A stretch of 64,000 nt of DNA from Octopus sinensis. Its lineage: Eukaryota. Under the pieces are notes generated by a model that was not told the DNA's origin, searched no databases, and saw only the letters and a program-made list of their open reading frames with translations. The position numbers and the translations under genes were made by a program. The DNA lies in contig NC_043004.1 in the NCBI RefSeq assembly GCF_006345805.1, forward strand, positions 45,508,001 to 45,572,000. The letters are read 5' to 3'. How positions within the stretch are numbered: position 1 is the stretch's first letter; every line of letters starts with the position of its first letter. Shown here piece by piece: positions 1 through 64,000 of this stretch.

Positions 1-166
1 CATAAGTACACTATACTTTAAATAAATTTAGTGATGTTCATGGCCAGAACACTGTTGGTTGTAGGTTTGCTTCATTAAGTTAGACACGGGGTAAAACAAT
101 AGCATTTACTTGTATTTACTTACTCAATGAACCAAGTAGAATAACTTTGATTAATCAAGACTGTAT

Positions 167-400
167 GTGTTTCTTTATTACCGACAAGGGGCTAAACATA
201 GAGGGGACAAACAAGGACAGACAAACGGATTAAGACGATTACATCGACCCCAGTACTTAACTGGTACTTAATTTATCGACGCCGAAAGGATGAAAGGCAA
301 AGTCGACCTCGGTGGAATCTGAACTCAGAACGTAACGGCAGATGAAATACCACTTAGCATTTAGCCCAGCGTGCTAACGGTTCTGCCAGCTCGCCGCCTT
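167..400 (-). mobile_element. tRNA-derived SINE, family S1 (~230 bp, tail type B)
   Basis: Head with A-box-like TGGCAGAA and B-box-like GAGTTCAGATTCC, body GCCTTTCATCCTTTCGG..GTCGATAAA, tail TGTCCTTGTTTGTCCCCTCTATGTTTAGCCCC..AATAAAGAAA; 16-bp TSD TTAATCAAGACTGTAT at 151-166 and 401-416. Confidence 0.9.
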
Positions 401-834
401 TTAATCAAGACTGTATAATTGCATAGAGGAAAGATAACATTGTAGAGTAACGTTAATCCAAAGACAAGGGTAACAAGAATTCCCAAAGAAAGAAAAATGT
501 ATATTAATTGGTTGTATACTGTCAATCTAACAAGAACGTGACAGTAGGGGGGTACACTACCGTTGTATAGCCCTAGGAGGCATCGAACGCCTCCTGACAG
601 CTTCGACACATTTTTTTTTCCTGTGTCCTTATATACATATACGAAGGATAGACAAACACCCCCAACCGCCGGAACTGCATCTAGGGACACCGTGTTTCAG
701 GATCATTGTCCTTCATCGGCCTAACGTACTGGAACTTGTATGAATTAGAACTAGAAATATGTAGTGTTTAGGAGCACGAGGATGACCGACTTTTCACAAA
801 CCAGTGTTTTCCATGTTTGTTTACATAGCTCTTT

Positions 835-1015
835 AGCATTTAAACTAGTCATATCTAGCTCAAATATTCTTCTTGTCTTATATTCAAAGCGACCGGATCC
901 GGCCTTTCACACCTACCTTACAATGTCATTCTAAAAACATATCATCAAAATCTCAAAGCTATGAGGTAATGCATAATTAATTCAAGATAATGTGCTTAAA
1001 TAAGCATTACATTTA
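835..1015 (+). mobile_element. Degenerate non-autonomous DNA element (piggyBac-type MITE fragment)
   Basis: CTTTAGCATTTAAAC start resembles a CCCTTTAGCA terminus; a matching right end GAATGCTATAGGGGTTAA lies at ~1737-1755; weak. Confidence 0.35.
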
Positions 1016-1435
1016 TACGAAGAACATTGGTGTTTGTTGCGATTTCTGATAAGCAAAAATTTTATTTTCGTCCGCAAAAGCAAATGTTGTTACTACGAAC
1101 GACAAAACTTCGAAAGAGTTTTGAATGTTATTGTTCATGGTGTAGTCGTAGCAGCAGATAAAGTGTGGTTAGTTTCTTACGGTACCACTGACTTCAAATG
1201 GCATTCATTCTCCGACTGTTCATTGCCTTTGTGTTGTCAGCTGCTGTTTGCCATCTCCTACAGTGTCCGCCAATACTCTCTGCTGCATTCCAACGCTCTC
1301 TGTCAAGCCGTCACGGTGTGTCGATTTATACTGATTGATAGACTCAGTAAGAAGCGCGCCAAAAGATGAAATCGCTACTGGAGCCTATTTCACGCGAAGG
1401 CCTGATTGGTCAGAGTTTGTTTATACGTGGGTAAT

Positions 1436-1667
1436 GGGGGCGAGCTGGCAGAAACGATAGCACGCCGGGCGAAATGCGTAGCCGTATTTCGTCTGCCGTG
1501 ATGTTCTGGGTTCAAATTCCGCCGAGGTCAACTTTGCCTTTCATCCTTTCAGGGTCGATTAAATAAGTACCAGTTACGCACTGAGGGTCGATGTAATCGA
1601 CTTAATCCATTTGTCTGTCCTTGTTTGTCCCCTCTGTGTTTAGCCCCTTGTTGGTAGTAAAGAAATA
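1436..1667 (+). mobile_element. SINE S1, tail B
   Basis: Full match to the other S1 copies from GGCGAGCTGGCAG to GTAGTAAAGAAATA. Confidence 0.9.
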
Positions 1668-2114
1668 AATATTCTAGCTAATCGCGACATCGAGTAATTG
1701 CTGAATACTCCCATTAGACATTTGACATAGGAATCTGAATGCTATAGGGGTTAAAGATCACGAGCAGCCATACATTTTGATACCGAGGATGATGTTCCTG
1801 ATGAACGCGCTATCGACTGAACTTAAAGACAAGCAGCATTAACTGTGCAGTAGCATCAAGGTAGCTGTCTTCTTCTAAGACTTGGTACACTAGAAAAATT
1901 ACACGAAATCACATCATAGACACACACACATACCAACATCAGTGGGGGTGTAATAGATTGCCAAAGGTTTGTATCTGACGTATATATTTCTCACTATAGC
2001 ACTCTAAATAACATAATATAATGTTTAGTGTTACGACATTTTGTCGACATGAAAAATGTAAGAAAACGGAATTTAAACCTCTGAAAAATAAAATTCACAT
2101 ATCACATTTTATGC

Positions 2115-2164
<50 letters not shown>

Positions 2165-2438
2165 TTCTTTTCTATTTTTCTTTTAACTTATATGACATTT
2201 CTAAGTAACTTTTACGACATTTTTATATAAGTAACTTTTATGTGCGTGTGTGTGTGTGCTTGTGTGTGTTTTGTCTTCGCCAGTTGTAACACACGAAAAG
2301 ACTTTTAGTAACGGAACGAAAATATTAAGCACACAAATAATAACTGTATTTAAATCCAAAGATATCTCTTGATAATGGTAGTGTATTTGATTATGGTAAA
2401 TTATGTTGCTATTCTTATTATTATTATTAGCAAGTAGT

Positions 2439-2470
<32 letters not shown>

Positions 2471-2522
2471 TAGTAGTAGTAACGGCAGCAGCAGGAGTAA
2501 CAGCAGTAGAATTGATGACATG

Positions 2523-2877
2523 ACGGAAGTGCTACCTCCCACTGAATTTAGGAAACGATGGATAGCTGTGGGAAAATATGGTTAGTATGAATGGCCCTAC
2601 TCTAAGCATATACCTGTAGATTGGAGATCAGTTTGCAAAGGGCTCGTACCTTTGATGGTCAGGGTAGTGGTGGAGTGGATATGCAGGGTTTCTAGATTGG
2701 CCCTAGTTGGAGTTTCTCCTATACCAGGAGGACTGAATCATTCATGTTATCACATACTTTATATACTTATCTCACTTCACCGTCTTTTCTGTTTCCTTCA
2801 CCTAAGATCCCACACAAACTGTTGACTGTCAATGTGATGTCTCCCTCATCAATGACCTTGTGGCTGATAAAAGAAAT
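2523..2877 (+). mobile_element. L1/Tx1-like LINE 3' remnant (ORF2 C-terminus plus 3' UTR)
   Basis: TEVLPPTEFRKRWIAVGKYG aligns with the peptides at 11175 and 52180; ends CCTTGTGGCTGATAAAAGAAAT before an (ATT)n tract. Confidence 0.55.
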
Positions 2878-2904
2878 AATGATTATTATTATTATGATTA
2901 TTGA

Positions 2905-3120
2905 GGCGACGCACTGGCAGAATCGTTAGCACACCGGGTAAAATGCTTAGCGGATTTTCATCTGTATTCACGTTCTGAGTTCAAATTCTGCCGAGGTCAA
3001 TTTTTACCTTTCATCCTTTCGGGGTCGATAAAATAAGCACCAGGTAAACACCGGAGTCGATGTAATCGACTTACCCTCTCCCTCACAATTGTTGGCCTTG
3101 TGCCAAAATTTGAAATCATT
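2905..3120 (+). mobile_element. SINE S1, tail type A
   Basis: Same head and body as S1 but ends CCCTCTCCC..GGCCTTGTGCCAAAATTTGAAATCATT. Confidence 0.85.
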
Positions 3121-3220
3121 ATTACTATAAATACACCTTGCTGCCGTCATGGTCTTGCAGAGAACCCCCCACCAAATAAAATAAAGGTGTAGAATGCAAT
3201 TTTCATATAGATTAGAGACG

Positions 3221-3253
<33 letters not shown>

Positions 3254-3260
3254 CCTACTC

Positions 3261-3319
<59 letters not shown>

Positions 3320-3354
3320 ATATATATATATATTATATATATATATATATATAC

Positions 3355-3412
<58 letters not shown>

Positions 3413-3413
<1 letters not shown>

Positions 3414-5260
3414 TATATAAAAGGGCTTAGTAAAATAAATTACTTTGCCGCATACTGAACTCATTAGAAATAGCAGCTAAAAAACTTTTTTAAGGCTATT
3501 TCTAATACTTAAGAAAATCTCTCTCATATATAGTGTTTGCTTAATTCAACTCACAAAAGTTGGGGGTAAGGACATCGAAAAATCAAATGCTAAGGTTATT
3601 CGAGAACGTACGTTTCAAGATTAGTCAAAACAACATTTCTATCATCGGCTCAGAATTCCTTGGTTTGGATTTGGAAACACTGAAAATAAGAACATACCCT
3701 TTCGAAGATCTGCTCCCAACTAACAGTGCCAACAAATTCAAAATAAGCAAGCGAAGAATCTCTGTTCTCCCCTTTCCACCAGCGTGGTTAAAATCATCAA
3801 ACACTATGCTTATTTCGGTAAAATCCGAAGCATTAATCAGAGGGAGATTAATTATAATTTCAACAATTGAGGGCAAAATTAATTAATTATTAATCAATTT
3901 CACCAAGTTTTCAGTATGCAAAGGGACCATTCAAGGCGAATTCAAATTATTACATTATATAAAAGGGCTTAGTAAAATAAATTACTTTGCCGCATACTGA
4001 ACTCATTAGAAATAGCAGCTAAAAAACTTTTTTAAGGCTATTTCTAATACTAAAGAAAATCTCTCTCATATATAGTGTTTGCTTATTCAACTCACAAAAG
4101 TTTGGGGGTAAGGACATCGAAAAATCAAATGCTAAGTTATTCGAGAACGTACGTTTCAGATTAGTCAAAACAACATTTCTATCATCGGCTCAGAAATTCC
4201 TTGGTTTGGATTTGGAAACACTGAAAATAAGAACATACCCTTTCGAAGATCTGCTCCCAACTAACAGTGCCAACAAATTCAAAATAAGCAAGCGAAGAAT
4301 CTCTGTTCTCCCCTTTCCACCAGCGTGGGTTAAAATCATCAAACACTATGCTTATTTCGGTAAAATCCGAAGCATTAATCAGAGGGAGATTAATTATAAT
4401 TTCAACAATTGAGGGCAAAATTAATTAATTATTAATCAATTTCACCAAGTGTTCAGTATGCAAAGGGACCATTCAAGGCGAATTCAAATTATTACATTAT
4501 ATAAAAGGGCTTAGTAAAATAAATTACTTTGCCGCATACTGAACTCATTAGAAATAGCAGCTAAAAAACTTTTTTAAGGCTATTTCTAATACTTAAAGAA
4601 AATCTCTCTCATATATAGTGTTTGCTTAATTCAACTCACAAAAGTTTGGGGGTAAGGACATCGAAAAATCAAATTGATTAATAATTAATTAATTTTGCCC
4701 TCAATTGTTGAAATTATAATTAATCTCCCTCTGATTAATGCTTCGGATTTTACCGAAATAAGCATAGTGTTTGATGATTTTAACCCACGCTGGTGGAAAG
4801 GGGAGAACAGAGATTCTTCGCTTGCTTATTTTGAATTTGTTGGCACTGTTAGTTGGGAGCAGATCTTCGAAAGGGTATGTTCTTATTTTCAGTGTTTCCA
4901 AATCCAAACCAAGGAATTTCTGAGCCGATGATAGAAATGTTGTTTTGACTAATCTTGAAACGTACGTTCTCGAATAACCTTAGCATTTGATTTTTCGATG
5001 TCCTTACCCCCAAACTTTTGTGAGTTGAATTAAGCAAACACTATATATGAGAGAGATTTTCTTTAAGTATTAGAAATAGCCTTAAAAAAGTTTTTTAGCT
5101 GCTATTTCTAATGAGTTCAGTATGCGGCAAAGTAATTTATTTTACTAAGCCCTTTTATATAATGTAATAATTTGAATTCGCCTTGAATGGTCCCTTTGCA
5201 TACTGAACACTTGGTGAAATTGATTAATAATTAATTAATTTTGCCCTCAATTGTTGAAAT
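3413..5260. repeat. 542-bp tandem repeat (2.3 direct copies) followed by 1.1 inverted copies
   Basis: TTATATAAAAGGGCTTAG recurs at 3413, 3955 and 4497; orientation flips at 4671-4674 (AAAT microhomology); (TA)n tracts on both sides. Confidence 0.95.
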
Positions 5261-5280
5261 GTATATATATATATATATGT

Positions 5281-5378
<98 letters not shown>

Positions 5379-5589
5379 ATGTTTCATATATGTGTGTGTG
5401 TATGTATGTTCTCACCTGCGTATCTCAGTTTATATTTGTTATTGCCTAATATTTGTGGTTTTGTACCAGAGTTAGAAATCATTATCCTTGTTCTTATTTT
5501 TTCGTTGCTGATAGTATTTTTCTTCAAAGATTACTGTTTATTACTTTCACACACACACATACATACATACACATAAGCATAAATCATAA

Positions 5590-5620
<31 letters not shown>

Positions 5621-6351
5621 TAATAAATGAAATAAAACATATGCATATATATAAACATATATGTACGTACATATATATATACATATATATATATATAGGC
5701 GTGTGTGTATGAGTTTATGTGTATAAGACATATATGTTTATATATTATAACAAACGAGTATCCTTGAAGTAAATACTAACAACAGCCACGGTAATAATAG
5801 TAACGATTCCTAACACTGTTTGAAAACCATAAATAAGAAACACAACAACAGCAGCAACAACAACAGGAGTGAGAATCACAATTTAGGAACATTAATCCCG
5901 AAACATCAACCAAAAAATATATATATATATTAATCCACTTCCTCCCTCAAAACATGAAAACACACGCACTCATACACACACTCACGCATGCACATATAGA
6001 CTCACTCACACGCAGAATGTAAGGGGGAAAAAAAACCCTAAAAGAATTATTGTTTAAAATATAGATAAGAAACTCTCTTCTCTTGAATTCTTCTGCTGCT
6101 CACAAACTAATTCTTATTCGCTAGAGAAATTGGTAAAATTCGGAGACAGCAATTTTTCATTTTCCTAGAAACAGCACGTTTGTGTGTATGTGGTTTATGT
6201 AATTGGGGAAGCCAAAGGAGTGTTTGTAGATGCATTGGAATACGATTGGCTGTGATGGTGGAGGACGTGGCAGGGAATTGATTTAGCGTTAGCAGCGAGT
6301 GAAACAAATAAGAGCAGAAGTGATAAAAACTTAACAGATTTTGTTTTCCAA

Positions 6352-6386
<35 letters not shown>

Positions 6387-6757
6387 TGATGATGAAAAAG
6401 AATGAAAAAGAAACGTATTTTTCCTTACAGCTTTACAAGAGGAATTGCTCAGAGGCATACGTATGTTAGTTTGTGCATGTGTTTGTTTTGATTTATTCTT
6501 GCAGCTCTTACTTTTATCCAATGTATGACTCTTGTTGTCGGTGGCGACGACGTCGATGATAATGAAAGTTGGTGATGATGATGATGATGAGGAGGAGGAG
6601 GAGGAGGAAGTGGATGATAATGATTTATTTTACTTTCTTAATCTACAATTCAGAAAGATTGTGCAAGGTTAAATATATCACGTTGCATTTTCAAGACCCT
6701 GTAGGGCAAATGTTGTGGTGTTGTGAACCCTATGCTGTATGTTCCTTTTAGCTCGAA

Positions 6758-6802
<45 letters not shown>

Positions 6803-6803
6803 G

Positions 6804-6903
6804 AAGGCAACGAGCTGGCAGTATCGTTAGCACACTAGACGAAATGCTTAGTGATGTTTCACCGTCGCTACGTTCTGAGTTCAAATTCCACCTAGGTCGA
6901 CTT
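6804..6903 (+). mobile_element. SINE S1 5' fragment
   Basis: tRNA-like head through GGTCGACTT only. Confidence 0.75.
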
Positions 6904-6959
6904 GCAGAATGTAATTTTCATATAGATTAGAGACTATATATATATATATATAATATATA

Positions 6960-7001
<42 letters not shown>

Positions 7002-7175
7002 CATACAAAATTTAAAGGACCGACCACTAAAAGTGGACAGTCAATATGCTAGATATAGATGTCAAAAATGCTATTTTCCACGAAGAATGTGTTCTCAAGA
7101 AAAAACTCAGCATAAAACCAAAGTGTAAAAAAATAAGCAAGACAAATGAAAATATACGAAATAAGAAACGATTAC

Positions 7176-7255
7176 CTATGTACCGATCAGTTTCACTTGT
7201 TAATAATTCACGTATATTCACGTATACGTGAATATCTGCAAGATCATCAGCATAG
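7176..7255 (-). ncRNA. Type I hammerhead ribozyme-like motif
   Basis: Minus strand: CTATG-CTGATGA-T-CTTG-(loop)-CAAG-T-GAAA-CT-GATC-GG-TA-CATAG. Stem I 5 bp, stem II 4 bp plus U.U at 10.1/11.1, short stem III with palindromic loop, GUA cleavage triplet. Confidence 0.7.
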
Positions 7256-7868
7256 TCTGTCGTTTACAAACATAGTTTCCAGAACTAGATACCTAATGCT
7301 TGACCGGAGTCCCGCATGCATAGAGTTCAACAAATTGTATTTATGTGTATCTTTCAAATGCCTTCACTTTCTACCTTCAAATGCCTTCAATTTCTACCCT
7401 TACTCAATTATATATATATATATATACACACATATATACAGTACTTATTCAGAGACCTTTTGGGTCGGAATGGGCTACTCGACCTGGGTGTCACCTACAA
7501 GATCATGCGCTGTTTACCTTGATATGAGATCACCATGTTGCACACATATGGTTGTGACGCGTGTGCCTGGTGTACCCTTATTAGATAGGTGTATTAGGTT
7601 TCATATATTTGTACCCCAGCGTCATTTTGATTGCATGCCCTGCTCTCTCAGTCAGTTAATGAATAATAATAACAATAATAATAATAAGTATAAATGATGG
7701 GCTCCAGCAAATATTCTGCTCAATACCACAGATTTGCTTGTCAGTTGTTTGAGCTTAACCAGTTAAGTATGTCTCCTAGTGATGAAAACTCTCAGCTTAT
7801 TTTTCTGGGTATGATAGAAAGTGTCAGCTGTCCACAGCCAGCAGACTATGGTGACACTTATTTACTAG

Positions 7869-8290
7869 TTATGCTTCAAGAATCTTGCAAAGAATTCTTG
7901 CAGTTCCAAGCAATGCTGATTTTTGTAGGTGTTTGTACCAACCTTTTTGAGCCATGTTGCTAGTTGAGTGCTGGTACTTCAAAGTGCGCCAGTTACTGTT
8001 GGTATCACGTCGGCTCTCCTCATTGAGCACAACTTTCGTATTTCCCACTTCAAATTGTCGTAGTTGTTCTGTTTTTTTCGTTCTCTTTGATGCTGTTGTC
8101 ACCGGGACGTGCTATGCCGATTAAAATGCATGTTCTTTCTTTCTTATTCACCACATCAAAGTCTGGTTTCCGATGTCTGGTCAGGTGATCACACTGGATT
8201 ATTGCATCCCACAGGATTTTGAAAACTTCTTTCTCGGTGACTCCTGGGGTTTGCTTTTTGTAGGCCGTGACTTCCACAGAGCTCCCAATG
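7869..8290 (-). mobile_element. RLE-type (NeSL/R4-like) non-LTR retrotransposon C-terminal remnant
   Basis: KILWDAIIQCDHLTRHRKPDFDVVNKKERTCILIGIARPGD (PD-(D/E)xK endonuclease-like region) and, after a frameshift, the terminal HLQKSALLGTARILCKIL motif. Confidence 0.8.
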
Positions 8291-8435
8291 GATAATACAT
8301 CCTTACATAAAATCAGTACCAGTGAAACACTGGGGTAGACGTAATTGACTAGTCCCCTCCCCGAAAATTTCAGGCCTTGTGCCTTAGTAGAAAGGATTAT
8401 CATTATCATTATTAATATTATTATTATTAATTGCG

Positions 8436-8995
8436 CACCGGACGAAATGCTTAGCGGTATTTCGTCTGCCGCTACGTTCTGAGTTCAAATTCCGCCGAGG
8501 TCGACTTTGCTTATCATTCTTTCGGGGTCGATTAAATAAGTACCAGTTATGCACTAGAGTCGATATAATCGACTTAATCCGTTTGTCTGCCCTTGTTTGT
8601 CTTCTCTGTGTTTAGCCCCTTGTAGGTAGTAAAGAAATAGGTATTTTGCCCGACGCTACGTTCTGAGTTCAAATTGTGCCGGGGTCGACTTTGCCTTTCA
8701 TCCTCTCGAGGGTCGATTAAATAAGTACCAGTTATGCACTGGAGTCGATATAATCGACTTAATCCGTTTGTCTGTCCTAGTTTGTCCTCTCTGTGTTTAG
8801 CCCCTTGAGGGTAGTAAAGAAATAGGTATTTCGCCCGACGCTACGTTCTGAGTTCAAATTCTGCCGAAGTCGACTTTGCCTTTCATCCTCTCGGGGTCGA
8901 TAAAGTAAGTACCAGTTGGACACTGGGGTCGATGTAATCGATTCATTCCCTCCCCCGAAATTGCTGCCCTGTGACAAAATTTGAAACCATCATTA
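8436..8995 (+). mobile_element. SINE S1 trimer (tail B, tail B, tail A)
   Basis: Three bodies joined at AAAGAAATAG|GTATTT (8640, 8825); last unit carries tail A. Confidence 0.9.
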
Positions 8996-9299
8996 TTAAT
9001 AGTATTAGCAGTGGTAGTCGTTGACAAAATAGTATAACAAGTAACTAGTCAACAAGCCACCTACTCTTATGGCGATATTTGTTTTGTTTTGCCAGCATGA
9101 AAAAAATTTTTTGCAAATTACTAGTACGACTACGATGTACAGTTTCGATTATTTATGGTTTCGGTTAAGAACTGCCAACACTAATTACTTTTAATATTAG
9201 ATCGATGACTTATGTTTGTTTTATTTACAATAATTTACATTAATTGTTATCACATCGAACACTGCTGATAGACAACCCGCCGTTTTCTTTTGGCTGAGA

Positions 9300-9760
9300 A
9301 AGGCAGACAAAATATTCCTTTGTCTGGTCGCTGTAGCAAAAGTGGTTATGTGGTAGACGAAGTTAAAAGAAATGAAAATTGATGTATTCCTCTTCGGTCA
9401 AGTCCTCATCAACTATTTTCAGTTTCACTTGGAACGGAATGTGGGAGTAGGGTCAGTGTCGCCTTAACGCATAGGCACACGGGGCAGTTGTCCGGGGTCG
9501 AACAGGTTCAGGAACCAGGTTCTGGTCTATGTATACTGTGACTTACTGTCAATAAATAATGTAGGCCCCCCAGTGCACTGATTTTCCCAGTGGCTTAATA
9601 ATGCTGCTGAGACTGCCCTGGGTAGATTGAGCCTTGCGGTGCTCTCCACCCCATTTCACCCAGAAAATTGTTTGAACAGTGGAGGAGAGTGGCAAATTTT
9701 GGCATGTGTAAATAAGCCTACTCTGAGGTTTTATGCCTGTAGGTAGAACAAACGCTGAAT
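9300..9760 (+). mobile_element. L1/Tx1-like ORF2 C-terminal remnant interrupted by a small hAT-like MITE (~9454-9620)
   Basis: IFLCLVAVAKVVMW*TKLKEMKIDVFLFGQVLINYFQFHLERNVGV matches the 11175 copy; insert starts CAGTGTCGCCTTAA and ends GAGACTGCCCTG (imperfect TIRs). Confidence 0.55.
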
Positions 9761-9798
9761 GAGGGCGCCAAACTTCGTGATCAGAGTTATATAGGTTT

Positions 9799-10027
9799 TT
9801 TTATTGCCCACAAGGGGCTAAACACAGAGAGGACAAACAAGGACAGACAAACGGATTAAGTCGATTATATCGACCCCAGTGCGTAACTGGTACTTAAATT
9901 ATCGACCCCTAAAGGATGAAAGGCAAAGTCGACCTCGGCGGAATTTGAACTCAGAACGTAACGGCAGACGAAATACGGCTACGCATTTCGCCCGGCGTGC
10001 TAACGTTTCTGCCAGCTCGCCGCCTTC
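9799..10027 (-). mobile_element. SINE S1, tail B
   Basis: Full-length copy; ~14-bp TSD AGTTATATAGGTTT (9785-9798, 10030-10043). Confidence 0.9.
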
Positions 10028-11133
10028 AAAGTTATATAGGTTTCGTAATGTTGTTTTGCGAGTAACCCTTAGTAAGGTCTCCTGCAATTGAGGATTTTGT
10101 TTTAGTGGGTTTTTTTTTTGTTTTCTTTTCTGTTACTCCATTATCTTTCTAAATTCCACCTCCGTGTTTATCCTTTTTTTCTGGTACTTTCCTTGTGCTG
10201 CCTTGTTTTCATTGAGTTCTTGTGGCTCAGAAGAGATCAGTGTTAGTTATCGTCATCATCATGACTCGGAGCTTTTTGAGAAAGGCTATAAATTTTGGTG
10301 ATTGAGTTGTCAGTATGATTATTATTGTGTTGGACCCGTCTGCTTTGTTATAATGTCGACTAATGATGATAGAAATAAGGCGTTCTAAGATAAGTTGAGG
10401 GCAACAAATTCCGGAAGGGAGTTGGGAGGAAATGGTTGATTAAGTTGACATACTATATGACTCGCACTATTTTATCGGTCCCAGGTTACACTAATGTTTT
10501 CCAATACAACTGTGATTTGAACACGAAGAGTAATAAACTTAGTAGAGAGAACAAAAGCAACAACGATAATGATGATAGTAATAGTCTCACATTTGGGCCT
10601 AAGGCCAGCACTTTTAGTGAGGAAGGATTTAGCCAGTTACATCAATCTCAGTACTTCATTGGTACTTTAATTTGTCGCCCCCGAAAGTATGAAGGACAAA
10701 GTCGACTGTGACGGGATTTGAACCTAGACCATAAAGAGCCGGAATAATAATTGCAGTCGGCACAACATCCATACTGCTACGTAAGTGACGACAAGATAAT
10801 GAGAATGAGGCACATTATCGACCTGTGAAAAAATTGCAAGAATCTTAGGCACATAAGAGCTTTATACTAGTAATAATTATGGGTAGGAGTTTAGTTGATT
10901 AATTTGACCGCACTACTTGACTGGTACTTTATTTTACTGTTAATGTTTCTTCTTGCTCGCCGCCTTAATAATAATAATAATAATATAATAATTAAAGCAC
11001 GATGACCCGCTGTTTTGAGAAGGCGGGCTCAGGCGATTAAATGGTCCCCAGCAATTTACTGGTATTTTATTTTAATGACGCTGGATGGATGGGAAGGAAA
11101 GCATTTCTCTTATCATCATCATCATCATCATCA

Positions 11134-11174
<41 letters not shown>

Positions 11175-11682
11175 GGTGGCTGTGGTGAAAGAGTTTGTTT
11201 AGTGAACAAGGCTGAAAGGCATAAGGACAAATACATTCCTCTTTGGTAGAGCTGTCATTCACTTTTTCAAGTTTCACTTGAAAAGGAAATTGGGAGTGGA
11301 GAGAGAAGTGCTGTCCTTGAGTGAGTTTATTGAAAGGTAGGTGAAAGCTACGAAAATGGCAAGAGTGGATGGTACCTCTCTAAGTGTAGACCTGTGAGTC
11401 GTAAAGAAGGAATTGGAGAGGGTATTTGCTATTGGGGTTTCAGGGAAATCTCGAAGCGTGGGATTCCTCGATTATCCCTAGAGGCCTTCCTGTATCAAGA
11501 GGGTCACATATCATCCTCCCCGCCACTTTTTTAACGTTTGTATGCTATGCATATATCTTTTTCAATGTATACCGTGTATACTTTTTTTATCATTTCATCA
11601 TATGTAAACCCCCAACGCGTTACGCCTGTCTTTGCATTGTCCCCCTCATCCCCATCCTTCGCCCTTGTGGCAAATAAATGAA

Positions 11683-11684
<2 letters not shown>
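11175..11684 (+). mobile_element. L1/Tx1-like LINE 3' remnant
   Basis: VAVVKEFV**TRLKGIRTNTFLFGRAVIHFFKFHLKRKLGVEREVLSLSEFIER*VKATKMARVDGTSLSVDL*, then a 3' UTR ending GCCCTTGTGGCAAATAAATGAAAT(TAT)n. Clade assignment is from memory of Tx1-type ORF2 C-termini. Confidence 0.65.
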
Positions 11685-11717
<33 letters not shown>

Positions 11718-11735
11718 CATCATTATTATTATTCA

Positions 11736-11897
11736 AGGCGGCGAGCTGGCACAATCGTTAGCACGCCTGGCAAAATGCTTAACGGCATTTCGACCGTCTT
11801 TACGTTCCGAGTTCAAATTCTGCCGAGGTCGACTTTGCCTTTCATCCTCTCGGAGTCGTTAAATTAAGTAACAGGGGAACACTGGGGTCGATATAAT
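11736..11897 (+). mobile_element. SINE S1 fragment truncated at an insertion
   Basis: Head and body to GGGGTCGATATAAT, then a mariner-derived insert. Confidence 0.8.
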
Positions 11898-12411
11898 ACT
11901 TAAGCCAAAACCATCCACAAAATTCAACAGGCTTTTGGCGATTGTACCATAGGTAAAACTCAGATCAAGGAGTGGTATAAAGTCTTCAAATACGGCTGCA
12001 CCTAGCACCAGTTTACAGTGATAAACTCGCGCGCGCACATGTATATGGCAGGTCGATATAATTTCAAACCTCGTGCCTCTAGTAAAAAGTATTAAGTATA
12101 ATAATAATAATAATGATAATGATAATCATTTCTTTATTTGCCGTAAGGGTGACTGAGAAGACATTAATAAATAACAACTTTAATAATAATAATAATATAA
12201 TAATAATAATAATAATAATGAAAGAAATGTCGCATTAGTTGCGTTGCATTTTAATAGTTATCAGGAAAGAACTAATTGTGGCTTCAAGACATTGAGATGT
12301 TTTGTACAGCTAGTCTTCAAAATTACTAAAGGTCAAAGTGAGTAACTACCGACCATTTTCTCTTTCTATATCTCGCCATATCTTTTTCTTTTACTCTCTA
12401 TCACAGACGTA

Positions 12412-12463
<52 letters not shown>

Positions 12464-13014
12464 TAGAAAATAAAGATACAGCATGGAAAAGAATAACAAA
12501 ATGGCCGACAAATCGATCACCAAGAAATGAAGTGAATATGACGTCTATAAGTAAAAATAAATTTTAAAAGACGACGAATAGTCATCTACTAGGATTGGCG
12601 TTTGAATTATATTCATACATACATTTTGCATATACATACACGCGTGTGTGTATGCATGTGGGCATGTTAGTGTGATTGCATACCTCTTTATTAATGTACA
12701 CACACTGACTCAAATGTTTATGTGCACACATGTGTACCGAAATGTATAATAAATACGTGTGTGTGTGTGTATATGCATATGAAGCCTAATACTTCAGTGT
12801 GTGTGTGTGTTAATGTCGAAGTTCATAGAATTGTTAGAATAGAGAGGTGAAAAAGGCAAGGAAAGGTATGAGAGTGTAAATAAAAGATATTTCACTTGAC
12901 GTACTCTTAAGATGTCGACTTCAGTGCCAAGCTAACAAGGCTGTTTGTCTGGATATGTTCGAAATGTATTTTGTGCTAATAATTGGATAAAGAAGCCACA
13001 CTTGAACACCCGTA

Positions 13015-13082
<68 letters not shown>

Positions 13083-13149
13083 CTTCTCTGCTTTTCCATG
13101 TCTTATTTTCTTTGGCTTTTCTAAGTCCTCCGTAACCTAGTGGAATACA

Positions 13150-13720
13150 CATTCGCCAACATTTATATTACATGGATAAGGATAAGCCGCTAGGTGAGAC
13201 ACAAGCAAACAACATCAATGTATTTAACACTGTATGAACAGTAAAGAAAGCTACATCAACTTTTCGGGCAATAGTCCTTCGTCAAAGCTACACGCTGAAT
13301 ATTAGATAGGGAGTAGTGGAACAAAGATGTTTCACTTTAGCACAGGTGAGTGAACAACGGCAAGAGTAATAAAAATGATAGGCATGGACAGAAAAATTGA
13401 AGTGTGTAGTAAAATTGGTTCACGTCCGTGCGACATGTGTAAGGGATGAAATGAAGTGTGTGAGAAGAGTTCGTTTATGTATGTGTGTAAATCTGAGTAA
13501 AACTAGTATTCGGCGTATGAACAAGATGGTGTGTGTTTGCATGAGGAGAATGAGTAATGTGCGTGCTTAAGGCTTGGTAACGTAGGGTATATGAGTATAA
13601 GTGACGAACTGCGTGAGTGTATAGTTAGAGAAAGCGGTTGGTATGGGGTGTGTGTGAATAGAAAAGGGCTGGTGAGACTTTTGTATGTGCCTGTGGGATT
13701 ATTTAAAGGAAAGTTTGTCG
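13150..13720 (-). mobile_element. Probable Penelope-like element 3' remnant
   Basis: Ends with a hammerhead-like TTGACGA-AGGAC-TATT-GCCC-GAAA motif (~13262-13285, minus), typical of PLE termini; the upstream coding signal is heavily decayed. Confidence 0.35.
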
Positions 13721-13735
13721 GTTGTTAAAATCAAG

Positions 13736-13970
13736 AAGGCGGCGAGCTGGCAGAAACGTTAGCACGCCGGGCGAAATGCTTAGCGGTATTTCGTCTGTCG
13801 TTACGTTGTGAGTTCAAATTCCGCCGAGGTCTACTTTGCCTTTCATCCTTTCGGGGTCGATTAAATAAGTACCAGTTACGCACTGGGGTCGATATATAAT
13901 CGACTTAATCCGTTTGTCTGTCCTTGTTTATCTTCTCTGTGTTTAGCCCCTTGAGGGTAGTAAAGAAATA
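13736..13970 (+). mobile_element. SINE S1, tail B
   Basis: Full-length; perfect 16-bp TSD GGTTGTTAAAATCAAG (13720-13735, 13971-13986). Confidence 0.95.
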
Positions 13971-14189
13971 GGTTGTTAAAATCAAGGGAGATTGATGTCT
14001 ATATGGAACGAACAGCGGAAACGATAGTACCTCAAGATAGTGAGATACAAATGGGAACAGACACACTGTTTGAATACCAAAAAAAAAAGAGGGATTGTCA
14101 CATCTAGAGCTTTGTAGACAAGATTTATGTTAGTTGCATCATCGATGCTGACCTAAGGCTTGATAATAATAATCAAAAAGGATCAAAGG

Positions 14190-14400
14190 TCCTCTCTGAG
14201 TCATAGGTTCATAGGGCCTCTTTCTCTGTTTCTGTGGAGTATACGTTTCAACCGCCCCGGACAGGATGACTTTATTATTATAGGTTTACCCATTTTTGCC
14301 AGCTGGGTGAACTTGAGCAACATAAAAGGGAGTGTATTGCTCAACAACACAACGCATCGCTCGGTCTAGAAACCGAAACCATAATCTTACGACCAATGAA
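14190..14400 (-). mobile_element. Degenerate tRNA-SINE, family S4
   Basis: CAGCTGGGTGAACTTGAGCAAC..GTGTATTGCTCAACAACACAACGC shared with the 30460 copy. Confidence 0.55.
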
Positions 14401-14679
14401 TTTATGATCTTTCGAGAGACGGTGGAATAATTATTTTTTGGGGAATTTTATTCTTGAAGTACATATAAAGCCACGAGTAATAGCATGTAAGCATTGGGCT
14501 GAAAACCCTTTTGGATAGAAAAGAAATTAAAGGCAGTTGATAAGATCGGCTAAAATGTATCTGTAATACTCATTGATCTGATTAATAAACCTATTCTACT
14601 GATAAATATACGAATATATATTTTTCTAACTTATGGATTCTTAGACCTATTATATATATATATATATATAATATATATA

Positions 14680-14757
<78 letters not shown>

Positions 14758-15536
14758 TATATATATATATATATATTATATATTGGAGGGGTGAGGATAT
14801 AGTTATAGTCAAATATATTTATTCCGGTACTTCATTTTATCGACTCCTGGAGAATATAAGTCAAAGTTAATTTAGGTAGGATTTGTTCATACAAACATTA
14901 AATGGGGGAAATAAAATTTATTTTAAGATGGGATAGCCACGGTTGAAACGTACTTCACCATAGATCTCCACAACCAGAGCTGACCACCAGTTGAATTAAG
15001 TGAAAGCATAACCTGTCATTGTTCTAGGATACAACGATATACAATGAAGCACGCTATAATTATTCGACGTAAAGGTCAGCGCTGGAATATTTCAAACCAC
15101 AGGTATTGTAAATGCTTCAACACAACTCTTGATTCTCCATAGGCCTGCTTCAGTTTCTAGAATCTTCTATGTTTTCTCTGCGGGAGAACTACATAGCTAT
15201 CAAGGCACTAACATGATAGTTGTCTCCCTGCATCCATGTTCTTGTCGGCACAACAGTAGGTTGGTTGGATAAAGGTTAACGCGGATTTATAAACGACGAC
15301 GGTTATTTATAAGTCTTCTTGTGAAAAATAAGAGGAGCCCTCACACAATCTCTCATTTGCTCCGTCTTCTATAGATTTCTATCTGTAAGAAGTTATGATC
15401 TACCAAAAGAATACTAAATGTCTTCCAGGGTCCACTTTGCACTTTGGTGCTCTTAGGGGTCAGCTAATAAACTAAATACCAATCAAAATATTAGTCAATT
15501 CTATCGTCTTAAGATCCCGGCCTTGTAAAATATACC

Positions 15537-15770
15537 TATTTCTTTATTACCCACAAGGGGCTAAACATAGAGGGGGCAAACAAGGACAGACATAGGTATT
15601 AAGTCGATTACATCGACCCCAGTGCGTAGCTGGTACTTAATTTATCGACCCCGAAAGGATGAAAGGCAAAGTCAACCTCGGCGGAATTTGAACTCACAAC
15701 GTAACGACAAGCGAAATACCGTTAAGCATTTCGCCCGGCGTGCTAACGTTTCTGCCAGCTCTCCGCCTTT
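15537..15770 (-). mobile_element. SINE S1, tail B
   Basis: Full-length; flanking repeat TAAAATATACC on both sides. Confidence 0.9.
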
Positions 15771-15962
15771 TAAAATATACCGCGGTATCGTGCCAGAGTA
15801 AGAAATTATTCGTAACGCGGAGTTCCTGAATCGCCAAATACTACGGTCCGTCCAATAACAGCCAGATATGCACAGAAGACTATTGTATCCAGTACAATAC
15901 GCGCTTGTGTATATATAAGAATGGGGTGTGAATGTATTGTGTACGCATGTATACGGTGCATA

Positions 15963-16014
<52 letters not shown>

Positions 16015-16208
16015 ATATCTTTCATTTGCCCTCTCTTTCTTTTTCTCTCACCTCCTCTCTCTCTCTCTCTCTTTCTCTCTCTCGTTGTAGTCGATATTGG
16101 CAATGAGATTAAGACATAAATTATCATCGCCATTATTATCGTTATCATAATTATTATCATTATTATCAGCATCAGCATTGTAATCATAATTAATATAATA
16201 AGAACAAA

Positions 16209-16242
<34 letters not shown>

Positions 16243-16404
16243 GCGAGAACAATAATAATAATTAGCTACGCTGACACCTCCAACCCCAGCGAAAGTCATC
16301 GATATTTCTTGTTGCTGTTCGTTCGTTCTTTTATTATTACAGAAATCTCTTAACCATTCATCTTAGCTACAAATCAATTTCTGGTTGGACGAGTGGAACG
16401 ATCA

Positions 16405-16464
<60 letters not shown>

Positions 16465-16789
16465 CAACTTACCCGACTCCATGCCAAGAATCAATGATGA
16501 AACAACAGCAACAACAACAACAACAATAATAATAATAATGATAATAATGATAATAAATAGTAATGCTGACATCTTAATCAAGAACTAGAATAATAACCAT
16601 AAATTGAGGAAAGAGAAATGGAAGAGCCATTACTTGAACATCATAAAATTCGCTTTTTGTTCCCCTGTTTCCAGGCCTTCTGTTTTTCTCCTGCTCTCCG
16701 CTGTAGCCGCCTCCTCTTCCTCCAATGCGAGAATTAGACTTACGTACATGCATACACTTACCAACCCATTATATTTTTCTGTACTTTTT

Positions 16790-16985
16790 TTTCTGTACTT
16801 GTTTCAGTCATTTGACTGCGGCCATGCTGGAGCACCGCCTTTTAGAGTGGTGAAAGAGTACAGCAGGGATCACCACCTCCTGCCGGAGCCTCGTGGAGCT
16901 TTAGGTGTTTTCGCTCAATAAACACACCACACCCCGGTCTGGGAATCGAAACCGCGATCCTCCGACCGCAAGTCCGCGCCCTAAC
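16790..16985 (-). mobile_element. Chimeric SINE: S3 head and body with an S2 tail
   Basis: 16846-16985 matches S3 (33751 copy); 16795-16845 matches the S2 3' end AAGGCGGTGCTCCAGCATGGCCGCAGTCAAATGACTGAAAC. Confidence 0.7.
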
Positions 16986-17269
16986 CACGTGTGCTTCTGC
17001 GCACGCACACACATGTAAACGTTGTACATGCACATATGTATGCACATACACATAAAATATATATATTTAATATTATCTGAGTAATAATCTCATAGCCTGC
17101 TTTCCAAAGCCTCCTCAACAGGTATCGGCTACCAAATGTTATACAGCAGGATTTCTCTTTTACTGGATATACATGTGGAAATCCGTGAATATCTGCAGAG
17201 ATTATACAAAAGAATTTTAATACCAGAGGGTGGAATGAACAGGCTTTATTCCAAATCACTACAGCTGAT

Positions 17270-17398
17270 ACTCATGCGCCGAACTTTGCTTCCCAACAAC
17301 ATAGTTCTGGGTTCAGTCCTACTGCACGGCATCATGGACAGTTTATTCTACTATAGCTTCGGGCCGCCCAGAGGCTTATAAGTGGATTTGACCCATCG

Positions 17399-17458
<60 letters not shown>

Positions 17459-17680
17459 TAGAGTGAGTGTGTGTGTGTGTGTGTTTGTCACACCATCACG
17501 GCTTGACAACTGGTGTTGGTGTGCTTATGTCCCCATAACTTAGTGGTTCGGCAAAAGAGACGATAAATTAAGTACTGGGCTTTTAAAATATAAGTCCTGG
17601 GGTTGATTTGTTCGACAAAAAAAAACTTTCAAGGTGGTGCTCCACTATGGCCGCAACCATATGATTGAAACAAGTAAAGG
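17270..17680 (+). mobile_element. Degenerate SINE S2
   Basis: GGGTTCAGTCCTACTGCACGGCA head, microsatellite spacer, GTTCGGCAAAAGAGAC body, GGTGCTCCACTATGGCCGC tail. Confidence 0.7.
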
Positions 17681-17714
17681 AATATATATATATATGTATA
17701 TATATTTGTATATA

Positions 17715-18085
17715 CGAGGTACGTTCGAAAAGTATCCGATTTTATTTTTTCCGCCAAAACTAATGCCATGTGGGCAAAACACTTTGGGTGGGCAGTGATG
17801 CCGCCTTTCCCTGAGCGTGTGAAAACATTTGCACCAGTAGGCCTTGCCATTTCCTGGTTTTTACGCCTAGAGTGCAGACGTATAAGACGCTCTCGTCGGG
17901 TTGACCGAACGCACGGAGCTGAGATATTGCATCAAGTTTTGCTAAAAGTTTGGTGATACTTAAGCCCAAACCATCCAGAAAATTCAACAGGCTTTTGGCG
18001 ATTGTACCATAGGTAAAACTCAGATCAAGGAGTGGTGCAAAGTCTTCAAATACGGCTGCACCTAGCACCAGTTTACAGTGATAAA
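17715..18085 (+). pseudogene. mariner transposon 5' remnant (TIR plus HTH region of transposase)
   Basis: TA|CGAGGTACGTTCGAAAAGTATCCG terminus; ELRYCIKFC*KFGDT*AQTIQKIQQAFGDCTIGKTQIKEWCKVFKYG resembles the mariner N-terminal HTH, with in-frame stops. Confidence 0.8.
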
Positions 18086-19262
18086 CTCGCCGCGCACATG
18101 TACATGGCAGGTTTCTGCACAGTTGCCGTCCATTAAACTTCCACTCTCGATATAGTCAACTGGAGGCTAGAGAAGAAGACACACAACCAAAGTACTGTAC
18201 ACAGCGTGGACTTAGTACTTTCTTCTGTCGTTCATGAAGCAAAATATGACAGATAAATGTATAGCTCTTATTTAATTCTGTTGTGTCTGGGGAGAGTCAT
18301 TTTCTTTTTGTGCCTTTTAATTTAACACACACACCGGTAAAATTTCCACTTATTTCGTATTTTTATTTTCCTAAAATTTTCGTTGCGTCTTGTAACCTCT
18401 TCAATAGTCGATTGTTCTCTGCAAACGACCTGAGAAGAGATAATCTAAAAAATGTAAGTACACCGCTAATCAACGTCTGGAAAATATTACATTATCACTG
18501 AAAACATACTGTGTACTAAGCGTCTAATAAGGAAAACTGAAGTTTTGGCAAGAATACGATAGAAAGCTTTCTTCGACAAAGGTATTACTATTGCAACTTT
18601 CGACAACAAATATGGCTTAAAAATTTATATAGAAAAATTTTCCCTGCCCCCGGTTCGAGACGGTCTTATTGAAGCTTTCTAGCGTAATATATAGAGTCTG
18701 ATAATCACACTAAAAAAAAAACCCACTTAGAACGCATTCAGTTATGAGCATTTGTTAGTTACGTTAGAATATGTCAATATATAACTACATGTTGTCAAAA
18801 CTCGAGATTATGAATTAGGCTGAAATATACATATTAAATGACGGCGGTGAAACTTGAACAACACATAAAAATAAAGACGAGTGAACGTAAAGACTAAGTT
18901 AATAATCCCAGTGCAGACTTATCAACCTAACCATAAACAAATTCTGTATAGTTAGTAAGCTGTAGTGGTCTCTAACTTCTGAGAAATTACAAATAGAAGA
19001 ACACTGAAAAATAGTAGCTTAAAAAAATTGTAACCAAATCTAATTTAGTTCGATCTCTGAACATCTGTATCTGAAAGTGTTTTCCTGAAAGCTTTAGAAT
19101 CCAAGAAAACCTGTCTTACATTGGTGACGCTAATTTTGTTATAATGATTAACATTAGAATGTTATTTCTTGTCAATAAATACGAAACTGTATCAATGCGA
19201 AACTCAAACAGAAGCAGAAACTTCCAATCTAGTCGGATTATGTTCGTACGTATTGTGTGTAT

Positions 19263-19308
<46 letters not shown>

Positions 19309-19320
19309 ATATATATAAGA

Positions 19321-19734
19321 GGATCTTTTCGGTTTGAACGGAGGTTTTTAACATAATTTTTAGGTAATTAAAAAATGTTTAACTTCGTAGACTGGCAGAA
19401 TGTGTTTATAAAACATCTTTTTCTCTTGGCTTTATTGAGAAAATTCTATAGTTTGTAAGATATTTGTTGTTTTTTTTTCTTCAATTTCTGCAATTTCAAC
19501 CAATCAGTGACATCTATTGAGGTAAAAAATATTCTGTGCCGTATGAATATGTTCCTCGTTTAAGAAACAGATTGGGTTTATTTACATTTCTGAGGGGAAA
19601 AAAAGATACCCTTCCCCCCACCCCTAAACCTAAAACAGATCGAAATGCAATAGATCGATACGAGGGTCATAATTATGGGTGACAATTTCATATGACAACG
19701 CTAGAAAAAACTGCCGTTCAAACCGAAAAGATCC
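19321..19734 (+). mobile_element. ~415-bp MITE family M1 (GG-terminated ~29-bp TIRs, 8-bp TSD)
   Basis: TIR GGATCTTTTCGGTTTGAACGG..CCGTTCAAACCGAAAAGATCC; perfect TSD ATATAAGA. Confidence 0.95.
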
Positions 19735-20049
19735 ATATAAGATGCACTTGAATTAGGTACTTGAATTGAGGCACCTCGTTAGGTCGAAATAATATACACG
19801 CACAGCAATATTATGTGACTATCAAACTTGGTACATAAGGAGCGGCCGAACGATATTCATGCTGTGTATGTAACAATTAGACGCAGCTGAGTAAAGAAAT
19901 CCGCTTTTGAGTTATTCAGACATGTACATTATATTAGATACACAGTACATAATATTTACGAAGGGCAGATTCTGAGACAGTAACACCTGACACCTGTACC
20001 TCTACTGTTGCACATATATATGGCACTAACACTAGAAAACATAAAATCC

Positions 20050-21060
20050 ACTGCGGACTATATAGAGATGATGGGCTAACTCTGTTATAATTAACCTATA
20101 ATATAATATAATAATTAACCTATAATATCAGGGACAAAGTAAAAATAAAACAAACATTCATTAACTATTTCAAAAAGTTTTACCTGAAAACTATATTAAA
20201 CACAAGTCTAAAAATAGTAAATTTTCTACTTACGAGATATAAACAGACAAATACTACCCCTTCTAAAACCAAACGGAGAATATTATATCTCAGTATCGAC
20301 TCTGAACTTCTGTCCACATTTATAGAACATATCAATGATATTCATTAACGAATAGCCAATCTCATTAGATAAGGAAATATACGAAAAAAAAAAAAAAGTT
20401 AACCGATACTACAATATAACCTTAGTAAGATGTGGTTTCAAAGAGAAACTGAAATATATGAAAGCTGTAATAAAGAACAACATTAAACTCAGAAACAGGT
20501 AGATAATATTTCTAATCTTTAGTTTATAAAATTATCTACAAACATAGCAAATAACTTCCTCACACTGATAAATATACACTTCACTTTACTTAGATATCAC
20601 AATATATTTAAAAGAATTTCTATAAAAGCCAACTCCTTTTGTTTGGACTATATAGGCTCACAAATCTTCAACTAAAATGATGCAATACAAACTGTCTGTT
20701 AATAGAAAATGGTTATCGAAGCTGCTAGTGGTGTAAGATTAAACGATAATTCGAAAAGGGCATATAGAAGGTTAACAGAAAACACTTTTAAATATAGGAG
20801 CAAAACTAACTCCCCTTTGTTATTATAATACGCATGCTACTTCAAAGAGAGTGGATAAGAAACAAATACGATAACATGGAGTATAACTAAGGAAGCAAGA
20901 CTATGCTACGGACGTGGAAGCAGCAAGTGTTTATTCACTACTGAAAAGTTTGAAATATAAACTACCCCTGCCAACGCTTTGAACGGGATGAGGAAGGCGG
21001 CATTGCTACCTGCTTACACAAAATCCAATTGCGAATCGCTTAAGCATAGGTTTATATCAA
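20050..21060 (+). pseudogene. Decayed Penelope-like element (RT C-terminus plus GIY-YIG endonuclease)
   Basis: GLYRDDGL RT motif at ~20055-20078; KRAYRRLTENTFKYR (YIG-type motif); ITWSITKEARLCYGRGSSKCLFTTEK, typical of PLE C-termini; many frameshifts. Confidence 0.75.
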
Positions 21061-21384
21061 CTACATTTGAATTGTAACTCTGATAAATGTGAAATTACAG
21101 TATAAATTTCGGCAAAATCAGTGTGATCCCCCTTTCGTTATGACAACCAGAATAACCAGTCGGTGATTTTCATATCACATACTAACACAGATAGTGTGAA
21201 TATGAATAATCTCATTCATTCACTCAGCCTGAAATAAACAACGAAATTAATATATTGCGGCGCCAACTTGGAGGCTTTCAAAATCTTTAAAACAGAACGG
21301 CCTTCAGCAAGGAAAAAAGCAAAAATACAGCGCGCCTGCATGCGTATATGAGTATATTTTTCCCTGTATATATGTGTCTATATT

Positions 21385-21528
21385 TTCCCATATATATGGT
21401 TCTGAGTTCAGTACCACTGCATGCCACTTTGAGCAAGTGTCTTCTGCTATAGCCTCAGGTAGACCAAACCTTATGAGTGGATTTGGTAGACAGAAACTGA
21501 AAGAAACCCGTCATGCATATGATTATAT

Positions 21529-21563
<35 letters not shown>

Positions 21564-21690
21564 TTGTGTATGTTTTTGTCTCGCACTATCGCAACGGGTG
21601 TTGTTTCATTTACGTCCATGTAACTTAGAAGTTAGAAAAAACGTACTGGGTTCGATTTGTTCGACTAAACCCTTCAAGGTGATGCCTCAT
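21385..21690 (+). mobile_element. Degenerate SINE S2
   Basis: TTGAGCAAGTGTCTTCTGCTATAGCCTC..GGATTTGGTAGACAGAAACTGAAAGAA body shared with the other S2 copies. Confidence 0.75.
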
Positions 21691-21720
21691 TTATAACGAG
21701 TTAGTATTATTGTATAAGAG

Positions 21721-21980
21721 GCGCCGTGTGGTCAAATGCTTATGAAGTTCGCTTTTAAATCATAATACTCTAGTTTCGATTCCCTGGCATAACATCTTGA
21801 GAAACTCGGGCTTTAGAATCCCGTCGTATAGACTAAACCTTAAATTCAAAGATCCAGCCTTCTCACACTGTGTCACTCTGATGCTTCTTGAAAATTTAAT
21901 CAGTTACACGTCTCAGGAATACTCCATCTTGCATGCTAATTCGCTGAGCTTTGTAGCGCCAGTTGATCGGGAACCATGAC
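21721..21980 (+). mobile_element. Degenerate SINE S5
   Basis: tRNA-like head and CACACTGTGTCACTCTG body similar to the 52327 copy. Confidence 0.45.
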
Positions 21981-23232
21981 AGATTTTCGTTGCTAAGCCG
22001 CAGACCTTCTCGTGTTTACTTGGACTACATTTTCCTTCTTCTTTCTTTCCATTACAACAGTAAGATGTTATGTGAGGGAGAATTGGCTACTATTTCTTGC
22101 GTGTTGTATGACTCCTTCGAAGCTTCCTCTTAAACTCTTACTTTGTTCGCTGTAAACTATGCAGTATGTTTAAAGTTTTTTGTTTATGTGAAATGGATTT
22201 TCTTTTGTCGCTAGCGAGATAATCGCCACGTTACTCATGTATGTTTGTGGGTGAGAAATCTGAAATAACACTTAACAGCTAATATGTGACCAACTCGTAC
22301 ATGGCAAGTATTTTCGTACAATCGCCTCTTGTCTTTGCTTGTTGGCGATTGTATATGTTCACTCTTTGAGTTTATCAATACGATATACCACATTCAATTT
22401 GACAAAGAAAACAACCTGAGAGAAAGAAATATTTGAAGGATATTTCATATGCATATAGAACACACACACACACAACACACACACACATATGTATATAAAA
22501 CAAAAGAGAAATTTATGAAAAGATGTAAAAGAAGCGGTTCAGTTTCATCATAATTTTTCTTTAAAACCTTTTTCCATTTCAGAGTACCGAATTAACAGAC
22601 ATTTTGTTCGCAACATAATAAAACCCCATTATATATATTTCTTCTATATTGGTTTATTCATTCTTTCAGAAAATTCATATATGAAATTTGGTGTATTCAC
22701 GATATGTCGTGAGCAAACCCCTAAAAATAATATCCACAGAGAATTAATATAGCATGTTTGATGCCGCTAAGGACCTTGTTGTCCTTGATCACCAGAAGAA
22801 ATTTTTTTTTGATTTTTAGTACATCTGTGTGTATCCACGTATATATTGCTGTATCCGTAAGTGTACATATGTGTGTATGTCTATATGAGAATATATATAC
22901 ATACATACACAAACACACACAATATCCTTCCACAATTTTTAATATTTTTCTATCACTGTTTACCTGAAACATTGCCTCATTCTTAATTTATTTCTTTGCA
23001 GGTTTCGTGGCTTCTTGGAACTCAGTCTCCAGAACAAGGATTAGCAATTCCGAGATAGCATTTTTGAATTCAAAACAGTTCTTATCTTAAAATGAACTTC
23101 TCCTCCTTTAATGATGTGAATAAATGTCATTCAGTATCACATACACACTTTGAAAGCCTTATCATTTCCGTAAACAATATTGATATTTGAATTTGTGTTA
23201 TGTATGCAACAAAACAAGAACGTAAAGAGTTT

Positions 23233-23478
23233 TTGGTATCATTTATTTCCCATTACACGTGTTTCATTTGCTAGTAGGAATTACAAAGATTTACATGTTA
23301 GGTAGACATGTAACGAATTTACATGTAAAACACTTCATCCAAATGTGAAACTTGTATTATAATTTTTCTACCTGAAGAATTTCTAATCGGAAATTCTTTA
23401 CATGCCTACCTAATATGTAAATCGTTGTAATTCCTATTACCAAATGAAACACGTGTAATGGAAAATAAATAATAACAA
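23233..23478. repeat. Imperfect inverted repeat (MITE-like hairpin, ~88-bp arms)
   Basis: ATTTATTTCCCATTACACGTGTTTCATTTG..AGGTAGACATGTAA versus TTACATGCCTACCT..CAAATGAAACACGTGTAATGGAAAATAAAT; ~70-bp spacer. Confidence 0.8.
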
Positions 23479-23774
23479 ATTATTTTTGCTTTCCTGTTTT
23501 GTTACCCAATAACTCTGTAAATAATATTTCCATAATTCTCAATTTTTGTATTTATTTTGACTTACGTACAGCACCAACTGTGACCACATGTTGCTGGATT
23601 GTAATGATGTACTATGATGTGCTTCAAGAGAAAACAGCTGGGATTTACCCTAACTACGTACACACACACACACATACGCACACACACACACATATATATA
23701 ATAAAATATTAGGGAATAAATCCAAACTTACAGGGAAAAATCAGATTTAGGATTGAATCCAATTTTATAGTAAA

Positions 23775-23944
23775 ATATTATATTATATTAAATTAGAGAT
23801 AAAACCACTATTAATTATATTTTTTAATAATTTTGATATATATTTAAATAATATAAATTAATCAATCTTATGTATTGGCTTAAGTTTTTCATTGTATGAT
23901 TTGCCTAATAGTGGTTTTATCTCTAATTTAATATAATATAATAT
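23775..23944. mobile_element. Small MITE with perfect 39-bp inverted arms
   Basis: ATATTATATTATATTAAATTAGAGATAAAACCACTATTA (23775-23813) and its exact reverse complement (23906-23944). Confidence 0.8.
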
Positions 23945-23953
23945 ATATATATA

Positions 23954-24331
23954 CGAGCAAAACGGCCCCGTCCAATGGACGGTGCTGAATTGTCAAACAT
24001 TTAAACCAAATTTTCTCAAAACAACTTGTCCGACCGTCCCATTTTGTAGCATTATTTCAAGCCAACCGGCTTTTTTTGTGCAAACTGCACGTGCATTTTT
24101 CTCGCGTACGCGTAGTATCGATCGCAACAGCTGATCTACTTGCGCGAACGAATGCACTTTCCCACGGCTTTACCGATCGCATTCTCACCTGGAATCGATT
24201 TTTGAATTTTTTTTGAAGACTTATACACGCCCTGATACTGTCGGTATCTACATATTAAATTTGAACGTAATCGGATGGAGGATGCCCAAGATCCTAGAAG
24301 ACACACACGCAGACAGAACGGATTTTATATA

Positions 24332-24335
<4 letters not shown>
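23954..24335 (-). mobile_element. Non-autonomous Helitron-like element
   Basis: Minus strand begins TATATAAAATCCGTTCTGTCTGCGTGTG and ends with hairpin CCGTCC-ATT-GGACGG, 10 nt, CTCG|T (CTAG-like terminus), inserted in AT repeats. Confidence 0.6.
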
Positions 24336-24369
<34 letters not shown>

Positions 24370-24863
24370 TGCATGTATGTATATATGTATGCATGTATGT
24401 ATGTATATATGTATGCATGTATGTATGTATGTATGTACGTATATTACGTAGTTCAGGCATTTTCTTATACAGAATTCGGTATGATGTATAGACTGGCAAA
24501 ACTCTGAATATACTGTCAATTTCTTATATAATAAGTACTGACATATGTACACGCTCCTATATACATTGAGAGAAAAATAAGAAGGTGAGAGTTTCCGATC
24601 AAGATTATTAACTTGACGTTCGGAGAAGCAGTAAAAGTACGTTTCAAACATGCACAAACACACGTGCGCGCGCACATATATATATAGAAAATACTGAGGC
24701 ATTCATTAGTTTTGCGAAACCATAGATCGGCGCTTAGAAAGTCTTGTTTTTGGTTTTGTAGGCAGAACAACATCTGCAGTGATTGTGGAAACCCACATGT
24801 GCGCCCTCTGGTATTGCGAGTAGATGGCTTGCAGAGGAGAAGAGTAGAAATTACCTGAAAAAG

Positions 24864-25056
24864 AGGTAATTTCTACTCTTCTCCTCTGGAAGCCATCTAC
24901 TCGCAATACTAGAGGGCGCACACTCTCCTACCCTGATGTAATCTCCAGGGATACAGGCATCCAGCAACAGGACCTCCGTAATGCCATGATGGACCGTGAA
25001 GTCTGGGGTAGCATGGTAAATTCCATTGTCTCGATCACGGTCGAAGAATGATGATG
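24864..25056 (+). mobile_element. RTE-like LINE 3' end with a 5' inverted duplication (24798-24856)
   Basis: VISTLLLWKPSTRNTRGRTLSYPDVISRDTGIQQQDLRNAMMDREVWGSMVNSIVSITVEE* followed by a (TGA)n tail. Confidence 0.7.
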
Positions 25057-25329
25057 ATGAAGTCTCGACTTTCAGGATTACGCTTAAAGATGCTGTCTGC
25101 TTGTCTAGTCCTGGTGCTGTTTTATCGTCTAATTTGTTTGTCTTCAACAATTTTCAGCTTCGCTTTTTGTCTTTTGTGTAGCTCCAGTTTTCAACAGGAG
25201 CGATCATCAGCAATATACTACCGCTTTTCGGCATTCACATTAAGAGATAATATGTCGTTCTTGCAACCATTTTTGAAACGGAGATGCGGACCATCCTAAC
25301 GTTTCCTTACAAGAAGCTAGTTTGCCATA

Positions 25330-25736
25330 TACTCTTTTACTCTTTTACTTGTTTCAGTCATTTGACTGCGGCCATGCTGGAGCACCGCCTTTAATCGAGC
25401 AACCCGACCCCAGGACTTATTCTTTGTAAGCCCAGTACTTATTCTATCGGTCTCTTTATGCCGAACCGCTAAGTGACGGGGACATAAACACACCAGCATC
25501 GGTTGTCAAGCAATGCTAGGGGGACAAACACAGACACACAAACATACACACACATACATATATATATATACATATATCCGATAGGCTTCTTTCAGTTTCC
25601 GTCTACCAAATCCACTCACAAGGCATTGGTCGGCCCGAGGCTATAGCAGAAGACACTTGCCCAAGATGCCACGCAGTGGGATTGAACCCGGAACCATGTG
25701 GTTGGTAAGCAAGCTACTTACCACACAGCCACTCCT
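25330..25736 (-). mobile_element. tRNA-SINE family S2 (~400 bp, CORE-like TTGGGCAAGTGTCTT)
   Basis: Head GGAGTGGCTGTGTGGTAAG..GGGTTCAATCCC, internal (TA/TG)n spacer, (TACTCTT)n-type tail; three near-complete copies in the window. Confidence 0.9.
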
Positions 25737-26012
25737 GGATCTTTCCATCTGACATGCAATGTACATGACAATGCAAGTGGATGCACCACTGTTGCAGTAG
25801 GATGAAGACTTTTACTTCACTGGTAGTTTATTTCATCAACTCTAGAAAGACATATGTCAGAGTTGACCTCGACAGAATTTGAACTCAGAATGTAACTGAC
25901 CATAACTGAATACAGCATGCATTTTGTCCGACGCTCTAGCGATTCTACTAAATGGTAAAATAACTCAGAGTTCTGATGAACTGTCGTAGCTCGTCACCTT
26001 TCGTTGAATACG

Positions 26013-26255
26013 ACTTAATTAATCGACCCCGAAAGAATGAAAGGCAAAGTCGACCTCAGCAGAATTTTAACTCAGAACGTAACGGCAGACGAAATATCGC
26101 TAAGCATTTCGCCCGGCGTGCTAACGACTGTGCCAGCTCGCCGCCCTTACGTATTCTTTTCTACTCGAGGCACAAGGCCTGAAATTTTGGGGGAGAGGGC
26201 CTGTAGATTAGATCGACCTCAGTACGCAACTGGTACTTAATTTATCGACCCCGAT
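26013..26255 (-). mobile_element. SINE S1 fragments (head/body and tail A)
   Basis: Matches the S1 body and the AGGCACAAGGCCTGAAATTTT tail-A motif. Confidence 0.8.
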
Positions 26256-26264
26256 TGCTGTAGC

Positions 26265-26733
26265 AATCCTTTTTCTCTTTTTATCCACACATTTCTAATA
26301 GTTTCAGCTGCATCACTTATGAAGATTCTGAGATCTTCTTCTTGGATTGCATTAAGTTGGATGGATATGGCTGCTGTATAAAGCAAGCATCGAAGTTTAA
26401 CATGCATAGGCCAGGATACATAATCGTTTGTTCATTGTCGGCGATTGTACGGACTTCTTCAGCAGCGTATATCCACAGATCGTTTTCACAACAGTTGATA
26501 AAATCCTCTATTAAAACAGAGAGAATAACCGGATCAATTTCATTTTGTAGAACTAACGTATTGACGAGTGACAGTTGAGAGAATTTATCTGAAAGAATTA
26601 CTGAGGGCTCTTCTTTAAAACAGTTTTGCAACGTCTTAAAAAGTTTCTTCCTTATCCTCATGGAATTCAGCTTAGCGGAAAAGCTGTTGTGTCCAGCTCC
26701 GTCAAAAGCTAAAATACACTTCGCAATCGTTGT
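26265..26733 (-). CDS. Candidate coding exon or pseudogene fragment of an unidentified protein
   Basis: Non-repetitive; open frame from a possible acceptor (ATGTAG|ACA, 26733): TTIAKCILAFDGAGHNSF..ENDLWIYAAEEVRTIADNEQ. A second frame continues DYVSWPMHVKLRCLLYTAAI..DAAETIRNVWIK. No homolog recognised and no strong donor. Confidence 0.45.
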
Positions 26734-26775
26734 CTACATAATTGTAATATTATCAGAAAAGATACTGAAAATATT

Positions 26776-27581
26776 CTTTTATACTCTAGCCACAAAACTC
26801 GAAATTTCGGGGGAGATGGGCAGTCGAATAGATCGACCCCAGTACGCAACTGGTACTTAATCTATTATCGACCCCGAAAAGATGAAAGGCGAAGTCGACC
26901 TCGGTGGGATTTGAACTTAGAACGTAAAGACAGATGAAATACCTATTTCTTTACTACCCACAAGGGGCTAAACACAGAGAGGACAGACTAACGGATTGAG
27001 TCGATTATATCGACCTCAGTGCGTAACTGGTACTTATTTAATTGACCCCGAAAGGATGACAGGCAAAGTAGACCTCGGCGGAATTTGAACTCAGAACGTA
27101 GCGGCAGACGAAATACCGCTAAGCATTTCGCCCGGTGTGCTAATGTTTCTGCTAGCACTCCGCTTTAACACAGTGAAAATATTCTTTTCTGCTCTAGGCA
27201 CAAGACCTGAAATTTTTGGTGAGGGGGCCAGTCGACTAGATAGACCCCAGAACGCAATTGGTACTTAATTTATCAACATCGAAAGAATAAAAGGCGAAGT
27301 CGACCTCGGCGGATTTTGAACTCAGAACGTAAAGACAGACGAAATACCTATTTCTTTACTACCCACAAGGGGCTAAACACAGAGAGGACAAACAAGGATA
27401 GACCAACGGATTAAGTCGATTATATCGACCTCAGTGCGTAACTGGTACTTATTTAATCGACCCCGGAAGGATGAAAGCCAAAGTCGACCTCGGCGGAATT
27501 TGAACCCAGAACGTAGCGGCAGACGAAATACCGCTAAGCATATCGCCCGGCGTGCTAACGTTTCTGCCAGCTCGCCGCCTT
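26776..27581 (-). mobile_element. Two tandem SINE S1 dimers (head-body-tailB-body-tailA)
   Basis: Junctions at ~26943 and ~27348; the whole block is flanked by 17-bp AAGATACTGAAAATATT (26759-26775, 27582-27598). Confidence 0.9.
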
Positions 27582-28539
27582 AAGATACTGAAAATATTGC
27601 CTGAGCTATTGTTCGTCTATGAACTACACTGCATGGTCAAAATGTGTTGATATCTTCGGTAGATCACTTTCCTGCTGATTATGATTCTATAAATTTGCCG
27701 ATGAAATAGATTAACGGAATGAACCGGCACTTTGAACGATCGGCTCTGGATTCCTCTTTATTGTAATTTTAGTTCCCATAAGATTGAGTTATCTTACAAT
27801 TACCACATGGGTAGTTTCGTTAAAGTATGTTTGTTACCTTTTAATTATTTTCATGCCTATAAGTTTGGACTTCAGCTTGGAGATAATCATTTTGCGTCTG
27901 GCTCTGTCAGAGCTAAGACACATACACCGCAGTTTTATGTCCAGACAATTGGTTTATGTTTACGAACGGATACAGAAAACATCGGCTGAGCAATAGCTCG
28001 GCAATGAACCAAATCGGAATGACTTAATTATCTATTTGAGAGGTCATTTTGTGGTTAATAATATGTTTTCTGATTTAAGCACAAATCCAGTAATTTTAAC
28101 GACAAACAGAGCAGTCGATACCACATAACCGAGTACTCGACTGGTACTTTATTTTATCGACCCCGGACGGATGAAAGAGAAAGTTGACCTCAGTGAAATT
28201 TGAACCCAGTTCGTTAAAAGCTGGAATGAATGCCGTAAAGCATTTTCCGGCACTAATGATTTTACCAGATCGCCACCTTTGCTGTTAATTATGGTTCTAT
28301 TACTGCCAATGCTGCAAATAATGGAATAAGTTGGCACTTTGAAATATCGGCTTTAGATTCTTTCATATAGTTTTCAGAAAAGCAATTACTGACTTGCTGA
28401 ATTATGTGTGATATGTATTATTTTAACGATTACATACTCCAGCGTAATATAAGAAGATCACTTTGTGATGCCTAGCCATGTTGTGATTGTAGAATTCAAA
28501 AGATGCAGAGACTAGTAAAGATTGTTTGGAAACGACGTT

Positions 28540-28966
28540 GGATCTTTTCGGTTTGAACGGCAGTTTTTAACATAATTTCTAGGTAACTAAAAAATGTTTA
28601 ACTTCGTATACTGGTAGAATGTGTTTATAAAACATCTTTTTCTCTTGGCTTTATTGAGAAAATTCTATAGTTTGTAAGATATTTGTTGTTTCTTTTCTTC
28701 AATTTCTGCAATTTCAACCAAACAGTGACATCTATTGAGGTAAAAAAACATTCTGTGCCGTATGAATATGTCCCTCGTTTAAGAAACAGATTAGGTTTAT
28801 TTACATTTGTGAGGAAAAAATATGCCCTTCCCCTCACCCCTAACCCTAACTAAACCTAACCCGAAAACAGATTGAAATACAATAGATCGATACTAGGGTC
28901 ATAATTACGGGTGACAATTTCATATGGCACCGCTAGAAAAAACTGCCGTTCAAACGGAAAAGATCC
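28540..28966 (+). mobile_element. MITE M1
   Basis: Same TIRs; perfect TSD ACGACGTT. Confidence 0.95.
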
Positions 28967-29180
28967 ACGACGTTTGTTAAGGATACTATCAGATGGACAT
29001 ATGTATCTGATGTAAATGATTAGACGTTTGCATTAGTACAGGAGAACTATGTTAGTCAGACAGAGTTAAGTACCTAGGAAATATTAATTTACTCCCTACT
29101 GACTTAACAAAACAATGAAGTGTATATATTCTAAATTATTCCGTGCTTGAGTAAAACAGAAGATGGTCATAACTAGATTC

Positions 29181-29655
29181 GGATCATTTCGGTTTGAACG
29201 GCAGTTTTTTCTAGCGGTGTCATATGAAATTGTCACCCATAATTATGACCCTAGTATCGATCTATTGCATTTCAATCTGTTTTAGGGTTAGCGTTAAGGG
29301 TGGGGGAAGGGTATCTTTTTTCTTCACAAATGTAAATAGTGGTGGTGCCCCAGCATGGCCGCGGCCTTCGGGCTAAAACATTTTAAAGGATTTAAGGAAA
29401 CCCAATCGGTTTCTTAAATGAGGGACATATTCATACGGCACAGAATGCTTTTTACCTCAATGGACGTCACTGATTGGTTGAAATTGCAGAAATTGAAGAA
29501 AAAAAAACAACAAATATCTTACAAACTATAGAATTTTCTCAATAAAGCCAAGAGAAAAAGATGTTTTATAAACACATTCTAACAGTATACGAAGTTTAAA
29601 ATTTTTAGTTACCTAGAAATTATGTTGAAAACTGCCGTTCAAACCGAAAAGATCT
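29181..29655 (-). mobile_element. MITE M1 with a ~59-bp insertion (29339-29397)
   Basis: Reverse orientation; decayed TSD CTAGATTC/ATAGAGTC. Confidence 0.9.
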
Positions 29656-30459
29656 ATAGAGTCCCTTGATTATAAGTTTGCCTGATTAGGGCTAATTTGA
29701 GGTTGAACAATAACATCATTGTTTAAGCTAGTCAACTAAGAAAGTCTTTACATATTTCTAAAAATGGCAATCAAATGTTCTGCGAATCACACTTTTATTG
29801 CCCTAAAAAAAAAAAGGGATCATACATTGGATGTTGTAGTTTAGTTAAGGATGTGTAATTTGTCTTCAGTGGTATAAAACCTTATATTGAAAAGTTTAAG
29901 GATGAAGCATCTGAGACCGGGTGTAAACGAAAGACACATTCCATGATTTTGGACTACGTCTCTGGTCAGAGATGAGATCTGTAAGTCCCAGGCCAGAGAC
30001 ATTGTCCGAATGTTAGCAGAATAGACTCTGCCTATGATAACTCGGCCTGCGTAACAGACTAAACCTAACAGCCAAGAACAGGCATAAACCGTCCGATATG
30101 ATTCCTACAGAGCAATGGTAGCATTATGTAATAAAGCTGACCTTTCCTTTTGAATTTTTGTTAAAATCAATCGAAATTTCATGCGGTTTTTACTAACTTA
30201 ATGTCAGTCATAAGATGTAGGTAAAAAAAAAAAAGGCAGAAAGCCGTTATCTAAGGTACCATGCACTGAGATCGAACCCAGAAACTTGTGACTGCGAAGT
30301 GAAAGTATTAACTAACAGTCATAAGAATAGTGATTCTATATGGCAGAAGGCATTTATCTAAGTTGTTTTGTAGTAAAATCGAACCCGGAAGCACATGATT
30401 ACGAAATGTAAGTATTAATTACGCAGTCATATCTGCATCTATAAGATGTGAGATGTTTA

Positions 30460-30770
30460 AGAAATAACTACTACGCCAAATAAAACTCCGGAGACCCCTA
30501 TCGGTCACGAATGACCATGGGATTGCACCAAGAAAGTTACCCTCCGAGGCACAAGTCCGGGCAAGGTTGTTTATGGAAGACCAGCAGTCACCCATGCATA
30601 CCAGCCTCCCCTCTCCACACCACTAATGTTATCCTAGGGAAAGGCAATGGCCGATACAGCTTGGACACCAGTGACGTCGCAACTCATTTCTACAGATGAG
30701 CGAACGGGAGCAATGTGAAATAAAGTGTCTTGCTCGAGAACACAATACGCAGCCCGGTCTGGGAATGGAG
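30460..30770 (-). mobile_element. tRNA-SINE family S4
   Basis: GAGCAATGTGAAATAAAGTGTCTTGCTCGAGAACACAATACGCAGCCCGGTCTGG head region and TAAAACTCCGGAGACCCC tail. Confidence 0.7.
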
Positions 30771-31374
30771 AGACATGCGCCTTCACCACATAAAACTATA
30801 TTGTGGTTGCCTAATTTAGAACACCACCAGTGACATATATTATTGAAATGGTCCATATCATATATAGGTTAAACAACGAAAAGACCCTGGTGTCAACAAA
30901 ATTCCTGAAAAAGATGTTAGAACATGGATCACAGCACAGACTGACCAGATTGCTTTGAAAGACAATGAGAAATTCGTATATCAGAGAGGGAAAGACGTAG
31001 TGTGCAGTTGAGAGTTGGCTTTGAGATCATCTGATCATATGTGATAAGGCAGAACATCATTGAAATATACAACTGATACCAGCTCATCTTTTATTCACAA
31101 TGGATCTAAGACTGTAATATCCTATGTGAAGTTTTTCAAGAGGGTAGAGTATCATTTTGAAGAGGTTTAGCTGTTGTTTCAAGCAACTCAAGTGATTACA
31201 TAGAACCTCCTTCACTGGTTTGAGGTTTATATATTAGTAAGAGACTGTGAGCGGTGATCGTAGATTTGGTTGTAGACCGAACCTAACTCATGTATATGGA
31301 ATTATTAGTAATATGAAATTAGCCATGGTTCTGTCTATGAAAACATCCACGATAGGTATGACGATAAATAATAA

Positions 31375-31773
31375 TCCTTTTCTGTTATAGACACAAGGCC
31401 TGGAATTTGTGGGGAGGGGGATAGCCGATTACATCGACCTCAGTACTCAACTGGTACTTAATTTATGAACCCCGAAAGCATGAAAGGCAAAGTCGACCTC
31501 GGCGGATTTTGAACTCAGAACATAGCGGCAGACGAAATACTTATTTCTTTACTACCCACAAGGGGATAAACACAGTGAGGACAAACAAGGACAGACAAAC
31601 GGATTAAGTCGATTACATCGAACCCAATGCGTAACTGGTACTTAATTTACCGACCCCGAAAGGGTGAAAGGCAAAGTCGACCTCGGCGGAATTTGAACTC
31701 AGAACGTAACGGCAGACGAAATACGGCTACGCATTTCGCCCGGCGTGCTAACGTTTCTGCCAGCTCGCGGCCT
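31375..31773 (-). mobile_element. SINE S1 dimer (tail B then tail A)
   Basis: Same architecture as the 26776 dimers; junction at ~31541. Confidence 0.9.
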
Positions 31774-31984
31774 TATGACCATAGATAGTAATGAGAACTT
31801 AACTGACATTTCAAGTTCAAACCCGCAGTACGATGCGCATACAACTAATTCTCCAGTCAAAAGGAAAACATTTTTAGTGTTTTGCGGATAATTACTGATT
31901 TACTCTCGGAAGATATTGAAGAACTGAATTACTAAAGCAAAAGTGGAGAACCTGCTACCTTCAGAAAGAAGTACAAAATAAGAA

Positions 31985-32215
31985 CAAATATAGATTGGAA
32001 TATCTTAATTTAATAGATTAGCATTTTCTCCGGGTTATAAGTATAGTATTATATTAAATAGGATCTAATATAGCTTGAGAATACCTTAATTTAGTAGGTT
32101 AGCATTTTCCGTTGAGATACGACTATAGTATGATATGAAATAGGAATAAATATAGCAAGAGAATTCCATTAATTTGATAGATTAGCATTTTCCTCATTGA
32201 CATAAATATAGTACA
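31985..32215. repeat. Degenerate ~82-bp tandem repeat, 3 copies
   Basis: TTAGCATTTTC recurs at ~32018, 32099 and 32182 with similar flanks. Confidence 0.7.
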
Positions 32216-32447
32216 ATAAGAACTGTGTGAAATTCAAATATTCATATATAATGAATTTTGGTTTGGTTACATCAGAAGTTACAATGTTGCATGGCTGAAT
32301 GAAACAGACAGTCATCTAATTAACAACAATCATGCAACTATAGAAACCGTGAAAACTGCCCATCAGATGGTAATTGTTTGGAAATTGATAGTATATAGCG
32401 TTAAAGAGCTATATAGATATAGAAATAAAGGGAATGTAGCCACGTTT

Positions 32448-32488
<41 letters not shown>

Positions 32489-32932
32489 ACACACACACAT
32501 ACATATATATATACATGCGTTAAGAAATGGAGCAATAATTGACAATGTGAAGTGGATCATTAGTGTTTTAAAGTTTGTTTAAATAAATTAGGAGTATGTT
32601 TACAGCTGTTTCGATTTATCACAATGGAGTAAATTTGCATTTGCCTCGTTACAATTGATAAACATTTTCAGAACGATTATATGGAAAAAGAAGGCAAAGA
32701 TAAAATAGAAGGAAAAAAGGAAGAGTGTTCGTTAAAGCAATAGTCTTACATTTTGGTGACTTACATATTTCCACGTGTCAGTGGAAGGATAAAAGAGAAG
32801 AGAGTTCGTTAAAGCAATAGTCATAACATTTAGTATCTTGCATATTTCCACGTGTCCTTAGATTCCTACATTCGGTGCTAATGGTGGTAACGGGGACAGT
32901 GGCTAGTTGGGGATATCCAGTGTTGTTACTGG

Positions 32933-33669
32933 ACATAAGTAACACTAATTTTTAGCTTCTCAGTTAGTCCTTGTAATCACAATGGAAGCCATAGTATAAA
33001 CTAAAGATGGTATTTAAAGTTTATACGATAAAGTGTGTACAAGGGGCTAAGTAAAGGAATAATAGAAAGGATTGAAGAGTACATAGAAAAAACATTAAGA
33101 TCAATAAGGAAACTATAGCGTGTCATATGAGTCGGTAGTCTAGCTATCAAGTGAAATTAAACTATAAGAAAGAGGGCCCTAGCGCACCAGGTACAATAAG
33201 TATTTTTTGTTTGCATAAAGACAAATTCTGATTATCAAAATATCGCTAAACCCTACTTATCCTTTAAATATCGTGAATCCCTATTTTACAGGTTATTAGC
33301 GGACCTGCTTAACCTCTTATTACCTCCTCTTAACCATCCCGCTTAGCACTTAGCACTAGTTACCCTCACTCAACATTATAAACTAAATACCGAACTATAT
33401 ACTTATTCTACATGGTGCGCTAGGGCTCTCTTTCCTATAGTTTAATTTCACTTGATAACTAGACTACCGACTCATATGACACGCTATAATTTCCCTATTT
33501 ATCTTAATGTTTTTTCTTTGTACTCTTCAACTATTTCTATTATTCCTCTACTTAGCCCATTGTACACACTTCACCGTACAATCTTTAAATAACATCCTTA
33601 GTTTATATTACAGCTTCCATTGTAGTGAGAGGGACTAACTGAGAAGCTACAAATTAGCGTTACTTATGT
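32933..33669. mobile_element. Foldback/MITE with ~271-bp inverted arms and a ~195-bp spacer
   Basis: 32933-33203 is the reverse complement of 33399-33669 at roughly 85-90% identity by eye. Confidence 0.85.
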
Positions 33670-33673
33670 ATGT

Positions 33674-33706
<33 letters not shown>

Positions 33707-33708
33707 AT

Positions 33709-33750
<42 letters not shown>

Positions 33751-33755
<5 letters not shown>

Positions 33756-34039
33756 CGTGATCACCGTGACCGACCAGGCTATCAGATGTTGCTACACAAC
33801 GCTGGTCACAATGCGCTTCGAATTGTTTTTAGCCTTCAAATGACAACACCCCGCTGGCTAAGAGAGCAGACCAACAGAAGAAAGAGTGAGAGAAACTTGT
33901 GGCGAAAGAGTACAGCAGGGATCGCCACCACTCCCTGCCGGAGCCTCATGGAGCTTTAGGCGTTTTCGCTCAATAAACACTCACAACGCCCGGTCTAGGA
34001 ATCGAAACCACGATCCTACGACCGCGAGTCCGCTGCCCT
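33751..34039 (-). mobile_element. tRNA-SINE family S3
   Basis: Head GCAGCGGACTCGCGGTCGTAGGATCGTGGTTTCGATTCC; 3' end GGTCACGGTGATCACGGTGAT next to (TA)n. Confidence 0.8.
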
Positions 34040-34819
34040 GACACACACACACACACACCACACACACACATATATATTTGATACTACAAAGTATTCATTC
34101 ATTTATCAATCCTGATAAAATAAAAATTAAAAAAACTAGGTTTCAGCTTGGTTAAAATTTATAAGCCCATACGAATTCAAAATTACTTGGTCGATCGAAG
34201 CTAAGGCACGTGTTTACAGAAACGTTAACTTCAGGTCGCAAAAGCGGTGCAAGTTTTGTTTACACGAGAAGACGAGGACGTTGGTGCAAAACGAAGTTAT
34301 TTAAACAGGAGAATGGGATTGTTGTCAGATTGAATTGAAAGCATAAGCCTCTTTGGTTATGAATCTGCTTCAAACAGAAAAATAAAAGCTGATTTAGGAA
34401 TGATGCTTTAGATAAGTGATTTCTAAAAGAAGTCTTAATGGAAACAGAAGATTTCTCAAGGAAGAATAATTATAGTGCGACCTCACTTGGCTTAAAAACG
34501 GAATTGTTTTGAGGCATTATTTGTTTTTCACAACGCCCTGATGACTGTGGCAATCTACTATCCTTATCTCGCGTTTTAATAATTCAAACTAATAATTAAT
34601 TCGCCAAATAAAAATATATTGTTGCTACCTAATTAAGAACACAGCAACAACATATACTCGTGAAACGGTCTAGACCCTGGTATGAGTACAATGGAAAGAG
34701 ACCATCTTGGTAGTATACCAAGTCGCCACTGATAAACATCGTAGCTCGATAAACAATGTTGAAGTAAAAATCTTTTTAATGTACCGACGCTGTCTGACAA
34801 TGAGGTATATAACAGAAGT

Positions 34820-35052
34820 AAGGCGGCGAGCTGGCAGAATCGTTAGCACGCCGGGCGAAATACTTAGCGGTATTTCGTCTGCCGTTACGTTCTGAGTTCA
34901 AATTCCGCCGAGGTCGACTTTGCCTTTCATCCTTTCGGGGTCGATAAATTAAGTACCAGTTACGCACTGGGGTCGATATAATCGAATTAATACCTATGTC
35001 TGTCCTTGTTTGTCCTCTCTATGTTTAGCCCCTTGTGAGTAATAAAGAAATA
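34820..35052 (+). mobile_element. SINE S1, tail B
   Basis: Full-length; 16-bp TSD GGTATATAACAGAAGT / GGTATATTACAGAAGT. Confidence 0.95.
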
Positions 35053-35392
35053 GGTATATTACAGAAGTATTGCAGATACCGAAAGAAGAAATTGAACTCA
35101 TCCATTCTCTTAGCTGAAGTACGAATGGCATAATAATCAGGCGCACTACCGCTACCGCCATACACCAGGTAAAAATATTCCACCCACATTATTGGAGCTC
35201 AAACATAAATTAACAAAAAATACAGGAATGATGACATCAGAAATAAATCGAGATGTCTAATCATAGAGTGCAAACAGAACAATAAAAAAGATAAAAATAT
35301 CTTAGTACAATGTATTTCCAAGTAACTAACAAATTAACAGTACATGTGTATATGTGTGTGTTCACGTGTGTGGGTGTATGTGTATGTGTATC

Positions 35393-35434
<42 letters not shown>

Positions 35435-36656
35435 TATGTGCGTGTTAGGGCAGTTCAGACAAGCAGACAGTATGGACTGAGATCATGGGAAAACCATATG
35501 GTAGACAGACCAGCTGCATAGCCAGACAGGCTACTAAGTAAAATGTTAGGAATGATGAGAAAATCAGATGGCTATTATACAATTCAAACCACATTATATT
35601 TGACAGTAAACAACAAAAGTAATTACGAGAAGCCGGTATATGCAACGTATTGGCAGAGGTGTTAGAGTGTCGGACAATGCTTTGCGGTCTTTAGTCTAAT
35701 CGTCTGCTCTTTGAGTTTAAATTTCGCCATGGCCTTATATGTGTTTTGGTCTTAACTGATCTCATGGTTTAACACCACAACCCGCAACCATGGGTGCCCT
35801 TTTTTGGTGTCCCCTCTTTTGCAAAAATCTGGGTTAAATTTTCGGTTTCAGGATTTCTTTTTCTATCTCTTTCACGGGTTCAGAATCCTTTAAAGGGTAA
35901 TGTGCACTTCTTTTCCCCCTGACAAAGGACGCGTGTGTGTGTATGATTTTTTGCTTGTTTCAAATAAAGAATTTCAGTAGAACAAATAGACCCCAGTCCA
36001 TTTTTTTAAGTCTGGTGCTTATTCTATCGGTCCCTTTTGCCGAACCGCTAGATAACGGGGAGGTAAACATACCAATATAGAGAAAAGCACACACATCATC
36101 ATAGTATTCAGTAAATTACATAACACACATAGTATAGGCAAATACAACACCTGTCCGCTGCGTGCTTCCTAAACGTTGTACGAAATTCAGTTTTAGCGTA
36201 TTCTAGGACGCAAAATGACGTCTCTTGTTTTGTGAATGACATTACTGGATCTGAAAAGAGACAAAAAGCAAAATTAAATCAAAATTGGATTGATAGAAGA
36301 GAACTTGGCACTTTTAGCTTATAAATTGTATCAGTTCAACCATGCTATCATTTGTAGTTCATTATATAAGAGTTCTTAGAATGTGACACAGACTTTTGAA
36401 ACACTATATATATATATATATTATATATATATTATATATATATATATATTATATATATGTATGTATATACATAGATATATATATATTAGCCACTACACAC
36501 ATTTTTTTTCTCTCCTTGTTTTTTTCTGTGTCCCTTTCTGTAGAAGAGCGTAGGCTCGAAACGTAATATACTTTTTCTATTTCTGAGCGTTATACTAATA
36601 CATCTGTTTGTTTTGTACACCACCTGTCTTCGTCTTTTGTTTTTTTCGTAAACTCT

Positions 36657-36706
<50 letters not shown>

Positions 36707-37859
36707 ATGTATATATATATATATGCATGTATGTATATCTATATATGTATGTATATACATACATATATATATATATGTATATATATGTATACAAATATAT
36801 ACACATGTGTGTGTGTGTACATATAAATTTCATGTTAGGTGACAGTTATATGGTCAAGATTTTGCCACTATTCTTCAACATTTTTCAGGATTCTTCAGCA
36901 TCGTCCTTAAAATGGCTACCGGCTGTACGAGATTTTATCAGAAAGCGCGTTGCAACAAACCATCACCACTGGATAGTAATCCATTTAGATAAACATCCAC
37001 AACTATACACACAACAACAATAAATTTCTTACACCATACTGCACTTCCAAAATACATTTTCCTTTGTTTAAGAATATTTTTTCTACAGGGTTCTTCTAAC
37101 CGAATTATTGCTAACCGTCCAAAACATGCATCTTGCGTTTCAAAATATTTAGTTTTGCCCCTTTCAGGCAAAACAAACATTCACATTCAACATTTATTCT
37201 CATAAAATCACATACTGCTGGTAGTCTTCTTTAAACACGGATGGAGGAATGCTGGAAGAAGGTGACAGCGGTTTAAGCTACGCCAGATAGTTTTCTCATT
37301 ACAGGAAACATAAAGTAGTTTGCCTCAAATAAGATACTGTATATAAAACATTAATACCGCTCAAATGCATTCAGTGCTTTGTTTTGCTGAACCTAATATC
37401 ACACGAACAGTTCCATACACATATGTGCACGTGCGTGTATGTGTGTATGCGTACATAAATGCTTAAACTTATTGTACGTATGCATAAAAATATCTATATA
37501 ATTGTGTGTGTTTGTGTATCTGTATGTACGGAAGCATAACATAATTTTATATACACAGAGTTGTAATATATCTGTGTGTAAGTAGGTATTGATGTATATT
37601 TTTATATATGAGTGCATAAGACTATTCGTATGCAAAGAATAATATGTTGGCATATCAGAAAACGGTAGAATAGCTCAAGAATTCAGAAGTAAGCAATACA
37701 TATACAAAAGAAGGGGAAAAATAGCCTTGAAAATAAAACGAATTTATTATGTATAAAACAAACTCTATAGAACGGCAGGAACATATCTAGAGAATAAAGA
37801 AAGAGATAGAAAAAGAGAAGGAGAAGAAGAAAGAGATGATGGAAATGGATGAGGAGCAC

Positions 37860-38310
<451 letters not shown>

Positions 38311-38699
38311 AACGTCGATGATGACGACAATGGCGTCGAAGAGGTAGAGGTAAACACAAGAGAAGCAAAAGCATGAAAAACACGATGTAAGCGATTTGAG
38401 AAGAGAATAAGAGAATAAGAGAATAAGAGAATACGAGAATACTAGAAGTGAATTGATCAATAATTGAGAGAGGTGTACTGTTTTGGTTGAATGAATGAAT
38501 GAAAAGAAATGAATAAAGCTGCTAGAAAATGGTCGTATGCAATAATTTTAGGTAAGATGTTGATAATACCGCATTTGCTAGGAGAACTTTTATAGTTTCT
38601 GATCACCTGCCCGCGAAAAAAGGTAAAAAAAAAAAAAAAAAAAAAAAAAACGAAGATGTATGGCCGTGTGTATATTTGTAGATGGGTGTATGCGTGCAT

Positions 38700-38846
38700 G
38701 GTGCATGTGTGTACGTATAACGGTGGCTCTGTATATGTTTTTGTATGTATGTGTATGTGTGTGTATATATAGGCATACATGTATTTATAGTACAATATAT
38801 GTGCATGTATATGTACTATGTGTATATATGTATATATATATGTATT

Positions 38847-38889
<43 letters not shown>

Positions 38890-39101
38890 ATATATATAAA
38901 AGCACACACACATACATACATACATACATACATGCATACATACATACATACATACACACACACATATATATACATATACGTATATATGAATATAATCTTG
39001 CACACACGCACACATATCTATATATATAATTATTTATATAAAAATGTGTATATGTATGGGTATATATTTATGCGCTTATAGGCGTGCGTGTGTATCTTTC
39101 A

Positions 39102-39158
<57 letters not shown>

Positions 39159-39162
39159 ACTA

Positions 39163-39233
<71 letters not shown>

Positions 39234-39294
39234 ATCTCTCTCTCTCTCTATCTATCTATCTATATATCTATCTATCTATCTATCTATCTAACTA

Positions 39295-39378
<84 letters not shown>

Positions 39379-39383
39379 ACTAT

Positions 39384-39452
<69 letters not shown>

Positions 39453-39456
39453 ACTA

Positions 39457-39491
<35 letters not shown>

Positions 39492-39494
39492 ATA

Positions 39495-39593
<99 letters not shown>

Positions 39594-40312
39594 GTGTGTG
39601 CGTGCGTGCGCGCTTGTGTATGTGAATGCGTATGTGTGTATGTGTATATGTATATATATGTAAAAAACATTGTATCTGCGACAAGGAAATATAAAGCTGC
39701 ACATGTACACATGCAACCATAACACACACATCCGTACACGTACTAATATACATACTTACGTACATATATAGATATATATATATATATACGCATGCAAATA
39801 TATACACTCACAAGCACACACATACACACATACAAACATACATGCACACATGCATACGTATATTATGTTTGTGGGCAAAAATTACGAAGGGAAATATAAA
39901 AGAAGCAGACTAATATAAAATATAGCGTATGGAAATAATTACACGAGATTTATTGCTGTAAGGTTAAAGATCGTGAAATTAGCATTCAGTCAAGTTACAT
40001 ACAAGCCTGGCCTAGCCATCATGGCGATTAAACGTGGCTTGGCGTTCGCAAAATCAAACAAGCAATATGTAAAACGATATTAAATGTTATCCGTGCGTTT
40101 CAGAAACAGGAACTGACGTCACGTATGTGTTGGTTACCCAAGATCGATTCAGCGTTAAGGCTAAATTGCTGCTAGGTGCGATAAACTGCCGAACGTGTGC
40201 AAATGCATGTGATGGCGGCGTGTGCACATGTGGCTGCATGTAAGTATATACGTATACACGCATACACATCAGTGTGTGTGTGTGTATGTAAGAATATATA
40301 TATATAATATAT

Positions 40313-40351
<39 letters not shown>

Positions 40352-40358
40352 TTATATG

Positions 40359-40393
<35 letters not shown>

Positions 40394-40439
40394 GATATAT
40401 ATATATAGATAGATATATATATAGATAGATAGATAAATA

Positions 40440-40504
<65 letters not shown>

Positions 40505-40730
40505 AGATACGCACATACATATACACATATATACACACTCACTTACGAACACGCACACATACATGTATATATGACCAGATAGATGCATATATATTTTTGT
40601 ATAAAAATATATATTCACATATTCATATACAAATGTATATCAGCTTCTATGTGATATACATTTTTGTGCGTATATATATATATATATATACATATGAATG
40701 TACGTATGTATGTTTGTATGTATATGTATG

Positions 40731-40761
<31 letters not shown>

Positions 40762-40799
40762 GTTTGTATGTATATATATGTATGTATATATATATATAC

Positions 40800-40873
<74 letters not shown>

Positions 40874-41372
40874 GCATACACACACAGATATATATATATA
40901 TGTATGTATATAGGTATATGTGTGTATATAAATGCATATATGTTATGTATATATATATACGCATGTGTAGATATACGTGTGCATGTGTATGCATGTGTAT
41001 ACCTGTAAGTACCACAGAGAGGAGATAAAAGAGATTAAGGGACAAATCATCAAACCTACAAGCGTATTAACTAGCTTGCTGAGTGGACGAACATATACAA
41101 AATATAAAAATATGCTAAGCATAATAACGGAAGAGAGGACAGAACAAAAAAGCGAACTGAATTGCGTATCAAAAAGGAAAAAGGAAGAGAAAAGAAAATA
41201 TCTAAAGCAAGCAAAATGGACAAAAACTGATGTATATTAAAGCATAGAAAAAAAACATACACGAACGACATTAAAACAAATATGAGCAATGAATATATGC
41301 GTTTGCTCAAACACTGATACACATGCGTACTCACACGTATAGGAAGGCTTAACGGATAAAACATCTCTTCCA

Positions 41373-41452
<80 letters not shown>

Positions 41453-41465
41453 GTATATATGCATG

Positions 41466-41498
<33 letters not shown>

Positions 41499-41764
41499 AT
41501 CTATGCATGTATGTATGTTTGTACGTATGTATGTATGTACACATACACTCATATGGGTAGACATATATACATATATATGCATGCATACATGTATGACGGT
41601 ATATATGCATATATATATATATATATTTATATATGTGTGTGTGTGTGTGTGTGTGTATATGTATATATGCATGTATGTACACATACACTCATATAGGTAG
41701 ATATATACATAAATATTGCATACATGTATGACGGCATATATGCATATATATATATATATGTATG

Positions 41765-41798
<34 letters not shown>

Positions 41799-42502
41799 TG
41801 TATGTATGTATGTATGTATGTATGTACACATACACTCATATAGGTAGACATATATATATATATGCATGCGTACATGTATGACGGTATATATATGCATACG
41901 CACGCTGGTTTAGTTTCCTGCAGAGAAGCAAACGTGCAGAAATATTCTAGTAATTACCGAGTAAAGGCTGTAAAGCGATCAGAAATAATCATTATATTAT
42001 TGGTAGCAGGATCAGGCTTATGCACGTCAAAGAACAAGGCAACCGTCTGTATGATGCGTATCGTACTCGTAATATAAATATATGCATTACTCATATATGT
42101 ATATGCATGCATAAATGTAAATATGCACATATATGCATATAGATATGAGTGATATGAATATTTATGTCTATATACGTACATGCATATATGTATACACATA
42201 CATACATATACACATATACACATATGTATAATATAGAATAATACAATACAATACAATATAATATAATATAATATAATATAATATAATATATAATATAATA
42301 TATTACAATATAATATAATATAATACTATATAATATTATTTTGTATTGTTGACGTTAATTTTTTGACGAGTAGCCTTCGACGGTTTCTATGCCCAGGGAT
42401 TTTTGACCCAATATTTAAACACTATTATTTATAACTTTATCTGCTTCCAGTTTTACCGTTCCAAAAAGAATTGTACATACATACATACATACATTCATAC
42501 AT

Positions 42503-42533
<31 letters not shown>

Positions 42534-42599
42534 TATATATAGAGAGAGATAGAGATAGGGAGGGAAGGAGAGAGATTGACAAATAGACAGACAGAAAGG

Positions 42600-42667
<68 letters not shown>

Positions 42668-42800
42668 TAGATAGATAGATAGATAGATCTGCAAATGTGT
42701 GTTTATATGTATGAGTATATCTGTTCGTGTAGATATAAATATCGTTACATATGCTAATATATGTATATATATACAAGAGTTGTAGCGAAAGTCACGTTGA
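38700..42800. repeat. Microsatellite-rich block: (TA)n, (TATC)n, (TATG)n, (AATAT)n
   Basis: Direct reading; short unique islands are interspersed. Confidence 0.95.
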
Positions 42801-43093
42801 AGTGAGCATTAAATTTTACGAACAGACACAGGTCGTTCATATTGTACTATTTTAGAAATAACGACTCCTATTTTATAGAAAACTATTCAACGTAGTATAT
42901 ACAACCTGCACTGCAACTGAGTCATCGTTTGACTCATGTCTCGAATTCATTTGAAAAAATGCAGCTCTACAACATTATGCCCATTTCTTCACAGTCACTC
43001 TAGCCTCATCGGTGTCACCAAATCGTTAACTCTGAGATTTTCTTTCAATCGACCAAATAACTGGAAGTCAAATGCCTTAGAATTGACCTACAC

Positions 43094-43290
43094 CAGTGGT
43101 TCCCAAACTATGAGTCGCGATCCACAGATGGGTCGCGAACGGATTCTTAGTGGGTCGCAAAAAGTTATAAAATTACGCATTAGCTTTGATTAACTGCTGT
43201 CTATCGAGGTAGTTCAAGACTTCAAGTGGGTCGTCATAAACTGGTGTGATAAATAGACGGTCGCGACTCTAAAAAGTTTGGGAACCACTG
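43094..43290. mobile_element. hAT (Charlie-type) MITE, 197 bp
   Basis: 16-bp TIR CAGTGGTTCCCAAACT..AGTTTGGGAACCACTG; perfect 8-bp TSD ACCTACAC. Confidence 0.95.
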
Positions 43291-43439
43291 ACCTACACGA
43301 TGGCTGGAAGATCACTGACCAGTCCCATTTATCGATTGTCAAATTTGTTGCCAAAGATGTTTATGCTTCCGCTTTGCCATGGTCATTATAGAGAGTTTTT
43401 AGATTCTTGCTTGTATCTTCTTCTTAAAGGCTTCATGCG

Positions 43440-43620
43440 TGTCTCTTGGATGTCTCAATGTACCGTTCGCTGTTTATGGTTTAGCCACGTCCTTGAAAAT
43501 CCAAGAGAACGATGTTCTTGTAATACCCAACAAACAGTTATCGTGGCTGATCTTAAACTTCTCGGGTTTTGGAGAAGAGGAGTGATGCCATTACATGGAC
43601 TGAGCCTCCATTTCTGAATC
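43440..43620 (+). mobile_element. Possible RTE-like LINE 3' remnant
   Basis: VRCLWFSHVL..ADLKLLG resembles the RLRWFGHV..DLK motifs. Confidence 0.35.
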
Positions 43621-43630
43621 ATTAACATGC

Positions 43631-44055
43631 ATATATCTATTTCTTTATTACCCACAAGGGGCTAAACATAGAGGGAACAAACAAGGACAGACATAGGTAT
43701 TAAGTCGATTACATCGACTCCAGTGCATAACTGGTAATTAATTTATTGACCCCGAAAGGATGAAATGCAAAGTCTACCTCGGCGGAATTTGAACTCACAA
43801 CGTAACGTCAGGTGAAATACCTATTTCTTTACTACCCACAAGGGGCTAAACACAGAGAGGACAAACAAGGACAGACAATCGGACTAAGTCGATTATATCG
43901 ACCCCAGTGCGTAACTGGTACTTAATTAAGCGACCCCGAAAGGATGAAAGGCAAAGTCGACCTCGGCGGAATTTGAACTCACAACGTAACGGCAGGCGAA
44001 ATACCGCTAAGCATTTCGTCCGACGTGCTAACGCTTCTGCCAGCTGGCCGCCTTC
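43631..44055 (-). mobile_element. SINE S1 dimer (tail B, tail B)
   Basis: Junction at ~43821. Confidence 0.9.
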
Positions 44056-44306
44056 AATTCTATTCGTGCCTTTATTGACTTCAGACGCTTCCAACAGATC
44101 AGAGGAAAAGTCTACCATCCTTTCATTTAAAATGGGTGTCAACTGCCGAGGGTCTACTTTGCACTCACTTTCTGATCCTCCAAGTCTTTCACTATCTTCT
44201 GTAATGAACGGTGATGAGTGGCGTATGGTAGTTGTTGCATTGGTTCTGCTGCCACACCCAATGCCACCAAATTTCGAGTAGAGGTACAGCAAAAGTTTTC
44301 CATTAA

Positions 44307-44527
44307 CCCTTTTGTTACCGTATTTATTTTGAGATGATCTGTGTTTCATTCAATTAATTTTAGATATAACAAAGAATTTAGTAAAAGAACTTAGTTAACA
44401 TTAAGCTAGTGTTGGGAACATAAATTGTGACTAAGGTTTGGTGGAAGATTTTAATTCAATACATATGAAAACAAGACATTTGTATCACAGAGCCAGAGGC
44501 GGTTTTGGCCAGGCTGGTATAAAAGGG
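44307..44527. mobile_element. piggyBac-type MITE, 221 bp
   Basis: TTAA|CCCTTTTGTTACC..GGTATAAAAGGG|TTAA: short imperfect TIRs with a TTAA TSD. Confidence 0.8.
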
Positions 44528-45569
44528 TTAAGATTTGTGATTAAATTTATGAGCAAGATTAATATTTTTAACAAGACATTTGTACTACAGAGCCAGAGGC
44601 GGTTCTGGCCAGGCTGGTATAAAAGGGTTAAGATTTGTGATTAAATTTATGAGCAAGATTAATATTTTTAACAAGACATTTGTACTACAGAGCCAGAGGC
44701 GGTTCTGGCTAAGCTGGTATAAAAGGGTTAAGATTTGTGATTAAATTTATGAGCAAGATTAATATTTTTAACAAGACATTTGTACTACAGAGCCAGAGGC
44801 GGTTCTGGCCAGGCTGGTATAAAAGGGTTAAGATTTGTGATTAAATTTATGAGCAAGATTAATATTTTTAACAAGACATTTGTACTACAGAGCCAGAGGC
44901 GGTTCTGGCCAGGCTGGTATAAAAGGGTTAAGATTTGTGATAAAATTTATGAGCAAGATTAATATTTTTAACAAGACATTTGTACTACAGAGCCAGAGGC
45001 GGTTCTGGCCAGGCTGGTATAAAAGGGTTAAGATTTGTGATTAAATTTATGAGCAAGATTAATATTTTTAACAAGACATTTGTACTACAGAGCCAGAGGC
45101 GGTTCTGGCCAGGCTGGTATAAAAGGGTTAAGATTTGTGATTAAATTTATGGGCAAGATTAATATTTTTAACAAGACATTTGTACTACAGAGCCAGAGGC
45201 GGTTCTGGCCAGGCTGGTATAAAAGAGTTAAGATTTGTGATTAAATTTATGAGCAAGATTAATATTTTTAACAAGACATTTGTACTACAGAGCCAGAGGC
45301 GGTTCTGGCCAGGCTGGTATAAAAGGGTTAAGATTTGTGATTAAATTATGAGCAAGATTAATATTTTTAACAAGACATTTGTACTACAGAGCCAGAGGCG
45401 GTTCTGGCCAGGCTGGTATAAAAGGGTTAAGATTTGTGATTAAATTTATGAGCAAGATTAATATTTTTAACAAGACATTTGTACTACAGAGCCAGAGGCG
45501 GTTCTGGCCAGGCTGGTATAAAAGGGTTAAGATTTGTGATTAAATTTATGAGCAAGATTAATATTTTTA
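44471..45569. repeat. Minisatellite, 11 copies of a 100-bp unit
   Basis: ACAAGACATT recurs at 44471, 44571 ... 45271, 45370, 45470; copies are nearly identical. Confidence 0.97.
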
Positions 45570-46045
45570 ATGAACTTGTCATTTCGATGGGTGTGCAGCG
45601 CTCGCCTAGCACATCCAGAATATACGCCGCTGATTGTGATCACAGTCCATCTGTATAGCAAAATTAAGGTTTGTGGCTCATACGAGTCATTGCCTCCCGT
45701 CGTTTGAAAGTCGCGTTATTAGTTGCTCTTGGTGGTCTCCAGCCGGGTGGCTCGTATTCAAATGCATGTCAGTTCTAACTACTTATTTTTCCAGTCTCTT
45801 ATTCAGATAAAATGGTTTCATAATCCAATTTAATTTTCCGGTTTAAGGAGATTTTGCTTCTTTCTAGCAGCTGGGGCGACAATGTTCACGCTCACTTCAT
45901 TGAAAAATAAGAGTTATATTGCTGTTGAATGTTGTAGATTTATCAGCATATTTTAAGGATATGTGTGCAACGTAATGGTATGGACTCTATAAATGTGGTG
46001 TGTGTATGTGAGTCCGCCAGTGTGTGTTTGTGCATGCGTGTGTTA

Positions 46046-46081
<36 letters not shown>

Positions 46082-47439
46082 CATTGGATCCGGCTGCAGT
46101 GTTGAAGCCGTCAAGCACTCTGGCATCCGACCTGGTAGAATTAACAACTAAAAATTTCTCTTAAAGTGTTTTTAAGAAGAGAAGGACAATCTTAGAAATT
46201 CATAGCGTTCATTTGAGATGATTTCCAAGCTGTCAATTTTGTTAAATTTGATGAATGTGGGTCAGGATTTTAAATTTAAAATTTTTTCCCTTAAAATATT
46301 CAATTTTGCTGATCTGAAACCAATTGGAAATTTCGCTTTTCAAAATCGCGAACTTGTCAGAATTCGTAATTTTGATAAACGGGTAGCAAACGGAATCATT
46401 ATTTTAGTAACAGTGGATCTCTTAAAATTGTCAATATTGATGATCCTAGATCTGACAGAATCATCAATTTTCATGATATTGTATCTGTCAGGAATTTTAA
46501 TTTTCTTGGCTCAGAAGTTTACTGAAATGTAGAGATTGCTTTTTGAGAGAAAGGAAGGGATAACAGATAAACAGAGAGAAAAAATCTAAGCAGACAAACA
46601 GAGACATACGGAAATATAGAAACATATACATACAACTTTAATCTAATACACACGCACACACACATACAGACACAAACATAAAATAAATAAAATTAGAAAT
46701 AAAAACTAAAAATGATAACTACATGCGAAATAGAATATGAGATCTACCAGGAGTTAACAATTGAATAATTTTAAATCCGGCATTGGTGATTTTATCAGTT
46801 AACGCATTATTCACATGATCCTTTGCGACCTAGCGCGAAGCGTGTGACGACGCGCCGTGCTTACGAACATTTCATTCTGATGACGAGACCTTGAAGGTCT
46901 TGCCATATTAGTGTTAATTAAGAACATTATTGTTCCACATTAAACAAACGACTGCTGGGAAAATAGGGAAAATCCTTAACCAAAAAGATTAATCTTAAGC
47001 ATAGTCGTGCTTTTAATACAACAGACTCTCGCTCATATACACAAATAAATACTTTTTCCTCTTTTGTCTTCAGTTTAATTAAAATAATGATACATTTTGC
47101 CAAAAAGCTGAAATAGAATCGAAAATATACATGCTGAAATGAAAGCATTTTCATATTGTTCCATAAGATTCTTCCGTTGACAGTTTTCATATTTATAGAG
47201 TTTACCATAATAATTACAATTTTTTATTTCAATAAATAATCGAAATAGTTAAACATTTTATTTGAAAATATTTACTATAATGATTTTAGGAAAGAGTATT
47301 ACATTTCAATAATACTAATTTAGTTTTTTTTATGGCTCGTTAAATACAGAATTGTGCATCTGTAATAAATTCATTTGTATCTTCTGTTAACTTGAATTTT
47401 CTAAAAGAATCTGTGATGTATGGTTAATGTATAACGAGT

Positions 47440-47860
47440 ATTCTGCATAAGCCTACAATACTTTTTTCTAAAATTCTTCCATCATGCGAAATTCGCCCAG
47501 AATTTGTGCCCTACGTATGACTTTGTATTTACCGATTCTTTGACCTCAACTGACATTCCTCCAATTTTTGTTTTGGAATCAGTCAGCCAGAAGATAAGGC
47601 AGAATGCTTGTGACCGTTGCAGGGCCAACGTGATGTTGATGAAGAAAGGGAGATCAGACAGATACCACGGCTTATGGCCTGCAGTTGTAGATGTCGGGCT
47701 ATATTTCCTCAGACTGGAAATGTGATCCTTTTCCTTGTAACAGAGAAGGCACTGCTTAAGATCTACAAATGTTATATGTGATGGTAGTATTATGCCAAGG
47801 GAGCGATTCCATATATTATCTAAGAGCATGTACAAGAATCACTCAGTCTCCATTTATTTG
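47440..47860 (-). mobile_element. Possible decayed, internally deleted RTE-like RT fragment
   Basis: HITFVDLKQ resembles the RT FVDLxKAFD motif; downstream motifs are only loosely alignable. Confidence 0.35.
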
Positions 47861-47991
47861 CACGCTCTCTGTCAATTGCACCCTTATGGTTTAGACCGAT
47901 GTGAGTTCAGGGTAGGCGACAGAGGTAACATATGCTCTGAATTCTAGCCGAGAACCATATGGATGCCAAACAAACGGTTGAAACACATGAC

Positions 47992-48382
47992 TACTCTCTC
48001 TTTTCTCCTTTACTTGTTTCAGTCATTTGACTGCGGCCACGCTGGAGCACCGCCTTGAATCGAGCAACTCGACCTTGGGACTTATTCTTTGTAAGCCCAG
48101 TACTTATTCTATCGGTCTCTTTTGCCGAACCGCTAAGTGACGGGGACATAAACACACCAATGCTAGGGGGACAAACACAGACAAACAAACATACACGCAC
48201 ACACACACATACATATACTTGACAGGCTTCTTTCAGTTTCCGTCTACCAAATCCACTCACAAGGCTTTGGTCGGCCCGAGGCTATAGTAGAAGACACTTG
48301 CCCTAGGTGCCACGCAGTGGGACTGAACCCGGAACGATGTGGTTGGTAAACAAGCTACTTACCACACAGCCACTCCTGCGCC
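47992..48382 (-). mobile_element. SINE S2
   Basis: Near-complete match to the 25330 copy. Confidence 0.9.
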
Positions 48383-49013
48383 TATATCTACGATTATGAA
48401 TAATCCTTGTAAAAAAATTTAATTTCTCCAAACTGTTTAGTCTAACATTTATTTTATGGCACTTAAACAGAAAGAATAGTTACAGAGATGACCATAGACA
48501 GCTCTTCCAATAATAAGCACACATTATTTCTAAATATTGCTGCTATGGTTACAGCAAAGGAGGTGAACTATCTGCAACTAGATCAATGATGTTAATGAAT
48601 TTATATTAAACTTTAACGACAGTAATGATATTGTTATGTAGATATGTTTATAAACATACATAATACACTACCAGCTATTGATTTAACATTAAAAACGAAA
48701 CAAAAGATAATTAAAAATTGCAGTAATTTCCGTTAACATTTTTATATTTGTTCGCTGACTTATCCAAAGAATAGGCAACAGATAAGCAACCTTAGCTACT
48801 GTTTGTTATTATCGGTTTGTGAGGAAAATAATTAAAAAGTAATTTTCTAACCAACAAGAAGTAAGCCGCAATAGATTGAATTACTTTTCTAATATGCATA
48901 TTTTTCACTCGGTATCATTTTCCTGAGCTCACGTCGTAAAAACACCGATGTGTTGTAAAAATACGTTGCATTGTTTGTTTGTTCTAGTTCTTTACATTTA
49001 CAGTCCGAATCCC

Positions 49014-49445
49014 AGATCTTTTCGGTTTGAACGGCAGTTTTTAACATAATTTCTAGGTAACTAAAATATTTTAAACTTCGTATACTGGTAGAATGTGTTT
49101 ATAAAACATCTTTTTCTCTTGGCTTTATTGAGAAAATTCTATAGTTTGTAAGATGTTGTTGTTTTTTTCTTCAATTTCTGCAATTTCAACCAATCAGTGA
49201 CGTCTATTGAGGTAAAAAACATTCTGTGCCGTATGAATATGTCCTCGTTTAAGAAACAGATTGGGTTTATTTACATTTGTGAAGAAAAAAAGAGACCCTT
49301 CTCCTCACCCCTAACCCTAATCCTAACTAACCCTAACCCTAAAACAGATTGAAATGCAATAGATCGATACTAGGGTCATAATTATGGGTGACAATTTTAT
49401 ATGAAACCGCTAGAAAAAAAACTGACGTTCAAACGGAAAAGATCC
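49014..49445 (+). mobile_element. MITE M1
   Basis: Same TIRs; TSD CGAATCCC/CAAATCCC (7 of 8). Confidence 0.95.
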
Positions 49446-49734
49446 CAAATCCCTTCCATCGTGATCAACTTTAACTTTTTTATTTTTCCTTTTGGGGGTC
49501 AGTGAAATAAAGTACCAGTCAAATACTGGACAATGGCATCGACAAAAAATCAAAATGTGGGTACGTAGTTATGCAATGTAATAACCTTGTGACTCATTTA
49601 CAAACAATTATTGTGCCGCCGTCTACAACTCCTGCAATTCAAACATAAGACAATTGAGCAAACGTGTATTATTGATTTACGACAAATGAATACTTTTCCA
49701 ACTCGTTAATGAGTTACGAATATAAGCAGAACAT

Positions 49735-49927
49735 TTAAGGGGGTGTTTTTGAGTAAAAGAAAATAAGGGAGGATCAGTTGATTATAATCTTATTTAATAT
49801 ATTCCCTTCTCAGACTCATACACTTATTGCAGTGGTCCTCCAGTTTTTCTAAGCCCTGTAAAAGAACTCGGAAGTTTGGGCTTCCAGCCGGACCTTTAGC
49901 GACATCCTTAAAACCAGGAACTTTCAG

Positions 49928-49931
<4 letters not shown>
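49735..49931 (-). mobile_element. mariner-derived internally deleted element
   Basis: GTGCTGAAAGTTCCTGG terminus and LQGLEKLEDHCNKCMSLRREYIK*, resembling the mariner C-terminal GIxKLxxRWxKC motif. Confidence 0.5.
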
Positions 49932-49962
<31 letters not shown>

Positions 49963-51499
49963 CATACACACACACAGACACACGCACACACAGACACACA
50001 CTTATATATATGGAATACTTTCAGTTCGGATGCCTCTCATCTTGGATTTTCTGGATCTGACACTGGAGTAAGCAACAACAATAAATACAACATAAGATAT
50101 CTCATAGTACGCATTTGTTCTCAGTCAAAGAATAAAAAGGGAAATAGCAGATGGGGCCCCCTAAATTGAAAACACTAACATGCGGATGAAATCTTTAAGT
50201 AATTTTTCTCGCTCGTCACGGTAAGTTGTCACGCCAACTCAGACATTTTTTGTAGATCTGTATAGTGGTCATTTATCACCATGCTGAGAAGCACTAGAAA
50301 AAGCTTCGCTGAAGAGGACTGATAAACCTCAAACACGTCCACAGTTCCCTCGTGTTTGCTAACTATCAATTTAAATTAATATTACCCATCGAATATAATC
50401 AAAGAAAGTATTGATAAATTGAAAAGACAAATCACGATGAATTTCTAAACTATACTGGAGGGCAAAAAACCCCAAAAACTCCATGGTCAATATCCGGCAA
50501 GGCTGGAATGTGAAAGTAGCTTAGAATGAAACATAAGGGCTTAAAAGTCCTAGACTAGAAACAGAAATTAAATGCTTGATAAACGTTGCTGAAGACCAAT
50601 GGGTAGCTATTGCAAAAAAAAAATACTATATTAAAAGATAATAATATCTAGAGCAGGATATGCAGCCAGTACAGATGAGATGGCTTACTACATCTGCGAC
50701 TATCTTGTTCTTGCATGTCTGAATATTACCGCAGACACGATCGCGTAGAGATCTATGTACCAACTTTTCTATGTGAAGGTAAACAATATTTGGCATAAAT
50801 ATTTATATTAAACAAGGTATGCAAAAACGACCGAGTCACGGGAATTGCCAATCGAAGATAATACTCAAGAACCGGAGCAAAAAGCCATGCACGTTGGTAG
50901 AGATTGCAATCTTTTTCGATGAAGATAATGCATGAAAGGACGTTAAGAAAATGTTAAAATACTAAGATCTTGAAATTTGAATCAGCACGATGTAAGCAAT
51001 GAAGGTTAAAATACTAGCGATTATCACCATCGTTCAATGTAATAACATAGTTCAGAAGATACAGTCTCTGCACACGACACATACACTGCAAGAATAACCA
51101 CCCAATAACATAACTCAAACCTCACAATACATATTATACACGGTTATCACTTAACAAATATGACAGAAACTACATTCCACTCCAACATAAACAATACCTA
51201 AAATTATAAGTTTGGAACATTTGCCCCTCATGGACAATAACCTCCCAAGGACGATTACCCCTGAGGACAACAGATGATTTAAAACTTCTTAATATATTGG
51301 AAAGAGGGTAATTAACTATGGAGAGTAATTGTCCGAGAGGGTAGTTGTCGTTGGGGGAAATTGTCCTATGAGGTTGTGGTGGAATTGTCCTGATACGAAA
51401 ATTATATCGCTAACAACTCATATAGTTTTTATTCTACGCAGCGGCAAGCTATTAATGCTAGACAAACTACATGCCACATACTACACGCAATAATCCTTT

Positions 51500-51622
51500 C
51501 TGAAAAAAGTTTTGGGGAGGTGGGGGATAGTCGATTACATCGACCCCAGTACTTGACTGGTACTTAATTTATCGAGCCCCCGAAAGGATGCAAGGCAATG
51601 TCGACCTCGGTGGAATTTGAAA
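51500..51622 (-). mobile_element. SINE S1 tail-A fragment
   Basis: Body and tail-A match. Confidence 0.75.
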
Positions 51623-51837
51623 TAATATACACAATAATGATCAGACACTGAAACACATAGCGCTAAACACTCACACAACGCATACAAAACATTTATTAAC
51701 CAAGCAAATAATAACACGACAGGCATCTCACATACTTTAATCAACAGAGGAGACAGAAAACTATCATGAGAAGTAAAGCAAATAATAATCGCTCGTGAGT
51801 GATGAATAATTTAGTTAAGTAAAACTGATATAGATAG

Positions 51838-52310
51838 ATTTCTTTATTTCGCCACGCAGGGCTAAACACAGAAGGGACAAAATACAAAGTAGAGCTTTTC
51901 TTTTTGGGAAGAAGAGAAAGGGAGAAAAAACGGGGGTGAATTCCGATCAAAAGGGATCGTGGGGACAAGGAAATAAAACAAAATGGGGCCGATCAATAGG
52001 GATCGTGTATCACAGTAATGTCAATGTAAAAAGTGAGAACAGATAAGGTTTGCCGTGGATAGAAAAGCCTACGGAAAAGACCACGGAAACCTTGGGCAAT
52101 AGTGTCATGCAAAAAGAAAATACATTACAGTAAGTGGTTCTCTTTTTTCCTTTCGTTTTTCTTTTTTTTTTCTTTTGATTCATAGGACTATGCTCAAACT
52201 GGCCCCGTCATTCACACGTGCCATCCTTGCTACATTCACCCATCATTTTTCGAAGCATTCACTAGACAAAACTTCCCTCACTGCACTCACCTTCCTCAGA
52301 CTTGCGCACG
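51838..52310 (-). mobile_element. L1/Tx1-like LINE 3' remnant with an S1-like tail
   Basis: SLRKVSAVREVLSSECFEK*WVNVARMARVNDGASLSIVL* (stop 52180-52182); 3' UTR ends TTGTCCCTTCTGTGTTTAGCCCTGCGTGGCGAAATAAAGAAAT. Confidence 0.75.
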
Positions 52311-52320
52311 TATTGTAACC

Positions 52321-52650
52321 GCGAAGGCGCGTTGCTTAGTGGTTAGGGTACTCGGCTGACGATCTTAAGTTCATGAGTTCGATTCCCCGGCAGCGCGTTG
52401 TGTCCCTGAGGAAGGAAGACACAGTATTTCTCGTTGCTTCAGTCCACTCAGCTGGCAAAAATGAGTAGCGCCTTTATTGCAAAGGGTCAACCTTATATTC
52501 TGTGTCACGCTTAATCTCCCCGAGAAGTACGTTAAATCGTATCTGTGGCTGGATCAGCTTTATATAGGCGTACGATAATTTCACTAGCAGGCTGTTCCGT
52601 TGATCGGATTAACTGGAATACACTGCGTCGTCGTAACCGACACAGAGCCA
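52321..52650 (+). mobile_element. tRNA-SINE family S5
   Basis: GGCGCGTTGCTTAGTGGTTAG..GAGTTCGATTCCC head; 11-bp flanking repeat GTATTGTAACC (52310-52320, 52651-52661). Confidence 0.8.
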
Positions 52651-52660
52651 GTATTGTAAC

Positions 52661-52882
52661 CTGGCAGAAACGTTAGCACGCCGGGCGAAATGCGTAGCTG
52701 TATTTCGTCTGTCGTTACGCTGTGAGTTCAAATTCCGCCGAGGTCGACTTTGCCTTTCATCCTTTCGGGGTCGATAAATTAAGTACCAGTTACGCACTGG
52801 GGTCGATGTAATCGACTTAATCCCTTTGTCTGTCCTTGTTTGTCCCATCTATGTTTATCCCCCTGTGGATAATAAAGAAATA
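52661..52882 (+). mobile_element. SINE S1, tail B, slightly 5'-truncated
   Basis: Direct match. Confidence 0.9.
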
Positions 52883-53509
52883 AGTAGCGTAACCTGTTGT
52901 TGAAGTACTAACATTGGCTTCCCTCACCAAAAACAGAAGGTTACACACGCTTTAAGAAGACGGGTGTGCGCTTGGTGATGCTGTAGAAACTCGCATGAAA
53001 CCATCAAAAGAAACAATACCAGCAGTAAATATGTGAATTTGACGGTGTATATGTGGCTTTAATAGTAAATAACGTCTCGCTCTCTATCTGAGATGAAGCC
53101 ACTGGCCAAACAAGTATAATTCATGAATTAAATATGTATGTACGTATCCTAATATAGAATGACGATAATAAAAGCAGTTCTCAACGTCTCTATTATATAA
53201 TTATCCTTTCTTGAAATACAAATATTTAACGTGTGGGATTTTCTTTCCTTTTATTGTTTTTGTTTCTGCTGTAAGGTTTTATTCCTCTGTTATTGTTAAT
53301 TTATTTTAGGCTCCATTTTCTTTACATGAATACATATTACAGATGAAAGAGAACCTCTACAATGGCCGTTTTTAATATTTGCTTCATATTGCGCGCTCAC
53401 CAACCCCGGCTCTAAAACCTGATTAGTCACTATTGGACTTGAATTCTGTTTGATAAAAAAGCACAGTTTTGTCTTACAATTATTATGAGTCTTTGCTTAA
53501 TAATGACAA

Positions 53510-53656
53510 TTGGATTGTTGTCGTTGTTGTTGCTGCTGCTGTTATAGAAGTAGTAGTAGTAGTAGTAGTGGTGGTGCTGGTGCTGGCGGAGGTAGTAGTA
53601 GTAGTAGTAGTATTAGTAGTAGTAGTAATGGTGGTGCTGGTGCTGGTGGTGGCGGA

Positions 53657-53693
<37 letters not shown>

Positions 53694-53756
53694 GTAGTAG
53701 TAGTAGTAGTAGCGGAGGTAGTAGAAGTAGTAGTAGTAGTAGTAGTGGTGGTGGTG

Positions 53757-53798
<42 letters not shown>

Positions 53799-53945
53799 AT
53801 AGTAGGAGTAGTAGTGGTGGTGGTGGTGCTGGTGGTGGTGGTGGTGGTGGTGGTGGAAGTAGTAGTAGTGGTAGTAGTGGTAGTAGTAGTGGTAGTAGTA
53901 CTACTAGTAGTAGTAGTAGTAGTAGTAGTTCTTGTTGTTGCTGTT
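53510..53945. repeat. (GTA)n/(GGT)n compound trinucleotide tract
   Basis: Direct reading; source of the poly-V/T/S ORFs. Confidence 0.95.
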
Positions 53946-54096
53946 AATGTCGCTAAGGCGGCAAGCTGCTGACTGAATCGTTGCCGCTCCAGACAAAATT
54001 CATTACTTCCAGTTCTTTTCGTCCTGAGTTCGCATGCCGTCAAATTCAAATTTGTTTCTCATTCTTTCAGCGTCGATAAAATAAGTAACAGTCAAG

Positions 54097-54523
54097 GGAT
54101 TTTTTCGGTTTGACCGGCAGTTTTTAGCATAATTTCTAGGTAACTAAAAAATTTTAAACTTCGTATACCGGTAGAATGTCTTTATAAAACATCTTTTTCT
54201 CTTGGCTTTATTGAGAAAATTCTACAGTTTGTGAGATATTTGTTGTTTTTTTTTTCTTCAATTTCTGCAATTTCAACCAATCAAATACGTCTATTGAGGT
54301 AAAAAGCATTCTGTGCCGTATGAATATGTCCCTCGTTTAAGAAACAGATTGGGTTTATTTACATTTGTGAAGAAAAAAAGATACCCCTACCCCCACATCT
54401 AACCCTAACTAACCCTAACCCTAAAACAGATTGAAATGCAATAGATCGATACTAGGGTATAATTATGGGTGACAATTCCATATGACACCGCTAGAAAAAC
54501 TGCCGTTCAAACCGAAAAGATCC
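54097..54523 (+). mobile_element. MITE M1 nested in an old S1 SINE (~53955-54570)
   Basis: Perfect TSD CAGTCAAG; SINE body continues on both sides. Confidence 0.95.
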
Positions 54524-54656
54524 CAGTCAAGTACTGGAGTCGATATAATCAACTACACAACACCCTGAAAAAAACCTAAAAACACGCCTTGTACCTTTAT
54601 GAGATAGGTTGTCATTGAAAGCGCTGTTGTTCTTATTGTTATTGCTGTCAATTTTA

Positions 54657-54872
54657 TTCTTTTCTACTCTAGGCACAAGGTCTGAATTTTGGGGGAAGGA
54701 GGCTAGTCAATTAGATCGACTCAGTACGCAACTGGTACTTAATTTATCAACCTCGAAAGGATGAAAGGCAAAGTCGACCTCGGTGGAATTTCAATTCAGA
54801 ACGTAGTGGCAGACGAAATTCCGCTAAGCATTTCACCCGGCGTGCTAACTTTTCTGCCAGCTCGCCGCCTTA
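54657..54872 (-). mobile_element. SINE S1, tail A
   Basis: Full monomer. Confidence 0.9.
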
Positions 54873-54906
54873 TTATCACTGTTTTTGTAATCATTATCAC
54901 TGTTAA

Positions 54907-55450
54907 TGCGGCGAGCTGGCAGAATCGTTAGCACACCGGGCGAAATGCTTAGCGGTATTTCGTCTGTCTTTACGTTGTGAGTTCAAATTCCGCCGAGGTC
55001 GACTTTGCCTTTCATCCTTTCGGAGTCGATAAATTAAGTATCTGTTGCGCACTGGGGTCGATGTCCTCGACTTAATACCTATGTCTGTCCTTGTTTGTCT
55101 CCTCTATGTTTAGCCCCTTGTGGGTAATAAAGAAATAGGTATTTCGTCTGTCTTTATGTTCTGAGTTCAAATTCCGCCGAGGTCGACTTTGCCTTTCATC
55201 CTCACGCACTGGAGTCGATATAATCGACTTAATCCGTTTGTCTGTCCTTGTTTGTCCTCTCTGTGTTTAGCCCCTTGTGGGCAGTAAAGAAATAGGTATT
55301 TCATCTGTCCCTACGTTCTGCATTCAAATTCCACTGAGGTTGACTTTGCCGTTCATCCTATCGGAGTCGATAAATTAAGTACCAGTTGCGTACTGGGGTC
55401 TATGTAATCGACTAGTCACCTTCCCCAAATTGTGCCTATAGTAGAAAGGA
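54907..55450 (+). mobile_element. SINE S1 trimer (B, B with internal deletion, A)
   Basis: Junctions at 55138 and 55295. Confidence 0.9.
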
Positions 55451-56174
55451 TTCTTCTTCTTCTTCTTCTTCTTCTTCTTCTTCTTCTCTTCTTCTTCTTC
55501 TTCTTCTTCTTCTTTCTTCTTCTTCTTCTTCTTCTAATTTTTCTTCTTCTTCTTCTTCTTCTTCTTCTTCTTCTTCTTCTTTTTCTTCTTCTTCTAATTT
55601 TTTTTTTTTTCTTCTTCTTCTTCTTCTTCTTCTTATTATTATTATTATCATTTTAGAGTTGCCGTTATTTAATTATTATTACCGTTCTTTGCTGTGATGA
55701 TTATTGTTATAATTTCCTGTTGCTGTTACACTTGATTTTTGGCGACGTCGTCATCATCATCACCGTCGTCGTCGTCATAGTTTGTATTGTTGTTGCAGCT
55801 GTTGTTGTCTTGTTGTTGTAGTAATATAACTTTACGGTTGTCTGATCACATGAAAGTTAGTGAGTGCAAGAGAGAATGTTCTCTCTGATTACATAGAGGT
55901 TAACGTTTCAAACTTTCTTTTTCTCTATCCATTCTTTATGATATAATAAACACACACACACACACAAAACAATTAAAACACAAAGAAAGAAAAAACAACA
56001 AAATGTATTTATGTATTTCCTTAATTATGTATTATTTATTCGAACAACAATTTATTTCAAAAATTTTATTTCTGGTATTTTCTTTTTTGTTTTTCCTTTT
56101 ATTTATTTATTTACTTAAACTTGTTTACAGTTCATGTAATTTTGTCAGTTTCCTTCAATGTACCCATGTTTGAA

Positions 56175-56219
<45 letters not shown>

Positions 56220-56377
56220 TATATATACATATACATACATACATACATACACTCACACATATACATATATATATACATATATACATACATATATAATATA
56301 AATAATATATATATAATATATATATGCATATATAGATACATATATGTACATACATACATACACACACACATACATAT

Positions 56378-56454
<77 letters not shown>

Positions 56455-56458
<4 letters not shown>

Positions 56459-56740
56459 TATATGGGTAAAGAACGTCACAAAACGTAAACAACATGAAAT
56501 ACGCAAACAAATTTGGGTATGCAAACAGCGAGAGGAACAAATGGAAAACAAGACAAGTAACATAAAGAACGACCCTTCATAAGTTGGCGGTTGTCTATCT
56601 ACTCCTCATATCGAGCATTTACCGACAATATTTAAAAGCAGCAGAAATATAACAAAAGCTGTTGCTCAGACTTTGTTAACAAAACTGTCCGACGAACGGG
56701 AACATGAAACTCTGATTAACAGCTTTTTTATATTTCTGCA
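56455..56740. repeat. TA-flanked interspersed cassette (family also at 61850-62110 and 62690-62760)
   Basis: Shared AAAG(A/G)ACGTCAC.AAAC, CAAATGGAAAACAAGACAA..AACATAAAGAA.GACCCTTCAT and TCGAGCATTT blocks. Confidence 0.75.
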
Positions 56741-56807
56741 TTTCTGCTGCTTTGAAATAAAGCATATTACTCTATTCCCACCCTGTTTCACATTTATGTG
56801 CTTACTC

Positions 56808-56862
<55 letters not shown>

Positions 56863-58358
56863 GATTGATAGATAGATAGATAGATAGATAGACTGATTGA
56901 TTGATGGATTGATTGATTGACTGATTAATTGCCTCTTCATTATTGCCTATGTGAATTTTCTCATCGTCTCAGGAACAAAATATTTCAGAAAAAAATACAA
57001 TTTCATCGTACAATTTTGAAAATAATTAGGGAATTTTATGGATACGGCTAGTAGATATCTAATATATATGTTCATTGTATTAAACATCTATTCTTAATAT
57101 AATGAATATGCTTTGATTTATTGGCCTTGCAGTTTGTATCGGCTATCCTCCAAGATTTCCTATATTAAGAAGAAACCTCTGTTAATGTAACACAGTTTTT
57201 AAGACCTTGAGAATAGAAATTCACACACCACGTATTATTGATATTCAAATATTGCCGTTCATAAAGAGTTTCTATATTTGGAAACGGTGTTGCTCTTCAG
57301 GTTATTTCTTGCAAAGTCTTTATTAGATTATTTTAATTGTGTCCTTACTTTCGCACTGGTTCTTTGATTGCTGTTGATAATCAAGGCAGCAAGCTGATGC
57401 AATTGTTAGAGCGTCGGAGAAATTGTTTTACAGAATTGGTTCTTGTTCTTTACATTCTCGGTTTGATTCCCGCCGATGTCAACTTTGTCTTCTATCCCTC
57501 CGGGATCAATAGAATAAAGCACTAATTAAGGTGTTGATAGTGTCAAATAGTGCCTTTCTTCTGAAAACTGCTGATCCTGTGTATAAATCTTGTACCATTA
57601 CTGATATCATTGAAGATATTGCTTTATAAGTCATTGGAGTATTTATTTATCCCAAGTAACCCAATCTAAATCTGATTATTTCACACATGCTGTGTGACGT
57701 CAGACTCTGTTTTCTTCCTCTCTTAGCTTCGCTATAAACTTATGGAATATATCCATGATTAAAAAGGCCTTCACACCGAGGTCATCTTACGTTTTGCTTT
57801 CATATATCACAGACTACTTTGCAATATCAAATATAATGATACCATGCTGGGCAGTAGAATTTGATTTGAGTGTTCACTCTAGAAGAGTACAACAAATGGT
57901 TGTTTATGTTAATAATTCGCTGCTATCATTAAGAAAATTCCCTTTCTCTCACAATATGTTTCATATTTTACGTGTCATCCCTTCTTAGCGATCTCATATC
58001 TCACTAATCCGGAGAAAAAGGACGAATGAAAACTTAAGTATATAGCGAAATTGAAAGAGAAAGAAAACAGAGAGTTTGACGTCACACAGTATGAGCGAAC
58101 AAATCGGATTTAGACTCATATGTCACTAAAAAGACCACAGTATGCGACTGTGTGGGTGTTGTGATATATATGTATTTATATAAATGTATATATATTTATT
58201 TATTATGGTGTATATATATATATATTATATATATATATATATTATATATATATAATATATATATATATATACACATATATATAGGTATATATACGTATAT
58301 GTACGTATAAACCTTTATACACATGAGTATGTTATATGTATGTATTTATATATATGTG

Positions 58359-58390
<32 letters not shown>

Positions 58391-58457
58391 ACCTATATAT
58401 ATATCTTTATATATGCCTATGTACATATGTATGTATATATATGTACATATGTATGTA

Positions 58458-58516
<59 letters not shown>

Positions 58517-58644
58517 CAATATGTGACCGCGTGTATATCGTTGGCGATGTTCTTTCTCCGTCTTCTCTTCTTTGGACTTTTTTCTTTTTTTCTATATTTG
58601 TGACGAAGAGCTGTTTCTTTCTTTCCTATTGACTGCATGTTGGA

Positions 58645-59306
58645 TTACTCTCGCTCTCGGTACGTTTTGGGGACACGGCAAGCCAACAGTTGTTTCTTGT
58701 CTGAGAAAAACCAAGGCATGTTCGGTTGGAGGGAATGCTTCAGTTTGTTCAAAAGCATCGTAACGCGGACTTTCGTCTTGTCCTCGATGACTTGGGGATA
58801 AAAATCGGTCTTTTCGCATCTTGTATGAGGAATACCGAATTCCTCGATGCACTGCCTGCCTGATAAAGAACTCAGACACTCCCATGTCCCTGACGATGGA
58901 CCTGACTGACTTGGAGGATTCATTGTCAATCATGGCCTGGATATCACCAACAAATTTAGGAGTACTTTTCTTATAAGAACGATCAGAGTGAGTTTTCGGA
59001 GGTACCGTACCTTCATAATCACAATTAGACTCATCCAACTGTTTCCGAATTCTCTGCACTGTCCTCAGATTGACACCCAAACACTCTGAAGTGTTAGCTT
59101 TTGGAGCCTCCGGCACGAATGCCAAGTAGTACAGCATGTCGTTTCCAAATTTCAGGCAGAGTGAATTGCGTCATGGTGCTGTTGTTCTCAGAGACAGGGC
59201 TCAACAGACCCTACAATACTGTGTAGTTGACAAAATCAAAAAAGAAACACTGCGCATGCGCGAAATAAAAAATATAAAATGACGATGATTTATCCATCGC
59301 ACTCTG
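58645..59306 (-). pseudogene. Tc1/mariner-superfamily (maT/DD37D-like) transposon 5' remnant
   Basis: TA|CAGAGTGCGATGGATAAATC terminus; TPKFVGDIQAMIDNESSKSVRSIVRDMGVSEFFIRQAVH..YKMRK and, after a frameshift, LLNKLKHSLQPNMPWFFSDKK (first catalytic D); then deleted. Confidence 0.8.
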
Positions 59307-59346
<40 letters not shown>

Positions 59347-59374
59347 TCACACACACATCTGTACGTAGAAATAG

Positions 59375-59448
<74 letters not shown>

Positions 59449-60084
59449 TATATTATATATATAACATATATACATATATACTGGCACACACATAGATACA
59501 TAAATAAATAAATACGCACACACATATACATACATAAAATATACATTTATATTCTACACTCCAGATACAGTCTGTATTTCTAGCAGACACGTAACACATG
59601 TTTAAGACCGCTTAATGTCTCACCAACGCTAGTATAAAGAGAATTGGAAATGTTTTTATTTTCACATAAATTGAAAATACAGAAATAACGAAAATGTCAA
59701 CAATGCAAACATTTTCGAGCTGTTATGCAAATTACTGTATAAAAGTACACGAAATTTCGAAATTAACATTAAAATTAGATCTAAATATTCGCCTAGTGAA
59801 ATGACTTGTTACGGTAATTTTATGGACGAATGTCTCATAGTGAGGTCGGGGGAAAAAAAAAAAACGTTAAATCTAATTTCAATGTCGATTTGAAAAGTTC
59901 AAACTCTCTTGGAAAGTTGTTAGGATAAACAATTGCAGATAGCTTTAGGGCTAGTGAAGTTAGTGATGTTGCAGCTATTTCTATACACCTACAACTTTTT
60001 AATGTCTTTTAATGTTATTTTTTGCTTCCGGGTTGAGTAGGAGACACAGTATGCTAAGCACATTGTTACAATATTGATTACGGT

Positions 60085-60647
60085 GAAGTGCTTAACGTAT
60101 TTCGTCTGCTGTTATGTTCTGGGATCAAAAACATCCGAGATCGACATTGCCTTTCATCCTTTCGGGGTCGATTAAATAAGTACCAGTTACGCACTGGGGT
60201 CGATGTAATCGACTTAATCCCTTTGTCTGTCCTTGTTTGTACCCTCTATGTTTAGCCCCCTGTGGGTAGTAAGGAAATAGGTATTTCGTCTGCCGCTGCG
60301 TTCTGAGTTCAAGTTACGCCGAGGTCGACTTTGCCTTACATCCTTTGGGGTCGATTAAATAGTACCAGGTAGCACTGGGATCGATGTAATCGACTTAATC
60401 CGTTTGTCTGTCCTTGTTTGTCCCCTCTATGTTTAGCCCCCTGTGGGAAGTAAGGAAATAGGTATTTCGTCTGCCGCTGCGTTCTGAGTTCAAGTTACGC
60501 CGAGGTCGACTTTGCCTTACATCCTTTTGGGGTCGATTAAATAAGTACCAGGTACGCACTGGGATCGATGTAATCGACTTAATCCGTTTATCTGTCCTTG
60601 TTTGTCCCCTCTATGTTTAGCCCCCTGTGGGCAATAAAGAAATAAAT
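60085..60647 (+). mobile_element. SINE S1 trimer (B, B, B)
   Basis: Junctions at 60280 and 60461; units 2 and 3 share private variants. Confidence 0.9.
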
Positions 60648-61323
60648 TTTGGTCACAGTGCTTGGAAGGGATTTTCATATAATGGAAAAAAAAAATTAGG
60701 TCGCTACTGCTTACTGCAGCAAGTATGTCTTTCGTATGTTCATGCTTAGAATTTTAGCCTCGTTGTGTTGATGGCCTGTGGATGTGGTCTCTATACACAG
60801 TATTATTCCACACAAGGCACTGTTACACACACACACACCACATAAAATTCTTAAAGGAAAATGTTAATGATAGTGACTTCGACGTTTTGTCAAACAGCGA
60901 TGAATTTAAATTAATCTTGACTTTATATAGTCTCTGTCGAATTAAAACCTTCCTTGGATATATAGGTTTGAGTGGAGCGCTAATTAGGTTTTAGAGTGTT
61001 TTTCTTTTGGATAGGTGTCTTGGAGAAATTTTTATCGATTAAATTTGGGGCTTTGAATTTATTCATGCTTGTAGAACTTTGTAAGCTACTGTGAATATTT
61101 AGGTGTATCCCGTTTTGTAGGTATGAATATGTCAGAGCTTCAGTTATTTTCGGCTTTATTGGATTTAATCTTTTACTTTCACAATGTAAAGGTCAAAGGT
61201 CCAAAGTTTAGTTCAGTATTTAAGGGTCAGTAACCGGGTGTGTCAATTTGCTCGGTAATGGAATTTTTTAGGGGTTCACAGAAGATTATAAATAGGTGAT
61301 GTGTGTACTCGTAGTTGTCGTTA

Positions 61324-61378
<55 letters not shown>

Positions 61379-61627
61379 CAATATTTCGAAGGCTGTAGAA
61401 CCGTAAAAACAACAGAAAGACTGGGTATTTTACCGCTACATGACGGAAAGAGTTGTCAGCAGACAGCTATGGGACTCGAACACGCACCTCTCAGATACTG
61501 TTATATAAGGGGAAAATGCCCAATCTCTCTGCTGTTTTCACGGCCCTACTGCATTCCAAATATTACTTTCTTGTTCTGTACACATTTGGCGCTTTCAAAA
61601 ACAGAAAAAATTGTTTACCTATGTTGT

Positions 61628-61730
<103 letters not shown>

Positions 61731-61796
61731 TATATATATAAGTAATATAAAGATATGCATATATACATACGTATATGTACATACTTACATCTCGAC

Positions 61797-61853
<57 letters not shown>

Positions 61854-63046
61854 TATGTGGGCAAAGGACGTCACGAAACTTGTTAAAAAAATACGAAGCA
61901 CGAGTGCATGGAATAGGACCTATTTTTTCGAATAACGAAAAACACAAATGGAAAACAAGACAAACAACATAAAGAATGACCCTTCATCAGTTGTTGGCTG
62001 TCTTTCTACTCTCGTATTTCGAGCATTTCACAACAAGATACGCTTTCGATAAAACAGTTGCACCTGCAAAGCAAATTACATAAAATTTGGGATTTTGCGG
62101 AGGGTCAAAATTGGTAACAAAACAGGACAGTGGAAACAAACAGGAAGGGCTGCTAAGCCTAAACGAGGTTGTGGTGGCGAGTGCGCATATCAAGCTTGGA
62201 CAGGAGACAGACAAGAACACATCTTCCTTGATCCAGCTACGACGGAGAAAAAGAAACACAAGTTAGGAGAAGAAAGAAAGATGGCCGATGGTCAAGTGGA
62301 AGCCACGTGAGCAAGGAAGGAAGAGTGAGGGAGAGAGAGTGACAGACAAAGAACTGTGAAGGGGAGAGGAAGAAATTGGAGACAGGATAAGTGAGAAAAA
62401 ACAGGAGGGGGAGAAGGAGAGGTAGAAGAATAAGAGAAAAGAAGAGTGAAAAACGAAAGAGTAATAGGATAGAATAATGGGAGAAGAAGAGGTAAAAGAA
62501 TAAGAGAGAGGAAAAGAGAAAAACGAAAGAGTAAAAAGATAGAACAGAGTGCGCATCAGAATTATTAAGGTAAAATTTAGTTGGAAGGAGTTGCATGGCG
62601 TTCAATTATATAATAATATAAATATATATATATATTATATATACATACGTATATGTACGTACTTACATCTTATATGCTTCCAAAAATATGTGGGTACAGG
62701 ACATCACGAAACGTGTACAACAAAAAATACGAAGTACGAGTACGTGGAATAGGAACTATATCGTTTTAGACTTTGCGGAAAGATTAGAGAGAACAAGTAA
62801 GATTGCCTTAGTTGTAATGGTTCTAATCTATAGGTTATATTCTTTCCTTTCTCTTGACAAAATGTGCACGTACTTCTCTTTGTATAGTTATCAAATAGAC
62901 CTAGGGAATAGACTCACAAACGTAACAAGTTTATTTATTCTTCCGTAGATGAGAAAAATGACGAATCGATTTTCGATTCTCACATCGATTCTCTCGCCAA
63001 CACTGACCACCTAATCGCAGAGATACAAATAGCCAATCCGTTTATA

Positions 63047-63416
63047 TATTCTTTTATTCTCTTATTTGTTTCAGTCATTTGACTGCGGCCATACTGGAGC
63101 ACCGCCTTTAGTCGAACAAATCGACCCCAGGACTCATTCTTTGTAAGCCTAGTACTTATTCTATCAGTCTCTTTTTGCCGAACCGCTAATTTTCGGGGAC
63201 GTAAACACACTAACATCGGTTGTCAAGCGATGGTGGGATGGGGGATAAACACACACACACGCACACACACCTACGACGGACTTCTTTCAGTTTCCGTCTA
63301 TCAAATCCACTCACAAGGCTTTGGTCGGCTCGAAGCAAAGGTGCCTCGCAGTGGGACTGAACCCGAAACCATGTGGTTACTAAGCAAGCTACTTACCCCA
63401 CAGCCACTCCTGTGCC
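63047..63416 (-). mobile_element. SINE S2
   Basis: Near-complete match to the 25330 and 47992 copies. Confidence 0.9.
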
Positions 63417-63554
63417 TATGTGCAGCCACTCCATATATATGTATGTGTGTGTGTGTGTCTGTGTGTTTGTGTGTGTGTGTGTGTGTATGTGTCTATATAT
63501 GTGTCTATATTCGCATATATATATAGGCATTTAAATATATATACACCAACACAC

Positions 63555-63591
<37 letters not shown>

Positions 63592-63670
63592 CACACACAA
63601 CACACACACATTATATTATATATACATATATATATATATATATATTATATACATACACACACACACACAC

Positions 63671-63704
<34 letters not shown>

Positions 63705-64000
63705 ATATATATATATATATAATACATATATACATATACACATATACAACAAATCATATCAAAATGTACATAGGTCAAATCATTTATACATCAAAGTAGC
63801 TTCTGATAACTCGAGTTATTAATTTGCACATTATAAGTGTTTAAGACTTTATTTAGTATCAGAGGCGTCTCAATAGGGGACTCACTTCACACAGTAACTG
63901 TGTAGGATGTAACTGAATCTTCATTCTGAAAGTACTGTACGTTATTTTTAATATTTTCACTTTTGTGTCTATGATATATTCATTGAATGTAATGTTTGGC

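What the first reader, a model, noticed from the sequence alone, without database searches (positions are those of the whole stretch)
51838..52310. SINE S1 tail B derives from an L1/Tx1-like LINE 3' UTR: a SINE-LINE partnership visible in one window
Seen: the LINE remnant ends TTGTCCCTTCTGTGTTTAGCCCTGCGTGGCGAAATAAAGAAAT, and S1 tail B ends TTGTCCTCTCTGTGTTTAGCCCCTTGTGGGTAATAAAGAAAT. Older LINE copies (2877, 11684) end in related tails. S1-B copies have 14-16-bp TSDs. Established: many SINEs borrow the 3' end of their partner LINE, and Tx1-clade endonucleases are often target-specific (tRNA/snRNA genes, repeats, other transposons). Inference: a Tx1-driven SINE whose target preference explains the self-nested multimers, a rarely reported pairing. 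The Tx1 assignment is from memory of the C-terminal peptide.
Basis: partly seen in the sequence, partly recalled or inferred. Interest (0 to 1): 0.7.

Follow-up and report, generated by a model that had tools for sequence, protein, structure and literature searches.

The report
Octopus SINE borrows LINE 3' tail
An abundant short mobile element (SINE) in this octopus-like genome ends in the same roughly 45-60 bases as a Tx1/L1-type LINE, so that LINE family is probably what copies it; this is an ordinary kind of SINE-LINE partnership, but I found no published description of it for octopus.

Summary
Window 51838-52310 (-) is a 5'-truncated LINE copy. It holds the last ~43 codons of ORF2, a stop at 52182-52180, a 342-nt 3' UTR and a 43-nt terminal tail. 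That tail is 84% identical to the end of the S1-B SINE, and both stop at ...AATAAAGAAAT.

The tail belongs to the LINE and is not a stray SINE fragment. All five LINE copies in the window carry a homologous tail. So do four copies elsewhere: three in the octopod Argonauta hians and one on a JGI metagenome contig. In all of them the tail lies downstream of an ORF2 with endonuclease, RT and zf-RVT domains.

SINE and LINE tails co-vary between the window and Argonauta. A small hairpin with a CUUGU loop keeps its pairing through compensatory changes.

The LINE belongs to the L1 group. Its RT is closer to Xenopus Tx1L than to human L1, but the tree backbone is unresolved, so "Tx1" is likely rather than proven.

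S1-B inserts at dispersed sites with a short GGT(A/T)T preference, not into a specific repeat. The tandem multimers fit insertion at S1's own GGTAT (position 49), but neighbouring units share private mutations, so local duplication also occurred.

Verdict: a new member of a known kind, of moderate interest.

The parts
51838..51880 (-). LINE copy D: 43-nt 3'-terminal tail shared with S1-B. It includes the GCC/CUGCGU/GGC hairpin and the AAAUAAAGAAAU end.
51881..52179 (-). LINE copy D: body of the 3' UTR. It is collinear with the 3' UTRs of other copies of the family, apart from an A-rich insertion.
   Evidence: alignment with B, A, L001, L002, L003
52180..52310 (-). LINE copy D: remnant of the ORF2 C-terminus (...REVLSSECFEK*WVNVARMARVNDGASLSIVL). 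Terminal stop TGA at 52182-52180. One internal TGA at 52245-52243 where relatives have Trp. The 5' boundary is uncertain by about 20 nt.
52661..52883 (+). S1-B SINE copy, 5'-truncated at consensus position 11, head-to-head with LINE D. Possible TSD GTA(TT/GC)GTAACCTG.
52321..52651 (+). Unrelated second SINE (S2) inserted between LINE D and the S1-B copy, with a perfect 10-bp TSD GTATTGTAAC (52311-52320 and 52652-52661).
11176..11684 (+). LINE copy B: last 73 codons of ORF2 (62% identical to P0001), 3' UTR and tail ...GCCCTTGTGGCAAATAAATGAAAT. It is flanked by (ATT)n on both sides.
2515..2877 (+). LINE copy A: decayed ORF2 end, 3' UTR and tail ...GACCTTGTGGCTGATAAAAGAAAT, followed by ATT-type repeats and then the 5' end of an S1-A copy.
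9297..10237 (+). LINE copy E: ORF2 C-terminus at 9297-9449 (55% identical to P0001). It is split by an S1-B insertion at 9796-10025 (-) with a 15-bp TSD, and its tail ...TTCTTGTGGCTCAGAAGAGAT ends at 10237.
12128..12165 (-). LINE copy C: tail only, ...CACCCTTACGGCAAATAAAGAAAT, followed by (ATT)n-type repeats.
13737..13971 (+). Example of a solo full-length S1-B copy with a 16-bp TSD GGTTGTTAAAATCAAG. Other solo copies: 170-399(-), 1436-1667(+), 9796-10025(-), 15536-15768(-), 34821-35053(+).
26822..27580 (-). Example of S1 tandem arrays of the form [1-233 tail B][49-167 + tail A2], present here twice. The junction is GAAATA|GGTATTTCG. Other arrays: 8438-9000(+), 31365-31773(-), 43637-44053(-), 54908-55440(+), 60082-60644(+).
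2904..3117 (+). Example of an older S1-A copy with tail A1 (...TTGGCCTTGTGCCAAAATTTGAAAT + CATTATT). Tail A2 (...AGGCCTTGTGCCTAGAGTAGAAAAGGATTATT) occurs at 8307-8400 and in the last units of the arrays. Both are variants of the same LINE-type tail.

Best explanation
Window 51838-52310(-) is a dead, 5'-truncated copy of a LINE of the L1 group, most likely Tx1-like. Its full-length form, seen in Argonauta hians, has three parts:
- ORF1 with a CCHC knuckle;
- ORF2 with APE endonuclease, reverse transcriptase and zf-RVT domains;
- a 270-340-nt 3' UTR ending in a conserved tail, ...(U)CUGUGU..GCC-CUUGU-GGC.AAUAAAGAAAU, often followed by (AUU)n.

The S1 SINE family carries variants of this tail. 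Tail B is the variant closest to copy D.

Inferred mechanism: the LINE's ORF2 protein recognises this 3' end ('stringent' recognition), probably through the small CUUGU-loop hairpin plus the A-rich terminus. It therefore reverse-transcribes S1 RNA in trans by target-primed reverse transcription. Staggered nicks give the 15-16-bp TSDs. Priming is helped by a few bases of microhomology (GGUAU/UAU) at the very 3' end.

S1 contains GGTAT at its own position 49, so S1 copies are themselves good targets. The 15 bases of identity between the new cDNA and the target let the 5' end join seamlessly, giving head-to-tail arrays with a 184-bp period. These arrays are later also amplified by local duplication.

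Shown: the tail homology, its position at the LINE terminus, the LINE's domain architecture, SINE/LINE co-variation between two octopods, stem covariation, and the TSD and target statistics.

Inferred: trans-mobilisation, the hairpin as recognition element, and the way the arrays form.
For: 1. D and the S1-B consensus match 36/43 at the extreme 3' end, both terminating in AATAAAGAAAT.

2. A three-frame query made from the window's LINE fragments hit one protein, P0001 (RVT_1 + zf-RVT). Its C-terminus ...FKFHLERKVRVEREVLSSSKFNERWVRVASMARVNGTTLSMHL matches copies B, D and E.

3. Independent loci carry the same order: ORF2, then UTR, then tail.
- L003 ends ...GCCCTTGTGGCCAATAAAAGAAAT + (ATT)n.
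- Argonauta L002 carries two tails.
- Argonauta L008 ends ...CCCCTCTATGTTTTTGCCCTTGTGGCTAATAAAAGAAAT + (ATT)n, nearly the same as S1-B copies reading CCCCTCTATGTTTAGCCCCTTGTGGGTAATAAAGAAAT.
- All five window copies have the tail.

4. Co-variation between the window and Argonauta. In the window, both S1-B and LINE D read TGTGTTTAGCCC. In Argonauta, both the SINEs and LINE copy L002b read TGTGT(T)CGGCCC and are followed by CTAT.

5. Hairpin. The stems are GCC:GGC (LINE), CCC:GGG (S1-B) and GGC:GCC (S1-A and the L005 LINE). 72.6% of cells are paired against 58.6% in shuffles, and the covariation score is 0.327 against 0.135 (0/500 shuffles reach it). RNAalifold predicts the same three pairs, two of them with compensatory changes.

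6. Autonomy. L002 has ORF1 (476 aa, CCHC) and an ORF2 that aligns to residues 1-1144 of the full-length relative P0006, with Exo_endo_phos at its N-terminus.

7. Clade.
- P0001 against human L1 ORF2p gives E=3e-50; against R2, 4e-24.
- RT-segment scores: P0001-Tx1L 244 bits, P0001-L1 167, Tx1L-L1 154.
- Distances: 1.35 to Tx1L and 1.82 to L1.
- A profile of the family retrieves YTX2_XENLA at 1019 bits.
- Mollusc RT phylogenies report Tx1 as the L1-group clade (PMC11203168, PMC10294476).
- O. vulgaris has 80 L1-Tx1 families, with 421 insertions listed as recently active (PMC13282606).

8. Target. 3 of 6 solo TSDs start with GGT(A/T)T (p about 2e-5, a post hoc figure). All 10 internal array junctions read GAAATA|GGTATTTCG or GAAATA|AGTATTTCG.
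Against: - No experiment shows mobilisation.
- Only one LINE copy with the exact S1-B-type motif (TTTAGCCC) was seen in the window's own genome, and it is dead. No intact copy from the same species was recovered.
- The hairpin is only 3-5 bp (consensus energy -1.85 kcal/mol). Its covariation comes from about three lineage-level changes, and I drew the structure from these same sequences.
- The Tx1 placement has weak bootstrap support (11-32% on the backbone), and only one L1 anchor (human) was available.
- Adjacent array units share private substitutions, so not every unit is an independent insertion.
- ARAGORN and Rfam do not recognise a tRNA in the S1 head.
Confidence: 0.8

Rival explanations
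1. The last 43 nt of 51838-52310(-) are a severely 5'-truncated S1-B insertion that happens to abut an unrelated sequence or LINE UTR. On this reading the LINE itself has no such tail.
For: Similarity to S1-B is confined to the terminal ~44 nt. S1 is extremely dense in this window, with about 36 hits.
Against: Nine LINE copies from the window and other loci all end in a homologous tail at the same distance downstream of ORF2 (A, B, C, D, E, L002a, L002b, L003, L008). The UTRs align up to the tail. D also shares bases upstream of the S1-like part with Argonauta copy L002b (CT[C/G]TACTTTGT), and S1-B lacks these.
Confidence: 0.03
2. The tail similarity is a relic. S1-B is now mobilised by a different LINE, for example the RTE or CR1 families abundant in octopus, or the tail passed from SINE to LINE.
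For: RTE, Dong-R4 and CR1 are the most abundant octopus LINEs (PMC13282606 supplement). RTE-type elements also end in microsatellites (PMC9115989). No activity data were obtained here.
Against: The tail is conserved across LINE lineages that are only about 43% identical in protein (L005) and across two octopod genera, so it is ancestral in the LINE. SINE and LINE tails co-vary between the window and Argonauta, which points to continuing dependence. The described octopus RTE-2_OV has a 3' UTR that is mostly microsatellite starting at the ORF end (PMC9115989), unlike this tail. The 15-16-bp TSDs and the A/T-rich sites suit an L1-type APE nick.
Confidence: 0.1
3. The multimers are not produced by insertion preference at all. 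They are dimeric or trimeric master SINEs, or plain tandem duplications by unequal crossing-over.
For: Units 2 and 3 of array 60082-60644 share many private substitutions, as do units of 8438-8949. The dimer at 27580-27230 is repeated together with its TSD-like flank at 27163-26822.
Against: Every junction falls exactly between the SINE's 3' end and position 49 (GGTAT), the same motif that starts 3 of 6 solo TSDs. The last units carry older A-type tails while upstream units carry tail B. That pattern is what insertion of B into a resident A element predicts.
Confidence: 0.3

Closest known systems
Stringent-type SINE/LINE pairs sharing a 3' tail (Ohshima et al. 1996; eel UnaSINE1/UnaL2, Kajikawa & Okada 2002; survey of 58 pairs in Ohshima 2012, PMC3472496)
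   Same: A SINE with a Pol III-type head and a unique body carries the last ~45-60 nt of a LINE's 3' UTR. The shared end contains a small stem-loop and is followed by a short repeat. No poly(A) tail is present.
   Different: The partner here is an L1-group (Tx1-like) LINE. The 2012 survey found only a maize/sorghum pair and a Chlamydomonas pair in the L1 clade. The host is a cephalopod. Nothing has been tested experimentally.
Tx1 clade LINEs (Xenopus Tx1L, Keno, Kibi, Koshi, Mutsu; crocodilian Tx1-Mar mobilising SINEU, Kojima 2015, PMC4494074)
   Same: APE-RT ORF2, with the RT closer to Tx1L than to human L1. A SINE depends on it. Some copies lie in microsatellites: copy B sits inside (ATT)n, as Kibi and Koshi sit in (TC)n and (TTC)n. 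A related family (L005) forms head-to-tail arrays.
   Different: SINEU was tied to Tx1 by shared target, not by a shared tail. Here the link is a shared tail, and the SINE is dispersed rather than targeted to one repeat. ORF2 is about 1150 aa and its C-terminal region aligns poorly with Tx1L (1308 aa). Clade placement is weakly supported.
Described octopus SINEs OK, OR1, OR2 (Ohshima & Okada 1994) and the RepeatMasker classes tRNA-Deu / tRNA-CORE reported for octopus
   Same: Abundant tRNA-type SINEs of octopus.
   Different: In the 2026 O. vulgaris annotation, 250 of 328 Mb of SINE sequence is 'unclassified'.

Membership tests
SINE-LINE 3'-tail partnership (stringent type) | SINE and LINE share sequence at their extreme 3' ends | tested here: met
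   36/43 identical for D against the S1-B consensus, with the same terminus. The L008 LINE tail aligns with S1-B over about 45 nt.
SINE-LINE 3'-tail partnership (stringent type) | The shared segment is an integral, conserved part of the LINE, present in most copies | tested here: met
   9 of 9 LINE 3' ends examined carry it: 5 in the window, 3 in Argonauta hians and 1 on a JGI metagenome contig.
SINE-LINE 3'-tail partnership (stringent type) | The partner LINE is autonomous (endonuclease + RT) | tested here: met
   Argonauta locus L002 has ORF1 and an ORF2 with Exo_endo_phos, RVT_1 and zf-RVT. No intact copy from the window's own genome was recovered.
SINE-LINE 3'-tail partnership (stringent type) | A conserved 3' stem-loop acting as recognition element | tested here: inconclusive
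   A 3-5-bp stem with a CUUGU loop shows compensatory changes. It is energetically weak and rests on few independent changes.
SINE-LINE 3'-tail partnership (stringent type) | The LINE machinery mobilises the SINE in trans | not testable with these tools
   Needs a retrotransposition assay.
L1 group of non-LTR retrotransposons | N-terminal APE-type endonuclease, an RT most similar to L1-type RTs, and a C-terminal Cys/His (zf-RVT) motif | tested here: met
   Pfam finds PF03372, PF00078 and PF13966. Human L1 ORF2p is the best PDB match: 3e-50 against 4e-24 for R2.
Tx1 clade | The RT groups with Xenopus Tx1L rather than with L1 in a phylogeny | tested here: inconclusive
   Closer to Tx1L than to human L1: 244 against 167 bits, and distance 1.35 against 1.82. 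It is nested with Tx1L when rooted on human L1, but the backbone bootstrap is 11-32% and there is a single L1 anchor.
Tx1 clade | Target-specific insertion (common in the clade, not universal) | tested here: not met
   S1-B copies lie at dispersed unique sites. Only a short GGT(A/T)T/TAT preference is seen. LINE copy B lies inside (ATT)n, but that is a single case.
tRNA-derived SINE | Head recognisable as a tRNA with internal Pol III A and B boxes | tested here: inconclusive
   A B-box-like GAGTTCAAATTCC is visible, but ARAGORN finds no tRNA in the window and Rfam gives no tRNA hit in 51400-53000.
Octopus SINEs OK / OR1 / OR2 | Sequence identity to the published consensus sequences | not testable with these tools
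The papers held mention these SINEs only by name.

The most novel reading that the evidence does not exclude
The main octopod SINE family has been driven for a long time by one stringent-type Tx1-like LINE lineage. That LINE recognises a CUUGU hairpin plus an A-rich terminus. The SINE has replaced or co-evolved its tail at least three times (A1, A2, B) to follow LINE subfamily turnover. Microhomology-primed insertion at the SINE's own GGTAT site makes it self-targeting, which produces the tandem SINE arrays typical of octopus genomes.
Probability: 0.45. Interest if true: 0.55.

Novelty: new member of a known kind. Interest (0 to 1): 0.4.

Why it matters
SINEs make up about 12% of octopus genomes, and roughly three quarters of that sequence is 'unclassified' in the newest O. 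vulgaris annotation (PMC13282606). The octopod-specific SINE expansion is repeatedly discussed in connection with cephalopod genome and brain evolution.

Naming the autonomous partner of a major SINE family turns an unclassified repeat into a testable system. It shows which LINE subfamilies must be active for the SINE to move, and which RNA element is recognised. It would also add one of the few stringent-type SINE/LINE pairs known in the L1/Tx1 group, and I found none reported from an animal. That bears on whether sequence-specific 3'-end recognition is ancestral in that group (Ohshima 2012).

It is not a new principle.

Tried and rejected
- Reading the region for an ORF by eye and with the ORF listing found nothing, because of decayed Trp codons. 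A three-frame pseudo-protein search solved this.
- A scan of metagenome contigs with the ORF2 C-terminal alignment found no relatives.
- Source names of relatives were uninformative: 'hypothetical' or none. Only a profile search finally retrieved the named Tx1L protein.
- A Biopython bootstrap timed out and was replaced by a numpy NJ.
- ARAGORN and Rfam did not detect a tRNA in the SINE heads. The one Rfam match, Plasmodium RNase P at E=0.44, is noise.
- RTE-2_OV, the published octopus brain LINE, was considered as partner and rejected. Its 3' UTR is mostly microsatellite beginning at the ORF end.
- The idea that LINE D continues beyond the S1/S2 insertions (52884 onward) was tested by reconstruction and tblastx and got no support.
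- Albertin 2015 was not available to read.

Full report
**What is in the window.**
The window is AT-rich, microsatellite-rich eukaryotic DNA. It is packed with one SINE family, called S1 here as in the finding. BLASTN with the S1-B consensus gives 36 hits in 64 kb.

Full-length S1-B is about 232 nt:
- It starts AGGCGGCGAGCTGGCAGAAACGTTAGCAC.
- It has a B-box-like GAGTTCAAATTCC.
- It ends ...TTGTCCTCTCTGTGTTTAGCCCCTTGTGGGTA(A/G)TAAAGAAAT(A), with no poly(A).

Solo copies have TSDs of 11-18 bp, mostly 15-16. ARAGORN and Rfam do not call a tRNA in the heads, so 'tRNA-derived' rests on motif resemblance only.

**The observation.**
The minus strand of 51838-51880 reads TTGTCCCTTCTGTGTTTAGCCCTGCGTGGCGAAATAAAGAAAT, exactly as quoted. 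Against the window, 51838-52310(-) matches S1-B copies only over its last 44 nt, at 79-84% identity. Against the S1-B consensus the match is 36/43. A degenerate tail pattern occurs 19 times where shuffles give 0.

**Is the segment a LINE?**
No long ORF is visible. However, copies ending at 2877 (A) and 11684 (B), copy E (9297-9795 plus 10041-10237) and D share a block that reads like a protein end, with 'stops' at conserved places.

A three-frame pseudo-protein of these fragments hit a single database protein, P0001 (912 aa). Pfam finds RVT_1 at residues 285-528 and zf-RVT at 747-799. Its C-terminus...FLCLVAMAKEVVWWTRLKGLKTDTFLSGHALTDFFKFHLERKVRVEREVLSSSKFNERWVRVASMARVNGTTLSMHL, matches B, D and E. 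The conserved 'stops' are decayed TGG codons.

tblastn confirms the matches:

| copy | P0001 residues | identity | E-value |
|---|---|---|---|
| B | 840-912 | 62% | 3e-19 |
| E | 830-880 | 55% | 3e-12 |
| D | 850-912 | 45% | 8e-5 |

D therefore consists of three parts:
- the last ~43 codons of ORF2, with one internal TGA at 52245-52243 and the true stop at 52182-52180;
- a 342-nt 3' UTR;
- the tail.

**Is the tail the LINE's own?**
Yes. All five window copies end in a homologous tail:

| copy | tail |
|---|---|
| A | ...GACCTTGTGGCTGATAAAAGAAAT |
| B | ...GCCCTTGTGGCAAATAAATGAAAT |
| C | ...CACCCTTACGGCAAATAAAGAAAT |
| D | as quoted above |
| E | ...TTCTTGTGGCTCAGAAGAGAT |

A, B and C are followed by ATT-type repeats.

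Close relatives of P0001 were fetched with their DNA.
- A JGI metagenome contig (L003; protein 85% identical) has the ORF2 stop, a 270-nt UTR, and ...GCCCTTGTGGCCAATAAAAGAAAT followed by a long (ATT)n.
- Argonauta hians locus L002 (protein 64-68% identical) has ...TTCTGTGTCAGCCAGGTGGCTAAGAAAGAAAT, and a second partial copy ending ...TTCTGTGTCGGCCCTTGTGGCTAATAAAGAAAT.
- Argonauta locus L008 has ORF2, then ...CGTCCCCTCTATGTTTTTGCCCTTGTGGCTAATAAAAGAAAT followed by ATT repeats. This nearly equals S1-B copies that read CCCCTCTATGTTTAGCCCCTTGTGGGTAATAAAGAAAT.

The UTRs align from the stop codon to the tail. This excludes the rival reading that D merely abuts a truncated SINE.

**Evidence for a continuing partnership.**
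Argonauta carries S1-like SINEs, and their tails co-vary with the LINE tails of the same genome.
- Argonauta SINEs and LINE copy L002b read ...TCTGTGT(T)CGGCCCTTGTGGCTAATA(G/A)AGAAAT and are followed by CTAT.
- In the window, both S1-B and LINE D read ...TCTGTGTTTAGCCC....

S1 also has older tails, A1 (...TTGGCCTTGTGCCAAAATTTGAAAT + CATTATT) and A2 (...AGGCCTTGTGCCTAGAGTAGAAAAGGATTATT). Both are variants of the same motif. A LINE family only 43% identical in protein (P0006, locus L005, organism unknown) has ...TTAGGCCTTGTGCCAAATTTG... near its 3' end. The tail is therefore old in the LINE lineage, and the SINE has followed it several times.

**A candidate recognition structure.**
Around an almost invariant CTTGT, the flanking triplets stay complementary while changing:
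- GCC/GGC in the LINE copies;
- CCC/GGG in S1-B;
- GGC/GCC in S1-A and L005.

On a 25-sequence alignment, 72.6% of cells pair, against 58.6% in shuffles. The covariation score is 0.327 against 0.135, reached by 0 of 500 shuffles, and slid registers are much worse. RNAalifold independently predicts the three inner pairs, two with compensatory changes, but at only -1.85 kcal/mol. This resembles the stem-loops of stringent-type LINE 3' ends. It remains suggestive, because there are few independent changes and I chose the structure from these same sequences.

**What kind of LINE.**
Argonauta L002 holds a nearly full element:
- ORF1 of 476 aa with a CCHC knuckle (weak zf-CCHC hit, no Transposase_22);
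- an ORF2 that aligns to residues 1-1144 of the full-length relative P0006, with Exo_endo_phos at the N-terminus.

The best solved-structure match is human L1 ORF2p. P0001 gives 3e-50 against 4e-24 for R2, and P0006 gives 9e-69 against 5e-16.

A profile of 40 family representatives retrieved the SwissProt Tx1L ORF2 (YTX2_XENLA) at 1019 bits. Over a ~460-aa RT segment the scores and distances are:

| pair | bits | distance |
|---|---|---|
| octopod LINE - Tx1L | 244 | 1.35 |
| octopod LINE - human L1 | 167 | 1.82 |
| Tx1L - human L1 | 154 | 1.89 |

Rooted on human L1, the octopod LINE and Tx1L both sit inside one radiation. The backbone bootstrap is only 11-32%, and I had a single L1 anchor.

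The literature adds indirect support. Mollusc RT phylogenies report Tx1 as the L1-group clade (PMC11203168, PMC10294476). O. vulgaris has 56 Mb of L1-Tx1 against 11 Mb of L1, with 421 L1-Tx1 insertions listed as recently active (PMC13282606).

I rate 'L1 group' as established and 'Tx1 clade' as likely, at about 0.65-0.7.

**Target choice and multimers.**
S1-B copies lie at dispersed unique sites, so there is no Tx1-style repeat specificity. Three of six solo TSDs begin with GGT(A/T)T (p about 2e-5, a post hoc figure), and others begin with CTATAT or ATAC. In Argonauta every SINE and the LINE copy L002b are followed by CTAT. This fits a few bases of microhomology between the RNA's extreme 3' end, a remnant of the (AUU/UAU)n repeat, and the nicked target.

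S1 itself has GGTAT at position 49. All ten internal junctions of the seven arrays are GAAATA|GGTATTTCG (or AGTATTTCG). The arrays have the form [1-233 B][49-233 B]n[49-167 + older A tail, or a B tail].

A textbook nested insertion would leave a duplicated S1 head upstream, and none is seen. Two models give the observed junction: insertion at position 49 with the 15-nt TSD region serving as homology for 5' joining, or template switching between S1 RNAs at GGUAU.

Adjacent units also share private substitutions, and one dimer is repeated together with its flank. Local duplication has therefore also enlarged the arrays.

**Comparison and novelty.**
This is the classic SINE-LINE common-tail relationship. 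What is unusual is the partner clade. Ohshima's survey of 58 pairs found stringent pairs in the L1 clade only in maize/sorghum and Chlamydomonas (PMC3472496). The SINEU-Tx1 link was based on shared targets (PMC4494074). The papers I could search do not describe an octopus SINE-LINE tail pair. Most octopus SINE sequence is still 'unclassified' (PMC13282606). I could not consult Repbase, Dfam or SINEBase, so prior cataloguing cannot be excluded.

**Verdict.**
A new member of a known kind.

Noticed in passing
window 52321-52651 (+), TSDs at 52311-52320 and 52652-52661: A second, unrelated SINE (S2). It has a tRNA-like head (TTAGTGGTTAGGG ... GAGTTCGATTCCC) and a core containing GTCCACTCAGCTGGCAAAAATGAGTA. 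It is inserted with a perfect 10-bp TSD GTATTGTAAC exactly between LINE D and the S1-B copy. Apart from one 35-nt partial match (14287-14321, 86%), it has no other copy in the window.
   Followed up: partly
window 2878-2904 and 11685-11736; also 11120-11175: LINE copies A and B are each followed by ATT-type repeats and then by the exact 5' end of an older S1-A copy. Copy B has (ATT)n on both sides. This suggests that (ATT)n tails of earlier insertions are preferred landing sites for the (AUU)n-tailed LINE and SINE subfamilies.
   Followed up: partly
window 26822-27580 (-): An S1 dimer (tail B unit plus A2 unit) occurs twice in tandem. The TSD-like flank AATATTTTCA(G/C)T(A/G)T(C/G)TT is present three times, which indicates duplication of the dimer together with its target-site duplication.
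   Followed up: partly
window 60082-60644 (+) and 8438-8949 (+): Neighbouring units of S1 arrays share private substitutions (for example GCCGCTGCG and CAAGTTACGCC in units 2 and 3). These arrays therefore grew at least partly by local duplication rather than by independent insertions.
   Followed up: partly
window 58592-59137 (-) and 11907-12000 (+): A 181-aa ORF resembles the N-terminal DNA-binding part of a Tc1/mariner transposase. A second mariner-like fragment (...AFGDCTIGKTQIKEWYKVFK...) interrupts the S1-A copy at 11736-11906.
   Followed up: no
window 8050-8409 (-): A 119-aa ORF ending ...KILWDAIIQCDHLTRHRKPDFDVVNKKERTCILIGIARPGDNSIKENEKNRT. From memory it resembles the C-terminal region of another retroelement family common in invertebrates. 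It lies next to S1 copies.
   Followed up: no
L005/L006 (ENA ERZ21867824, contig ctg122906l): The related LINE family P0006 (43% identical; 385 cluster members) lies in head-to-tail tandem copies 6596 bp apart. Each copy has a 546-aa CCHC ORF1, a 146-aa ORF and a 1153-aa ORF2. The organism is unknown, the GC content is about 50%, and no S1 is present.
   Followed up: partly
L002 9620-11309 and L008 138-10229 (Argonauta hians): S1-like SINEs are dense in Argonauta too and all end ...GGCCCTTGTGGCTAATAGAGAAAT followed by CTAT. The SINE family and its LINE-type tail therefore predate the split between Argonauta and the window's lineage.
   Followed up: partly
window 37765-38460, 39044-39722, 53469-54049 and many others: Very long microsatellite and low-complexity tracts, including poly-T/A, (TATC)n-like and (GTT/GTG)n-like runs. 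They produce most of the long spurious ORFs in the window.
   Followed up: no
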